Below, one piece after another: positions 1 through 64,000 of a stretch of 64,000 bases of DNA; position 1 is the stretch's first letter, and each line of letters begins with the position of its first letter. The translations under genes were made by a program, and so were the position numbers. The notes under the pieces were generated by a model. The model was given only the letters and a program-made list of their open reading frames with translations. It had not been told where the DNA came from and did no database searches. Source of the DNA: Vermamoeba vermiformis (lineage: Eukaryota); NCBI GenBank assembly GCA_045837725.1, contig JBEWZL010000041.1:1-64000 (forward strand), given 5' to 3'.

Positions 1-1701
1 ACTGTGGGACAAAAACATTGTTTTTCGCACTTTAACTGCTGGAAAGCGGCAAAAACAGTGTTTGGTGAAAATTAAACAGTGTATTCACTAAAACTCGTAT
101 CAAAGCCATAGAAAGGTGCCACGTTTTGTATTTGAACGCCTCTAGGTGGTACAACATACAGCACCAAAGAAAACGAGCGTGTGTGTTCGTGGCACGTCGA
201 TCAGCCGAAGAATATTTTATCTGATCATTAATAGAAGCAAGGTTAGCACGAAAGCACCTGGATAATTATAATCGTTTATTTAAACATGTAAGCTAAATTA
301 TTTGATTTTATTGTTTTAATTAAAAAAAGGAACTCAAAACGAAGGAAAATTCGACTGTTTACCCGCGATAAATTACTAGTAATTCATTATCGTCATTATG
401 CTCAAATTTGTGTATAGAGTACCTCATTTGCCCTCACAAGTTACCTTAAAAAGGCGTGGACGTTCTAAATTTTGTATTTCGAGTACGTAAGTCGTATCAA
501 GAGCGGAGGCAATCATATATTAGTATAATATTGATATAACATTAATACTACTATTTTTGGCAGAAGCTGCAAGTCTTTCATTATCGCAGATCTGCGAGAA
601 GTGCGACAATCAATTAAGGAGAGAACTCTGAACTTTTTTGTGAACTTACACCACAAAACCACGTGCCTACGAACTTTAAAGTACGTAATTGCAATTTTAT
701 TTAAAATCCTTATAATGCGTATCGTGCACTATGTAGTACGTCGACGCTATGATTAGCTATTAAATCTATATCAATAGGATAGACTACAAAGGTGGCGTAC
801 AGCAGGCGCAGTCACTTCGATGCCAATCACCCGAGGTACGTACCTGTTACCGCAACGACGTTGCACTGACACGTATCACATGTCAGCTTGCATTTGGACT
901 GACTGGTGCTGTCAGCTAAGTCGTGCATCATGACACTGCCGCAAGATGACAATGCAGGTCTGGCTCCCTCTGACGACTTGCAGATTTGAACAGCTGGGAT
1001 AACTTCAAGTACGGTGAACACAAAGAGGCTCACGAGTATGATGGCTGTATCACTAGCAAGCTCTCTGCACACAGCTCATTCAAGGTCGTTGCTGCTATGC
1101 ACCTCTACTTGAAAATGGGCCGAAGAAGAGATCTACCACACAAAGACAAGTAAGAATGTCTTATTTCCATTCAAGATCAAGGAATAATTGATCTACCGTG
1201 TATTTTAAGGTTCTTGAAGAGGTACCTCGAGATCCCTAAGCTGGCTACTAACAGCGACTGCTGCGTCACGCAATAGAACGAGCACTACGGTTAGCTCAGC
1301 AACACCAGTTTATTCAGTAAGCAGATTCGAAATTCACCTGCTTACGTTCTAACACTTAAACTGCTAGTGAGAACTATGGAAGCCTCAATATTTAGCTCCG
1401 CACTGGTGACAGAACGATTTCTTGCTGAGGTCCGCACCACTCCCTTTGTTGCAGTTGAAGGGACCAACAATACACCATCTCACACTGCCGAAGGACGCAG
1501 CACAGTCTCGATCTCAGACGATGACTTTGTGTCACTCCGCTTGACTAAGGAGTAGTTTGGAACACTCAATGTACTAGCGAATTAATAAATACTTTCAAAT
1601 CAAGCGCACCGTAGATGTTTAGTATACAAAACGTTGTTTTTTTGCCAGCGAAACCGCGGCAGGAAACGCGTGGAAAAAAACAGCGTTTTGTTTCCACAGT
1701 G
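1..1701. mobile_element. Putative non-autonomous DNA transposon with imperfect ~80 bp terminal inverted repeats (CAC-type termini; CMC/Transib-like)
   Basis: The left end actgtgggacaaaaacattgtttttcgcac...ggcaaaaacagtgtttgg aligns with the reverse complement of the right end, cactgtggaaacaaaacgctgtttttttccac...ggcaaaaaaacaacgttttg (1617-1701). The first C would fall at position 0, outside the window. The interior has only short stop-interrupted frames and no recognisable transposase. Confidence 0.6.
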
Positions 1702-2604
1702 TTCAAAGAGCTTTTATAACGGATCTTTAAGCGCTTGTCGAGGAGGAGCGCATAATTTGTAAAGAAATATATAACAATTTAATATGACTTACTTGGTTTC
1801 GTTATCGCGGGCAAACGACTTTGAAAGGGAATACGCCGAAAGAGATAAAAGAACCGGATCTGCACCCCAATCGCGAAGAGCATAGCGAGCAATATTTGAT
1901 GAAGCACTAAAATGAATTAAATTACTGTTTATACTATATCTTATCATAATCACGAAACACATTCGCCACCAAAAAAAAAATGTCAGATGTCACTAGATCA
2001 TCCTATCGATTAACAAAAAAATCTGTTCGTGTATCTTATTATTGTTTCTATAAATTTATTATTGTATTAAATTTAGAATGTATACTGACCTGGATGAAGC
2101 ATAATACAAGTAAGTGTCATCCGCCACAACGCCAAACACTCCTTTCAAAGCTGAAGCTAATTTTGGGTTTGTTACGTGTTGTTGATTATTAAGAATATTT
2201 AATGTATCAAAATCATAAGCTGCTAGTTTCGGATTTGACGACTCTCCATCCGCAACAATTATTCTGGACCATACTGGGTCATAATAAGGCGCTGTCGGTG
2301 TAAATGTGCCTGTGTCAAATGCTTTAATTCTAACGCTGCCATTATCTCCCGCATTGAAGCCAGTTGAATTGAGCCAGTTTCTTGATGCAAGATCAAACAC
2401 GACAAATCCGCTCTTTGTTGTTAAAATTAACGTGTCGTCTTGTACGTAAGAGCTAGAAAATGCACCAATTTGTGAATACGTCGTAGAATCAAATATATAG
2501 GACCCTGCATAAGCTGAACTCGTCGTCAAAACTTGACCGATCGTTGGCAAGATCAACAAGCAAGGTATTAATATAAATACAAAATAGCTACTATTGAATA
2601 CCAT
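1702..2604 (-). pseudogene. Secreted protein gene (signal peptide, beta-rich), 3' part truncated at the TIR element
   Basis: ATG at 2604 with a hydrophobic signal (MVFNSSYFVFILIPCLLILPTIG). Exon 1 ends at a gtcagt donor near 2089. Exon 2 (~1793-1906, ASSNIARYALRDWGADPVLLSL...) has a ttag acceptor and a gtaagt donor. The next putative exon runs into the element at 1701. Confidence 0.5.
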
Positions 2605-2794
2605 TGTGGTGCAGTCAAAGCTAATAAAATAAATGCTCGCTCTGCACAAAATCACTTGTGAACCAGTTTGTTCTAGAAAGTGCGGGCTGATTTTATTTTT
2701 GTTCGTGTTTTAACCAAGCCACTACACAACCATAATATGACATGAAAGTATATCGTGCGAATGTGTAGCTCATTTTAATTTTTCTATTTTTTAG

Positions 2795-4606
2795 GTTTTC
2801 TTTGTCCGCTTTTAATGCAGATTTGTGGACGGAAGTACTAAAACATGTCGATGTCGCAAGCAGAACTCGTTTACGACAAATTAACAAACAATTTTATAAA
2901 TTTATATTTGGCTCTGGTGACGTAGAATGGCGAAACCGAGTCAGATCAATATTACCAGCAAACAATCAACCGCTTACACCCGAGAAGTTACAGCAACTGC
3001 ATCATTTTGAAAAATTTCAGAAGGAAGCCAATTTAAAACGAGTCTCCTACTTCGATCTAACCCAAAACTTTACGGATGTGTCCCCAGACGGTCTGGATGT
3101 GACAAATTTAAAATGGCATGGCGAAGCTAAGTGCCTGGTTTTCAGCACTGTCGCAGAGGATACAATACAACTCTCCTTGATAGACATTGAAGTCGGAAAT
3201 ATTGTGGCTCGAGATACGTTCGAAGATTTTCGTGCCTATTTAATAGACACTTCAAGTAAGTGTCGTTTTTTTGGCTATGTCGTAGTCCTTATTATTCTTT
3301 AAACTAGGAAAGGAGATTATTATCTGGTTTGGAAAGAAGATTATTGTTTGGAATAAACAAGGCGAAACAGTCTTCTGCATTAACCAAGGAAAATACAAGC
3401 CAATAGGATTTGTTTATAGTTTAGGTAAGAAAAATTGCCACAGATACACAAGCATATGTGCAGTTTAGGATCTAAATTGATTATTTTTAGGGTTTAACAA
3501 TACGTACATGAACATATTGCCTGACAGCATTGAATTATTTGGAGTAACAAAAGAAGAGGGATTTGTGCTAGTGAAGAGAATAATGACCAAATGTGACAAC
3601 AAACCTGTCGAACTGGCCAACAGAGATTCTGATTCTGACAATGATATGGAATATCATTTTGATTGTGTGGACCATTATCTTTACAACTGTTTTCAACTTT
3701 CTGCACAGCAGTAAGTATTATTTGCCAATCTTTGCATTTGACTGTTTTTTACTCTGACCCCAGTCACAGAATAAAGGTTCAAGAAATTAATTTACAAACA
3801 CATGGAATCAGAGAATTCGAGTTACACACAACTCGTGCATTATCCTGCACTCAAGTATTCAAAAAAGATGAACAGAAGTACCTTCTCTTATCAAAAGGTC
3901 AGGTAAACGTACAAAACCCTGTTTTCTAACAAATTGTCACAGGATTATTGTACAACATCACCACTCAACCGTCATTATGCTTTTCAATTGAAGTTGGCAT
4001 GTCTTTTGTATCTGAAGATTTTTGCTATTATGTAGAATGCATTCCTGCAGGTACAACTCAAACAAACAAAACTTAAATTAACTATTGTTGTAACAGAAAA
4101 AAGCAAGGATACAAGTGCCAAGGTTTACGACTTAACATCTGGTGAATTACTATCGCATATACCCTCTCTTGATCTACATGGAGTGAAGGGTCATTGTTGG
4201 CTTGGTTCAAGTCTATTTCTTCATAACAATGCACGGCTACAGGTAACCTAGCAAACTCAAGGGCTGTTTTCCAGTTCGTTAACATCTTTATTTGAGGATT
4301 ATCATGCACCATCTACGACCAATATATCAACACTGCACTCTGATACGAGACAAATGTGGTCTCAAATGTCCCATTATCCAGAGTCCAACATAATCAGCCT
4401 TTTGCAAGTCAACCACCGCAGAAAACCATGTGGAATTTTAACAATGTTTGTTTGACAAAAAGTTGTTTGGGTCACTGTGATACACTGGTCTGCAACATGT
4501 GACATTGCTCAGAGTTTTGTCAAGGAAAGAACAAAATCAAAAAGAACAAAAAGAATTGACTGCAGAGAGGGTGGATTATGATTTATTCAAAGCTACTATT
4601 ACATGA
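2795..4606 (+). CDS. F-box domain protein, multi-exon; 3' exons may be degenerate
   Basis: FNADLWTEVLKHVDVASRTRLRQINKQF is F-box-like. Several GT-AG introns follow. The first exon and the true stop are uncertain. Confidence 0.5.
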
Positions 4607-4624
4607 CTTGTGTAAGTTCTGGAA

Positions 4625-5617
4625 CTACATGAGTTTCCATTCTGTGTATGCAACTAAGAAATTCTTTTTCAGCGGTTGGGGATAGTTTTCTATGTTTTGC
4701 AACACAGCACTCTTGTTTATTCGTGAGTCATTTAATAATAGCATTATTACTGCTTGCTGGTCTGCTAAACATGCGTTGTATAGTGCTTTGCCACCATTGG
4801 GTTCCAATTGTAATGTGCTGTCATTTAACAACTCTTGTACATGAGCAGGATCTCGTGCTTCCCTGCAGGCATATTCAAGATCTGCCAATGTTTGCGGCAT
4901 TTTTTTAATCTCAAGCAATCTTTGTATGATATTTGGGAAATCTCCAACCAGTGGCAAATCCAATGATCGAGCAAGGGGAATAACACTTGGTTGTTCTAAC
5001 AATAAAGTAATTCCTTCCTCCCAGTCACCTTGCACTGCCATTTGTAGTGCACATTCCACTGGGTAGCATCTACTGAGCTCACTTCCATACTCAACAATTG
5101 GAGCTGTTAAATCTATTTGATGATGATTTATGAGTGTTTTTAATTTGTTCAGTTGTTGTTCTTTCAAGGTTATTCGAAGTGTTTGGTTAAAATTGGCTGC
5201 TGGATCTAACAAATTGCTTTCGAGTATAAATTGAAAAATGTTATCGCTTCCATATCCTGCTGCATATGATAATATGGAAAGTCTCTCCGTTATACCATCA
5301 AAACAATCTTCTTCAATGGTGAGGTTTGGGTTGAAATTGAGGAATATTTTAATAATTGATAAATAATCTTCTTGAATTGCGCACTCCATAGCTAGTATTA
5401 AATATTTCTCGGTAACGTTACTTCGTTTCAATATTGTGTCTACTATCGTTGGATTATTGGATCGTGTATAATTAACCAGGAGTTCGTCATTATTGGAATA
5501 ATTATTACATATAATAAAATTAATAGCACGCCAATTGTAATACTTGTTTACATTTAAAAATACTAGAGGAGAAAACGGAAGAATAGTTTCCATCACATCC
5601 GCCGGTAGAATAGACAT
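4625..5617 (-). CDS. Intronless ankyrin-repeat protein with N-terminal F-box-like motif (330 aa)
   Basis: N-terminus MSILPADVMETILPFSPLVFLNVNKYY. Ankyrin-like units include LSYAAGYGSDNIFQFILE, ALQMAVQGDWEEGITLLLE and ALYNACLADQQAVIMLLLND. Confidence 0.75.
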   Translation of the reverse strand: MSILPADVMETILPFSPLVFLNVNKYYNWRAINFIICNNYSNNDELLVNYTRSNNPTIVDTILKRSNVTEKYLILAMECAIQEDYLSIIKIFLNFNPNLTIEEDCFDGITERLSILSYAAGYGSDNIFQFILESNLLDPAANFNQTLRITLKEQQLNKLKTLINHHQIDLTAPIVEYGSELSRCYPVECALQMAVQGDWEEGITLLLEQPSVIPLARSLDLPLVGDFPNIIQRLLEIKKMPQTLADLEYACREARDPAHVQELLNDSTLQLEPNGGKALYNACLADQQAVIMLLLNDSRINKSAVLQNIENYPQPLKKNFLVAYTEWKLM

Positions 5618-5730
5618 TTGTTGCCGTGTTGCTCTGTTGCTATTTAGTTGAAGAATAAATTAATTTAATTTTCGGCTATTACCCGCTGCCGCTTTTTCTT
5701 CCGATTTTTGTGATCTTGAAACACAACAAA

Positions 5731-6677
5731 ATGGAGAGCAATAAACAAGCAGAATATGATCGCAAAGATCGAAAGCGGCTAAATTCAACGATAAACAAAG
5801 TCGACAAATTCATAGCAAGTCTTTCAACGATCTTGATTTTTCAGTGCAACAATGTGGGCTCATTTCAATTGCAACGAATACGAAAATTGTTAAGAGGAGA
5901 AGCTGAAATCGTGCGTGGCAAAGTCGTAAGTAAATTGAAACGCTCGATCTTGTGAAACCTTTAAGAAAAATTAAATGTAACTCTGTATTATTGAGTAATG
6001 CATATTCATACAGCCGAAATGTTAGTATTCTTATTATTCGTAATTTTAAAATTAATTAATAATTTTAGACTCACCTACGAACGGCAATTCAACACCAACT
6101 TGCAGCACATCCAGAACTTAAACCGTTACTTAAGCATATTAAAGGCGAAGTAGGCCTCGTATTTACTAATATGGATATATGGTACATTAAGGATAAGCTA
6201 GAAGCTGAAGCAGTCCAATGTGAAGCGAAGTTGCATTCTCGCGCACCAACAGACATTATCGTTCCAATGGGCGAAACGGATCTAAACCCAGGTCAAACTG
6301 GCTATTTTGCAGCACTAAATATACCAACTAAAATAATGAAGGGCAAGATATATTTTATTCGCGACAATCTCTTGTTCAAGAAAGGCGATCTGATCACTGG
6401 ATCCGCTTACAACCTACTATGCAATTTGAAATTCAAACCAATCACGAAACGAGTAACAGTATCACATGCATATATTAATGGCGTTATAATTGATGAAAAA
6501 ACGCTCAATGAAGTGCCACAACGGCTCGACAAGTCGCTACACGATGGCATCCACTACGTCGCATCGATTTCAGTCGCAATAGGCGCAGCGAATAGGTCAT
6601 CGATGATGTATATACTTCATAGTGGATTGATGAACGTTAAAGCCGTGTCGATTGCACTAACGGATCCGTCCACCTGA
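5731..6677 (+). CDS. Divergent, C-terminally truncated ribosomal protein uL10/P0-like paralog 1 (267 aa)
   Basis: Exons 5731-5925 and 6069-6677. NNVGSFQLQRIRKLLRGEAEIVRGK, LKPLLKHIKGEVGLVFT, YFAALNIPTKIMKGKI and GIHYVASISVAIG align with eukaryotic P0. No acidic C-terminal tail. Confidence 0.85.
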
Positions 6678-6851
6678 TCCAAATAAATCCCGCGTTAATG
6701 ATCGAGTTAGAAAATGCATGATTTTACTCTAATTGATTAAAATATTTAATAGGTTCCAATTATGAGCCACGTGGCTGATTAGACAAAGTGTGATTCGCCC
6801 CTGGTCTCGAGAAAAAATCAGAAAAAAGGTTAGAATTTACGAATAATCACG

Positions 6852-7828
6852 ATGGAGAGCAACAAACAAGCAGAATATGATCGAAAAGATCGCGAGCGAT
6901 TGAAAAAAGCAATTGACAAAGTTGAAAAATTGATACAAAGTAATTCAACAATCCTTATTCTTCAATGTAGTTTAGTAAGCTCATTTCATCTCCAAAAAAT
7001 ACGAAAAATACTTAGAGGAGAAGCAGATATCGTTCGAGGCAAAGTCGTAAGTGACAGTTTTGTCGCGATCTAAATTAAAATTCAGATTCTGTTTTGAATT
7101 TAATGAAGCGTGGCTTTATTTAATTAATTAGAGATATAACTACGTTTTATTGTTCTTAAATATTCTCAGAAATTAATTAAATTTATTAGGCGCATTTACG
7201 AACGGCAATTCAACACCAACTTTCAGCACATCCAAAACTCAAACCGTTACTCCAATATATTCGAGGCGAAATAGGCCTATTATTCACTAATATGGACATA
7301 TTGTATATCAAGAAGAAGATAGAAAGTGAAATAACATTTACTGGAGCAAGATTTAATTCTCGTGCAACCAATGACATTATAATTCCTGAAGGGCTAACGA
7401 TTCTAAACGCAGGAGCCGATTACTCTTTTTCGATACTCAATATACCAACAAAGGTATTACGAGAAAAAATATATATTTGTAATGATTGTCTTCTCTACAA
7501 GAAAGGCGATCCGATAGACATGTACGGATTCAAACTTTTACGCGGTTTGATGATGAAACCGATCATTACACAAGTCAAAGTACTATACGCATATTACAAC
7601 GGACGTATAGACGATGAAAAAACCCTCAATGAAGCACAACAAAGGGTTGACAAGTCGTTACACGATGGCATCCAGAACGTTGCATCAATTTCAGTCGCAA
7701 TTGGCGCAGCGAATAAGTCATCAATGATGTATATACTTCATAGTGGATTAAGAAACGTACGAGCTGTGTCACTCGGAATGGAAGAGCCGCGTACCGAATT
7801 ATTTTCTAACCAATCCGTTGAAAAATAA
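6852..7828 (+). CDS. Divergent, truncated uL10/P0-like paralog 2 (277 aa)
   Basis: Exons 6852-7046 and 7190-7828. Same intron position and P0 motifs as paralog 1. Confidence 0.85.
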
Positions 7829-7976
7829 ATCTATAACCGCAAAATGCTCTTTCGATATTCAAAATAATCCTAATTTACCATTTACGCGCTTAAATTAGCA
7901 TCGTTTGTTGTGGCATGGAATTAGTTGAGAAAATAACTGCCTGAAAAAGATTTTACTTTTTTGACTCAATACCACA

Positions 7977-8920
7977 ATGGAGAACGATATCAACGCAGAA
8001 CTTGAACGAAAAGATAAAGAACGATTGGATGCAGCAATTAAGAAAATTGATAAATTGCTACCTAGTCTTTCAAATATTTTGATTATTCACTGCAGCGATA
8101 TTGGTTCATTTCAAATGCAAAAAATACGAAAATTATTAAGAGGAAAAGCTGAAATAGTGCGAGGCAAAGTCGTAAGTTTATAACGAATTCTGATCGAGCT
8201 CGAAATATTAAATTTTCTTTTAATTCGAAGACTTTTATCAAGCTCCTTTAAGCCCCTTACCCTATTAAATTTAATAATTTTATTTAAATATTTTAGTCAC
8301 ACCTACGAACGGCAATTCGACGCCACCTTTCAGCACATCCGGAACTTAAACCGTTACTCCAACACATTAAAGGCGAAATTGGCTTAGTATTTACTAATAT
8401 GGACGTATTCTATATTAAAAACAAGATCGAATCTGAAACAGTCGCCAGCGAAGCTAAACCAAAATCACATGCACCATGCGACATAATAATTCCTGGTGGA
8501 GAAACGGTTCTGGATCCGGCCAAGACAACATTTTTCCAAGCATTAGGCGTGAATACGAAGATTATGAAAGGCTTAATTTATATAACGAGCGATTACACGC
8601 TTTTCAAAAAGGGTGATCTGATCACTGCATCCGCTACTAAACTATTACAACTCTTGAATATGAAACCAATCACTAAACAAGTCAAAGTACTATACGCATA
8701 TGTTAATGGCACTATACTCGACGAAAAAATTCTTGGTGAAGCACAACAACAGCTCGACAAGTCGTTACACGATGGCATCCGAAACATTGCATCAATTTCA
8801 GTCGCAATAGGCGCAGCAAATAAGTCATCAATGATGTATATACTTCATAGTGGATTGAGAAACGTACGAGCTGTATCACTCGGAATGGAAGAGCCGCGTA
8901 CCGAAGAACTAAAACAATAA
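7977..8920 (+). CDS. Divergent, truncated uL10/P0-like paralog 3 (272 aa)
   Basis: Exons 7977-8171 and 8297-8920. LDPAKTTFFQALGVNTKIMKG and KKGDLITASATKLLQLLNMKP are closest to canonical P0. Confidence 0.88.
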
Positions 8921-9157
8921 TTGTTTCGTGCATCTGACTGTATTAAACTAACCATTATTCCTTTTATGTCATATGACTTAATTCCTCGCCAGAAATTTGG
9001 TCAGACTCCATAATGTCATTTCCTGCGGATTAGCAAACCCGAAGTACTCCGTACTTGCAAAAGAATGGAAGAAGCAGAGAATTGGAGTTTCATGTTAAAC
9101 GCCCTTTAAACCGATGAAAACATTGAACTGAAGGTAAACCAATGTTCAAAATTAATT

Positions 9158-10720
9158 TTATTTCTTTTCAAGTGCCATTTTTCTGCCGAGTTCGGTCAAC
9201 AAGCCTTCGTCGTCAAGAGCACCTAACTCGTGTAGCGTGTGAAGTTCAGATAGCAAGTTCGTCTCGTTAGGCGCATCAATGAAGTCAAAATCGAGGAAAT
9301 CGTTGACGCCTACAGCTTTCAAAATCAAAACTGCAAGAGTCAAGTTGACACGCTGGATCTCGAACACCGGAGATTCAACCAGTTCGTTCTGATACGCTGA
9401 GCCTGTATATAATCGATAACACTCGCCAGGTCCTTTACGACCAGCACGGCTGGCTCGCTGTATAGCCGTGGCCTTGCTGACGGGGGCAACGAGAAGTTCG
9501 TCTTTCTGAGTCAGCGAGTTGTAGACCTTGTGTTTGACGAAGCCTGAATCCACTACGTATGATATTCCGTCGATTAAAACTGATGACTCTGATGCACTGG
9601 CGGCAAGCACAACCTTTCTGGATCCATGCGGGGCTGGTTTGAATATATCGGGCTGCATTTCCAACGGCAGTAATGAGTGGATTGGCAAGATGGTGAGTTC
9701 GGGAATATTTTCTCCTAGAGCCTTTGCACGTTGCGCTAAACTCTGAGATGCTGTATCGACTTCTTTTTGATCAGCTAAGAAGACTAGAATATCACCTGGT
9801 GGCCGCGTCAAATGGATCTGAAGAACGGTGATCAATGACGCTTCAACCGGGTTCTCTTCTGGCTCTTTGGTATAAAATATATTTACAGGAAATGCTCTTC
9901 CAGGAATAGCGAACATTGGGCTCGAGTCGAAGTACTTTGAGAATTTTTCTGCTGCACCTGTCGTTGTGGATGTGATAATCAACTTCAAGTCTGTGCGCTT
10001 AGTACAAACTCGCTTCATCAGTCCGAACAATATATCCGTATTAATCGTACGCTCTTGTGCTTCATCAAGGATAACAACGCTGTACTGTTTGAGATCTGGA
10101 TCCACCAAAAATTCTCGGAGAAGCACTCTGTCAGTCACGTACTTGATCTTGGTTTGATCTGATGTGCAATCTTCTAATCGTATTGAATAGCCTACTTCTT
10201 CTCCAAGACGGCAGCCATATTCTTCGGCGACACGATTGGCTGATGACACCGCAGAGATACAACGAGGTTGCGTGCAAGCGATTTTGCCGAATGAAGTGTA
10301 GCCAGCCTCTGCCAAGTACTGTGTGAGCTGAGTGGTCTTGCCGGACCCAACTTCACCGAAAAGGATCAAGATCTGGTTCTCTTGAACGGCTTTGAGGAGG
10401 TCTTCTTTGAAGCGAAAGATTGGTAACGACTCCTGGTGTTCTTTAAATGATTTTTGTGGTGCTAATGGTTCTTCTTCTGGTTTTAAGATAGCTTTCAGAT
10501 GATTGACAAGTTGAAGAAGATTTTTTGAATATTGTTCTGAAAAATCGAATCCGTGCTCTACTAATGCTGTTTGGAACTGTTCTATCGCTGAATTTTGCTC
10601 AGCCAAATTAATAAGTAATTCTGCTTTGCTCTTGTCTCCAAAGCCCAACTGATTCTCCAGTTCTTCGAAGATCGCTGACACGAGAGACACCTGCCGAATC
10701 TTTTGGACTGTCTCCATCAT
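9158..10720 (-). CDS. Intronless Prp22/DHX8-derived DEAH-box helicase-like protein, internally deleted and C-terminally truncated (520 aa)
   Basis: DHX8-type N-terminus ([19 protein letters not shown]) is followed directly by the helicase core: [56 protein letters not shown]. It ends at [10 protein letters not shown]. Confidence 0.85.
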
Positions 10721-10865
10721 TAATTCATATAATAACTAATGTGGTGTTGATGGTAAGGATTTGAGCGCCATGAGCAAGCAGAATTCAGGAATTTATTTTA
10801 ACGTGTCGCCTGATTGTTCTGTGCGCATTCAAAAACAAATGTCAAAATAATTATTTGCGCTAGCT

Positions 10866-12226
10866 ATGCCAAGAGCTGCTACTAAGTTTAAGCTCTTATT
10901 ATTAGCTGGCTGCCTTGTATTTGTATGCTTGTATGTTCTGCAGATCGGCATAAACGCAAATCCAACAGTTCCAAACTATACAGAACCCGTTACAGTGCCT
11001 AAAATATATTCAAATTCTTCATGGACATTAGTAATTGGCGTTGTATTAAAAGCAAGCAATTTTGAACGAAGAAATGACATCCGAAAATCGTTTATCAATT
11101 TTTATGAAGATGTATACTGTCCCTATTGCGAAAAGAGCCGACATAATAGTCCAAAAGTAATCATAAAACTTTACCATAACCGGCTATTAATATAAATAAA
11201 TAGGTGCGAGTATTCTTTTTTATTGGACACGAAGAAAAATGGTTTGGCGAAGCGAAACTTGAAGAGGCAATCCGTGAAGAGCAACGAAAATATGATGATG
11301 TAGTATATTTAGAGCATATTAAGGAAAATATGGATGAAGGCAAGACGTTTGAGATGTTCAGCTGGATCGCGAAAAATCTAAACTCGCAATACGTAATGAA
11401 AGCAGACGATGATAGCTATATTATCATCCCTAATATACTTAAAAGACTATCAGAGGTCGAGAATATGTTCTCCTCGCCAGGTAAACTTCGATCTTCGCAA
11501 CAAAAAATTAGACGGATTTTCCGACCATTCTGAAGCTATTTTTGACGCTTATACCGATAGATTATGGAGTTTACTATGGATACATATTGAATCCAGGAAG
11601 TTCTAAAGTATCCGGCTCATTTATGGCTGGCATGGGGTAAGTTAATCGCCCTCTGTTGTTTTGTCAATTCTAACTACTTTCTACCATCTTATAGATATAT
11701 TATGAGTCGCGATATCCTGAATTATATTACTACTTCCAAAGATATCAATAAGATTGGCTTTGAAGATCACGTTGTTGCGGATGCAGTTCATCAGTACGTT
11801 AATGCAAGTAAGTCATCGTGTACAGACCATTCTTTACTTAAAATATTTAATAACGCCAATAATTAATCTGAATAATCAGATCTAGAGGCTAAGAACAACA
11901 AGAAAGTCGTTTTCATTGGAGATCGCATCCGCTTTCATGATTTTCCTTCGTACAAAGGACCAGTCTCGTGGGAATTAAGCTGTAATGATATTGTTATACA
12001 TCAACTCAAATCTGATTCGCATTACCAAGCGACGTATTCTTACTTCTCAAACTGCTGTTCAAACAACAACGCAGATCTGCCGCCAATTTGTATAGACCCA
12101 CCGAAAAGCAAAACGACCTGTAGCAATGGAAAATATGGAAGAGAGTGTATGAAAGAAATGTATATTCGTATCGAAGTTGAGCCAGGTTATGAGTACATCG
12201 ATGACTGTAAATACGATACAAAATAA
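10866..12226 (+). CDS. Glycosyltransferase family 31 (beta-1,3-galactosyltransferase-like), type II membrane protein
   Basis: N-terminal TM segment, ERRNDIRKSF, EEQRKYDDVV, ENMDEGKT, YVMKADDDSYI (DxD), FMAGMGY and GFEDHVV across about six exons. Confidence 0.85.
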
Positions 12227-12443
12227 AATTGATGTAAAATGTGGTAAACTCGCATAAATCGAAGTGAAATTACATCTATAGTAATTAATTTATCGATATA
12301 TTGTCGTTCTATCTTAGTTAGTGCACGGATCTAAGCAAGAAATGTTCAATCATTTTTTATTTGGACTTAAGATCGGGTCTATAGTCCACAATATTCAAAA
12401 TTTTTACGCAAGATGTTTGAAATTAAAAAAAACAAACAGAAAT

Positions 12444-14366
12444 TTACAAGAGAGATTTACCGTGAGCAGTCAAGATCAGATCGACGCCCAATGCAACGGT
12501 CTTATTGACTTCTCCGCCCAAGTAACCTCCAATATCGCAACGAATAGTCTCAGGCGTCTCCTTCGGGTTAATCTCGACGAGATCCATCGACATAAGCTTG
12601 CCGGTAGCAACGAGTTCTTCAATCAAATACCGGCTTTCACGTACAGTCAAGCCGCCCATAACTTTAGTACCTATAATAAGCCGACAGTGTTAGTACGTGG
12701 ACGAAGTATTATAGTGTTGAAAGAATACTGGTCCGAGATCCAAGCGTGCAGATCTCGGTCCATCCGCAACAAATTTTTTCTTTTCAGCTGCGAGTTCAAA
12801 ACGAATCATATAATACATACCGGTGCTAGGAGCATAATAAGGATCAATGCCATCAATATCAAAGCTCAAGTGAATAGGACGATCGCGCCGCGGGTTGACG
12901 TGATCCAAAGCTTGCTTAATTACTTCAGGCATGCCCAATTTATCCACTTCTGTCATTGAGAACGCTTTGATATTTAATTTCTTTAAGATCTTCTTCTCGC
13001 CTTCATCAACATCACGCAAGCCAATGAAAACCTAGAAAGGTCCGGTTAATTCTTTCCATAAAAATAGCGTCCAATGAAGGACTATAAATAGAAATGCAAT
13101 CTTAAGAGTCAATTTAATTCTTCTTGCAAATAAGATCATGCAAAGCACAAGAAAATTAACACGTGCAAAAACTTTGTCGAGCGCACTCTATGAAAAATCG
13201 AATAAAAAGTTCGCAGAGAATTGGCATAATAATTGATTATTAATGACTATATAATGCGTTGTTATTAAGCGCTAATAATATGCTGCTCGTGGCAATCTCA
13301 ATAAATTTTTCCACGCGCAGTTGTGTTTTTTGAGACTACAACACATTTAGAATCAAATTAATCAAAAAAAAATATCGATTTTCCCAATGATTATTATAAA
13401 TTATGATATATATTAACAGTACTTACGATGCTATCAGGCTTCAAGCAAGGCTCCAACCAAGATAATCCAGGGACTGATTTTGCATCGAATTCTCCGACCA
13501 AACCAGCCACAGGCATACCTATATTAAGCAATTATTAACATGAGAAATAATTAGCATTTCTTTTGACAAAATTTTCGATCAGATCTTTGACTCACAAAAT
13601 ATATTCGAAATTCGTAACCTCTGAGGACATTTATAATTTAATTCAAAGAATGAATTATATGATATATTGAATGATTTCGTTGAACGAAAATGTTACCGTG
13701 GATGTGTCCTGATCCAGAAGTCTCCGGTGTGTTAATATCAGCATGAGCGTCTACCCAAATAACGCAAGTATCAGGGCGTGCCTTCATAATGCTATACAAA
13801 AGTTTGCGACGATAAGTAACCGAAATCAACCGACGGATGGAGATCGTAAGCGAACATCCGCAACTCGCTGCTTACCCTGAAATAGAACCAAGAGCAATGC
13901 TATGATCTCCTCCAATAATAGTAACTAAGTTGTCACGATCTCGAGCCTAAAAGGGGTGATGAATAAACGCGTCCTTTTGTTAAAGTAGATGTTGATGCGA
14001 CTTCAGCTTACATGTTTATAGACTGCATCGTGTATTTTCTTGCATGCGTTAGAGCACTCTTCGGGGCTCATAAGACGCTCTCCCTAATTTTAGAAATATT
14101 TCCATTAATAAAAAAAAATTCTGCGGAGCTAATTGCGATCGTTGGATGGGAATTCAATTGCCTTTGCCAACACTTACAGCTTTTCTCGTAGCTACACCAA
14201 CAGGAATATCAACGTTTCCTGCATCTTCCACGCGAAAACCTAAAGACTTGATCTTGTCGGCCAATCCGGTCTTGCGGAGCGCATCAGGAGCAGTCTCAAC
14301 ACCAGAAAGCTCTTGTCCAAAGGCAGACGGAGCTCCAATAATTACAGACTGTCTTTGAAGTTCCAT
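12444..14366 (-). CDS. ARG1: Arginase
   Basis: Metal-binding and signature motifs across six to seven exons: [32 protein letters not shown](MP), [26 protein letters not shown] and MDLVEINP. Confidence 0.95.
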
Positions 14367-14742
14367 TGTGCTAACTACTTCGAGAATAGTGGTTTGAAAC
14401 TTCGTGTCTCATTTTGTGTTTTATGTTACGCAGCACGTGCTCAGTTTGCATTCTTGTTTTCAAATGTTAGCAATTCTACCACAGAATAAAAGATGCTATA
14501 ATTAGGTAGAGTAGAAAGAATAAGAGCAATTATATGATTGCGAATCTTTTTTGAAACCTCCGATCAAATCCGGATTTATCAAACAAAAGGGTTTTATTCG
14601 GGTTAACTTTACAAAAACGGCACATTTGGTTGGTGTCTTTACCAACGGCAATAAGTATTGGGGTTTACGGCTTGGGTTTTTCGGATGGTGGATTTGGATT
14701 GGGTGTTTTTCTAACGTCTTTTCTTTCCGCTATTTAATCTTC

Positions 14743-16451
14743 TTAAACAATGTTGACCGAGTTGAAGAACTTTGAGTCGTATGCTGTTGAATTTTGATGC
14801 TCTATCAACAATCTAGTCACAGCTGACTCAGCGTCGTCTCCACCGCCAACATCAATATTATACACGCTGTTTGATTGAGTTACTTTCGTCAAGTCACCTT
14901 CTGACTTAGGTCGTTGAATAGGCCACGCAGTAGTAGGCTGGACTTGAGGAGTGACGAAGGTCGTGATCTCGGGTGTGATCAAGATCGGCATCACGTTCTT
15001 CGCGTGACCTGCAGGAGGCGGTGTAGCAGTGCCAGTAGCACGAGCACCCTTAGCACCATATGTAGTAACATCTGTCAGTTGTTGACTGTTCAATGAGCGA
15101 TGGCTATGACCGGCTGGTTTGGGAGTCTTCATTTCAACAGGCGTGAGTAACTGGCCATTATTAGATGACCAATACTTCGGCATTGCGGTCGCTGCTCTCT
15201 TCTTATCGCTCGCGGACGAGGCACTGCGTGTTCTTCCGAGATCCGGAGTTGATGAATGTCGATCACCATTGTTCGACACCAACACGTTGAAACTGTTGTA
15301 ATAACTCGGATTGTAGTAGAGGTCCGCAGTAGACAAGTCACTGTCGCTAGTGTTTGCTGAAACTGATCCATAGGAGATGAATTTTGTCTCGATAACTGGC
15401 GGTGCGAGCAGATTCGTTGTAAGGGTATTGTTGCTGTTGTGAGTTGCTTCATTTCTTCTAGACTTAGTGGAATGATAGCTGAATGCGCTTTCAGTCTTCT
15501 TGCGTTGAATAATCTGGAATAGCTTGACGATTCCGAAAATTACGGATTCGATCAGGATCACGGCGCCCCAAATGCAGAGAGGCCACATGAACCACATATC
15601 CTCGCTTTGACCATTGAAGTACCAAATTCCGACATTCATGCCATTGATAACGACGAAAAGCATTATCTGAGGCAATAACAAAATTTGTCGCAAATCCAAG
15701 TACACGGCGGTAAAGTGGATCGTGAGTGCAACACCACTGAGGCCAAGGACGAAGAATAGCCAAGGGTGATGCACGCTGTTGAAGTACCATAGTAAGAATA
15801 ACACCATGTCGAAAGTCGCTGCAACGGATGTGTGGAGTAAAAAGTACAATTTCGATCGGCTTTCGGGCTCGGTCTCCAAATCTGCAGTTTCTTTGAAATA
15901 AACGACTTCCCATATGAGTAAATAGACGCCCATGACGATGAGGAACCAAGGAAATTCTTTGCTAGGTCCCAACAAGCCCCAAGCTGTAAAATGATTAGAT
16001 CATGAAAAAGTCAAGGGGTGCCAGATGCATTTCGCGAAATAATAAATTATTGATAATAGGTAGTTATAAGAGTCAACATATATTAAAATTAAAGCCAAGA
16101 AGGGAAAAATTAAATGTCTGAACATTCCTTCGAATGTGACAAATAGTGTTCCGTATCACGTATTTGGACCAATTAGGCCCGAATTATGAATATTAAAATA
16201 AAGTAATGCTTACCGACTACGGAAAAAAGACTAAGAGCCATAAACCCAAGGAATCTAACGAGATTTTGATGGTTTCGCTTCAGTTTTTCTTCTTGATCAT
16301 TCTGCGGTTGCTTTTCGACTACTGATCTTTCATATCGACGTGGGCAATCAGGAAAATGGTCCTTTCGTTGTCCTTTATAGTCCCACCGATCGTACAGTGC
16401 CACTCCGCAGGTGTCGCAGAACGGATTCTCTACTGTTGTTCTATTATTCAT
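14743..16451 (-). CDS. Multi-pass membrane protein with long low-complexity C-terminal tail, function unknown
   Basis: Exon 1 (~16213-16451) includes CDTC...HFPDC. Exon 2 (~14743-15985) encodes five to six hydrophobic helices and then an S/T/P-rich tail. Confidence 0.7.
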
Positions 16452-17467
16452 TGATAGTTCCGCATATTGTCTTCAAATTAATAATTAGGGCCCACTGTAG
16501 TGTCGTCTCTCGCGACTAAATGAAAAACAAGAAACCTTTGCGCAACTAAAATGGTGGAGCGAAAGGTCATCAGAAAAGTCGAGAATAAGAAACATTCAGA
16601 AAATGTCTTGTTCCATTTCGCAACGTCATTCTCTGAGTGAAAAGTACGAACACACGTGGCTGTGTGATAAAAGGCTATTCTACAGACTTTGGGACTGCAT
16701 CGCGTTTATTAGTGGGATTCGCGATCTCTGTTTTACTTGAACAGTTGTGGGACCGGCGCTTCAGAACAACATACTAGATATTATTTTGTGTCTCTTGATG
16801 GTGCGGAGATTGATAAGGAATGATTTGGAAACTTCGTAAGCACATACCAGATTTAAAATTGTGTAGTTCATCACAATGAGCCCTCGTCTCATTTCTGACA
16901 TCAACTAAGCGATGTGGTAATTTTGTAGACGAAATTACTACCGAAAGAAATTATTTTGATCAGTGTAACGGTCATCCAGCCAAGTCTGAAAGCCAGGACA
17001 CGCTACTGAATGGCGTCGTTTCATGTATTTCCTAATAATAGATGAAATGAACAGTAGTTTGTGGTACAAACGAGTGCGCGTGTTAGGTCGCCACGTTCTG
17101 AATCTGCGCGACCAATCTGACTGGGCACACGATCTGAGCAATTAAGCTCAATTTCATGACCGTACTTGATTGGGCTTCGTATAATAGAATGCGAGGCTAA
17201 TAGTGCGTAATTTGGCGCGTTTCCTCTCGCGCAATCTTATTTCTAGCTTGTCACGTTCGCCTGTCAAGTTTTATCGCGTAGTTGCTTCAAACTCGACTTG
17301 CCCTATTGAACCAGCGTGGAATAGCACATTATTGCAGCATCTGTGGACCATTATTCTGGATAATTAGCTTTTTGCAGCGTTTCAGTTACTTGTGATACTA
17401 CGAGTCAGATTTGGACGCGTCATTATTAACCACAAATAGACCATTCTATAATTAATTCCAATTCAAT

Positions 17468-20402
17468 ATGAGCGATGTAGGATTAGTTAGAGCAGACAGT
17501 GCTAACGGACGTAAGTATTATGGGCTTGCCAAGCCAAAAATAATAATTAATAATTGGGTCCCCAACCGCCTAATTGCAATTTTATTTGTGATTGTAATAA
17601 TTTGATTATACGTGACAATTTTTATGCAAAGTTATTGGTTTTAATTGTTTTTAGTCCTATTTTCGTGTCACATCTGCCAATTCTAAAATGAAATTGTTTG
17701 TAATAATACGTAATTGGAATTATAGATGCTAATATGCTATTGAATAGTATCATTGCCGAAAATTCCACCTCCAAAAGCGTCTCCGCGTCAACCAGGCTCG
17801 CCAAAAGTGTCTCGGGCTCAATCCACAGCTCCTTTGCCTCCACCACCAGTAGCTGTGTTAAATAATATGCGAAGAGACAGTAGTAAGTGGTTTATATGAG
17901 CACTAAAATGTGATAGCAACAACGTCCTGAAAGTACTCCAAAAACACATCTGACAGTTCTCGATTTCTGTTTTATTGTTAAAGTAGTGATTTCTTTGGTG
18001 ATATTATTTTTCAATTAATTATTTTAATATGCCAATAATGGTTATTTGTTTCTCTTTACGCGTTTGTGTCCGACGAGGAACACAGATGTGACTGTTCCCA
18101 CTCAAATTAAGCTTGTAATCAGCTTATCGTTATTTTATTAACGTCATAATTTGCAGATTCATCGCTAGCAGAATCACACGATGAGAAGTCAATGGATTCG
18201 GCTCGATCGCTGACAGACGACTCAAACTTTTCAGAAAGCGAAAATGAACAAACCAAACCGACGAGGTATATTTAAATAACGATCGATCAGCTTGATATAG
18301 GCAATTCAAACAAAAATATCTTCTTCCAAGCTTAATTTCGATGTTCTATTTTTAGTTCAAATTCCCGATCTCTAATAATATTGGACTCGTTGACGGCAAT
18401 ATTAATTCGCGACGCATGACTTAAATTGACGATCAATGGCATCATTTGTTAATTATTCTGTTTAGGATCCACAAAGGCAGTATCAGTATTAGTTTAGGAC
18501 CCACGCCAATTGTTTCAGCAAAAGCTCGCAGCGCCAAGTAAATATTATTCGTATTGCCTAATTATATAGGAAGTGCTAACGTACCAATTCTTCTCGAAGG
18601 ACGCCGACTAAGAAAGCTCCAGCTCCTCAACCAAAGGGATCTCCAGACTCCATTAAGAAACAAAGACCAGCTATGAGCCGTTCTGGCGAGATTAAATTGG
18701 CCAAACAAGGCGCTGGCGGTAGATCTGCCACTTTGCGCGGTACTCTACGAAAAAGGTTAGTACACAACGTTGGTTCTTATTTTTCTTTTATTCGTCAAAA
18801 TCTTCGCCTTAATAGCACGTACGATATTGTGTAGTGTTTGCAGTATAATATAAGCAGTAGCTCGGCATGATTTTTGAATTTTTGGAACAGTGCGGATCAT
18901 TGACTTACGATTTTATGACTACAGTAAGGATCTCAGTGAGAGCGGCAAGCTTAAGAAGTTGACGAAGAGCACACTGACTGTAGCTGTTGAGATACCCAAA
19001 GAGACCCGCACTGCTTGGGAACACAAGTTAGAGCTCGATTATGTACGTGTCACGCATGACCAAATTTTCATCTTTCTTTGCATATTAGTGATTTTACTTA
19101 CAAGCTACTCTCGTAGGCGGAGGAGTTACAGACTAAGCTAGGCTACAATAAGCAAATTGACGATTTACACTTCCAAGAAGAGCTTGGCGTAAGTATTGCC
19201 GTAGATCTGCGCCTGAAAATGCTATCGATGAATTCAACGATATTAATATATAGTAGAATTCATATTATATAGCGTTGTCGATAATATTCTAATTATATTG
19301 ATTGCAGAAATTAATCATACCAACGATAATGGACATCACTTCAAGGGCAACGACAACGGAACAATTGCAGCTTAAATATCTCCTCGTATTCTTAGACACT
19401 ACAGGTAAGGTTAATAAATTTCGTAGCTTTACCACGAAGCTGCTTAATTTGAGGCCCTAAAAGAACACGTACTGGCTCAGATCTTGCTTCGAATAGCTTC
19501 TAATCCATCTTTTCGTTATAGATCCCATTACTAGCAACACAATTTATCGCAAGAAGGGCAAGCCAGCAGAAGTAAAGAAACTGCGAAAGGATCTCGACAA
19601 GTTGGTTGCTGATTATGAGAAAGAACATCGAGAAGACAAAGAAAAGAAGGACAAAAAAGATAAGAAAGGCAAGTAAAATTCTGAGTGCATTTAACCGCGA
19701 TAATTTAGCTACATAAGCTAAATTTGTAAAGCAAATCCAGAATTCCAAATTTCTATGATTTCCTTTGCAAGATTGTATTGCATACTCATTAATATCATGA
19801 ATAGATGTCGGAATGAGGACTAAAGAAATAACATCCGCTGGCGAGCTGCTGAAGGAACTTTTAAAGGCTATGCCAGATCCGTTGATCCCGACCGAATTTT
19901 ATTTTGACGCGCTTGCAGCACATGGTATGTACATGATCATAATATATCGACCGCTTAATCTATATGCATTATACTTAATGCGCTATATAATGATTTTTAA
20001 GCTTATTTTTGACGAATTTTCTAGTCGGATATTATATTCATTTATGCAATTGCCTTCAACGAAAAGATTACTGAATATTAATTCCTTGAATATATAGGTC
20101 TCGAAGGAAGCGTTAAGTTGCTCTACGTTCGAGATTTGGTGCGAGAGGTCAAGGGCGATCAGCGTTTGATCCTTCAAATGCTTTTGATCTACATGTTGAG
20201 GCTATCTGAGAACTCTATTAAGAACGAGTTCACACTTGATGAAATTAGCCAAGTATTTTGCCCTTATATTATTGCGGATAAGGCAAGTTTTGAACAAACC
20301 AAATCCGCCGAAGAAAGTGTACCCTCGCCTGAAGAGGCGGTTAAAGTGGTCTCTTTCATGGTTACCAACTACAAATTCATATTTATGTATGAAGCTGTAT
20401 AA
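17468..20402 (+). CDS. RhoGAP domain protein
   Basis: Multi-exon gene. Arginine-finger-like TIYRKKG, AGELLKELLKAMPDPLIP and NSIKNEFTLDEISQVFCP. The 5' exons are tentative. Confidence 0.75.
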
Positions 20403-21109
20403 TACTATAATACCACCGTAACTATACTACAAATAATACTAATTTTGAAAATAATTGAAACTCAATCCTACATCTGCTGTATTTCTCATTTTTGTAGCAT
20501 AAAGGATAACAAGCTTGTATTTCTATAACAAAAAAATAAACAATACTACTTACATCAAATACGGGGACGGTGTAGCCTGATCGGCTTCCAAGCCCATCCA
20601 ATTTCCTCAGAGAGGTGTTAATCGACCATGTATCTATTCCTACCATATTAATAGTATTCAGTGTTGGTCAGTAGTGCGATGTTGCTCCAGCGCTGCGAGA
20701 GATAAAAAAATGTGTGATGGTCTGTTGGTTCAGTCCTTGCATAATCACCTATAAAAGAACATAAAAGGTTAGTATATTTGCGTACTAAAAGTGGCCTACG
20801 TATCGAAGAAGACTCGGAGTTACGAGCTTGCAAATCTGTCAATTAATTACGGATGCACCATTTGATAATACTAGCGGACAATTAATGACGTGTTATAAAT
20901 AATAATAATACTTGGTAATATGGAAATATCTGCCACCAAAAGTAGCGAGCAGTAACACGCGCAGAAGATTATTAATTTTCAATAATTTTAATCGTTGTCA
21001 TAATCACCTAAAATAGCAATATAGCTCATAGCGAATGTTAATTAAATGATAATAATATTTTAAAAATATTTGGCAATTTTAGAACCAGTAGTAATATTTT
21101 ATTTTGTAG

Positions 21110-21379
21110 ATGAACCGCATCTTCTCTCAAGCACTTACTAGCGCAATTCGCCCATTGATTCGCACAACCGAATCGCGAATGGCACCCACTGTGACTCCTA
21201 TTAACAGACCTGCGACCTCAGCAATGGTTCCTGTATCCAGCCAACCTGTCAGCTTTTTCTCAGCCGAGAACCCCAGCATTATTAAGCAATTTTGCGAGTC
21301 AAAGAATAAAAAACATCGTAAGGTACAAAAGAAATATAGAAAGAAACAAGGAAAGAAAGTAAACATGCGCAGAATTTAA
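21110..21379 (+). CDS. Small basic protein with mitochondrial-type presequence (possible mitoribosomal protein)
   Basis: R/S/T/A-rich, acid-poor N-terminus followed by the very basic ESKNKKHRKVQKKYRKKQGKKVNMRRI. Confidence 0.55.
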   Translation: MNRIFSQALTSAIRPLIRTTESRMAPTVTPINRPATSAMVPVSSQPVSFFSAENPSIIKQFCESKNKKHRKVQKKYRKKQGKKVNMRRI

Positions 21380-21778
21380 ATCTGGATCTGTATAAAATAA
21401 CCAAGTAAAACCAATTGTCCATTTATATTAATTTGCAGCATCGATGATTATTGATATCAATAATGCGTAATCTTAGTAAAATAACTAAAATAATACGGTC
21501 TCCCGCACGTGGTTGTAGATCCAGCTCGTTGGGTTTGTTTTTGGAATCATTATGAAAGAGTGACACGACGGCCATTAAGTGGGTGCACTAGTAATCAAAT
21601 TGCGCATACTTGGTAAGTGATGTTCGAGTTTTGAGCCAAAAGAATGCGCAAAACAAGTTCGAAGAAAAATTCAGGCTTTTGCAGTTGATATTTTTGACCT
21701 CAATGAGCAACACAAGGGAGCTGTAGAAAATTTTTGTAATATTTATTTTATTTATTTTAGATATCATATATTATTTTC

Positions 21779-23151
21779 ATGGAGCAGAATAAAGGAACAG
21801 ATCAAGCTGCTCCAAATCCAAAAGCAGCCGTCTTAGAAAAACCAGAAGTAAAAGAGGCCATAGCAAAATTCAAGGAAACGAGTGGCTTGGAGCTAAAGAA
21901 ATTATGCACGGAAGGATTGGATTTTCAAGAAGCAGTCAACAAATTGGTAGACAAACTGCGATCTAGTCGAATCCAGTTTCAATGCAATGACCAAAACTTG
22001 AAGCTGGTATCAAAAGTATCAGGTTTCGATAGAAGAGGAGCGATCCGCGTGTTGCTCATCAGAGAAGAATTAGTTCGGCTGCGTCACCTTGGATATTCAA
22101 CCTCAGACGCAATCTACGAGTTAATAAATAGAATTCGAAGGCTTGCTGGACAAAAGCGAGGACTATCATCATTAGGAAATATAGAAGATGAAAGAATAGC
22201 AAAACGTCCTAAATTGAAAAATGAAAGATCAAAAAAGCGCACTTTTGATCAGGCTGGCTACGGAGAAGAAAGCCAAGAATTGGCGTCAGGTATGTAACAA
22301 AATTAAGAAATAATTTTTGCAAGCTTAAATAATGTTTTGGCGCCATATTTGATTGCCTGCTATTTTTGTCATTGGATTTTGGTTTTTATTCATTTTTATC
22401 GTTCTAAATACGAGAATAATACGCGAAAAATATCTAAATCGTTATGGCCCATTTTTCAAAGGATTTTTACGCTTATAATTCTGCATTTTAAGATCAAAAA
22501 AAATTGACAGTGCCAATTATTCTAGGCGAAGAAGAAATAGAACATAAGAAAAAGAAAAGGAAAGTTGGATTTGAACTAGAAGAAAGCAGCGTTTCAGAAG
22601 TTTCACGGTCCGATGCTGCAAAGGAAGACGAACCATCTATCACAACAGATCAAGACGACGTGCAACCAGACAATAATGGTGTACCTCGTAGATCATCAGC
22701 TGCAAATTTGTTCTCGCGGTTGTTCTCGCTGTTCACTGCTGGAAATAATGGCGAAGGTTTGACGGGTCCCTCGGAAAATCACACTGACGGCAGTGGCCAC
22801 CAATCACTGCTGTTACCTCACACGCCGCCTGGTTACGAACACTTCGATGAAGACGATGAGGACCAACTTGATGACGAGGAGCTGTATGAATTTCAAGATG
22901 ATAACCTTGGAGATTATGAAAATGCAAATGTTGGCGGCGAGTTTAGCGAAGATGAGCTCCCTCGGTTAAACAATAACTCCGAGAGTGTCGAAGGCGATGA
23001 AGATGTAAATGATGAAAATGGAGCTATGTCACGGAAGCGAAGTCGGGATCTGAACTCTAACGAAGGCGAATCCGAACCAAAAAGGAAACGAACTAATAAT
23101 AGCACTAATAGTACTGGTTTGTTTCTTCAGCGACAAAACTCATGTAAATAG
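21779..23151 (+). CDS. Hypothetical nuclear protein (helical N-terminal domain, acidic tail, NLS-like motifs)
   Basis: Two exons (~21779-22289 and ~22526-23151). KRPK, KKKKRK and KRKR motifs plus a D/E-rich region. Confidence 0.65.
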
Positions 23152-23483
23152 TGTGCAAAGTGACGTAAATAAACGACAAATTACCCTGATCCCCGCCTCC
23201 TTCTTTGGCGGTGCGGATGGTGGACGGCGAAACAGACAGCGACCAGAGATTTGCGGAGCATTTCCCAATGAATTAGTTGTGAACTAGTAGATATCATGAA
23301 TTCTGGCGTCTGGCAATAACGCGAACCAAAACCAGGTATTCTAAAAGTAATTTCATTAAAGCTAATTCGCTTGAAATTTCTCGAAAAAACCCTTCGTTTA
23401 TTTTCGGCACACGTACTTATAACCAACCAAAAAACTGATTTACTCTCATCATTTTTGAACAAAGTAATACACAAGGAACAACA

Positions 23484-26400
23484 ATGCGCGTTGTAAATAT
23501 TTTATGCGTGTTGTTACTGGTACTGATCTTGGATCCAGCGTCCTGTCAGCCAGCAAAGAAAATATTAGTCTACTCGCAAGACAATTCTCCATTCAATGTC
23601 GCTCTCCCTGGTGCGCGCAAAGCCTTGGGTGACCAAGCTTTAGTGCGAAATTGGCATATGGACTTCAGCCAAGATGTCGGATCTTTTGTGGACAACACTC
23701 TCTTCCAATATGACGCCGTAGTGTTCTTACTCACTAATGGTGTTGCCCTCAATGCCGACCAAAGAGCTTCGTTGCAGCGATATATTAAGGCTGGTCGTGG
23801 ATTCGCTGGTATTTCGTCGGCCAATTTCAACAATGCTGATTGGGACTGGTATAAACAACTCATTGGTTCTAGCATTCCTGCCGACAAGCCCTTCCTTTCC
23901 CTCCAAAATGCGCAAGTTCGAGTGCCCGACAGAGTGCACCCCTCTACAAGAACTTTGCCGGAATATTGGCCTCGATCGGACATCTGGTAAGCGTTTTTAC
24001 TGAAAATTTCGGCGTAAAGACGCCTTAGTAGCGATGTTTTGAATTCCTCATTGCGATTACTTTACCAAATTACACCTATTTTTACGTATATTAGGAATTT
24101 TTTCTAATTTCAACCGACGTTGACGAATTTAGTTGAGATCTACCAACTTATTAATCGTTTACGCACTGTCCAACTCGCTTAAATGCTGACACTATATATT
24201 CAGGATTGATTATGATGTCTCTCCTCGCCTCAATGCTCACGTTTTAGCAATCGTAAATGAGAGATCGTACACTGGAGGCTCGATGGGCCCAGATCACCCA
24301 ATCGCTTGGTGCCAATTATACGACGGTGGTCGTTCATGGTAAGTCATAATAACAATGTTTTACTATCGCCTCGAATTGGGCCAATACGAAGGATCCGAAC
24401 ACAAGTCAGTAAGAAATTTCGAGTGTTTTTGGCTGACTCGTCTTTGTGTTCTACTTCGGATTAATATTAACCTTGATCTAAATAATGTTTGCATGCATTA
24501 AAGATTATAAAGAGGCAAACAATACCGATTTGGAAAATAAGATTTTAAAGAGTGATCGGATCTAATCGTATTTGAATAGGTACACTAGCGGAGGAGGTGT
24601 AGCTGCTGCTTGGACCGAGACTGAGTTTGTTGGTAAGTTTGCCGATAGTTTTTCGGCACTGACGCCGCGGTTCACTTGCGTAACGATACGTTGAGCAAAT
24701 TTGATATAGATCTCACTACAACATATCAGTTAGTTCACATTATTGAAACGTTTGTGTTTTTGGGGTCACTATGATATTGCAACACTGATTCATAATCAAA
24801 ATATGAAACTAATGGCTCCGTTTGGCAGGTCATGTCGTGCAAGGTATTTCTTGGGCTAGCGGAGAAAGCGCCGGTGACTGCACTGCTACCGTAAATGCTT
24901 ACTATGAAAAACGAGTGGTCGATACTACCGCTGAAATGGTAATTACGATGGAATTCCAGTTTACTGTCGAACCCAGAAACTCATCCGAACTTTTTCAAAT
25001 TTTAGCCTATGGAATTGGCTCCTACTCCTGATGGCCGCGTCTTATATATTGAAAGAGCTGGTAAGCTCAAGATCTACAAGCCTGACGCAGACACTACTGT
25101 TCTCGCCGGCAAGTTGGATGTAAACTACAACTTGGAAGATGGTCTTTTGGGCTTGGCACTTGACCCTAACTTCGCCACTAACAATTGGATCTACTTATAC
25201 TACACTCCTAATGGTCAAACTCCCGAAAATATTCTTTCTCGCTTCACTATGAACGGAGATCAGCTGGACATGGCTAGCGAAAAAGTTATGCTCCGCATTC
25301 CTACTCAACGATTGATGTGCTGCCACTCTTCGTAAGTCAAATATTAATATTTGAATACCTGAAAATTATTCGCAGCATGAATAAGCAATATTTAAACGAA
25401 AAGTTGGAACTTAGCTAATTCTCCGAATTTTCTAGCGGTCATTTGTTATTCGACCAAGCAGGACATCTCTTCATGACTATTGGTGATAACACTAGTCCTT
25501 ACGGTTCAGATGCATTCTCCCCCATTGATGAGCGTCCTGGTCGTTTCCCTGGTTACGATGCTCAAGGAACTGCCGCCAATACTAATGACTTGAGAGGAAA
25601 GATCTTGAGAATTAAGCCCGAATCCGATGGTACTTACAGCATTCCTCCTGGTAACTTATTCCCTGGTACGTACTGGATGCGGATGTGGCCGAAATGAACA
25701 AGTTTTAATCTTCATATTATTAGCTGATGGAAGCCAAGGCAAGCCCGAAATTTACATTATGGGTGTCCGTAGTCCTTTTCGTATGGCTATCGACCCTCTC
25801 GACAACACTTTGTACTGGGGTGAAGTCGGTCCTAACGCCGAAGCAAATCCACTTCGAGGTCCTACTGGTGTTGACGAAATTAACGTCGCCAGATCTGCTG
25901 GTAACCACGGCTGGCCTTATTGCATCGGAGATAACAAGCCTTACATCGATTACGACTTCGCTACTGGTGTATCTGGTAAACCTTACGACTGCAGCAATCC
26001 TGTTAACGACTCTCCGAACAACAATGGTGCTCGTAACTTGCCTCCTGCTCGCCCTGCTCTTATGTGGTACAATTACGGTTACTCAGCTGATTGGCCCGAA
26101 TTTACTGACGGCAAAGGTCGAACTTGTAAGTCAAGATCCGGATCTTCCTCTCGAATTGGTACTAATGATTTATTATAGCTATGGCTGGTTTCTTCTATCG
26201 TTACGATGCCAACTCTAAGGCTCCTTACAAGTTGCCTCAATATTTCGATAACACTTTGATCCACATGGAATGGTCGCGTAACTACTTGACTGAAATCAAG
26301 ATGGACTCCAACAACGCTCCTTTGTCTCTTTCTAGAATCTGGACTTGGACCGGCGATGCTACTAAGGAGTGGCACGCACCAATCGATATGGTGCTCCATC

Positions 26401-29139
26401 CTGACGGATCCATTTACATTGCTGAATGGGGTATTGATTTCCAAGGCAGTCAATCTCGCATTAGCAGACTCCGATACCAATTGCGAGGCCAAGATCCTGT
26501 TTGCGTCATCACCCCCTCTAAGAATGCTGGTGTTTTGCCTCTCGAAGTTACTTTCTCAGCTGAAGGATCTGTCGACTACATGGGCGGATCCGTTACCATG
26601 AAATGGGACTTCAATCTCGACGGCAATCCCGATGCTGAAGGTATCTCTGCTAAGCACACATTCAACACCCCTGGTATTCAAGTCGTCAAGTTGATTGTGA
26701 CCGACAGCGCTGGAAGAAGCTCCGGATGCACAGCCTCAATTATTGCCGGCAACGACCCTGCTAAGATTACTTTGGACATTCCTGTTCCTGGTAGCATCTT
26801 CAACTGGGGTGACACTATCCCTTACCGCGCACGCGTTGACGATCTTGAAGACGGTAGCACTGCGTAAGTCCCTTACAAAATTTTATCAATTTTATTTCCA
26901 CGAAGCTAACTCGACTATTTTAGCGCTAATCCTCCTACTATTGACTGCTCGAGCTTAAACGTTCTTCCTGGCCTCGGCCACGATCGTCACACTCACTCTG
27001 GTTTGACTTTCGAAGGTTGCAGCGGTCAAGTCGTTACCTCATCCGAAGGTCACGACACGAGTACTGACAACTTGTACTTCGTGCTCGACATTCACTACAC
27101 TGACCGTGGTGCTCCTAACAACGTTCCTAGTATCACCTCACGAGTTTCATTGGCCTTGCACCCCGCCATGACTTTGGCTGAGTACTTCACTAACTCCTCG
27201 GGCACTGCCTTGACGACTCAAGGTGACGGCCCTGGTCAACAAAAAGTCAACGACATTAACGACGGTGATTGGTTGATGTTCTCTGACTACAGTTTGCTCA
27301 ACATTGACACCGTTACTGTTCGTGCTTCATCTGAGAACCAAGGAACTGTTGAGTTCAGAATTGGATCTCCTACCGGTAGACTTCTTGGATCTGGTGAGTA
27401 ATCCACGCAATTTGGCTTACGAACAAGTATTAATATTATCGCTCTAGTCGCTGTTTCGAACACTGGTGCAAATACCTTCCAAGACTTCACTAGCCCAATT
27501 TCTGACTCGCATCAATACATCCAAATCGAATTCCCCTCGCAAACAACTATTTCCAAGTTGACCCTCAACTCTGGTGCCAACGATTACCCTGCTCGTCTTG
27601 GATTGATGATTGCTCGTAACATGGGCGAACCGAATCCTTATGGTGATCCCGTTGACTTTGTCGCTATTCAAGACGGCGCTGAAACTACGACTTTTGAATT
27701 CATTCCTCCTTTGAGCGACATTAAGCGTAAGTATTAGCAAAGCTTAATATTTCTGTACGATGATAGGGCTAATAATATTGTTAGAACTTCGTGTCTATCA
27801 ATTGGGTAGTGACGCTTCTCGCACTTGGGCCGTTCATGAAATTATTGCTCTCGACTCTGACGGCAATATGATCGATACTTCTGGCTGGAACTTGGCCTCG
27901 ACTTGCAACAACGACGGCAATGAGCTTAAGCAGGCCATTGACAACAACCAAGGCACCGCTTGGAGCTGCAAAGAGCCTATTGCCCCTGGTACTCAGAACT
28001 TGTTCTTGGTGTTCAAGGCCTCCAGTGGCAACAAAAACAACTTGATGACTTTGCACTGGTTCAGATTCAACGGCCGTGGTGTTGCTGGCACTTCAACTCT
28101 CGTCAAGGCCATTGACTGTGGTTTGACCGACGCGGAAAGCTTCACTGGTTCCGACTCCGTTGTTTACTCCGCTGACATGTACTACTCTGGCGGTGACACT
28201 GTCAAAGAAGTTGAATCGATTACGCGTACCACCGACGATCTCTTGTACGGCACTCAACGTGTTGGCAAGGAGTTCACTTACGCCATTCCACTTGACAATA
28301 ACCAACCGTACCAAATCACACTTAAATTTGCCGAGCTTGTCCACAACACTAGCGGCAAACGAGTATTTGATATCTATGGAGAAGACAGAATGATGGTGTC
28401 TCAGTTCGATATCGTCAAGTCCATTGGAGACAGATACACGGCCATCGATCTTGAGCGCACGGTAGTTCTTCACGACGGTACTCTCAATTTGAAGTTCTCG
28501 GCCTCAGTAGACCAAGCCAGCATTGGTGCCATCGTCGTCTCGAAGTTGTTGCAAAGCTCTCGTATCACACAGATCCCTGGCATGATCAAGGGCTCGTACT
28601 ACCGTGATGGTGGATCTGGTATTGGCTATGTCGACGCTACTCCTGGTAACAGCGGAGGTGGTTGCAGAGCTGATGACGTCGATCTTAAGTCGTTCAACAA
28701 CCCAGCGAGCAACTGTTACGTCACTGACATTGAAAGTGGCGAGTTCTTGCAGTACGATCTGGATGTCGGAGTTGATGACGTCTTCAACATCGAATTCCGA
28801 GTCTCTTCTAACGACAAGGATACCAAAACCTTCGAGATCTATTTGGACGATCAAGCTATCACCGACACTGTTCAGTTTAGCACTGATGGATCTGAATCCA
28901 ACTGGATCACCGTGCAAACTGAAACCAAGACCACTTTGAACCGTGGATACCACTTGCTTAGAGTTGTGGCTACTTCTTCAAACTGGAACTTCGACTCGAT
29001 GAACTTCATTTCTAAGAACGGATTGACTCCAAGCTCCTTGTCTCCGACCACGAACAACAACCAAAGCAGCCCTGCCGTATCACTATTGACTCAACTTAGC
29101 TATGGATTGGTTGCTTTGATCTTCGCGATGATGGTTTAA
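23484..29139 (+). CDS. Secreted, probably GPI-anchored multidomain protein: ThuA-like + glucose/sorbosone dehydrogenase (GSDH) propeller + PKD + CBM6 (with inserted F5/8C) + malectin + CBM6
   Basis: Signal peptide; ThuA-like YDAVVFLLT...DHPIAWCQLYDGGRSW; GSDH EDGLLGLALDPNF, CCH, DLRGKILRIKP, GNHGWPY; PKD WDFNLDG; malectin ITLKFAEL...GKRVFDI; CBM6 IESGEFLQY. Ends with an S/T linker and hydrophobic C-terminus. About ten GT-AG introns. Confidence 0.9.
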
Positions 29140-29374
29140 GATAGAAACGTCTTTCGTACGGACAATTTTGAAACATTTTTTTTGCTCTTGTGTACATACT
29201 TTTTTGTAACTTTTATAAATATTTAAAACCTAATCGTTGTGCGCCTTCAGGAGTATGTATTGGCATCGCGACAATTTGGTTCTCACCAAAAAAAATTGAG
29301 CGGTAAATTTTATCTCGAGAAAATTATTTGCCGTTACTAAACACAACATATCAAAGCTTTTAAGCTAGATAGCC

Positions 29375-31291
29375 ATGTCTAACAAACGAAAGATCGAGGA
29401 TGACGACGTAGATCTGCCAAACAAGGTTAGAATTTAATAACAATAATTTTTCTTTCAAAAATGTAATAGAAACGTTTCTTTAGCGCCAAAAAATCGAAGA
29501 AAAATCAGACAACGATGATGCATCAAAAGAGGACGATTCTGAGGATTTAAACTCTGAAGACAGCCGATCAGATTTTCACGATTACCAAATCAGAGATTTA
29601 TTGGCGCCGCATGAGCTCTATATACTCAAAAAAGATCCACTAAACAAGGAAATATTCGCAGACGTCTATAGCAACGATATTACAAGACAACGAAAGCGAG
29701 ATCTAGATCCTGCACCGTTGTTTAGTACATCCGATTTGCTCCTTCCAATAGATACGATTGCATTAGTACTGCAACATTGTAGTGCCGATACCATATTATG
29801 TTTTTCTATGACAGCCAAAGCAATGTTGCCAATTATATTTCGAGCGCGCAGATGGCGGCTTCCACACGATCTCAAGAACTTTTACTTCAATCGAGATCAG
29901 CAACGATATAATATCAATATCAAAGACGATGTTGACTGGATTGAGGAGTATAAGCGGAACAGTTTCAATGCCAAACGGATTCAAGATCTGATCCAAGAAA
30001 TTTCGAGAAAGATAACGGAGCAGCCTGATATTAGCTGGAAAGATGAAAATGATAAGAATTTACTTTATCCTGGGCTATCAGATGACGAGATCGATGAATG
30101 GGAGCGAAAAAATAATTATTTGTTGACGAACGATCTACGCCAACTTTACAAGGTAGGTTCAAAATTAAAGAGTATATTCTATAATAGCGTCAATAATTAT
30201 AGTGTTGTAATGGTGCGAAATTTCGTATGGTCGATTTGGAAGGCGAAAAATTGATGGTTGATTACTGGCTGCAAGTACCAGATTTTTTCCTGCCAAAGCT
30301 CGAAAACGTAACCGTCAGCAATGAATTTTCACTGAAAAGATTAGAAACTGCAGCAGCGGATGGAATTTACTTTGATGAGATGGAGCATTCAGATGATGAC
30401 GAGGTGTATGAAGATACAAATTTTTTGACGGAACTTGATCCGCGGATCTATCATGATCGCCTGCAGCGGGAGAAAGTTACATTGACTGAAGACGATTTCA
30501 AAAGCGACGAATCAGACGAAAGTTATCGCGAAATTTCAAACGATGGAGACCATAAGATGAACGAGTACGCTCAAGAAACATTTACTAAACAAGGCGACAG
30601 TGACGGGGAGTCATCGGAGAATTCTTCGGAGTATTCTTCGGAGAATTCTAGCGACGGAGAAATTCTACCGAACGACAATGGGTTGAAAATAATGCTGAAC
30701 TTTGGCCAATGCAGGGACATTTCAAATCCAGACGATCCTTGGAACGAAGCAGGAACGTATGAATTAATGTACGAGCCTATTATGGGTTGTATATACACCA
30801 TCATGCGAGTATTGCCGTCGAAACAAGTTTGTTTTGCAAATAACTACAGATCCATCGTGGAATGGCTCCAGGAAATTTCCGATCACTTAGATGATCCGCG
30901 ATCTCATTACTGGGTAGTTTCAATCCCACGCCACGATGGTCCATTTCTTATTTTGAACAAAGATCCTTGGGGCTGGCGAACTCTCGACACCGATCTCGGA
31001 GATTTTTGGGACAAATTTCCGTGGGCGCTGATCTGCGCTGAAATATTGCAGTATAATTATTTCGACAATGAATTATTGTATATGCCTCCTAGATGCAACA
31101 AAATGCTAGCAGCAGCAGCTCAAGAGTTCATGGTCAAAGTTTTTGAACGAGCCAATCAGCTCGAAACAAGCGATCATCTTCGTGCTGAAACACTCGCTGT
31201 GGCCGCTAAAGAATTAGGACTGAGTGGATACGAGAAAATAAGTTTCAAGAGATTTTTCCACACTGGAGACGATAAAATTATTAAGTTGTAA
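29375..31291 (+). CDS. F-box + SMI1/KNR4-like domain protein
   Basis: F-box LPIDTIALVLQHCSADTILCFSMTAK. SMI1/KNR4-like LYPGLSDDEIDEWERKNNYLLTNDLRQLYK(CCNG). Three exons. Confidence 0.7.
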
Positions 31292-31566
31292 AACGTTTCA
31301 GTATCATTGTAACGAGTAAGATATTTGCAAATAAAATATGTTTCTAAGAATTTACAAGGAATATCTTGGCTGGGAACGAATTTTTGCTTGGGTCCCTTGT
31401 TAATGCATTAACAAAATTTCGATGCGCAACAATCATTATTATCTTCTATTGTTTCACTAATATTAGCAACACATAGCATCGTGAAAAGTTATCGTACCCA
31501 GTCGCCAGAGGAAGATTTCTGGTGGTAAGATCACGAACCGAAAAATTTCTCAATCAGCAATGCTGT

Positions 31567-33657
31567 TTATTCTGCGTCCATACCCTCGGATATAGGCCAT
31601 ATATGATAACAATAGGTCCTATCAGCGATATCAAGGTAGCCTCTAATCCCATCCGGTGCGATCCACGCAGATTTATCTCCTAAAAAGTAAAAACATAAGA
31701 GCATGAAATTAATTTATAATAGGTAATGCTAAATTACCTAACATATTAATAGGATGCACATTGACATTAGCGCATTGTAAAAAAATTTGTTCGTTTTCTT
31801 TTTCGAAAAATACGGATGCGCTAACTTGCTTCAGTCTAGTACGGTGAACTAAAAATCCGGTCCAAGAGGAAATTCCGCTTAATACTTCAGTATTAATTTC
31901 AATAGGAGGTATCATCCAGTCTTTCATATATTCTTCGTTGAAATTGTAGTCAACGTCTTTTGAAATCAGATCGGCTTGTAAAAGTTCAGATCTACTCGCT
32001 GAAAAATAATTCTCTCGCTTTTTCCTAATATGGTTATTGTTATTATTTTCGTCATAATAATATCATTTAATATTGTACCTGAGTTCCAAAAAAGTATGGT
32101 TTTGTGGATGTAGCGCACGACAATGAGCACACAAGTCACAATTTCGCTTATTATGCGAGCATATCATACATCGATATACTGCGCCATAAAGAGGATATGC
32201 TTCGCAATTCGAGCAGCTAGTCAAATGAACCCTCGTGATCGGATCTGCATCCGGACGAAAAATTTTAATTTTGACAATACTATTATAAATATATATATAC
32301 GACTTACTATTTGTTATTTGACGTAATCCAGTCGTAGGATGTTTGAGGAAATTATTAGCTCTTAATACGAGATATTCTTCTTTAGGTGCTTTGAAATAAC
32401 ATTCGCCGCAAAATTTTTTCATGAAATTGCTGGACTCGCTAGCGTACCTAATATAGTAAATAATAATAAGACCTATATATAATTATAATAGTAGTATTAA
32501 TAGGGTAATAAATGATCTTACAAAAGAGATCCGGTGATTGGTGATTTTGAACAAAGGCTGCATTTGTCTCCATGATGATCATTTACTAATATAGCAATGT
32601 TAAATAACTGGTAGTATTACCAAATAAGGAAATTATAGTACTTACGATCTCGCAAAGGCAGGTCCAACATTGCATCCACGGCTCGTTTTCGGTCTGAATG
32701 GTCCAACCTTGGCCAGTCTTGAAATGCGAAGAGAAATTTCATTAAGCCATAATTTTCAATTATAATCTTGTTTCTATCATCTGCAAATGAAAATTTGATG
32801 AGTAAAATCGCCGATCTAAATCCACATCTCCAAAAAAATTTTTCATACCGGTTATTAATAACTCAATAAATTCTAGGACCATGTAAACATCTCCTTTAAT
32901 ATTGCTAAAAAATATATGATGTACTTCAAGGTCAACTAAGATTCTGACCGCAACTCCGGGATCTGATCAGTGTCAAAAATTTTTTGTTAGAAATGACTAT
33001 AAAAACCTAATAATAAGAAATATGAGGAAGATTATACTAACATTTTTCGATTAGTGCCTTAATTGCTTTAAAGTCTTCATCGGAAGGAGCAGTTGGTTTT
33101 AGTCTCTCGATCTAGTTCGCGAAATTAATCTCGCAAATAATGCAAGTAATAAATAATGGCCTCGTATACTTACCATTTTGTTTACTTCAATAAAGCAAAG
33201 TTCATACGATAACAAAACGTCCTTGTAGTCGATCGGATCTGAGTTGCTTTCCAAAAAATTCTTGTCTCGGATGCTATTGAATCTGCAAATATTTATTAAA
33301 TACATATTTAATTATTACTTGTAATATTCGGGACGGGAGGATGAGATTCTTGAATGTAGGATAAAATAAAAAATCGATAATTATTTTTAAAAATTATGTA
33401 AAATCTTACCTTTGCTTAAATAATGATATCCAAATTACCTTAGAATTACACAGCTCTTTGAATATTTTTTTCGTTCGTGCCATTCGAAATACGTGAAGCA
33501 GATCAAGGTATTCAAAAATATGTTCCAAAATCTCTATAGGCAAGGCTTCGATAATAGACTCGTCATTTTCAGTAACACCGTCAATATTTGTTAAATCATC
33601 ACTAGCAATCGGATCATTTGGAAAGACATGTTCGTCCGTGTTGTTCCATCCGTCCAT
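31567..33657 (-). CDS. F-box + ZZ-type zinc finger protein
   Basis: F-box LPIEILEHIFEYLDLLHVFRMARTKK. ZZ finger HLTSCSNCEAYPLYGAVYRCMIC...CDLCAHC...HPQNHTF. Additional CxxC pairs. Multi-exon. Confidence 0.8.
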
Positions 33658-33852
33658 TCGTGCATTACAAGATTGAACGATGAGCAAGTTATATACTTAT
33701 GTTTGAAAGGGGCAAAAGTACTTTTTGATTTAAAAGAATACATGCGTAATTTACTTCATTGCTACAATACTTTTACTCGGTAAGTTCGGATCTGATACTT
33801 TACATAATTGTAACAATTACTATTAGCCTAATGTTATAAATTTACAGTAATT

Positions 33853-35586
33853 TTACAAGAATGAATCAACAGGTTGTATTTCCGTGCGATACGAGTCGAA
33901 GATGGACTTGACGAGTGGTTCAAATGACTTCAATCCTGGATAACGAACGTAACTGAAGATTAACTGCCAAATCTCACGAGGGAGCTGCATGAATAAGTCA
34001 CTTCGAGCAATGGCGTGCATGATTACTGCTGTGTCTTCGTATCGTTGTTTAATTAACTCGGAATTGCGTCGTGAAATTTCGGGTCCATTACTGATGTACG
34101 TGCATTCTATTTTTGTAAGCACGTAGTTATTTTCCAACGCTTTGATTAGAGCTAACTGTGTTTCTTTGTTAAACGGCTGGAACGAATGTACTGACAGTTC
34201 GCGCAAGGTCTCGCTGGTGTTTATAATCTCTATCAATTCGTTCGAGTGTATTCCACCAGCTGCTTTAATAGACAGCGCTTTTAACGTAGTGTTTTGCTTC
34301 ATGATGTTGCTGTAGAACTGCGGAAGTTGTTCGCTCAGATTATTCATGTTGACACGTGTCATTGATCGTCAACGCTTGTTCGATGTCTTGCTGAATCTCA
34401 CGCGAGAATCTTCCAGCAAGCGAAGGGCTTTTGAGAGTCTTATTGTTCTTAATCAAATTGTCCAAGTGCTTTAAATCGCCCCGTGGGGTTAATGTCAGAT
34501 CTGTGATGGATGCGTTCGCCGAAAGTGCCAAGAGCAGCGCGTCGTGGAATTCTTTTTCTGAAAATTTGAGTTTTCCAAGTATTTCTAGTTTGCGAAGTGA
34601 CTGAATTGTCTTCAAGAATTGCATGAACGGCGTTGCTGAGCCAGAAATGAACACATCGCAAAGTGTCAAACTTTTCACTGAACAGTTGACTGTCAATCCA
34701 TCGAAGAATCTTTGCAATGCTTCTGAAGGCTCGGGCGCGACATCTATTGAATCGAGACGTATCTCGGTGAGTGTCCTGTTGCTTTTCAAACAATCCCCAA
34801 GTGGTCCAATGTCAAGCTTAGTGTCCTGTTTGGTCAATAGACCCAAGGTTACAGATGGTCTAATAAGGCTGAGAACTGTCACTGACTTGTTGTGCTTGAG
34901 ACCCTCGGCCAATGATTGCATTTCTTGAGCCGAAAGAAAGCAACACACTTTGAGCTCAGTGATGACATTGTTGATGGTCAAAAAGTTGAAAAAGTTTACT
35001 GCTGCGTTTGCGTCTATCGCGGTTTGGAAACTCTTATCGCTCCAAAATGAAGGTTCGTCGCTAATTTCCAATTTTTTGATCATTTTGTTGCGCGCAAGAC
35101 CGTGTGAAAGCTGCCTCCAATCGTTGGGCACAGATCGATCTAAATTGGCTTTTAAATTCGTAATTGAAGTGTTGTTACCAATAGCCGCATATAAGTAGCT
35201 GCGATTCGTACCATGGCTCGCCGAAAAAGTGAGATCCAGTGTTTTAAGCGTAGATGTTTGAGACAATGCAGATCCAAAGCACTTGAAATCACATTTGAAC
35301 GGAAAATTGTGCGACAAAATAAGAGTTTCGATTAAATATTCATTCGTTCGGAGGGTTTGAGCTAGCCACTCTTCGAAACGACTCGCATCTGCGATTTCAG
35401 TGTCCACCTCCGTTCGCTTGAGTATATCTGACCGCTGTAAATATTCATATGCGTTTCTAGAACCATTTCCTGTGATTTTCTGATTTATGCAAAGCTGTTA
35501 GTATTTTTTGAATTATTTTTGACGAAGGATCTCCTTACCACCCCAAAACATCGGCCAAGCCTGGTAGCAATAACCTTTACATTCAT
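33853..35586 (-). pseudogene. RNI-like leucine-rich repeat protein with C-terminal F-box-like motif; frameshift near 34355
   Basis: Repeats of the type LAEGLKHNKSVTVLSL and LGDCLKSNRTLTEIRL. ORFs 34340-35407 and 33853-34362 overlap in different frames with no intron between them. C-terminal LPREIWQLIFSYV. Confidence 0.7.
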
Positions 35587-36035
35587 CGCGAGGTAATATT
35601 GCTGTATTTGGACAATAAAATACCATCATTCTGAATAAGCAGGTTGGGGACTAGGTTTGGGACTCGATCCTGAAATTAGATCAGAGTCCCCAGTCCTGTT
35701 ATCGAAGCATTGCAAAATCTTGAAGATGATAATAATATCTTAAGCGTGACATCTATTTAAGAAAGCGATGTATGTCCGCCAACCCGAAATCAAGATCGGA
35801 TCTTATAGTCCGCAATGCTATTCTTCATAAGGTACCGGCTGCTGTGCTATTTCTGGTACAGAAAGGCAAACAAATAGCACATTTACGACAGAACCACTGT
35901 CGCGGCTGAGCTCAAGATTTTTGTCATTGGATTTTTTGTAATCGCTTTTGGCAACTTTTAACGGCGCTAAAGGACTTATTGTTGAACACGAGGAAAGTGC
36001 ATTAATTGCGGTTGTAAGAAATATTTAATTAGAAG

Positions 36036-38410
36036 ATGAGCCAGATGTCAAAGCAGTAAGTTGACATTCGGATCAGATGTTTATTGGAATATCGATAAAA
36101 TATTAAATCAATGCAAAAATGATACGTAGAATTGCATAGGATTAACTTCGCGTGTTTTCAGATTATCGATCCGTGACAGAATTGCTTTCTTTGCGAAGAT
36201 TGAATCAGAACGCGCTGAAAAGCAAGGTAATAATTGACGAAAATTTTGATTATATATTAGAGACTTTATTTCAATCAAGTATAGCGACTGAATCTAGATT
36301 TTTTTGTGAGCCAGAAATTGCGCTTGCCTTCTAGGACTTTGATTACAAAATCTATAGGTTTAATATATTTATCAAAGGGGGTCAATGGAATAAAGGGGTT
36401 ACAATCGTTAAAGACAACGATCTGCCCAAATCCGTCTCTGCACCTCAAATAAAGACGACTGCTGTCACCTCTCCCCGTGATAATAAGATCATTAAAGTGA
36501 ATGAGTCAGTAGCAGTACCTAAACCCGCGGAACCAACTGTAACAGCGCAATCCGCTCAAATTTCTACGCCAGCTCAAAATAGCAACACAACTGCCCCTCT
36601 TCAAACAAATGAAAGCAGCTCAAATGCACCTAGAGTATTTACCAGAAAAATTGATATCGAAACTCCAACAATCACACCACAATCAGCAACGAAGGTCAGC
36701 ATCTCAGATGAAGATGTGGACAAGTTAATCGATCAAGTGCTTGAAAAGCAAAAAGAAAATAAGCCCGACGAAGATAATGTATCAATCACGTATAAGGCGC
36801 CTTCCTTAGTCACTTTGAAGCTAAATACGGGAACAGGCCCGGCAACCGATCCAAATCCACCCGTTTCTGTTCCTATGACAACCTTAGTCCCAAATAGCGC
36901 CGCACAAAACAATACATCCTCTCCTATAATATCTAAGAACGTCGTTTCAGTTGCAGTCCCAGCTGTAAATTCAGGACCGGCTAGAGTTTTGGGGTACGTA
37001 AATTTTAAACTCATATAATATAGTCCTCGAGGTTTTTAATACTCTTAAAAATCATAAAATATTATAGAAGTACGGGAGATATTAATATTTTGATTAGCCA
37101 CGGAAAACAGCCTTCGTTGCAAGATGTACAGCAAGCTATCAAGAAAACACAGTTACAAAAGGCTGAATCGCAAATCCAACGAGAGCAAAGGCAAAAATTT
37201 ATTAATTTACCAGATCAACCGTAAGTGGCGTTAATTACAAATTCAAAGAAACCCGGGATCTGATTTGGACCAACTAATTTTTCGTACCGCTTGAACAATT
37301 ATTTATTCTGTTGTTTAGTCGTACCGGGCGTAGATTATCCAAAGCAGAACGTAAAGAATTTCGTCAAACGAGGCGCAATACTGTCGTGGACCAAAAAAGT
37401 CAAGTCGAATCTCGGATCAACGAGTTCATTAAGACCTTGCAGACGTTTGAACGTTTGGTAAGTTCGCTGCATCCATATTTTATATTTCAGTAGGATTCAT
37501 AGTGCATTTTGACCAAGATCTAACGAGATCTATTAGTTGGACAAAGAACGAGAAGAAACTCGAGCCGTTGTTGGCCGCTTAGAACTTGTCACCGGATTAT
37601 TGGCGCTAGCAAATACTGAAATGGATAATATGAAACTTAGCATTGATAAGCTCGTCGAAGAGCATAAAAAATCTTCCAACAAAGGTAAGAACGGATCTAA
37701 TTTAAATTTCAACCTTGATTTGGTTTATCGTTTATAATATTAATTATTGGTATGAGTTCTATTTTCATATGGAATATATGAATATTAAATATTGACAGTG
37801 TTATCTAACGCATCTAAAATTAGATCCGGACTTCAACAACAGTTTGACGACATTCCAAGACCAGTTTTGGAAATTTAGACATAATTTTGACGTTCAAGTA
37901 GCAAAATCAACAAAAGAATTGCGAAGCCAAGACGGTGATAGTTTGGCGAGAGGATCTGCTGCAATTACACCGTCACAAGCCCAAGCATTAAATAACGCTA
38001 ATAATGCGAACAATAATGCTACAAATATACCTAATGCACCACCAGCACCGAGCTTCAAATCAATTGATCAAAAAACTGGAAAATTATCGGTTACTCCATT
38101 TTCAGGTATTTATTTATCTTATTTACTATTTGTTAAATATAGCCTCTATTATTGCAAGTATGAACGCCTATTATGTTGTAAATTACTCAAGTTTATTTTG
38201 TTAGCGTTCTTGGAGCAGATCCAGAAAGGCGTTGCGTTGAAGAAGACGGAGTACGAAAACATGCGCAAAGAAAAAGAAGAAAGTATGAAACGATCGCTTA
38301 ATGTCGCTGATTCATTAGGCGCGTTGTTGAAAGAGGCGTTGGACTCGCGACAAATGTATTTAGAAGCCATGTCATCGAGCGACGAAGAAGAACGAGAAGC
38401 AGATTGGTAA
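36036..38410 (+). CDS. Coiled-coil protein with Pro-rich segment, WH2-like actin-binding motif and acidic Trp terminus
   Basis: APPAP, then FLEQIQKGVALKKTE (WH2-like), a central helix LGALLKEALDSRQ, and the end SSSDEEEREADW. This is WCA/VCA-like order. Confidence 0.7.
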
Positions 38411-38484
38411 AAAAAATGTAGGACCATTAAAACTCTTTATGTACAATAATACTAGTATTTACATATATATGATGATTGTTATTA

Positions 38485-40187
38485 TTATTTATGTTGCGTT
38501 GCAAACAAATCAGGCGAGCAACTGAATTCCAAATCGCTCTGAGAATTTTGCTGCGATGATAATTTCGATTTTTGCGACGGTTCTGAATTCTCATTTTTTA
38601 AACTAGCGTCATCTGGCTTAGCACTTCGAATAGCACTTCTTTGACTTCGTTGAGTCACTTGGTTCATATTCGTAGACGGGGCTGTCAAATAAATGAACGG
38701 AGATGAGTTGAGATTTCCCGAACAATTCTCCGAAGACTCCGTTTGCGTTGTTAAATCTTCAAAATTCCTGGCAATATCTTCGTTACTACAGTTTAATTCC
38801 TCGTGATTTGACTGCTTTTCATCTTGAGTTTCAACGTAGATGAACGGTGATGACATTGAAAGTTTTTGCGAGTCCATTAATTGACTGATTCGTGATCCTT
38901 TGCTATTATTAAACTTTTTCTGCGTAAATGTTGCCGGTGTCAAGCCTGGCGTTGCTTGTGTAGGATTATATACAAATGGTGAACTACCTAAACTGTCGTA
39001 ACTGTTCTTCAATTTGCTTTTCGCAGTCGAATGTTGTGTTGGATGTATCTGCGTGTGATTATATGACATTGTTAATGCAAACGGCGAACTAGCAATATCG
39101 TCGCTTGATCCGTTCAGTGAACCATTTGCATCCTTGTCTTTTGATTGGTCAGCGTTCGTCGAGGGAGCTAACGATTGATAAACAAATGGTGATGAAAAAT
39201 CGTCCAATAGCACATCAGATTCATTCTTTGCTTCGTTTTCTTTCTCGTCGAAAGCTTCCAAACCAAAACTTTCATCATTGTGGTGATGATCAATAAATGA
39301 TTCGTTGATGTTATTGTACGTAATAATGCTTTGTTGTTCTCTAGGAGACGAGTCGTAAATAAACGCTTCGATTCTCTTGATGACAGGCTTTCGAGGTTGT
39401 TTTGGTGCTGGTGGCAACATCGGCGAGGAAATTATGTCATCTTCTGGACGATTTTGCGGTTGTCTCTATCAGAAAAATCAGTTGTTATATCAATCCTATA
39501 TTAGGTTATTCGATTTGTTACAATAATAGTACACCGAACTTACTTGAGTCTGATCCCAATCGCACAAAGACTTGCGCAGTTTTTGAATCGTTCCAGCTGT
39601 TTGAACGGAGCCTTTGATTTGAAGATGTTTCTTAATAGCATTGACTGTGACGTCTCGAGGTTGCTGCACGCGTTTGTTGGGCACATCTGACGGAGATCTA
39701 GGTCAGTGTTGCTCGTAATTGCAGGAAGTACTTACATTTGTGATTATTTTTGTTGGCTATTACTAAGGCTGGGTTAATATCGATGTATTTGGCTTGAGGA
39801 GCTGGATTTGGTTGCGGTTTTTCTGACTTGATGAAATCTAGCGATACTTTTTTCGATCCAACTAAAAATGTTGGTTTTGCCTTCGAATCATAGCCTAATT
39901 AAGGACGGATATTAGATTTTTGCAAATACATTTTAAAAACAGATCGAAAATTTGATCTGTCTTCAAAATCGATGAATTAGCCTATTAAGGCATTCAAAAA
40001 TTACCATAATTATTATGTGTAATTATTATAGTATTAACTTTCGCTTACCGACTAATGACGCTACAAAACTTGCTCGCGACACCGTCTTTTGCTTGCCGAT
40101 CGCGTTAGAATTCGGTTTGTATTTTTTATTCTGAGGATATCCATTGATATTCTCTTCGGAAATAACTTCAGCCTTCCTCTTGTGCAT
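38485..40187 (-). CDS. Disordered protein with repeated SSP-hydrophobic motifs
   Basis: About four exons starting MHKRKAEVISEE. The last exon carries SSPFVY, SSPFAL, SSPFVY, SSPFIY and SSPFIY. Confidence 0.65.
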
Positions 40188-40540
40188 TCATAACCTTCAA
40201 GAAATTCGCGGAATGGCCGATCGAGAGGCACTGCTCTTTTCTGTGTTTTCTGCGCTCGCCACTGTTTGTTGACCTAGGAATATCACCCACGTTCTAGATA
40301 TTGGTTTGCAACATCAAGGAATGTCTTTCATAGGGTAGGGTTGCTTCTTTCCGTATGATTTGTTGTACAGTCGCTAGCATACGCACGTGATATCAACAAG
40401 CCGCATTTGACTTATACGTACAAGAAGTGATCTTTACGGCATTGATCAGTCCGGAAGGTCAGCCGGTAAAAATCGCGGGGAACAGAGAAGGTTGATCGAC
40501 AGTTTTTTTATTTTTGAAAACTATCGACTTGAGACCACGA

Positions 40541-43500
40541 ATGTCGCATCGCAATCGTGGTGGTGGCAGTAATTATCAGCCCAAAAACGATAATGTAAGG
40601 CAGTTTGGAAAGGTGTTGATCTGATCGATTCTCGTATTGATTCAAATTAACAGAAAAATCGGCAAAGTGGTGATAAAAAATGGGTAGCTAAGCCAGCAAC
40701 TAAAGTACGTGAATAATAATGCGGGAGAAAATAATTATTAATTTTTGAATTATTTTTAGCAAGATGAGGCTGTCCGTAAGAAAGAGGACGAAGACCGAAA
40801 GAAAAAAGAAGAAGAGGAAAAATTAAAAGCAATTGAGGAAGAGAAAAAGCGTAAAGAAGAAGAGGAGCGAAAAAAACAAGAGGAAGAGGTATTTTTTTTT
40901 CATCTGCTTGTGGATGCCTTCTACACGCACAAAAAATTACCTATAAATATGAGCAAATTATTAATAATATTTTACGCAAATTTCTTTCTGAATTTTTGGA
41001 CCAACGAATCTGCCACAAATCGATCTTACTATAATCTTATTATCAGGAACGTAAACGAGAAGAAGAGGAGCGCAAACGTTTAGAAGAAGAGCAAAAATTG
41101 CGCGAGGAGCAAGAAAAACGTCAAAAAGAGCGTCAAGAAATTCGAAAAGCCAATTTAGAGGCTGCCGCTGGAAAACGACCTAGTAAGTACCAATTCTTAA
41201 TTATAGCCTTATTATATAGCTAACATATATTGTCTTAGATGAATCGTTTTTCAAAGCACTCGACGCTAGCATTAAGAAAAATTCAACGTTCATTAAAAAA
41301 TTGCAAACTAAATTGACCGAGGAGAACAAAGACGCGTTGATTAAAGAACTCAAGACCTTAAATATGAACCGATTTATAGGCGAGGTCATTCAATCGATCA
41401 CTCAAGCTCCTTTGAAAGCAGCTGACTGCGATACTGCATTCAAGGTACAAACAAAATCTTGATCCAGATCCACAAACAATTTTTTTTAAAATTCCGTGCT
41501 GTAAATGTCTAATTACCTAATTTGGCAGGTCATTTCAACGTTCCATCAATTATACGCTGAATTTTCAACGGATATTATTCCAGCGCTCGTGAAGACTTTC
41601 CACGCTGAAAAAGAAAACCTCATCAAAGCGCGCTCATTATTGCGTCTATTAACCGAGTTGTATATCTATGGCGTATATAACGATCATACAATTGTCTTGG
41701 ATATTGTCAAGCAAATCGTCGTAAGTACCAAAACCTTGATCCAGATAATGTTAGTAGATTTAATAATGTACGAACTATTAACAGGAAAACCGCGATAAAA
41801 TGAGCCATAATTTGTCACTGATGGTCGGATTTGTGCGTTACGGACTTGAATTATTGGGCATTCAGAACAAGGCTGAAAACACAGTCAGACCTGAGCCTGG
41901 TCAAGAAGAATCGAAGCGCGAAGAGGCGGAAAATATCGTGCCTGCCAACGTACGCGAAATATTTACTAAATTAGTCGACTCGTATTATACTCGAGCCAGC
42001 AACTACTTGCTAAAGGAGCACCAGGTAACATTTTTCACAATAACTTTTGTCAGCCAAAACTGACTTTCTTTCGCAGGCTCTTCGTGCCAAAGAACGAGAA
42101 AATCGTGAAACTCAACAGAATAAAGGCGAGTTGAGCAAAGAAACTCAAGAGGAGTACAGCAAGATGAGACAAGCGTACGACAAGGTCTTAGCTAACGTGA
42201 TGAGGTAAGAAGGAAATTTTATTTAGTATCGATTATAATATGTTATTTAGCTTGGCGGAGTTGCTGCAAAAGAACTTGCCGGCGCTGCCTGAAGAAGAAA
42301 GTACGACGAGAATTTCTGAAGTCTCCGTGACACTTGCTACTTTTTCAAAGGTCAGTAATCAACTCAAATGTTTTACAAGAACAGAAATTAATTAATGTCG
42401 TGTCATTTAGCCCGATGACTCGTACAAAGACGAGCCTCTTTGGGAAGATGAAGACCAACGGACATTTTATGAAGTTTATCCTGACTTGAAGGCACTCGTT
42501 CCTGGCCTATTGGACGATAAGCCTGCTGAAAAAGAAGACGAAAAAGAGCCTGAGAAAGAAGCTACAAAGCCCGCTGAAGAGAAAAAAGAAACCGACAAAC
42601 CCGCTGGATCTGAGAACAAAGACGAAACAGCCGCGCAACCTGTCGATAAATTTACCGAGTGGAAGAACAAGTGGCCGGCAAGCTGGACTCGCGAAACAAT
42701 CGACAAGACTGCCGTTGAATTCTGCGCGTTTAACAACAAGGCTAACAGAAAGAAGTTAGTCAAGGCCATGTTCACCGTGCACCGTTCGAAGTTGGATTGG
42801 TTGCCGTACTTTGGTCGATTGACTGCGACGTTAAATCAATATTGGAAGGATGTAGGTCCCAACCTCGTTAGTTTGGTAAGTATTATATTCCATTAGGCTC
42901 CGATGGTATGCCGCAAAAGTTTTCAAGATCTGACCTCGGACCCGGATCTACTTTCGGATCTAACGTGATTGTTTTTAGTTGGAAGATGAGTTCAAAGCAC
43001 TATACCAAGAAAAGAATCAAATTAATATCGAGACTAAAGTGAAGAACATTCGCTTCTTGTCTGAGCTCGTAAAGTTCAGGATCTGCCCAGTCACGACTAT
43101 TCTCCAGTGCCTGCGCATGTTATTAGACGACTTTGTCTATCATAACATTGATTTGGCTTGCAACTTGCTCGAAACTTGCGGTAGATTTTTATACCTGACA
43201 CCTGAATCTCACGTTCGCATCAACAATATGGTAAGTTGAAACACTAACTCTTGATCAAACGGTCTTTACCAAAAATGGAAATATTAATGACAAATACTTT
43301 GTAGCTTGAAATCTTTATGAGATTAAAGGCAACAAAGAACTTGGACGCACGTCAAAATAACTTGGTCGAGAACGCGTTCTTCAGCGTTAAGCCACCTGAA
43401 CGTCAAATCAAGCAAAAACAACGTCCTGTTATGCACGACTATATTCGAAAGTTGGTTTATGACGATTTGAACAAAGGATCCGTCAAGCTCGTGTTGAAAA

Positions 43501-45620
43501 AATTAAAGAAATTAAACTGGGCTGAAGACGAGGTAAATACATAACGATTTATAATATAATATGCATTAGTACTAATAATATTTAACTATTATAGGAGTAT
43601 ATTTTGAAGAAAATGTACAAGATCTACAAGGGCAAGTTCAGCAATATTCATTTGATTGCTAGTCTCGTCTCTAGTCTCAGCAAACATCACCCAATCTTCG
43701 CTATTAAGTTCGTTGATACTTTATTGGAAGATATTCGTGAGGGACTTGAAGTAAGTTCGAAAAGCTAACGGGATCAGATCTTTCTTTTTTTTTGTAACGA
43801 ATTTCCTTTTTAGGAAAATGATTTCAATAGCCATCAAAGACTCGTTATGAACGTTAAGTTATTGGGCGAGTTATATAACTATCGATTGATTGAAAATCAA
43901 ATCGTTTTCGATACTTTGTACACGTTCATTGCTTTTGGTCACGGTAAGTCCCAACTATTACCAAATAAGGAAATAATCGCTAAAATTATCAATTTTATTC
44001 AGCCACCGAAGAAGAAATGAACGAACTTGACCCGCCAGATGAAACTTTTAGAATCCGATTAGTATGCACTTTGCTCGAAACCTGCGGTCAATATTTTTCA
44101 AAGGGCGCTACCAAAGAAAAACTCGATCGATTTTTGGTCTATTTTCAGCGCTACGCATTGAGCAAGGGCGATAATGTCTCGCAGGCCTTGTGGTTCACTA
44201 TCGACGATCGGTTCGACGAGTTGAGGCCTCGTATGCAAAGATTTACGACTATGCAAGAGGCTAATGATGCTATTGCTGCCATTGAAAAAAGTAAGTCTTT
44301 AGAACGAGACTGGATCTGATCTGATCGACATCCGGATGTTACAAAACGTTCTTTAATTTCCTCCGCAGCTTAAACTAACATCTTATTATCCTATTTGAAA
44401 TGATGTATTAATAATTTTATTGTAGGTATTGTCGCAACACTAGGCCAGCATTCCGTACCTTTCGATCTGGTCAACTCGGCTCCTGTAAGTACAACCCGAG
44501 TAAAGATTCGAAATGAGGATAATACTAAGATATCTTATAGTATAAGATCAAGAGCGTTGATGAAAGCGGTGCCCACCAAGCGGGTCAAGAAGAGGAAGAC
44601 GAAGATGACGAGAGAAAGCGCGATCTGGAAGACGAGCACGGAGACCCTGTCGAACAAGAAGATGACTATGCTGATAGTCTTCAATTCGACGAGGAGAGCG
44701 GAGAAGAAGAAGAAGAGGAAGAAGAAGACGGTACGTAATAACGAAATTTCCGGAAAAACGAACATCAATTTTTATTAATTTTAGTTTTACGCGTACTTAC
44801 TTCTTCATTTAGAAGACGAAGACTTGGTTGATTATAACGGACCTGCAGACCCAAAGAAGGTGCCTGAAGACGACGTAAGCTCATGAGTTCTAGCAAGATG
44901 TGGGATCCGAAAAATTAACGTTGGTTTTGTTAGGAATTCCTTCGTGAGCTCGAAATGATGGTCTCTGAATCACGTGAAGTTCGTAGACTCGATACTTCTG
45001 GCATGGATCGCGCCTTGCCTCAACTCCGAAGTATGTACATCCGAGATCACCTTTGAATTTTTTTAAATCAACCGGATCCGCTTTTAGCTAGTGGTTAACC
45101 ATCATTTTTTTATGATTATAGAGAAAGCTAAGAATATTGAGAACGAAGAAAAAGTTCAAGCAGATTCAGATCACCGCGTCTTCCAGGTCTTGCTCAAACG
45201 TGGTCCTAAGCAACAAGTCGCGCAGTTGGCTATTCCTGCTGACTCAAAATTAGCTCGAAATCAATTGCAGAAAGATGAAGAAGAGCTTGAAGAACAAAAA
45301 GAAATTAAACGACTCGTGTTGCAGTACGCGCAAAGTGCCGAGACCGAAGAAGAGGCCGACAGCAAAAACAAGGTACTTAATTGGCTTTATAATAGTATAT
45401 AATACGAGAATAATACTATATACGACATGGTTTAAGATCTGGTGCTAATATTTGAGTTAAGAAAAAGCCGCGTACCGTGCAGATCACGCTTGGTCAGACA
45501 CCTTACATGGAAGGTAAAACTGCTACTACTCCTCAAAGTCCTTCACAAGGACAAGGCCCACAACGTGGAGGATATAATCAAGTTGGAAGAGGTCGTGGAG
45601 GTCGTGGAGCATACAAGTAA
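40541..45620 (+). CDS. UPF2: Regulator of nonsense transcripts 2
   Basis: LDASIKKNSTFIKKL (MIF4G-1); NNKANRKKL...LPYFGRLTATL and INIETKVKNIRFLSELVKF (MIF4G-2); LLGELYNYRL and LDPPDETFRIRLVCTLLETCGQYF (MIF4G-3). Acidic region and C-terminal EIKRLVLQY. About 19 exons. Confidence 0.95.
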
Positions 45621-46131
45621 GATCCGGATCAACAATTTAATAATACTCGATCTAAATGATTGTTTAGCCGCCGTTAATTTGAGAATGCAGTGCAACAATA
45701 TTATGAGTTGAATATTGCAACATATAATCTCTTACGAGAACTTACTTGAGCGGGCAACAAGGAAAAGGCGGATTCGGATGCGTAAGATAACCAATCTTTG
45801 CGAAGCAAAGAAAAACCTTCTCAAGAGCCTTATAACCTTATTGCACCGCTAATTCTTTTGCAACCTATAATACAATAAATTTGGATTAAAACTTCAACGG
45901 GCCTTTTTTTTTTGATGAAGATCAAGCTCGATCTGCAAACCATTTTATCAAATAAAATATTTATTAATTTTTTATTGTAAAGATATTCAGTTCATTAATG
46001 GAACGAAGGCGAAGAGCAGTATGACCCGAAAAAAAGTACGTTTTCCCGTTTCAAGAACAGAATCTTCTTTTTTTTTGTGATTCTGGTTAATTAATCTAAC
46101 ACTAATTATTCGAAAGAGCACCACAAGTCTC

Positions 46132-49100
46132 ATGTCTGGTCGGAATAAACGTACGCGACCTGAAGACGGGAGCACTCCGGATCCAAATGCTCAACCCAAA
46201 AAGAAGGCAAGGAAGGAAAACAATTTATTCGCCATCTTGCACGACGAACTTATTATTGATATTTTAATATCCGTTCCCGTTGAGCAATTAGGTACGGTCT
46301 ATTTATTTTTTAATTTTGGTTAAAAATTAATAATTCTTTTTTGCAGCGACTATCGCCGTAGTTTGCAAGAGATGGAACACGCAGTTGATTAAACAAGAAT
46401 ATTGGAAGAAAAAAACGTTAATTACGTGGAAAACTTCACTTTCAGACGTTGACCGAGACAACTCCGGATCTTTGCGCATTGATAGGACGAAATTATTTGT
46501 TCCAACGCTACGGGGTTCGTAAAATAACGATGTTTATGAAAATCTAACTCAACGTTATTGTACAGTTTCTGTCACCAACCAAGAAATGATTGATTGGCGC
46601 CGCTACTTCAAGATCAGGTAATTTTTTTTGAGCACTACGACTGATTTCAAATTTAATTTATTATCATTTAGATCTATACTAGTTCATTTACGAGTGGCAA
46701 TTAAAGGGACTAGCATCAAAGCAGTGGATCTTGCTCAGATAGAAAGACCTCCAAAACAAAAAAAAGAGGAGCCTGAATTGACCATTGACAATGTGATGCG
46801 TCCATACCAGAAGCTAACTTCAAACTACTTTTTTCGAGTTAGTGTCCAAGGAGATCTTTCTTTACTTCAAAAGTTCTTTGAACTGGGTGTGGAATCTGCT
46901 CCAATTTTGAAGGGAGATAACCAGCACTTGATGACAATTGCCAAAAACCTGCTGGACTGTGCCAAACATACAGATTTTAGTGCCAAACATAGGGATTTTA
47001 TTGGAAAATATGCATTATAGTAAGTTTACAGTATTTTTTCATCAAACATTATTCAACGATTCATTGCAGCTATGCATCAAAATACTTTGAAGTTTGTCAA
47101 ATCTTTGCAAATGACCATGCAATGCATGGCAAATTGTTTGCAAAAGCCTGCAAGGTCTTTGCAATGCATGGCAGAGAAGGTAGCACTGGAGTCAGGCTGT
47201 TCAACTTACTGGTACAGCACATGGGGAATCTTGCTCTTTTAAGCAATGAAGATGATGAAGAAGATGAAGAGAGGAATGAAGCAACATTCTTTCAGTTTCG
47301 CCATTCAAAGACCGAAAAACCCATCATCAGGTGCCTGATTATTGAAAATCACTGGAAGTGTTGCACAAAGAGTAAGTACTGCAGTAACTATTGCACTAGT
47401 AAATTTTGCATGCAATTAAATGCATTTGTCGAATAGAATATGACGAAACTTTGGTTGACTTAATGGTCAAAACTTATAACAGCTCCAATGATCCTAAGCT
47501 TCAAGCAATATCTCTGGCCTTGTGTGATGTGTCTCAGACCATATCAAATCAATTACGTCCAACACTGATAAAGTGAGCTCAAAATCAATCCATTCAATCA
47601 ACTGACTTCAATCTAGACTTGCTTGCATGGCAACAAAACATTCTGATCGAAAGGTTGCATTTGCTGGCTATGTACTGTTGTGGAAGCAAGCAACTGCATT
47701 GGATGATGTGGAACTCAAGTGTGAAGTATTTCAAATTGCATTGGAAGCGATGGATAACTATCCTCAATCAATGTAAGTCTTTCATTTACTGTATATATAT
47801 GAGCACTAATGTTAGTGCAGATTGTTTTTGATCAACATTATCACGAGAATAGCTGGTGGCAGTGCTGATTTCATTTCTGATGCAATGCTGGCAGAACTAA
47901 ATGCGAAGATTTTGAAATACTTCAACTCAAGATTATGGATTTTTGTGGATGCTGACAATGTTAAGTCAAATGTATTCTTTGAGATGTGGAGATTAGGCCA
48001 TCTTTTCAAGGAACGATTTGAAAAGGTAAACTTTTGTTTTTCTGTTGAGCTAAGTGTTCAATCTAATTAATTTCTTTGCTAGTACCTACCAGAGTATGAG
48101 AAAGCATTAATACAAATGGCAATGGAAATTGGACAACAAGATGAAGATGAAGATTGTGTTCCAGTACTGTTTTCTGAGCAGATATTGCACCAGTACATGC
48201 AATTACGTAAGTGACTGCAAACTATGCTCAATTAGCTAATGAATTTCAGTTATTGCTTGCAAAGGAGATGCCTCAATTGAGTCAGCTGAAGAATTTGTTT
48301 CCAAAATTCTGACAAACAAACAGCAGTATAATGTACGAGAACCTTATTTCTGTGCTTTGTTTGGTGAGCAGCTGTTTTCACTGTTTAAAGAAGAACCAGA
48401 AGAACTATCAAGAATTACTAGAAAGATGGTCAAAATTTTTGATAAGAGATTGTTGGCTTGGGGGGCCAAGGAACTCATGATTGAATCTGAAAAAGATGAA
48501 TTCATGTATGTGCCATGGAGTGACAAGCAATTCAAGGCCATGCAGCAAACCAAAGAGTGCATTGATGATTGCAATGAGGAAGTAACGTTTATTTCCCACT
48601 ATTTTAACTCCCCACCTCGAAAATTGGTTATGGCAGAGACTGCTGAAGATCTTTACTTGATTAAGGCATGCAAAATGGATGTTCTCTCTTACAGTGCATA
48701 TACCACTGTGAAGGTAAGACAAAATCATTCTTAAACTCAATTTCAACTTTTTACTACCAGGGCTTCAATGAAATGATGACAAGTGTTTGCAAAACCCTGT
48801 TGGATAATCATGAAGTTATTCCAGAGGGAGGCATCCAGCCAGTGCTTCATCTCATGCTGGCACTCTATCGTGTCTCTGCTGAAAAAAAGCAATACCTACA
48901 AGTGGTGGTGGATCTATTTGAACGTTTGAAAGACAATTTGGCTCCTTTTCATAGAGACTATTACATTGCTATAATTATCCAAGAATTACTGCGTGAGCCA
49001 CAAACATACCCACTAAACATTCACTCCAAGGTAAGAGAACGACCATGTATCATCGGCTCTTGCTAACAAAACCTCTTTAATAGCTAGTTGAATTCTACTT

Positions 49101-49905
49101 TGAAAGTGGGCACCTCTCATTTCATGTGGCTGGTTGGCTATTTGAATTTGCAATGGTTTGGGACAGTGAAGCAATCTCACGTTATTATTATTCAAGTGCA
49201 TGTAGCAAATTCTACTTCAATTAAGGCTAAAACCCTTGTTATTAGGCCTCTACTTTCATTAAGGAACTCATAGAACGATGCCCACGAGTAGCCAGGCATG
49301 CAGTCAAAGAAGCTGATTTGGATTGCTTGTTTGAAGAAAAAGACTTTGAAGAAGATAAGGTAAGAATGATTGTGATTCTGCTTTTGATTAACGTATCTTG
49401 ATCAAAAGGTGAAAACAGATGATCGCATGATTACTGTTGCCTTGCTGACATACTACTTTGGTGCAAAGTGCTTAGATGTAAGTCAGTTTGGCCTTAATTG
49501 CACCAAGGACCAATAAGTTTTCTTTAGGATCAACATAAAGGATTTAAATATGGATACACTATCCTCAGTACAGATGGTAAGCTAATACTGAGATACACGT
49601 TAAATACTAACACATAGTAATTAGATTATGTTGAAAAAGCATTAAAATACCTTGCAAATAAGAAAAAGGGCAAGCCCAGTGAGCGACTCATACTGGCTCG
49701 TTTTGTTGTGATCAAGATGCTAGAGGAGTGGGGTCCATATGAATCTCTTTGTCTCTTCAAGGCAATTTATCTACCTGAAAAGAAGGTCAACAAAATCATG
49801 AAGATTGTTCGGTCTGACGAGTTTACCACTGGTTCAAGTGAGCTCGATGCAGAAGTTAAGACTTGGACGTCACTGTTTGATTTTGAAAAAATCTCCATTT
49901 TTTAA
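46132..49905 (+). CDS. Large F-box protein with alpha-helical C-terminal region
   Basis: NLS KKKARK, then F-box FAILHDELIIDILISVPVEQLATIAVVCKRW. Many short introns follow. Confidence 0.7.
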
Positions 49906-50138
49906 GAATTTTTTAGATTTAACGGCGCAATTTTAAACCATCAATATTCATTATAATAAAGCTTACTTTTAATAAAAATGAAATCTCGTTATCATCGGAA
50001 TCTACTATCGCTATGTTATTGAAAGAAAAAACGTATTTATATTATTTAAACAAGGTATTTACAATAAGTTAAATTAACGATCCAAAAAATATCCATTATT
50101 TTTGAATTTAAATCAATTTCGAGCGATGAACTTCCTTA

Positions 50139-52596
50139 TTAATCGCTTAAATCATCCGTATTATTATTAATACTTCTATTCAAGTCTGGCCGAAGGTCAG
50201 TTCCGCTATTCTGATTATTGTAGATCGAGATTCGGAACGGTTGGTTCGGGTGACTTGACGGCAAATAGTCTTGGACCACTGGCGAAGTGTTGTACGGACT
50301 ATACTTAGTAAATCCAGCACTTCCATACTTTGTTTTAGTGCCGTCAAGCAGATCCGCTCGTTCAGTGAACACATCCGTCGGTCGTTTAGGCTGCTTTGGC
50401 TCTTCTGCTTGTGGCATATGTCTGACCGATTGATAAGGAGTGCCATCGCCAAATAAGGCAGCTCTTGACTTGTTTGCTGTCAGGTTTTTCTTCGGAATCT
50501 GGATTCAGTAAAAGTCAAGGAAACTAAAATTGTTTAAACAAAAAATTCTAGACTGCAAATAGGAAATTATATTTGTATAGCTCATATTATCACCAAATAT
50601 GGTAATAGAATATATTTTTGCTTCAAAGGATACGTGCCAAAACAATAAATTGACGAGCGCTGTTGGTGCGATCTCCCAAATGAAAAATAAACAGAATAAG
50701 ACTACTTGTCGCCATACCTCGTCCTATAATACAAACAATATATCATATTAATATCGAAATATTCAAACAAATTGAAAAAAAATTGTTCGATCTGATCTCT
50801 CGATCCCAACTTAATTTAATCTTGTACTTAAAACATAAGATTATATGTATATATATCGACTTTAATATGATACTGCATATTATATAATATTAAGCTACTT
50901 ACGTGAGGATTTTCAACTTCAATAATTCCAATTTTAAAGGCGGCAATTGCGTCCTTAATAGCGCGCGAAAAAAATGCAACGACAATGATGATAGTAACGG
51001 TAACTACTTGTGTGAGGCCTCTCTTCTGGAAGTAACCAGTCTGTAATATTAAAATCGTTAATTACGACGCGTTTCAGATCCGTTTAGATCGCGTGTAACA
51101 GCAACCCGAAAATAATTTAAAATAACGCCAAAAATAGCTACGGCAATTAAAAATGTGTTGTTGCTATATAATATGCTCCGTATTATATAAATTAGCGAAT
51201 TTTGAGTGTAGTGAGAATTGCCACCGATTTTTCTTAAAAAGGAAAATTACGAATAAAATTCAAAATTAACTCTTACTTGTTGCTTAGCGTTAGCCACTGC
51301 TTTATACATCTTCCATCCGAATATGCATAAGAAGGCCACCAATAAGAAATAGATGCTAGCGACAAAAATGTACAAGCCACTTTCCACGTACGGATGTCGT
51401 CCGCCGTACAGAATGGCCATTGTAACCATGACTAGAGGTGGAATAATTATTAGTATCGTTTCTATTTAGATTAATTAAAGTAATTTTAAATTGAATTATA
51501 CTGAGGCACGATTTGAGACAGAATTCCATAGCGCGTGCCGCGGTTAGCTAACTAGATCTTGCTTTAAAATCTTTCAAATATGCTATTATAACCATAATAT
51601 AATCGCTATTGTCCAATTTATCGATATTATTCGTTATTCATCAATTTCCTAAGATTTTTCCTCGTGATCGGAACGCGATCTATTTTTAAATTTTAAATCG
51701 CTTGTACTTACCTCCAAAACATATCAAAAAGGTTACGTTGAATAGAATATAGGTCAAATAAGCTCTCTTCTTATATATCACCCAATCTCTTTCAATTTTG
51801 TGGGCAACTTCAGCGTAGTACAAAACAAGGAACGAATATGTGGCTACTTGAATGATAACAGCCAATCTAATAGCATAGTCATATTAATAAAGTATAATTA
51901 TAACGAGAAAATTAATTAAAGTTAAATTTGAATGTAATTTTATCGAGTTTAATTCTTTGTTGTTAAATCCGGACTTAAAATTGTGATCCACGACGAAAAT
52001 AATCGAAAAAATTATCAAATAAGGTTTAATTAATCATATTAAACTCAATTTTCGCAATTTGCACGTTGAATTCGTTATTTGCGATAAAATGAAATCAATG
52101 GTCTTAATTAGCCGTTACATACCCTTGCAATAATATTTCTGCCAGTGGAGACCATGGCAAAAATAGCCAGAAAATACTGCGCATAATGCCCCATATGAAA
52201 TTGTAGGCTAGAAACCCGAATTGATAGTGAAATCTGTTGTGTCTGTAGATTTGAAAAAATTAATAAACCGAATTAAAACAATATATGGCATCATATTGTT
52301 AATTAAGTAATCTTTATGTCTAAGAATTAACGTAAGGAATAATTATTAAGTCTTTTTGCGTGAAATTTACTCGATAGATGAATCCGAAGAATAATTAAAC
52401 AACGTTCTTTCGTGAAAATTGCAATTTGAATATTATGTAAATATTGAATATACACGATAAATAATTCAATTTCGCGTCCAGAAATGATTTCTTACCTATT
52501 AATGAAAATACGCGTGATTTGAAATCCGGAGACCAAGGTCAGCAGAACATAAAGGAGAGCCAGATAGAACGAATATGAATCATAATAAAATTGCAT
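50139..52596 (-). CDS. TOM1/THH1/GPR137-like multi-pass membrane protein
   Basis: About seven hydrophobic helices over six to seven exons: YLALLYVLLTLVSGFQITRI, IWGIMRSIFW, TYSFLVLYYA, FFSRAIKD and FCYFFIWEIAPTALVNLLF. Confidence 0.7.
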
Positions 52597-53305
52597 GATG
52601 GAGTCTGAATCGAACTAATACCAGTTGAGCAAAGGTTTTTTTGGGTCAGATCGGCGTCGTGTCGTTTTGGTAATTAAAACTCCATTTAATCGCACGACGA
52701 ATAGGTTCAATATGCGTAGTTGTCCTCTTGTGTGTTTGTTGTTAATATATACAAAATAATAATAAAGCGTGGTGCCTCCTCTTCGGCTCAAATTTTAATT
52801 GAATTTCCCTCGTGTTGAAAATAAAATTTATTCTTAGCCTCGCGCAAACGAACCAACACAGTTAGCAAAGTGTATGTCCTTATTGTTAGCCTATAATTAT
52901 TGCAGTTAGAGAAGATGAAAGCTCCATCTGAAAACGGGCCATTAGAATTAAGTCATCGATTGCGACTAAAGCGATATCCAAATGCACAAGTAATCTTACA
53001 GTATATATACAAAAACTTTCCTATCCTTAATAATTAGATTAAGGTAAGCTAAATTTTTAAATTAAATCTAAAAAACAACGGCTATTTATTTAAATTTTAA
53101 CGACGTTTAAATTAAGCTGAGATACATAGCTTTAATTAATTCTCTTTTTATAATCATCTACTTTGTCGCAGGGGTTGCAATGAAATGACTAGATCTGGTT
53201 TAAATCCGTTGAAATTATGTCTCAATCGTTAGAACTTTCGAGGATGTTCTCCATTACTAAAAATTCAGGATAATTGCAGGAGAAAGAACGAATTGAATCG
53301 AGTAT

Positions 53306-54824
53306 CTATTTATTTACGGTGACTACAACTGCTTTAGACCCATTTTCTTCAAATTGCCTTACTGCCTCGCCGATCCGATCCAAATTAAACGATGTGAAAA
53401 CAGGTCCTTGGATCGATTGATGCGCTGCCATATTGAGTACCTCGTTGAGTATATGAAGCACTCGGCCTTGTTGACTGCCGCTCATTATTAACGAGTGAGC
53501 ATTTAAGAATGATACTGAGTTATTCTTCAGCAACAATTTTTCAGTCTCTGGAGGGTCCAACTAGCAAAAAAATATTAATATAAGCATAATAACAATTCAG
53601 ACTATATTTAGAACATTTAGATGAGAAGTAGGAAATTTATGGATGCGATCCCAAAATTTGACTTACTTGTAAGGTTGTCGAAGTAATATAATGACCATTA
53701 ATAGCCAAGCACTTAATTAAATCCGATTTTAGGCTGCTAGAGTCGCCATATCGTCCATTTTCAATAATTCCGTCGACACCTAAATTGGCAGTTTCTTCCA
53801 TCACCTTCGGCACCAAATGTTCAACACTAAGATCGATTAACCTTGCGATTTTGCAAGGAGTAGATCTTAAGAATGCTGCTTCTTGACTGTCTTTCACTAC
53901 TGCTATAACTTTTGCGCCAAAAACATGTGCGATCTGGATCGCGGTTACCCCGTTCGGCTTGATAGCGAAATTTCGATTAGTAATTGTCAATATGAACCCG
54001 CAAATAGTTTATACATACTGAGGCGGCATTGACTACTAGAATAGTATCACCTTGGGTTATTTTAAGTTTGTAATGTAGTGCCGTCAAGGCGTGAAGTCCG
54101 GAGGACAGAAGTGCTACTGATTGTTCGTGACTGAGCACCGGTGGCTTTTTAACTGGCCAAATATATCATATATTAATACGATATTATGATTTATATTAAA
54201 ATAATGATAAAAATAGTAGCTGGAGCTTGAGATTGTTAAAAGATGTGAAAATCGATCTCGATCCGTTTGAACCAATACGTACCAAAGTAATAAGGCTCGA
54301 TTGAAATATACTCCGATAATCCTCCGCCAATATCAGCCGGAATAATTCCTACGAGACAAGGTCAGGCACAAGAAAAATTCAGGGTTTGTATTAACGCGCT
54401 TACCTGAAACTTCTTCGCCGACTTTAAATTCTTCTGAAACTTGGCTGCCTATTTGTTCAATAACTCCGCTAATATCTGTTCCTGCTGCGATTGGTAGAGG
54501 CACTGAAAAAATACGAAAAAAAGAATGAGATCGCGTACGTGAGGATAGATTTGATAATTTACCTTTGTAAAATCCATTTTTAATTTTTATTTCGTTATTG
54601 GTGATTGCTGATGCATAAATTTTGATTCGTATTTGATTTGGCAGCAGATTAGGTATAGGAACCTGTCAAAAATTACAATTAATTCCATAGTCATAGGGTA
54701 TATTATAATCCGTAATATAATACGTATTTATGGCATTACAAATTTTACAGCGCATTCAGAATCTTACCGAGGTAATTTCGAATTTTTTTTCTTGTGTTAC
54801 TTGCACTGACTTCATTATACTCAT
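53306..54824 (-). CDS. CRYZL1: Quinone oxidoreductase-like protein 1 (zeta-crystallin-like, MDR superfamily)
   Basis: AAGTDISGVIEQIG, GLHALTALHYKLKI, AIQIAHVFGAKVI, MEETANLGVDGII, LDPPETEKLLLKN and QQGRVLHIL match CRYZL1-type features. Confidence 0.8.
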
Positions 54825-55018
54825 ATGAATAGCGTATATTATAATGGTATAATGTATTATAGATGACTATATTTGTGGTTGTCAGCGACAATCGGGTAAA
54901 AAATTTAGTTTTTTGCTTTTCGTTTGTATCACCTTCTAGGAACCACAATAGCATGTTAATATAGTTACATTAGCGTATATATATTTTAAATATTCATTGT
55001 ATAACACAAAGCAAAATC

Positions 55019-57593
55019 ATGCAACGAGATTCGAGGCAATCTGACTCGAATTACTTGCAACTGCTTGGTAGTCGAGAAATTCAACCAAAGAGCGACAATT
55101 CATTCAAGAAGCAATTAAATAATGAACATATTAAGCACCTTGCAATCGAAAAAGTATTTCAAACGGACACGCATCGAGGGTGCATTTTTGGAATAAAATT
55201 TTCTCCCGACGGAAAGTATTTAGCCGCTGCTACTAGTAAGTATTAAATAAAATATATTTCATATTTTGTATTTTCATATTTAAAGAATTTCTCTAATTGT
55301 CTATTTTGAAATAAAGCGGATTCGGTCGAGATTTGGGATCACGCCATAGGCAAAAAGACATTGGTATTGCTAGATCATAAAGAGATAGTTACGTCAATAG
55401 TATGGATGAAACACGATCCTCAGTGCTTTTACACCGCATCTCTTGACAAAACCATAAAATTCTACCGGGACTTTACACCAGTTGCCACATTGACCGATCA
55501 TGCAGGTATGATAGCCCATATATATAATATACATATTATCATGTACACATATACTTTTAATCGGGATTCTGAATTAGTAAAGCGAGATCTAAATCTAATT
55601 TAGATCCGCTTACCTTTAACGTAAAATTATAAAAATTATAATATTTCTCGTGCCAAACATGTGCTTATATTTGCATAGATTGGATTCGATGTCTTGCAGC
55701 AAATCCGTCAGACTCAACAGTCATTTCTGGATGTGTTTCATCGCGCATTTATGGATGGGACACGGAGACTAACAAATCGAAATTCAAGATTATGAATGCA
55801 CATTTTTCGGCAGTAAGTATCAAATATATAGTTGTGGTAGCAAATAGAAAGCCTTGAATACCTCGAAGCGGGGATCTTTATTTTTGAAAAGAACTCTTTC
55901 GACAGGCACCCTAATTCTATAACTAATTGTATACTTGCTAATTTTTGATATGTTAGAAATACACAGACCTCAATACAATCAATAGTTTAAATTACTCAAC
56001 AAATAACGATGCTGTTTTCATCTCTGGTGCTCGCGACGGATCCGTTCGCTTCTGGGACAGGTACGCAACGTCTTATATTAATATATCGTATAATTATATA
56101 TATTTAATGCATTTGTTGACCCTACACGAGATATTCATACTTCGTGTACTGGCAATTATTTTGCGAAGAAATTCTTCGGAGAATAATTTGTGGAACGAAT
56201 TTACGCGTACTGGTAGTCTAATTTTGAGTATTTTATATAGTCGAGCGTTATATGGCGATCAGCCAGTATTCGAATTAGCTGCTCATGAAGCCAAACTCAA
56301 CAACTGCATGTTTTCTCAAAATGATTTATACGTAAGCTTTCCTGCATTTAATCGATAATTAATTCCAATAAATAGTTACTTAACATATTATTAGTTGCTT
56401 ACCGCAGGAAGGGATAGTAAATGTCGATTATGGGACCTGAGGATGTTTACTTCAAATACCTCGCTAAATTCAGTCAGGTACGTTTTAGTCAAAAACAATC
56501 ATCCTTCTTATATTAATTAAATTCATATTATTAGTGCTAAGGCTGCGATGGAATATACTGGACATAGCTGCGCTGGATACAATGTTGGCGGAGCATTTTT
56601 TAATTTTGATAAGAATATTGTTAGCGGTACGTACGAGGCGTTTGTTAGATTAGTACAAATATTAAATATAAATTTGTTGTTAGGATCGGAAGATAAGAAG
56701 ATTTATATTTATGATACTCAGAGCGGAGAATTAGTTAAAGAATTGGAGAACCCGCATTTTACTCAAACAGTTATACATTGCGTGCAACCTGTAAATAGCA
56801 CCGAATTATCATTAGTTAGTGCCTCAATAGACAATGTAAGTTCTAGTCTAGACTATAAGTTCTCTCGAATTTTTTCGGATCCGAATCCGTTTGTAACGAG
56901 TTCTATTTTTAGAACCGGATCTCGTTTTGGAGTCCCGTAAAAGACAAAGAAAAGAGCATTCCGCTGTATTATTCAAAAGAAAACAAGAAACCAGGAGTCC
57001 TCAACGGTCCTAATAACAACAATAATAACAACACTGGCGGTGGATCCGCCAACGGCCAAGCTGATTCTGATGACGAAGATGAAGCCGTGTTCCAAGAATA
57101 TGCACGAAATGAACGACCGTTATTAGAAGGATTTATGCGAATCAACGGCGATCAAATATTGCGCGTGTTTCATCGGTACAATTTTACGCTGTCGAGTAAC
57201 TTGGACTGGGCCAGATTATTCGAGGCTGTGCGAAGAGATCCTTACCCTGAAGCCGTGGATTTAGTAAGTTGATATCCTATATTAATAACGATTGTGCATA
57301 TCTTACTGGATGCGAAACCGAAGCACATCCAAAAAAATCAATTTTTGAATTTGAAGCACCTAATAATACATAATGCTTACTATTATTAATGAAATTTCCT
57401 TATTTAGATAACGAAATTAGCCCACGAGTTTGCGCAATCTTTCACCCGCATAAATGATAACGCTGGGACAAATACAAACGCCATGGATGGTGAATTCAGT
57501 GGCGAAGAATATGTTGAAGACGGTGATTATGAGGGTGAAGAGGACGAAGATAGTGATGACGAAGAGCAGCAGCCTCAATGCCGGCAGAGTTGA
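55019..57593 (+). CDS. WD40-repeat protein with acidic tail and C-terminal CaaX-like motif
   Basis: Repeats HRGCIFGIKFSPDG, HKEIVTSI, SGARDGSVRFWD, AGRDSKCRLWDLR and SGSEDKKIYIYD. Ends ...EEQQPQCRQS-stop. Confidence 0.85.
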
Positions 57594-57907
57594 TGTATCT
57601 GCAACGAACAAAACAGATGTAAAATAGCAAGTAAGTAAATACTCAGTTTTGCGGACCGAAAGGTAATGAAATTTAGTTATCGAATATTGATAAATTTTGC
57701 GGTCACAAAAACGTGACCCGCTCAGAAAACACTCGTTTTTGACATATTTTAACGCCCAAATTCTTGAAGCAAGCATAATTATAATATTATAAATATATTA
57801 TGCATAGTATATGTTATTCGCTTCAGTAGGTTGTTACTTCGGAAACAACTTCGGATTTACAAATCCAGCGGGTTGGATCTAAATGTGAACTGAGATATTT
57901 TAACTAC

Positions 57908-57920
57908 GGGACCCAGTCCC
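57908..57920. promoter_or_regulatory. Palindromic upstream motif GGGAC-CCA-GTCCC
   Basis: Ends 70 bp before the paralog 1 ATG. Equivalent motifs precede paralogs 2 and 3. Confidence 0.5.
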
Positions 57921-57989
57921 AAAATTTGTTTAAATTCACGTTAGCGATCCTTTGAAGATTATCTTTTTATTTGCTGTGTTTATCGCAAG

Positions 57990-59875
57990 ATGCAACAACT
58001 CGTAGCAATTGTTCTTTGCTTCTTTGTGGCTTTTTCAACAGCCGCGCCAAAGGAGATCCGTCCAACGGATGCAGACTGGAGATCAGTCCTCTTAAACCTT
58101 CAAGCAGGCGACGTCGTAACTGTTCATGAAGGCACCTACACTCTCACCGGAAAGTTTGCCGCTACTTGGACTGGAACTGAAACGAATCCAATCGTCGTTC
58201 AAGCAGCTTCAGGTGAAGGACGTCCAGTGTTCAAACAAACAACAGGAGAGAACATTTGGAACCTCAACGGTGCATACTTCACTGTCAAGGGTCTCGAGTT
58301 CACTGGTGGAAGTCGTGGTCTTCGTTTGGGCGAATCTTCGGGTAAGCAACTAAAATAACTAAATTAGTACTTCTACTCATATATAGCCCTACATTCATAT
58401 GCCGAATGTATATATTACTAACGATAAGTTTTGTAGATACTTCGCACGTTGTTTTTGACAGCATCTACATCCACGACATCGGTGAAAATGCCTTCAGTGC
58501 TAACGACTATGGCAGAACTTATGAAAATATCACTATTAGATACAGCGAGTTCAGTGGCACACGTAAGGATAAATTAGAATCGGATCCATAAAACTTTCTG
58601 ATTATGTTAATCCATGAAGAGAATACTGGCGAATGCATCTACCTCGGCTGTTCAAACGATGGCTGCAGAACGTTCAATTCTATCGTCGAGTTAAACTACT
58701 GCCACGACACTCACACCGACGGATCTGGATCTGGTGCAGCTGGGTATCAAATCAAGACTGGATCTTACAACAATATTGTTCGTCATAACGTCTGCAAGAA
58801 CACTACTGGTGTCTGCGTCTTGCTCTATGATGACTACGATCGTGGAGTCAATCTCGTTGAAGGCAACGTTGTTTTGGGAGTTCAAAATGACAATGGCATT
58901 CAAGTGACTTCAGGCGTGATTGTTCGTAACAATGTTGTTATTGGATGGAACGCAAGTAAGCAACAAAAAAAATTTGTTAGTTTAGTTGTTATTGTACTAA
59001 TTCGTATTTGTTGCATCGCAGACGGTGTTGGTATTTATGTATCTCTGAATCAAGTCAAAACAACGCCTCATCACGTCGTTGTTGAGCACAACACGATCTA
59101 CGACACTAACGGATCCGGTCAAGATTGTTTGCGTGTTGCTTCGCCGGCTAGTGCCGCAGGTTGGGTCATCTCAAACAATGCTCTTTATTGCCCTCAAGGA
59201 ATTGCACTCGCTATTGAAGGAGGATCGTTAACGGGTACGCGCTGAAATTCTAAATGAAATTTCCTCGAAACTAATTTTATTTTTAAGATGTTCCCGTTAC
59301 AAACAACGCGTACTTGGGTAGCGTTCCTGCTCTCGATAGCTCGAACTTTAAGTTGTCCGCTACTGTTGCTCAAGTCTTCGCTGACATCGTGAACAATAAC
59401 GCCTATCCTGCTGTCGGATCCGCTCTTATCAAGGCTGGTGACTCAACTCACTCGACTGAAACTGACTTCAATGGCTTGCCTCGTGGTAACCCTCCCACTG
59501 TGGGTGCATACGTATGTATCTCACTCTTATAAGATGATTACTAAGTCTAACTCAATGCAGGAATTCTCGTCGAACACCAATCCTGGCTGGCAAGTCCAAG
59601 GAGGCTTTAAACAACTTGCCAATGGTACTGCGCCGCTCTCTGGGTATACTCCTACTGGCTCGTCAAATGAACCTACTGCTTCGTCTAACAATCCTACCAC
59701 TAGTGGTGCTCCTAACGGACCCAGTGCTGCTCCAAAAAGTTCTACGAAAGTAACGGCTGGCGCTAACCAACTTCACTTCGGTACGTTGAAAAAAGTTAAT
59801 ACTACGTGACTGATTATAACTATTTCAGATTTTGCTTTATTACTGGCTGTGGTCGTTGCTGTATTGTTCTATTAA
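57990..59875 (+). CDS. Secreted right-handed parallel beta-helix (pectin lyase-like fold) protein, paralog 1, probable GPI anchor
   Basis: Signal peptide; LQAGDVVTVHEGTY; GTETNPIVVQA; TGECIYLGC; YQIKTGSYNNIVRHN; PAVGSALIKAG...DFNGLPRGNPPTVGAYE. Ends with an S/T/P/N linker and hydrophobic tail. Confidence 0.85.
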
Positions 59876-60197
59876 ATAGTAAGTTTTTGTGTTTAGATCG
59901 ACATTTTGGATTTTGAATCATTACCGAACCATATTATGCACAATGAATGTGGAGAATAGGCTACTAACATGTTATTTAACAGAATCTTAGCCTTTAGCCT
60001 TGATTTAATTAAATCGAAATCTTCGGTACGGATCAGATCTGCGTACTTACCAGTTACTGTCGCCGTTTCGACTATCGCTACAACGAACTCTTATTTATAA
60101 GGTATGTCTGTATGTGGATGCCGAAAATCTTTTGAACCACTGCAACCTTTATAAATGTCAAATCTCTCAGTAACTTCTGGCAACATGGTACAAAATG

Positions 60198-60211
60198 GGG
60201 ACTGCAGTCCC
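60198..60211. promoter_or_regulatory. Palindromic upstream motif GGGAC-TGCA-GTCCC
   Basis: Perfect 14 bp palindrome ending 68 bp before the paralog 2 ATG. Confidence 0.55.
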
Positions 60212-60278
60212 GATTTGAGCACAGAAAGGAGGGACTTTTTTGGTTAACGAAGTATTATTTACTTTTATTTCTCGCAAG

Positions 60279-62234
60279 ATGCAACAACTCGTGGCTATTG
60301 TATTCTGCGCTTTGGTGGCTTTTTCGGCTGCTGCGCCAAAAGAGATCCGCCCAACTGACACCAACCCTCCTTGGCTAACAACCCTCAGTGGCCTTCAAGC
60401 AGGCGATGTATTGACTGTTCACGAAGGCACATACACTCTCAATGGAAAGTTCGCGGCTACTTGGACCGGAACTGAAACGAATCCAATCGTCGTTCAAGCA
60501 GCTTCAGGTGAAGGACGTCCAGTGTTCAAACAAACAACTCAAGAAAATATTTGGAACCTCAACGGTGCATACTTCACTGTCAAGGGTCTCGAGTTCACTG
60601 GTGGAAGTCGTGGTCTCCGTTTGGGCGAATCTTCGGGTAAGCAAACTAAATAAACTTTTCATAATCACTTTGCAATGATTAATCCGTCATTCGAAGTAAC
60701 ATAATTAACGTAATTTGATAGACACTTCGCATGTTGTGTTCGATAGCATCTACATCCACGACATTAGTGCCAACGCTTTCAGCGCCAACGACTACAATAG
60801 AAATTACGAGAACATTACTTTGAGATACAGCGAGTTCAGCGGCACAGGTAAATACTCCGTCATGCAATCCACGCTTTCCTGATTTATTCGTTAACCGACG
60901 AAATTTCAGCGGTAGAATTCCCATTTTAGTAATTTAAGTTTATGATTTTACGGTGGCATGGATTAATGACACTTGAATATTAGCTGCAACTGGTGAATGC
61001 GTCTATTTGGGCTGCTCAAGCGATGGCTGCAGAACATTCAACTCGCTCGTTGAGTTCAACTACTGCCATGATACAACCACTGACGGAACTGGCTCCGCTG
61101 GATCTGGTTTCCAAATCAAGACCGGATCTCACAACAACATCGTCCGTAACAATGTCTGCAAGAACACTCCTGGTGTTTGCATCTTGCTCTATGACGACTA
61201 TGATCGCGGAGTCAACCTCGTTGAAGGCAACGTTGTTTTGGGAGTTCAAAGCGACAACGGCATTCAAGTGACTGCTGGTGCTATTATTAGAAACAATCTT
61301 ATCGTAGGCTGGAATTCCGGTAAGAAACAAAAATCAATACTTTTTCGCGATCCGCAGTTGTTGTTAACTCATATGTATTTTTTGTAGGTAGTGGAGGTAT
61401 CTCTGTTATTAGTAACCAACCTATGAGCGGCAAAGGTCCTCGTAATGTCGTCATCGAACACAACACTATCTACGACAACAGATCCGGTCGCCAAGCCATT
61501 TATGCCAACTCTGTTGCTAGTGGTGAAGGCTGGGTCTTCTCTAACAACGCTCTTTACTGCCCTCAAGGAAGCGCTTTAGTTATTTCCGGTGATTTGACTG
61601 GTAAGTCATGACTAAGTTAGTGTCGTAGATCTGACGTTCAAATTAAAAGGTGTTCCCGTGACTAACAACGGTTACTTGGGCTCAATGGCCTCTACTGATA
61701 GCACGAACTTCCAATTGTCCTCCACCGTCGCTCAAGTCTTCGCTGATGCTGCGAACGACAACTTTTACCCCGCTGTCGGATCCGCTCTTATCAAGGCTGG
61801 TGACTCAACTCACTCGACCTCACTCGACTTCAATGGATTGCCTCGTGGTAACCCTCCCACTGTCGGCGCATACGTAAGTAAATCAGTCTTATATGATAAT
61901 TACCAAGACTAACATAATGCAGGAATTCTCAACTGATACCAATCCTGGTTGGTCGGTCCAAGGAGGCTTCAAACAGCTTGCTGCTGGCGCTAACCCTTCT
62001 AGCGGTAATAATGGCGGCTCACCCAACGGACCTACCTCTTCGTCGAACGGTCCTAGCTCTTCGTCAAACGGTCCTAACTCTTCTTCTCAAGGTCCCAGCG
62101 GTACTAAGACTTCCAGCGCTACTAATGTTCACTCCGGTACGTTCACTCGTTATTATGCCTTAGTACTCGTTATTAACCTCTTATTTTAAGGTGTCGCTTT
62201 GTTCGCCGTAGTCGGTGCCTATTTGTTATTTTAA
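60279..62234 (+). CDS. Secreted beta-helix protein, paralog 2, probable GPI anchor
   Basis: Same exon structure and motifs as paralog 1, with an SSSNGP-repeat linker. Confidence 0.85.
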
Positions 62235-62678
62235 ATTTACCAGGTGTATTTGATTAATAAAACTAGGTCTTGATTGCCTCGAGCAAACTTGATCTAGTTG
62301 CACAAATTTATGTTTCATGCTAGCACTAATCAGTACTACTCGTCGACATAGTATACACCGCTACGAAGAATGTAACCGAACTTGAGGTACGTACCCGTTA
62401 CATTATTATTGCAAGCTTATTTCAATAATAATTCATATCAATAATATAAGGTAAGGTTTTAATAACCGACAACCTTCTTGTCTTTTTCTTGCATAATTAA
62501 ATTTTTTGATCTAATTTTTAATTTATCGGATGCACGGTTATTGACCTGCACCACGCGAACATAATGGTCAATAAATAGTATTATAATTTGTTAGGTGGTT
62601 TCGTAATTAATATAATCTTCTAACGAGTAACTGACAGGAAGGAGAATCTTCAATGTGATTCCTAACAGTATCAGCACT

Positions 62679-62691
62679 GGGAGGCAGTCCC
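62679..62691. promoter_or_regulatory. Upstream motif GGGAG-GCA-GTCCC
   Basis: Ends 60 bp before the paralog 3 ATG and is followed by gatttg, as in paralog 2. Confidence 0.5.
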
Positions 62692-62750
62692 GATTTGCAG
62701 TAGAAAAACGGGTGTAATTTCCGTTCTTTTACATTTAATTTACTCACGAA

Positions 62751-64000
62751 ATGCAACGCTTCGTGGCTATCGTACTCTGCGCTCTGGTGGCTTTTGCTGC
62801 TGCCACGCCAAAGGAGATCCATCCTACCGACACCAACCCGTCATGGCGCTCAGTCCTTCAAAGTCTTCAAGCTGGCGACGTCGTTACGGTTCATGCAGGA
62901 ACATATGTCTCATCGAGCAAGTTAAAGCTGGTGCTTGTAGGAACAGAAACGAATCCGATCGTCATACAAGCGGCATCCGGAGAAGCTCGTCCAGTGTTCC
63001 AACAGACTTCTGGAGAAAACGTTATTGATATCGATGGCGTTTACTTCATGATCAAGGGCCTTGAATTTACCGGCGGCAGTCGCGGAGTTCGTTTGGGCGA
63101 AGGAAGAGGTACGTGTCAGATCAACAAATCAAATTGCGCCAATATACGCGCTATTCAGTCAACCGCTGTTATGTTATAGATACTTGATGATCATAATACT
63201 AATTTGGTTAAAGACACTTCGCACGCCATCTTCGATAGTATCTCCATCCACGATATTGGTGCCAATGGGTTCAGCGCTAACGACCACGGTAGAAATTACG
63301 AGAACATTACTTTGAGATACAGCGAGATTAGTAAAACAGGTATATACATCTGTCAAGTCTCTTCGAAAGATTTTGTATTGGTTGTTTGATCCAACTGACC
63401 GGTTCTAACTTTAGCTGTGACCGGTGAATGCGTCTATATGGGCTGCCAAACTGATGGCTGCAGAACATTCAATTCTATCATTGAGTTCAACTACTGCCAC
63501 GATACTACAACTGACGGTCACGGGTCAAAGGGATCAGGTTTCCAAATCAAGACCGGCTCTCACAACAACATCGTCCGAAACAACGTCTGCAAGAACACTC
63601 CTGGCGTTTGCATCTTGCTTTACGACGACTATGATCGTGGAGTCAATCTCGTCGAAGGCAACGTCGTGATTGGCGTTCAAAATGACAACGGCATTCAAGT
63701 GACTGCTGGTGTTATAATTAGGAACAATATTATCCTTGGTTGGGCTTCAGGTACGGTCACAACGTTCAAAGGACTTTTCTCGAGATTTCTCGTTCGTTCA
63801 TGAATTTCGAACTGCCTTCAAAACTAATTTTATCATCTCCGGTTAGGATCCTTTGCTGGTCTTTACGCAATTAGCAACGAGCCTATGCCTGGCAAATCCC
63901 CTCGTAACATTACTGCCGAGCACAACACCATCTATAACGCTGCATCCGGAAAGACTTGTTTGAGGATGGATAGCATTGATGCTGGTGAGAATTGGGTCGT
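62751..64000 (+). CDS. Secreted beta-helix protein, paralog 3 (runs off the window end)
   Basis: Same signal peptide, motifs and intron positions as paralogs 1 and 2. Confidence 0.85.

Follow-up and report, generated by a model that had tools for sequence, protein, structure and literature searches.

Three tandem paralogs of the ribosomal stalk protein uL10/P0 that lack the acidic tail (P0a, P0b and P0c) lie beside an ankyrin-repeat gene and a shortened derivative of the helicase DHX8/Prp22 (Table 1). We consider it moderately probable that these are maintained, lineage-specific derivatives clustered mainly via local duplication, with the P0-like proteins acting as stalk placeholders and the DHX8 derivative as a pseudo-helicase. 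The locus was located in a window of 64 kb, the whole stretch of Vermamoeba vermiformis DNA that was analysed. An initial annotation had read it as a candidate decoy or dominant-negative system. Five of its six observations were confirmed in place, the exception being an F-box label, and its interpretation as a whole was partly supported.

Table 1. Positions of the features of the locus within the window.
Feature	Coordinates	Strand	Evidence
Ankyrin-repeat gene, single exon, 330 aa	4625..5617	-	ORF, Pfam Ank_2
Head-to-head spacer, 113 bp, between ankyrin ATG (5617) and P0a ATG (5731)	5618..5730	.	Coordinates
P0a, tail-less uL10/P0 paralog, 267 aa	exon 1 5731-5925, intron 5926-6068, exon 2 6069-6677	+	Gene model, Pfam, tblastn
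P0b, tail-less uL10/P0 paralog, 277 aa	exon 1 6852-7046, intron 7047-7189, exon 2 7190-7828	+	Gene model, Pfam, tblastn
P0c, tail-less uL10/P0 paralog, 272 aa	exon 1 7977-8171, intron 8172-8296, exon 2 8297-8920	+	Gene model, PDB, AlphaFold2, Foldseek
DHX8/Prp22 derivative, shortened, intronless, 520 aa	9158..10720	-	Alignment to human DHX8, motif columns

All frames of the locus were open in the ORF scan and the gene models, as had been annotated. This openness exceeded chance expectation in neutral-substitution simulations of 2000 runs each: 46 amino acid changes left a P0c-like frame stop-free in 5.7% of runs and 92 changes did so in 0.45%, and 125 changes left a DHX8-like frame open in 0.05%. 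The start codons of P0a, P0b and P0c were spaced 1121 and 1125 bp apart, and the three genes owe their proximity to tandem duplication. That the DHX8 derivative and the ankyrin gene are linked to these genes was seen at one locus only. Of three RNA runs under the same species label, two contained no read at ≥95% identity and one contained 7; all seven derived from a diverged homologue of the neighbouring gene, and the runs are not an expression test here.

The ankyrin protein matched Pfam Ank_2 in three stretches (E 1.6e-8; 35.5 bits, cut-off 27.3) and belongs to the ankyrin-repeat family. Its description as an F-box/ankyrin protein was supported for the ankyrin part and unsupported for the F-box part, as no F-box match was obtained at E ≤ 0.1 for the whole protein or at E ≤ 10 for its first 60 residues. 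The N-terminus resembles an F-box by eye only, and the gene showed no similarity to a weak F-box ORF at 2802–3302. The nearest language-model clusters of the protein were Nucleocytoviricota ankyrin proteins (score 0.96); this is no more than a lead. The head-to-head arrangement with P0a was exactly as annotated, and the spacer may act as a bidirectional promoter.

The three P0-like proteins clearly belong to the uL10/P0 family. Their introns (GTAAGT...TAG; 143, 143 and 125 nt) occupy a common phase-0 site. The rRNA-binding domain (Ribosomal_L10, PF00466) was matched by the exon-1 ORFs of P0a, P0b and P0c with 23.6, 22.4 and 26.0 bits (cut-off 22.8, P0b marginally below), and the insertion domain (RL10P_insert, PF17777) by exon 2 with 50.7, 28.3 and 65.1 bits (cut-off 29.1, P0b again marginally below); the corresponding E-values for P0a were 5.6e-5 and 1.7e-13. 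In tblastn searches, the canonical P0 protein P0128 matched all three first exons at 45–54% identity, P0a at 39% over 196 aa and P0b at 34%. P0b was the most divergent of the three (end branch 0.51 in the tree described below) and P0c the least diverged. Against the PDB, P0c matched P0 with E 3.4e-39 and chains of Mrt4, a P0 paralog that serves as placeholder on nuclear pre-60S particles, with E 1.7e-6 and 9e-4. The AlphaFold2 model of P0c exon 2 (pLDDT 83.9) contained helices at residues 143–171 and 179–195 of the exon, and Foldseek aligned it to P0 chains with TMq 0.60–0.67 and to Mrt4 with TMq 0.36–0.49. An identity as Mrt4 was ruled out, P0 being ahead by both sequence and fold. Another NCBI-sourced record contains an ORF (P0001) that is 95% identical to P0c.

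In an alignment with 40 canonical P0 proteins, P0a, P0b and P0c all stopped ahead of the hinge and the acidic tail; gene models, Pfam and this alignment agreed on three paralogs without a tail, as first annotated. None of them matched the 60S acidic tail family in Pfam (Ribosomal_60s, PF00428), which the related canonical P0 lineage does have, and none of the three conserved tail columns was present. With three canonical P0 proteins as tblastn queries, no tail remnant was found at E ≤ 1 in the whole window. Only 149–236 bp follow each stop codon, and there is therefore no space for a tail exon.

Ahead of the truncation, the alignment extended to yeast P0 residues 253–264 and therefore covered the counterpart of yeast residues 198–258, the P1/P2 binding region (PMC3794597). 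This counterpart was full length, predicted to be helical and the best conserved part within the P0-like family, but it retained on average 4.3 of the 14 canonical-conserved columns, with replacements such as PH to MY running family-wide. The partner of these helices may have changed. In the rRNA-binding domain, the canonical-conserved columns retained averaged 9.3 of 17 in exon 1 and 5.3 of 8 in residues 66–108, and GKNT was replaced by GKV[T/A/S]. The proposal that the derivatives keep their binding surfaces was thus upheld for the presence of the P0 helices, but not for their conserved columns, nor for the DHX8 derivative, which has no RNA-tunnel domains.

Sequence comparisons support the view that the P0-like genes are maintained and not decaying, in line with what the initial annotation had proposed. 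Pairwise dN/dS among the three paralogs was 0.29–0.38 at a dS of 0.7–0.8, without stops. When calculated by region (three regions per pair), it was ≤0.5 in each of the 8 computable comparisons, dS being saturated in the ninth (domain II of P0b versus P0c). Exons were 71–76% identical and introns 48–54%. Relative to a DNA copy that was 95–99% alike, the 27 coding variants listed comprised 18 synonymous and 9 non-synonymous ones, with another 27 variants outside this listing. The truncated form is also conserved in other genomes: five tail-less relatives (P0002–P0006; 53–59% identity) share this end point to within a few residues.

A HMMER search of 1.84 billion representatives returned 1561 matches, in which the P0-like kind formed two clusters only; beyond these, the matches were canonical P0 at ≤42% identity. 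A maximum-likelihood tree built from 35 rows supported the P0-like clade at 100/100, with a stem length of about 2.1 changes per site, and grouped it with the canonical proteins P0128, P0285, P0286, P0290 and P0292 together with P0296 at 100/99. The tree is unrooted, and the placement of the long P0-like branch is open to long-branch effects. Judged by the search and the tree, the clade is narrow and very long-branched. Exon 1 of the P0-like genes carries the QCSNVGS.HMQKIRKILRGEA signature of the canonical P0128 lineage. The genomic ORFs of that lineage (P0289, P0291 and P0292) begin at Met65, which fits an intron near the P0-like intron site. The P0-like proteins thus share fold and domain order with canonical uL10/P0 (RPLP0), their best match in sequence and structure, and in the tree they derive from one canonical lineage. 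They differ from it in the missing hinge and tail, the low identity, the three-copy tandem array and the many canonical-invariant residues that are swapped identically across the family.

The annotation of a deleted Prp22/DHX8 derivative was substantiated. DHX8/Prp22 was its best match by far (human DHX8, overall E 3.1e-191), in two stretches: residues 3–98 matched human residues 20–117, and residues 89–516 matched 555–981 of 1220 (E 4.4e-176 for this stretch). Compared with human DHX8, about 437 internal residues are deleted and about 240 C-terminal residues are gone. The N-terminal domain is fused directly to RecA1 and RecA2, both collinear with DHX8, and the RS/S1 region is missing. Of the winged helix, only the initial ~25 residues remain (HA2_N match at profile positions 2–25 of 29). 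Unlike canonical DHX8, the derivative had no profile match to OB_NTP_bind, HA2_C or S1, and tblastn found no remnant of the missing parts elsewhere in the window. The C-terminal module and the canonical forms of motifs II, III, V and VI are absent (DEAH to DEAQ, SAT to STT, TNIAETS to ASASESS, QRAGRAGR to QRASRAGR), and motifs I, Ia, IV, V and VI are altered. Changes affected 44 of the 209 columns that are ≥98% invariant in 52 canonical DHX8 proteins, including all core motifs. Over the same 428 columns the derivative was 61% identical to these proteins, which were 81% identical to each other. Effector parts had been said to be lost throughout, and this was found to be so, comprising the hinge and acidic tail of P0 and the RS/S1 region, ratchet, OB and motifs II, III, V and VI of DHX8.

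A second copy of the DHX8 derivative (P0007) was identical at 481 of 520 positions (93%), with the same length and no gaps, and had 41 of the 44 changes, including the altered motifs. The differences between the two copies fell in 9 of the 209 invariant and 17 of the 219 variable columns (Fisher p 0.16), and a DHX8-like neutral frame outlasted 39 amino acid changes in 10% of simulated runs. Recent constraint on the derivative was, by itself, not significant. Nucleotide binding may persist, since the protein retains its P-loop, D and E of motif II and the motif VI arginines. The DEAH histidine, SAT and motif V are gone, as are the phenylalanine of the hook-turn and all C-terminal domains closing off the RNA tunnel, and Prp22-like translocation on RNA would therefore not be expected. 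DHX32 is a precedent: it is described as a retained natural DEAH paralog in which motifs III (SAT to SSP) and VI are not conserved and helicase activity is doubted (PMC7988694). It belongs to another subfamily and is no DHX8 derivative, and loss of the whole C-terminal module is not described for it there.

Among shortened relatives of P0, Mrt4 is likewise a uL10-family protein without an acidic tail, and by analogy a placeholder or competitor role of the P0-like proteins at the same rRNA site is plausible. In contrast to Mrt4, they arose independently and recently from P0 according to the tree, and their insertion domain and helix region are still of P0 form. As natural C-terminally shortened P0 proteins they resemble the yeast constructs P0-C (minus 21 aa) and P0D7 (minus 132 aa) (PMC3794597). 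In yeast, P0 shortened by its last 21 residues (P0-C) is functional only with P1/P2 present, and Mrt4-like behaviour is shown by P0 stripped of its entire C-terminal domain and is also ascribed to P0D7 (PMC3794597). The P0-like proteins end between both constructs, with ~50 residues missing and the P1/P2-region counterpart kept, and are heavily diverged elsewhere; therefore, neither phenotype is simply transferable.

It is conceivable, though we regard it as unlikely, that the P0-like proteins are working components of specialised mature ribosomes, in which they would anchor P1/P2 dimers and, at particular life stages, provide a four-tailed stalk in place of the five-tailed one. Growth of yeast with P0 lacking its last 21 residues, given P1/P2 (PMC3794597), agrees with this idea. 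The complete, helical and internally conserved P1/P2-region counterpart does so too, but the loss of most of its canonical-conserved columns and the family-wide replacements argue against it. Ribosomal protein isoforms usually diverge far less than the ~2.1 changes per site of the P0-like stem.

A decoy or dominant-negative role of the genes is conceivable. We find it improbable, however, that the ankyrin gene, the three P0-like genes and the DHX8 derivative belong to a single co-regulated system of translation and splicing decoys or dominant-negatives induced in infection or dormancy. The maintained genes with folds retained and effector parts gone, as well as the short head-to-head spacer, are consistent with such a system. 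Two published findings point the same way: Prp22 without ATPase activity (K512A) has a dominant-negative effect and prevents mRNA release (PMC7935899), and P-stalk composition matters for the translation of late mRNAs of a large DNA virus (PMC11834158). Against it, no common motif of ≥10 nt was found among the P0a/ankyrin spacer and the upstream regions of P0b, P0c and the DHX8 derivative, and tandem duplication accounts for the adjacency of the P0-like genes. Without OB, ratchet and S1, docking of the derivative to the spliceosome in the manner of Prp22-K512A is doubtful. The acidic tail of the P0 stalk is the docking site of toxins, and a toxin decoy would require exactly this missing part.

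Least probable of all is a chance cluster of decaying duplicates, whether pseudogenes or copies that died only recently, in a region rich in duplications and with frames still open by chance, which could draw on the 12 of 20 further ORFs scanned in the window that had no Pfam match and on the truncated, intronless, motif-degenerate DHX8 derivative with its non-significant recent constraint, but which is contradicted by the low dN/dS and absence of stops in three genes, the exon and intron identities, the truncation shared with relatives, the excess of synonymous variants among those listed, the simulated frames, and the 520-aa frame and motifs shared by P0007.

Maintained derivatives, brought together mainly via local gene duplication in what is probably a fast-evolving region, remain our preferred reading. 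The P0-like gene would have originated from the canonical uL10/P0 of its own lineage by DNA-level duplication, probably retaining the parental intron, and an old tandem triplication would have given the three copies. Loss of the flexible hinge and of the acidic C-terminal tail, the recruiter of translation GTPases, was presumably followed by a burst of change and then by purifying selection on the family. The DHX8 derivative would be a pseudo-helicase. The P0-like proteins retain the P0 fold, from the rRNA-binding domain through the insertion domain to the two long C-terminal helices that form the P1/P2 site in P0, and they most likely occupy the uL10/Mrt4 site at the GTPase-associated centre of the 60S subunit, in competition with canonical P0. 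Ribosomes or pre-ribosomes that carry a P0-like protein would have a stalk base without its own factor-recruiting tail. The role of the family would then be modulatory, as a placeholder or in silencing, rather than that of a fully active stalk.

The window is eukaryotic and contains spliceosomal introns. Five genes were confirmed within 4625-10720: an ankyrin-repeat gene, three uL10/P0 paralogs (P0a, P0b and P0c, numbered from the 5' end of the array and here called P0-likes) and a shortened DHX8/Prp22 relative (the DHX8 derivative). The initial annotation had read open frames in the three P0 paralogs and the deleted DHX8/Prp22 relative, and the gene models agreed with this. P0a, P0b and P0c were arranged head-to-tail, with ATG-to-ATG distances of 1121 and 1125 bp, and this near-equal spacing indicates a tandem triplication. 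Each contained one intron (GTAAGT...TAG) at an identical phase-0 position. The ankyrin gene and P0a lay on opposite strands, separated by the 113 bp noted earlier, and only 236 bp lay between the stops of P0c and the DHX8 derivative. The ankyrin gene had also been described as an F-box gene. Its ankyrin repeats were recovered, but no F-box was matched in Pfam, either with the whole protein or with its first 60 residues at E <= 10. The nearest language-model clusters of the ankyrin protein were Nucleocytoviricota ankyrin proteins (score 0.96), a match given without alignment or E-value and thus a lead only. A separate ORF of 166 aa gave a weak F-box match (E 0.00099; 19.4 bits, below the cut-off of 20.5) and showed no similarity to the ankyrin protein.

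Coordinates of the five genes and of other features of the window
Feature	Position	Strand	Details
Ankyrin-repeat gene	4625-5617	-	single exon; 330 aa; Pfam Ank_2, E 1.6e-8
P0a	5731-5925, 6069-6677	+	267 aa; intron 143 nt
P0b	6852-7046, 7190-7828	+	277 aa; intron 143 nt
P0c	7977-8171, 8297-8920	+	272 aa; intron 125 nt
DHX8 derivative	9158-10720	-	uninterrupted frame; 520 aa; DHX8/Prp22-related
ORF with weak F-box match	2802-3302	+	166 aa
Galactosyltransferase-family gene	10866-11533	+	PF01762, E 3.7e-11
ORF with arginase-family match	12444-12659	-	short; E 2.3e-6
Run of carbohydrate-domain ORFs	23484-29139	+	bacterial-type
Family-less long ORF	14743-15975	-
Family-less long ORF	30227-31291	+
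Family-less long ORF	34340-35407	-
Family-less long ORF	38485-39420	-

P0 is usually a single, essential and highly conserved gene, and to our knowledge the only relative widely known to lack its tail is Mrt4. The P0-likes were closer to P0 than to Mrt4 in both sequence and fold. Compared with solved structures, exon 2 of P0c matched eukaryotic P0 chains at E 3.4e-39, and Mrt4 at just 1.7e-6 and 9e-4. Its AlphaFold2 model, built from a 48-sequence alignment (mean pLDDT 83.9), superposed on human and yeast ribosomal P0 with TMq values of 0.60-0.67, in contrast to 0.36-0.49 for Mrt4. The earlier description of the paralogs as tail-less was borne out: no acidic-tail family was matched in Pfam, all three ended upstream of the hinge when aligned with 40 canonical P0 proteins, and tblastn with three canonical P0 proteins as queries found no tail remnant within the 64-kb window. 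Alignments of P0c exon 2 extended as far as approximately residue 253-264 in yeast P0 and 254-265 in the human protein, and the predicted structure of this exon ended in a pair of long helices (exon-2 residues 143-171 and 179-195). In yeast P0, the P1/P2 binding sites are within residues 198-258 and the conserved functional tail comprises the last 21 residues (PMC3794597, in excerpt). Set against these positions, the reach of the alignments indicates that the P0-likes retain a predicted counterpart of the P1/P2 region at full length, while the hinge and tail are absent.

Retention of surface residues was scored on columns at least 90% conserved in canonical P0, as the mean of the three paralogs. 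The P0-likes kept 9.3 of 17 columns in exon 1, 5.3 of 8 in residues 66-108, 20 of 36 in the insertion domain, 4.3 of 14 in the C-terminal helix region and 0 of 3 in the tail. The suggestion that binding surfaces had been kept therefore holds only in part, and the C-terminal helices may have changed partner. Inside the tail-less family, the C-terminal helix region was the best-conserved stretch. Many replacements were identical in the window P0-likes and their relatives (e.g. PH to MY and F to I), a pattern that fits rapid change later brought under new constraint and not random decay.

A word-based search of 5.8 billion proteins yielded 166 candidates, three of which were relatives (P0001, P0002 and P0003, with 95%, 59% and 53% identity, respectively); their clusters contributed P0004-P0006. 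These relatives all lacked the tail and ended within a few residues of the ends of the window P0-likes. Among the 1561 matches (E <= 0.001) of an exhaustive HMMER search, run against 1.84 billion representatives, only two clusters were tail-less of this kind; the next match was canonical P0 with 42% identity. A metagenome scan with the P0-like alignment gave 256 pattern matches and a scan of viral contigs gave 258, none of which was confirmed. In a careful maximum-likelihood tree of 35 rows, six P0-likes formed one clade (support 100/100, stem of approximately 2.1 changes per site), which grouped with P0296 and one canonical lineage (P0128, P0285, P0286, P0290 and P0292; support 100/99). Since the relatives' sequences fell among the window's three copies (support 97/93), at least one duplication may predate the split, with gene conversion and the long stem leaving uncertainty. 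The names attached to the closest canonical P0 clusters, a red alga and birds only, were uninformative, and a bdelloid rotifer source, first suggested by bacterial-like genes and animal-like PDB matches, was rejected. The P0128 lineage had a normal acidic tail, and its best named relative was an amoebozoan P0 (59% identity). It shared the signature QCSNVGS.HMQKIRKILRGEA with exon 1 of the P0-likes. Its genomic ORFs started at Met65, which fits an intron near the P0-like intron site, and we infer an origin by DNA-level duplication rather than as a retrocopy. A full-text literature search, whose coverage ended short of subscription journals and supplementary files, turned up no account of a family of P0 paralogs lacking the tail. 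As judged from the sequences, these tail-less P0 derivatives are a lineage-restricted, selectively maintained family, present here as a three-copy array.

The amino acid identity among P0a, P0b and P0c was 64-65%, with pairwise dS of 0.71-0.83 and dN/dS of 0.29-0.38. Exons were more alike than introns (71-76% versus 48-54% identity). The regional dN/dS was at most 0.5 in all eight comparisons, out of nine, for which it was computable. Saturation of dS in the insertion domain, with lower values at either end, indicates that the copies are old and have been homogenised in part; this is clearest for P0b and P0c towards the 3' end. The 3' ends of these two genes (7610-7828 and 8700-8920) were 92-97% nucleotide-identical, in contrast to 42-58% in the insertion-domain parts, a mosaic pattern suggestive of gene conversion within the array. 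The insertion domain showed no sign of positive selection by a crude dN/dS method with saturated dS (0.14-0.50 where computable). DNA contigs from a run with the organism's label held a copy of the locus that was 95-99% alike. Among the differences listed between the two, 27 were in P0-like coding sequence (18 synonymous, 9 non-synonymous) and eight in introns; a further 27 differences fell outside this listing. Given that each gene has approximately 180 synonymous sites and 620 non-synonymous ones, the non-synonymous to synonymous rate ratio for the differences listed was roughly 0.15 by our own arithmetic. In neutral-substitution simulations, a P0c-sized frame that had undergone 46 amino acid changes was still free of stops in 5.7% of 2000 runs, and one with 92 changes in 0.45%. 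Several results thus point to the P0-likes being maintained genes, as the initial annotation had proposed.

Residues 3-98 of the DHX8 derivative matched residues 20-117 of human DHX8 and its residues 89-516 matched 555-981 of 1220, so it lacks an internal stretch of about 437 residues that holds the RS and S1 regions. The protein also breaks off 25 residues into the winged helix, and no remnant of the DHX8 C-terminal domains was found by tblastn in the 64-kb window. Out of 209 columns at least 98% invariant in 52 canonical DHX8 sequences, 44 were altered. In the customary motif numbering, the changes affected I (GETGSGKT to GEVGSGKT), Ia (TQPRRVAA to TQPRCISA), the IRFED segment (to IRLED), II (DEAH to DEAQ), III (SAT to STT), IV (LTGQEEI to LADQKEV), V (TNIAETS to ASASESS) and VI (QRAGRAGR to QRASRAGR). 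A precedent is DHX32, which has SSP in place of SAT and a non-conserved motif VI (PMC7988694, in excerpt). Over a common set of 428 columns, identity to canonical DHX8 was 61% for the derivative, compared with 81% among canonical proteins.

Among the best 120 of 2742 matches, only P0007, a second copy, was close to the DHX8 derivative. The two were identical at 481 of 520 residues without gaps, started and stopped alike and had 41 of the 44 changes in common. Their differences affected 9 of 209 invariant and 17 of 219 variable columns (p 0.16), and in neutral simulations the frame stayed open after 39 changes in 10% of runs; recent constraint on the DHX8 derivative, taken alone, is not significant. 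After approximately 125 own-branch changes, our own estimate from the 61% versus 81% comparison, the 520-codon frame was still open in only 0.05% of neutral runs, which argues that it was kept as coding. We conclude from its sequence that the DHX8 derivative was retained as coding through most of its history and that it is a predicted pseudo-helicase, not a helicase. A metagenome scan with the DHX8-derivative alignment returned a sole locus, L001, which proved to be an unrelated intron-bearing canonical DEAH gene (51% GC) with no P0-like or ankyrin neighbour.

Elsewhere in the window, the run of bacterial-type carbohydrate-domain ORFs contained ThuA (E 1.3e-23), glucose/sorbosone dehydrogenase and PKD domains as well as malectin and CBM6/CBM35 (E 3.5e-27 and 1.7e-15); these ORFs may have been acquired horizontally or may belong to a single gene with several exons. 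The GC content was 0.47 at 26-28 kb and about 0.36-0.40 nearby. The arginase-family match was to the C-terminal end, and this ORF probably represents the final exon of a gene resembling arginase or agmatinase. Four long ORFs (311-410 aa) had no family at Pfam E <= 0.001, no ORF of at least 150 aa was found at 40-58 kb, and Rfam detected no RNA families in the window.

We lean towards a joint reading in which the P0-likes, themselves devoid of a factor-recruiting tail, would occupy the uL10/Mrt4 site on 60S subunits as a variant with a modulating, placeholder or silencing role, and the DHX8 derivative would be a non-translocating RecA-core protein. Two yeast truncations bracket the possible outcomes for the P0-likes: P0 minus 21 residues is functional only with P1/P2, and P0 minus its whole C-terminal domain behaves like Mrt4 (PMC3794597, in excerpt). 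That the P0-likes are a specialised yet working stalk base we regard as unlikely.

The initial annotation had put the locus forward as a candidate decoy or dominant-negative system; a co-regulated system of this kind we consider improbable. There is a precedent in Prp22-K512A, an ATPase-dead mutant that acts in a dominant-negative manner and prevents mRNA release (PMC7935899, in excerpt), but the DHX8 derivative lacks domains that such full-length mutants retain. Words common to the upstream regions were limited to AT-rich 7- to 9-mers. Three RNA runs with the same species label gave 0, 0 and 7 reads at >=95% identity, apparently from a diverged strain or paralog. The seven reads fell at 11267-11475 in the galactosyltransferase gene, with clipped parts resembling a diverged homologue of the window sequence, and the runs therefore say nothing on expression of these genes. 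This galactosyltransferase gene, the only place with RNA reads, is head-to-head with the DHX8 derivative (145 bp between ATGs). Tandem duplication explains the adjacency of the three P0 copies. With 12 of 20 other scanned ORFs lacking a family match and bacterial-type carbohydrate genes nearby, chance adjacency in a fast-evolving region is sufficient for now to account for the clustering.

A bolder reading, to which we give similarly little credence, is that the P0-likes would be a third natural uL10 class beside P0 and Mrt4, loaded on 60S to form stalks unable to recruit elongation factors. They would be a genetically encoded ribosome brake or silencer for use during dormancy or infection, with the DHX8 pseudo-helicase as its counterpart in splicing, and the two would make up a small toolkit that shuts down gene expression with disabled copies of core machines. 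Decaying copies, an idea to which the non-significant recent constraint on the DHX8 derivative lends something and the low dN/dS of the P0-likes runs counter, are the least probable.

These are real genes, of a kind unusual in machinery so conserved. The P0-like array would be a natural experiment on a stalk base without its own factor-recruiting tail, with a bearing on ribosome heterogeneity and translation regulation in protists, and the DHX8 derivative provides a naturally occurring case in which a spliceosomal DEAH helicase has been cut down to a motif-altered RecA core. If the proteins are not expressed or bound, the locus would be an ordinary outcome of duplication and divergence. If either is expressed and bound to its parent machine, the locus would offer directly testable regulation by disabled paralogs.

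Follow-up and report, generated by a model that had tools for sequence, protein, structure and literature searches.

Three tandem P0 (uL10) paralogues of Vermamoeba vermiformis lack the hinge and acidic tail and retain the predicted P1-P2-binding helices

The tails of the ribosomal P-stalk recruit the translational GTPases, activate GCN2 and form the docking site of ribosome-inactivating proteins. To our knowledge, how many tails are needed and what the tail of P0 itself contributes have been studied only with engineered truncations. Mrt4 (MRTO4), an ancient nucleolar paralogue of P0 present throughout the eukaryotes, is a 60S assembly factor without the P1/P2-binding helices, which associates with pre-60S particles in the nucleus and undergoes Yvh1-dependent release. 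In bacterial uL10, which itself lacks a factor-binding tail, the C-terminal helix serves to anchor dimers of the tail-bearing bL12. It is a distant relative of the paralogues described here, as it has no inserted domain II and carries bL12 instead of P1-P2.

Counterparts of the present proteins have come from the laboratory. Silkworm P0 shortened by its 55 C-terminal residues is active, together with P1-P2, in GTPase and poly-Phe assays (PMC3616719), and yeast P0 trimmed by 21 residues at the C terminus is found in polysomes and can stand in for P0 only in the presence of P1/P2 (PMC3794597). Two P1-P2 dimers bind to such constructs, which sustain factor-dependent GTPase activity and poly-Phe synthesis (PMC3616719; PMC3794597); they are versions of an otherwise unchanged P0. 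Full-text searches of the literature outside subscription journals and supplements listed no natural P0 paralogue that has lost the tail and still has the P1/P2 helices, and a P0 form of this kind is so far known mainly from engineered mutants.

Three tandem two-exon genes, g1, g2 and g3, lie on the forward strand at 5731-8920 of the window, by which we mean the whole 64,000-nucleotide stretch of DNA that was analysed. The gene models give products of 267, 277 and 272 residues, exactly the lengths proposed in the earlier note, and the peptides quoted there are present in the translations of the open reading frames (GIRNIASISVAIG in g3; SGLRNVRAVSL in g2 and g3). All three share one plan, a 195-nt exon 1, a single phase-0 GT..AG intron and an exon 2, with the following features.

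5731-5925 and 6069-6677, + strand: g1, whole gene, 267 aa
5731-5925, + strand: g1 exon 1, 65 codons from the ATG to the GT donor, N-terminal half of the rRNA-binding domain
5926-6068, + strand: g1 intron, 143 nt, GTAAGT..TAG, phase 0
6069-6677, + strand: g1 exon 2, 202 codons and TGA, with the remainder of domain I, domain II, spine helices I and II and a 5-residue stub (Pfam and alignment)
6682-6687, + strand: AATAAA hexamer, 5 nt past the g1 stop, motif only
6852-7046 and 7190-7828, + strand: g2, whole gene, 277 aa
6852-7046, + strand: g2 exon 1, 65 codons
7047-7189, + strand: g2 intron, 143 nt, GT..AG, phase 0
7190-7828, + strand: g2 exon 2, 212 codons and TAA
7824, + strand: AATAAA, overlapping the g2 stop
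7977-8171 and 8297-8920, + strand: g3, whole gene, 272 aa
7977-8171, + strand: g3 exon 1, 65 codons
8172-8296, + strand: g3 intron, 125 nt, GT..AG, phase 0
8297-8920, + strand: g3 exon 2, 207 codons and TAA
8723-8809, + strand: g3 spine helix I, exon-2 residues 143-171, corresponding to human P0 201-229 (DSSP on the model)
8810-8830, + strand: g3 inter-helix loop, where the canonical YPT reads AAN
8831-8878, + strand: g3 spine helix II, exon-2 residues 179-194, corresponding to human 237-252
8879-8917, + strand: g3 C-terminal stub, 13 residues, at the point where hinge and acidic tail start in canonical P0

The products follow the domain order of canonical P0, namely the rRNA-binding domain, the inserted domain II, helix I, the loop and helix II, and the position of the intron is consistent with that in the nearest canonical genes. 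Ribosomal_L10 (PF00466) is recognised by Pfam in the first exons at 23.9 bits in g1, 22.6 in g2 and 26.1 in g3 (cut-off 22.8, so that g2 falls 0.2 bits below it), which are half-domain scores because the intron splits the domain, and RL10P_insert (PF17777) scores 50, 28.3 and 65.1 bits in the respective second exons (cut-off 29.1, with g2 again just below). In a phmmer search against the PDB, residues 3-196 of g3 exon 2 match residues 61-254 of human and chicken P0 (316-317 residues long; E 3.4e-39 to 4.7e-38) and residues 59-253 of the 312 of yeast P0 (E 2.2e-32). The alignment runs without large gaps, and the products therefore reach from the rRNA-binding domain across domain II to the end of the second spine helix. 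They are 36-43% identical to solved P0 chains in the sequence and fold comparisons, and R45, L48, R49, G57 and K58 of the rRNA-binding domain (P0009 numbering) are kept in all three copies. Further, the AF2 model, made for g3 exon 2, has a mean pLDDT of 86.8, shows helices at residues 143-171 and 179-194 and superposes on P0 chains in a fold search. Its confidence drops in the stub (pLDDT 58 and 51 for the two 10-residue blocks at the C-terminal end), which is also poorly conserved in the alignment of family members. A search of the ESM Atlas returned generic L10/P0 clusters only.

The two spine helices are the part in which the paralogues have changed least, with 86% identity among them vs 50% for domain II, and 23 positions from residue 157 to residue 194 do not vary among 8 members. 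The P1-P2 contact positions of silkworm P0 are F215, G218, V222 and L225 together with I241, G244, L248 and I251 (PMC3616719). Examined for hydrophobic residues at -5, -2, +2 and +5 of each spine helix, the tail-less proteins have a hydrophobic residue or glycine at 8/8 contact positions in 6/6 members; position mapping in g3 reads L, G, I, I in helix I and L, G, V, V in helix II. The P1/P2-binding helix region is thus retained, as had been claimed from the letters alone, and binding itself is predicted from sequence.

Other parts of the proteins have changed. The YPT loop between the helices is lost, reading AAN in the copies of the window and NPN in JGI relatives; among 64 canonical P0s the Y is found in 26, the P in 52 and the T in 40. 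Eight columns that are conserved in at least 85% of these 64 proteins are altered in all three copies, among them F and Y in the PFxYG motif of domain II and the N of the GKN motif, which we take to be the rRNA-contacting turn. At the 38 canonical conserved columns, g2 keeps 24 residues and g1 and g3 keep 28 each, and it is in g2 that domain II has diverged the most. Domain II is the best conserved part of canonical P0, whereas it is the least conserved part of the paralogues. Moreover, the paralogues share GE[VI]GL with P0008, the canonical P0 of the lineage, and do not have the commoner GNVGF. Two studies report that the neighbourhood of the turn contacts rRNA (PMC2753163) and that mutation of the YPT loop in silkworm P0 reduces poly-Phe synthesis to one third and leaves P1-P2 binding unaffected (PMC3616719).

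The likeness to Mrt4 is one of general design: both are P0-related, both have the rRNA-binding domain and domain II, and neither has an acidic tail. However, Mrt4 ends after domain II, whereas the paralogues keep both highly conserved helices and are far closer to P0 in sequence and fold. The match of g3 exon 2 to Mrt4 reaches E 1.7e-6 and 9e-4 over about 117 residues (18-134), vs 3.4e-39 over 194 residues for P0, and in the fold search ranks 1-28 are all P0/L10 chains at 24-43% identity, with the first Mrt4 chain at rank 29 (20-25%). In a 72-row tree built without Mrt4 sequences, the 8 tail-less rows group together as a single clade (SH-aLRT 100) that stands beside the tailed P0008 (SH-aLRT 92); the best named match of this canonical sister P0 is Balamuthia at 59% identity, a faint hint at most of an amoebozoan affinity. 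The earlier note had held the genes to be derived from P0 and not from Mrt4, and this is upheld by the E values, the fold ranks, the kept helices and, for phylogeny on the P0 side, by the place of the clade beside a tailed P0. The paralogues differ from canonical P0 in forming a tandem triplication on a long stem branch, which measures 1.23 changes per column vs 0.71 for the median end branch, and a stem of this length suits a change of function no less than its retention.

The most conspicuous difference from canonical P0 is the absence of the hinge and the acidic tail, the products ending 5-15 residues past the last P0-aligned residue or helix II in the alignment. This absence, the central claim of the earlier note, stood up to every search that was made: two sets of hinge and acidic-tail patterns had no match in the six frames of the 64 kb; tblastn with the tailed P0008 and P0009 gave no match in the window past their residue 268 at E<1; no 12-residue stretch with at least 6 D/E occurs in any forward frame of 5700-9200; and Pfam found no Ribosomal_60s (PF00428) tail domain in g1-g3.

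Ribosome binding, P1-P2 binding and any functional consequence are inferred for the paralogues. Our preferred reading, to which we give a probability of roughly 0.5, is that g1-g3 encode alternative stalk bases that would hold P1-P2 dimers without contributing a tail themselves, as natural counterparts of engineered P0 without its C-terminal domain. Lineage-specific duplicates of P0 would have lost the hinge and the acidic factor-recruiting tail by truncation within the last exon, and their products would vie with canonical P0 for its place at the GTPase-associated centre of the 60S subunit. Each would anchor two P1-P2 dimers on its spine helices, much as bacterial uL10 anchors its dimers without an own tail. 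The resulting stalk would bear four tails, not five, and its base would differ in domain II, in the inter-helix loop and in the rRNA-contact turn. The silkworm construct (PMC3616719) has nearly the same end point, after helix II and before the hinge. The paralogues differ from engineered P0 in being natural, in having about 40% identity to canonical P0 and in their further changes to the loop, domain II and the rRNA turn.

Could the truncation be an artefact of annotation, with an overlooked exon supplying the hinge and the acidic tail? The coverage of the transcripts leaves room for this, as their 3' ends are uncovered (depth 0 in bins 6449-6770, 7576-7897 and 8703-9024). However, the six frames of the 64 kb hold no tail-like or acid-rich coding stretch; the spacers after the stops are short, at 174 nt for g1 and 148 nt for g2 up to the next tandem gene and 237 nt for g3 up to the end of a convergent gene; and poly(A)-type hexamers, recognised as motifs only, lie at or just past each stop. 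Moreover, no intron separates the spine from the tail in the parental type of gene: in the nearest canonical genes (P0289, P0291 and P0292) a single open reading frame encodes helix II, the hinge and the tail. In addition, five relatives from the databases (P0001-P0004 and P0006) stop 10-18 residues beyond the same helix. The truncation is thus judged genuine and a missing tail exon, an objection foreseen in the earlier note, very unlikely indeed. The copies might instead be recent tandem duplicates whose tail was cut off by a premature stop and which now drift without function, and an array with traces of gene conversion (pS 0.16 between g2 and g3 over their last 45 codons), in which g2 falls just below two Pfam cut-offs, would suit such decay. 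Yet the three genes, 64-65% identical to one another, are selectively maintained under purifying selection: all frames are intact, and pairwise dN/dS is 0.33, 0.29 and 0.38 at dS 0.7-0.8. The 17 listed differences from the contigs of a close relative make up 16 codons, 11 changed synonymously and 5 not (binomial p 2.9e-4 against a rough expectation of 25%), and tail-less members in other genomes, at 53-59% identity, keep the same end point. The genes are also transcribed and spliced in the close relative, as read from intron-less contigs for all three in X6, a run only guessed to be RNA (none of the listed data sets containing the stretch is recorded as such), which has no depth on either flanking gene: one contig crosses the g1 splice joint 5925/6069, two cross that of g2 at 7046/7190, and a 483-nt contig of g3 joins 7965-8170 to 8300-8572. 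Decay is therefore already disfavoured and, in our estimate, distinctly improbable. Three RNA runs under the same species label (X13-X15) have 0 reads on 5000-9800, with the flanking genes equally empty.

Two further readings grant the genes a function of another kind. The products could be a second origin of an Mrt4-like placeholder, which would take the site of P0 on pre-60S particles, or on some of the mature subunits, as an assembly factor or brake and later be exchanged for canonical P0. Yeast P0 without its whole C-terminal domain acts as Mrt4 does and restores part of the function lost in an mrt4 deletion (PMC3794597); the P0008-type GE[VI]GL and the changed GKN turn could weaken rRNA binding in a manner comparable with Mrt4-G68D (PMC2753163); and the long stem, together with a basic cluster that the alignment places near the N terminus of the paralogues, would suit a new function. 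However, the Mrt4-like construct of PMC3794597 lacks 132 residues, including both spine helices, whereas constructs that keep the helices and lack only the tail behave as P0. A mere placeholder would need neither helix, yet both persist and show the strongest conservation of any part, in proteins far closer to P0 than to Mrt4, and we regard this reading as possible but doubtful. It is unlikely, and a little more so, that the proteins work off the ribosome, as partners of P1-P2 (a store, chaperone or sink that sets the free P1/P2 pool) or of some other dimer docking on these helices, or in a moonlighting role. The focus of constraint on the spine helices and the changes at conserved residues of domains I and II would agree with this; against it, most of the conserved basic and glycine residues in the rRNA-binding domain (R45, R49, G57 and K58) are retained, and yeast showed no free pool of P0 or its truncated forms (PMC3794597).

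If g1-g3 indeed encode alternative stalk bases, a natural, conserved, expressed and multi-copy tail-less P0 with P1-P2 sites would offer a ready-made test of stalk heterogeneity and of 'specialised ribosomes'. It would also mean that the step from P0 to a tail-less form, taken once in ancient times towards Mrt4, can be repeated by a different route, and if the proteins prove to be competitors or a P1-P2 sink instead, they would regulate the assembly of the stalk in a novel way. More tentatively, they may represent a third class of the P0 family beside P0 and Mrt4, a tail-less P1-P2-carrying base of a protist lineage, whose diversifying copies might equip condition- or stage-specific ribosomes in which the number of tails and the variable domain II tune recruitment. 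The toxin-resistant stalks that the earlier note had envisaged do not follow and are rejected as stated, because the tails of P1-P2 would remain: with the dimers bound, four like tails would still be on offer to ribosome-inactivating proteins.

As to the surroundings of the locus, Rfam and tRNA scans of the window gave no match. Pattern searches for related loci returned 256 matches on metagenome contigs and 232 on viral contigs, none of which was confirmed, and a viral origin is thus without support. The neighbouring gene encodes a DHX8/PRP22-like helicase with no named relative above 64% identity, which is also truncated and conserved; because of this, the tail-less P0 copies may exemplify a broader tendency of the genome to retain paralogues of core machines in C-terminally truncated form. 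Small shares of the stretch are seen in metagenomes from water, aquifer and soil.

Three genes of one shared build lie head to tail at 5731-8920 on the forward strand, each split by a single phase-0 GT..AG intron, and their predicted products have exactly the lengths given in the earlier note (267, 277 and 272 aa). These genes and the other features recognized in the window are as follows.

Features of the window
4625-5617, minus strand: intron-less gene for an ankyrin-repeat protein of 330 aa (Ank_2, E 1.6e-8), divergent, directly upstream of the array
5731-6677, plus strand: g1, tail-less P0 paralogue; exon 1 of 195 nt, intron of 143 nt, exon 2 of 202 codons
6852-7828, plus strand: g2, tail-less P0 paralogue; exon 1 of 195 nt, intron of 143 nt, exon 2 of 212 codons
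7977-8920, plus strand: g3, tail-less P0 paralogue; exon 1 of 195 nt, intron of 125 nt, exon 2 of 207 codons
9158-10720, minus strand: gene for a DHX8/PRP22-like DEAH helicase of 520 aa, convergent neighbour of the array
26169-26867, plus strand: ORF with a PKD domain (Pfam)
27748-29139, plus strand: ORFs with Malectin and CBM6/CBM35 carbohydrate-binding modules (Pfam)

Spacers of 174 nt (g1-g2) and 148 nt (g2-g3) separate the copies, 237 nt lie between the stop of g3 and that of the helicase gene, and every stop has an AATAAA or ATTAAA/AATAAT hexamer at it or at most 25 nt after it. The window is eukaryotic, with a G+C content of 33-47% in 2-kb windows; tRNA and Rfam scans of it gave zero matches, and seven further ORFs of more than 200 aa had no Pfam match.

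It is evident that the products derive from P0 rather than Mrt4, as the earlier note had held. Pfam places Ribosomal_L10 in each exon 1 and RL10P_insert in each exon 2, with g2 marginally below both cut-offs. When exon 2 of g3 is searched against PDB sequences, the P0/uL10 proteins of chicken, mouse, human and rabbit score E values between 3.4e-39 and 1.6e-37 and those of fungi about 1e-35 to 1e-32, with residues 3-196 of the query aligning to human P0 61-254 and yeast P0 59-253; for Mrt4 homologues, which cover residues 18-134, E is just 1.7e-6 and 9e-4. The same product modelled with AlphaFold2 (73-row alignment, mean pLDDT 86.8) retrieves from the PDB only P0/L10 chains at ranks 1-28, and the first Mrt4 chain follows at rank 29 (22% identity). 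Of 1.84 billion representatives searched exhaustively with HMMER, only two clusters are close, P0001 (95%) and P0002 (60%); tailed canonical P0s come next, at no more than 42% identity.

The missing hinge and acidic tail were likewise borne out. Neither of two tail-pattern sets, the second of which included the GGLFGDD-type tail seen in the closest canonical P0s, had a match in any of the six reading frames of the 64 kb; two full-length tailed P0s used as tblastn queries hit only g1-g3 and never past query residue 268; and the plus frames of 5700-9200 contain zero 12-residue windows with at least six acidic residues. A hidden tail exon, a concern already raised in the earlier note, is therefore very improbable: tail coding is absent from the window, and five relatives from other genomes (P0001, 95% identical to g3, and P0002, P0003, P0004 and P0006, at 53-59%) end 10-18 residues past the same helix. 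Further, three of the nearest canonical P0s (P0289, P0291 and P0292; ORF products of 250-251 aa on contigs of 1.4-29 kb) start at a Met that is the second residue past the paralogues' intron position and continue without a break from helix II into the hinge and the acidic tail, so that tail and spine share one exon in the parental gene type. On gene structure, the tail appears to have been lost through truncation rather than overlooked.

What remains includes the predicted P1-P2 anchor. A silkworm study (PMC3616719) describes F215, G218, V222 and L225 of helix I and I241, G244, L248 and I251 of helix II as holding the P1-P2 dimers, with a conserved YPT loop (231-233) between the helices; in the PDB-sequence alignment, silkworm and human numbering coincide. 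In all six tail-less proteins examined, these positions are L, G, V/I, I in helix I and L/I, G, V, V in helix II, in agreement with the binding region claimed earlier, and six of the eight are invariant over all eight members. The modelled helices occupy g3 exon-2 residues 143-171 (human 201-229) and 179-194 (human 237-252). The loop is altered, Y becoming A or N and T becoming N in 6/6, with P retained in 3/6. Conservation among the paralogues peaks in the spine (86% identity) and is lowest in domain II (50%), while canonical P0s show the reverse (35% and 53%), a pattern that points to constraint redistributed between the two.

The tree comprised 72 rows: the three spliced window proteins, five database tail-less proteins (P0005 was omitted, being wholly inside P0004) and 64 full-length, Met-started, acid-tailed canonical P0s picked from 148 non-family HMMER matches, the other 84 being omitted. 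In this tree, built by a 'quick' method and midpoint-rooted without Mrt4 or an archaeal outgroup, all eight tail-less rows form a single clade (SH-aLRT 100); the stem leading to it measures 1.23 changes per column, where end branches have a median of 0.71. The tailed P0008 branches as sister to the clade (SH-aLRT 92, not starred). P0008, whose best named match is from Balamuthia (59%), and relatives 88-92% identical to it lie on contigs of about 1 kb that are probably transcripts, and they have features of the N terminus in common with the paralogues. Clade, long stem and tailed sister together argue for a lineage-specific P0 offshoot with strongly accelerated early evolution.

Decay of the copies, which are mutually 64-65% identical, seems quite improbable beside their pairwise dN/dS of 0.33, 0.29 and 0.38 (dS 0.71-0.83). 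Over their final 45 codons (around 7700-7800 and 8790-8900) g2 and g3 are nearly identical (pS 0.16, pN 0.02), a sign of gene conversion. In P0002 and P0003, from the JGI relatives, the first 63 residues and a 40-residue block before helix II are identical, with strongly different domains II, a further sign of this process within the family.

Contigs from X6, a run under another organism label and taken as RNA only by guess, span parts of g1, g2 and g3 at 95-99% likeness without introns (joints 5925/6069, 7046/7190 in two contigs, and about 8170/8300), and are read as spliced transcripts of a close relative. The flanking genes have no X6 depth, and the 3' thirds of g1-g3 lie outside contig cover. 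Seventeen listed differences from the window affect 16 codons, of which 11 changed synonymously and five nonsynonymously (binomial p 2.9e-4, with a neutral expectation of roughly 25%); the test took in listed differences only, and the contigs carry a few more. One 272-nt contig across the g1 joint also lacks 6151-6198, 48 nt of exon 2 (16 codons, in frame, at the end of the GEVGLVFTN motif). Its TA..GC ends are not those of a canonical intron; an allele or paralogue of the relative, non-canonical splicing or misassembly could account for it. Three RNA-seq runs (2026) under the species label of the best-matching DNA data sets gave zero reads over 5000-9800, 4.8 kb with five genes including both flanking ones, and their label may differ from the window's organism.

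Overall, we put at about 0.5 the probability that the paralogues are alternative stalk bases, whose spine helices would anchor P1-P2 dimers and which would add no tail of their own. This is favoured because the helices are retained and are the most constrained part; binding to rRNA, ribosomes or P1-P2 is what we infer. The g1-g3 products stop at nearly the same point as an engineered silkworm P0 from which 55 residues were removed; together with P1-P2, that construct showed activity in eEF-2 GTPase and poly-Phe assays (PMC3616719). A yeast study (PMC3794597) reports that P0 without its last 21 residues joins polysomes and substitutes for P0 only with P1/P2 present, and that removal of the entire C-terminal domain, helices included, gives a Mrt4-like protein. 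A Mrt4-like placeholder or competitor is accordingly unlikely for products that keep these helices, though they share with Mrt4 the want of a tail. Slightly less likely again is an off-ribosome partner of P1-P2, or some other role, although changes at conserved positions of domains I and II would fit it. Of 38 non-tail columns, each conserved in at least 85% of the 64 canonical P0s, g1 and g3 retain 28 and g2 24, and eight are altered in all three copies, including the GKN-turn N, the GNVGF N and the F and Y of domain II PFxYG. The toxin-resistant stalk suggested earlier does not follow, because the P1-P2 tails would persist.

Tail-less relatives of P0 are already known, namely Mrt4 (without the helices) and laboratory truncations; a literature full-text search found no natural P0 paralogue without the tail but with the P1/P2 helices. 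As a set of putative stalk bases, the array bears directly on stalk heterogeneity.

Moreover, the convergent helicase breaks off shortly after its HA2/winged-helix part begins. Of its full-length homologues (879 and 888 aa) only residues about 218-648 align, and their C-terminal 230 residues have no counterpart elsewhere in the 64 kb. The helicase has a unique N-terminal stretch of 90 residues and lacks the S1 domain, and no named protein exceeds 64% identity to it. Its 93% identical relative P0165 also has 520 aa and the identical end point, so that a second conserved, C-terminally truncated core-machine paralogue adjoins the tail-less P0 array.
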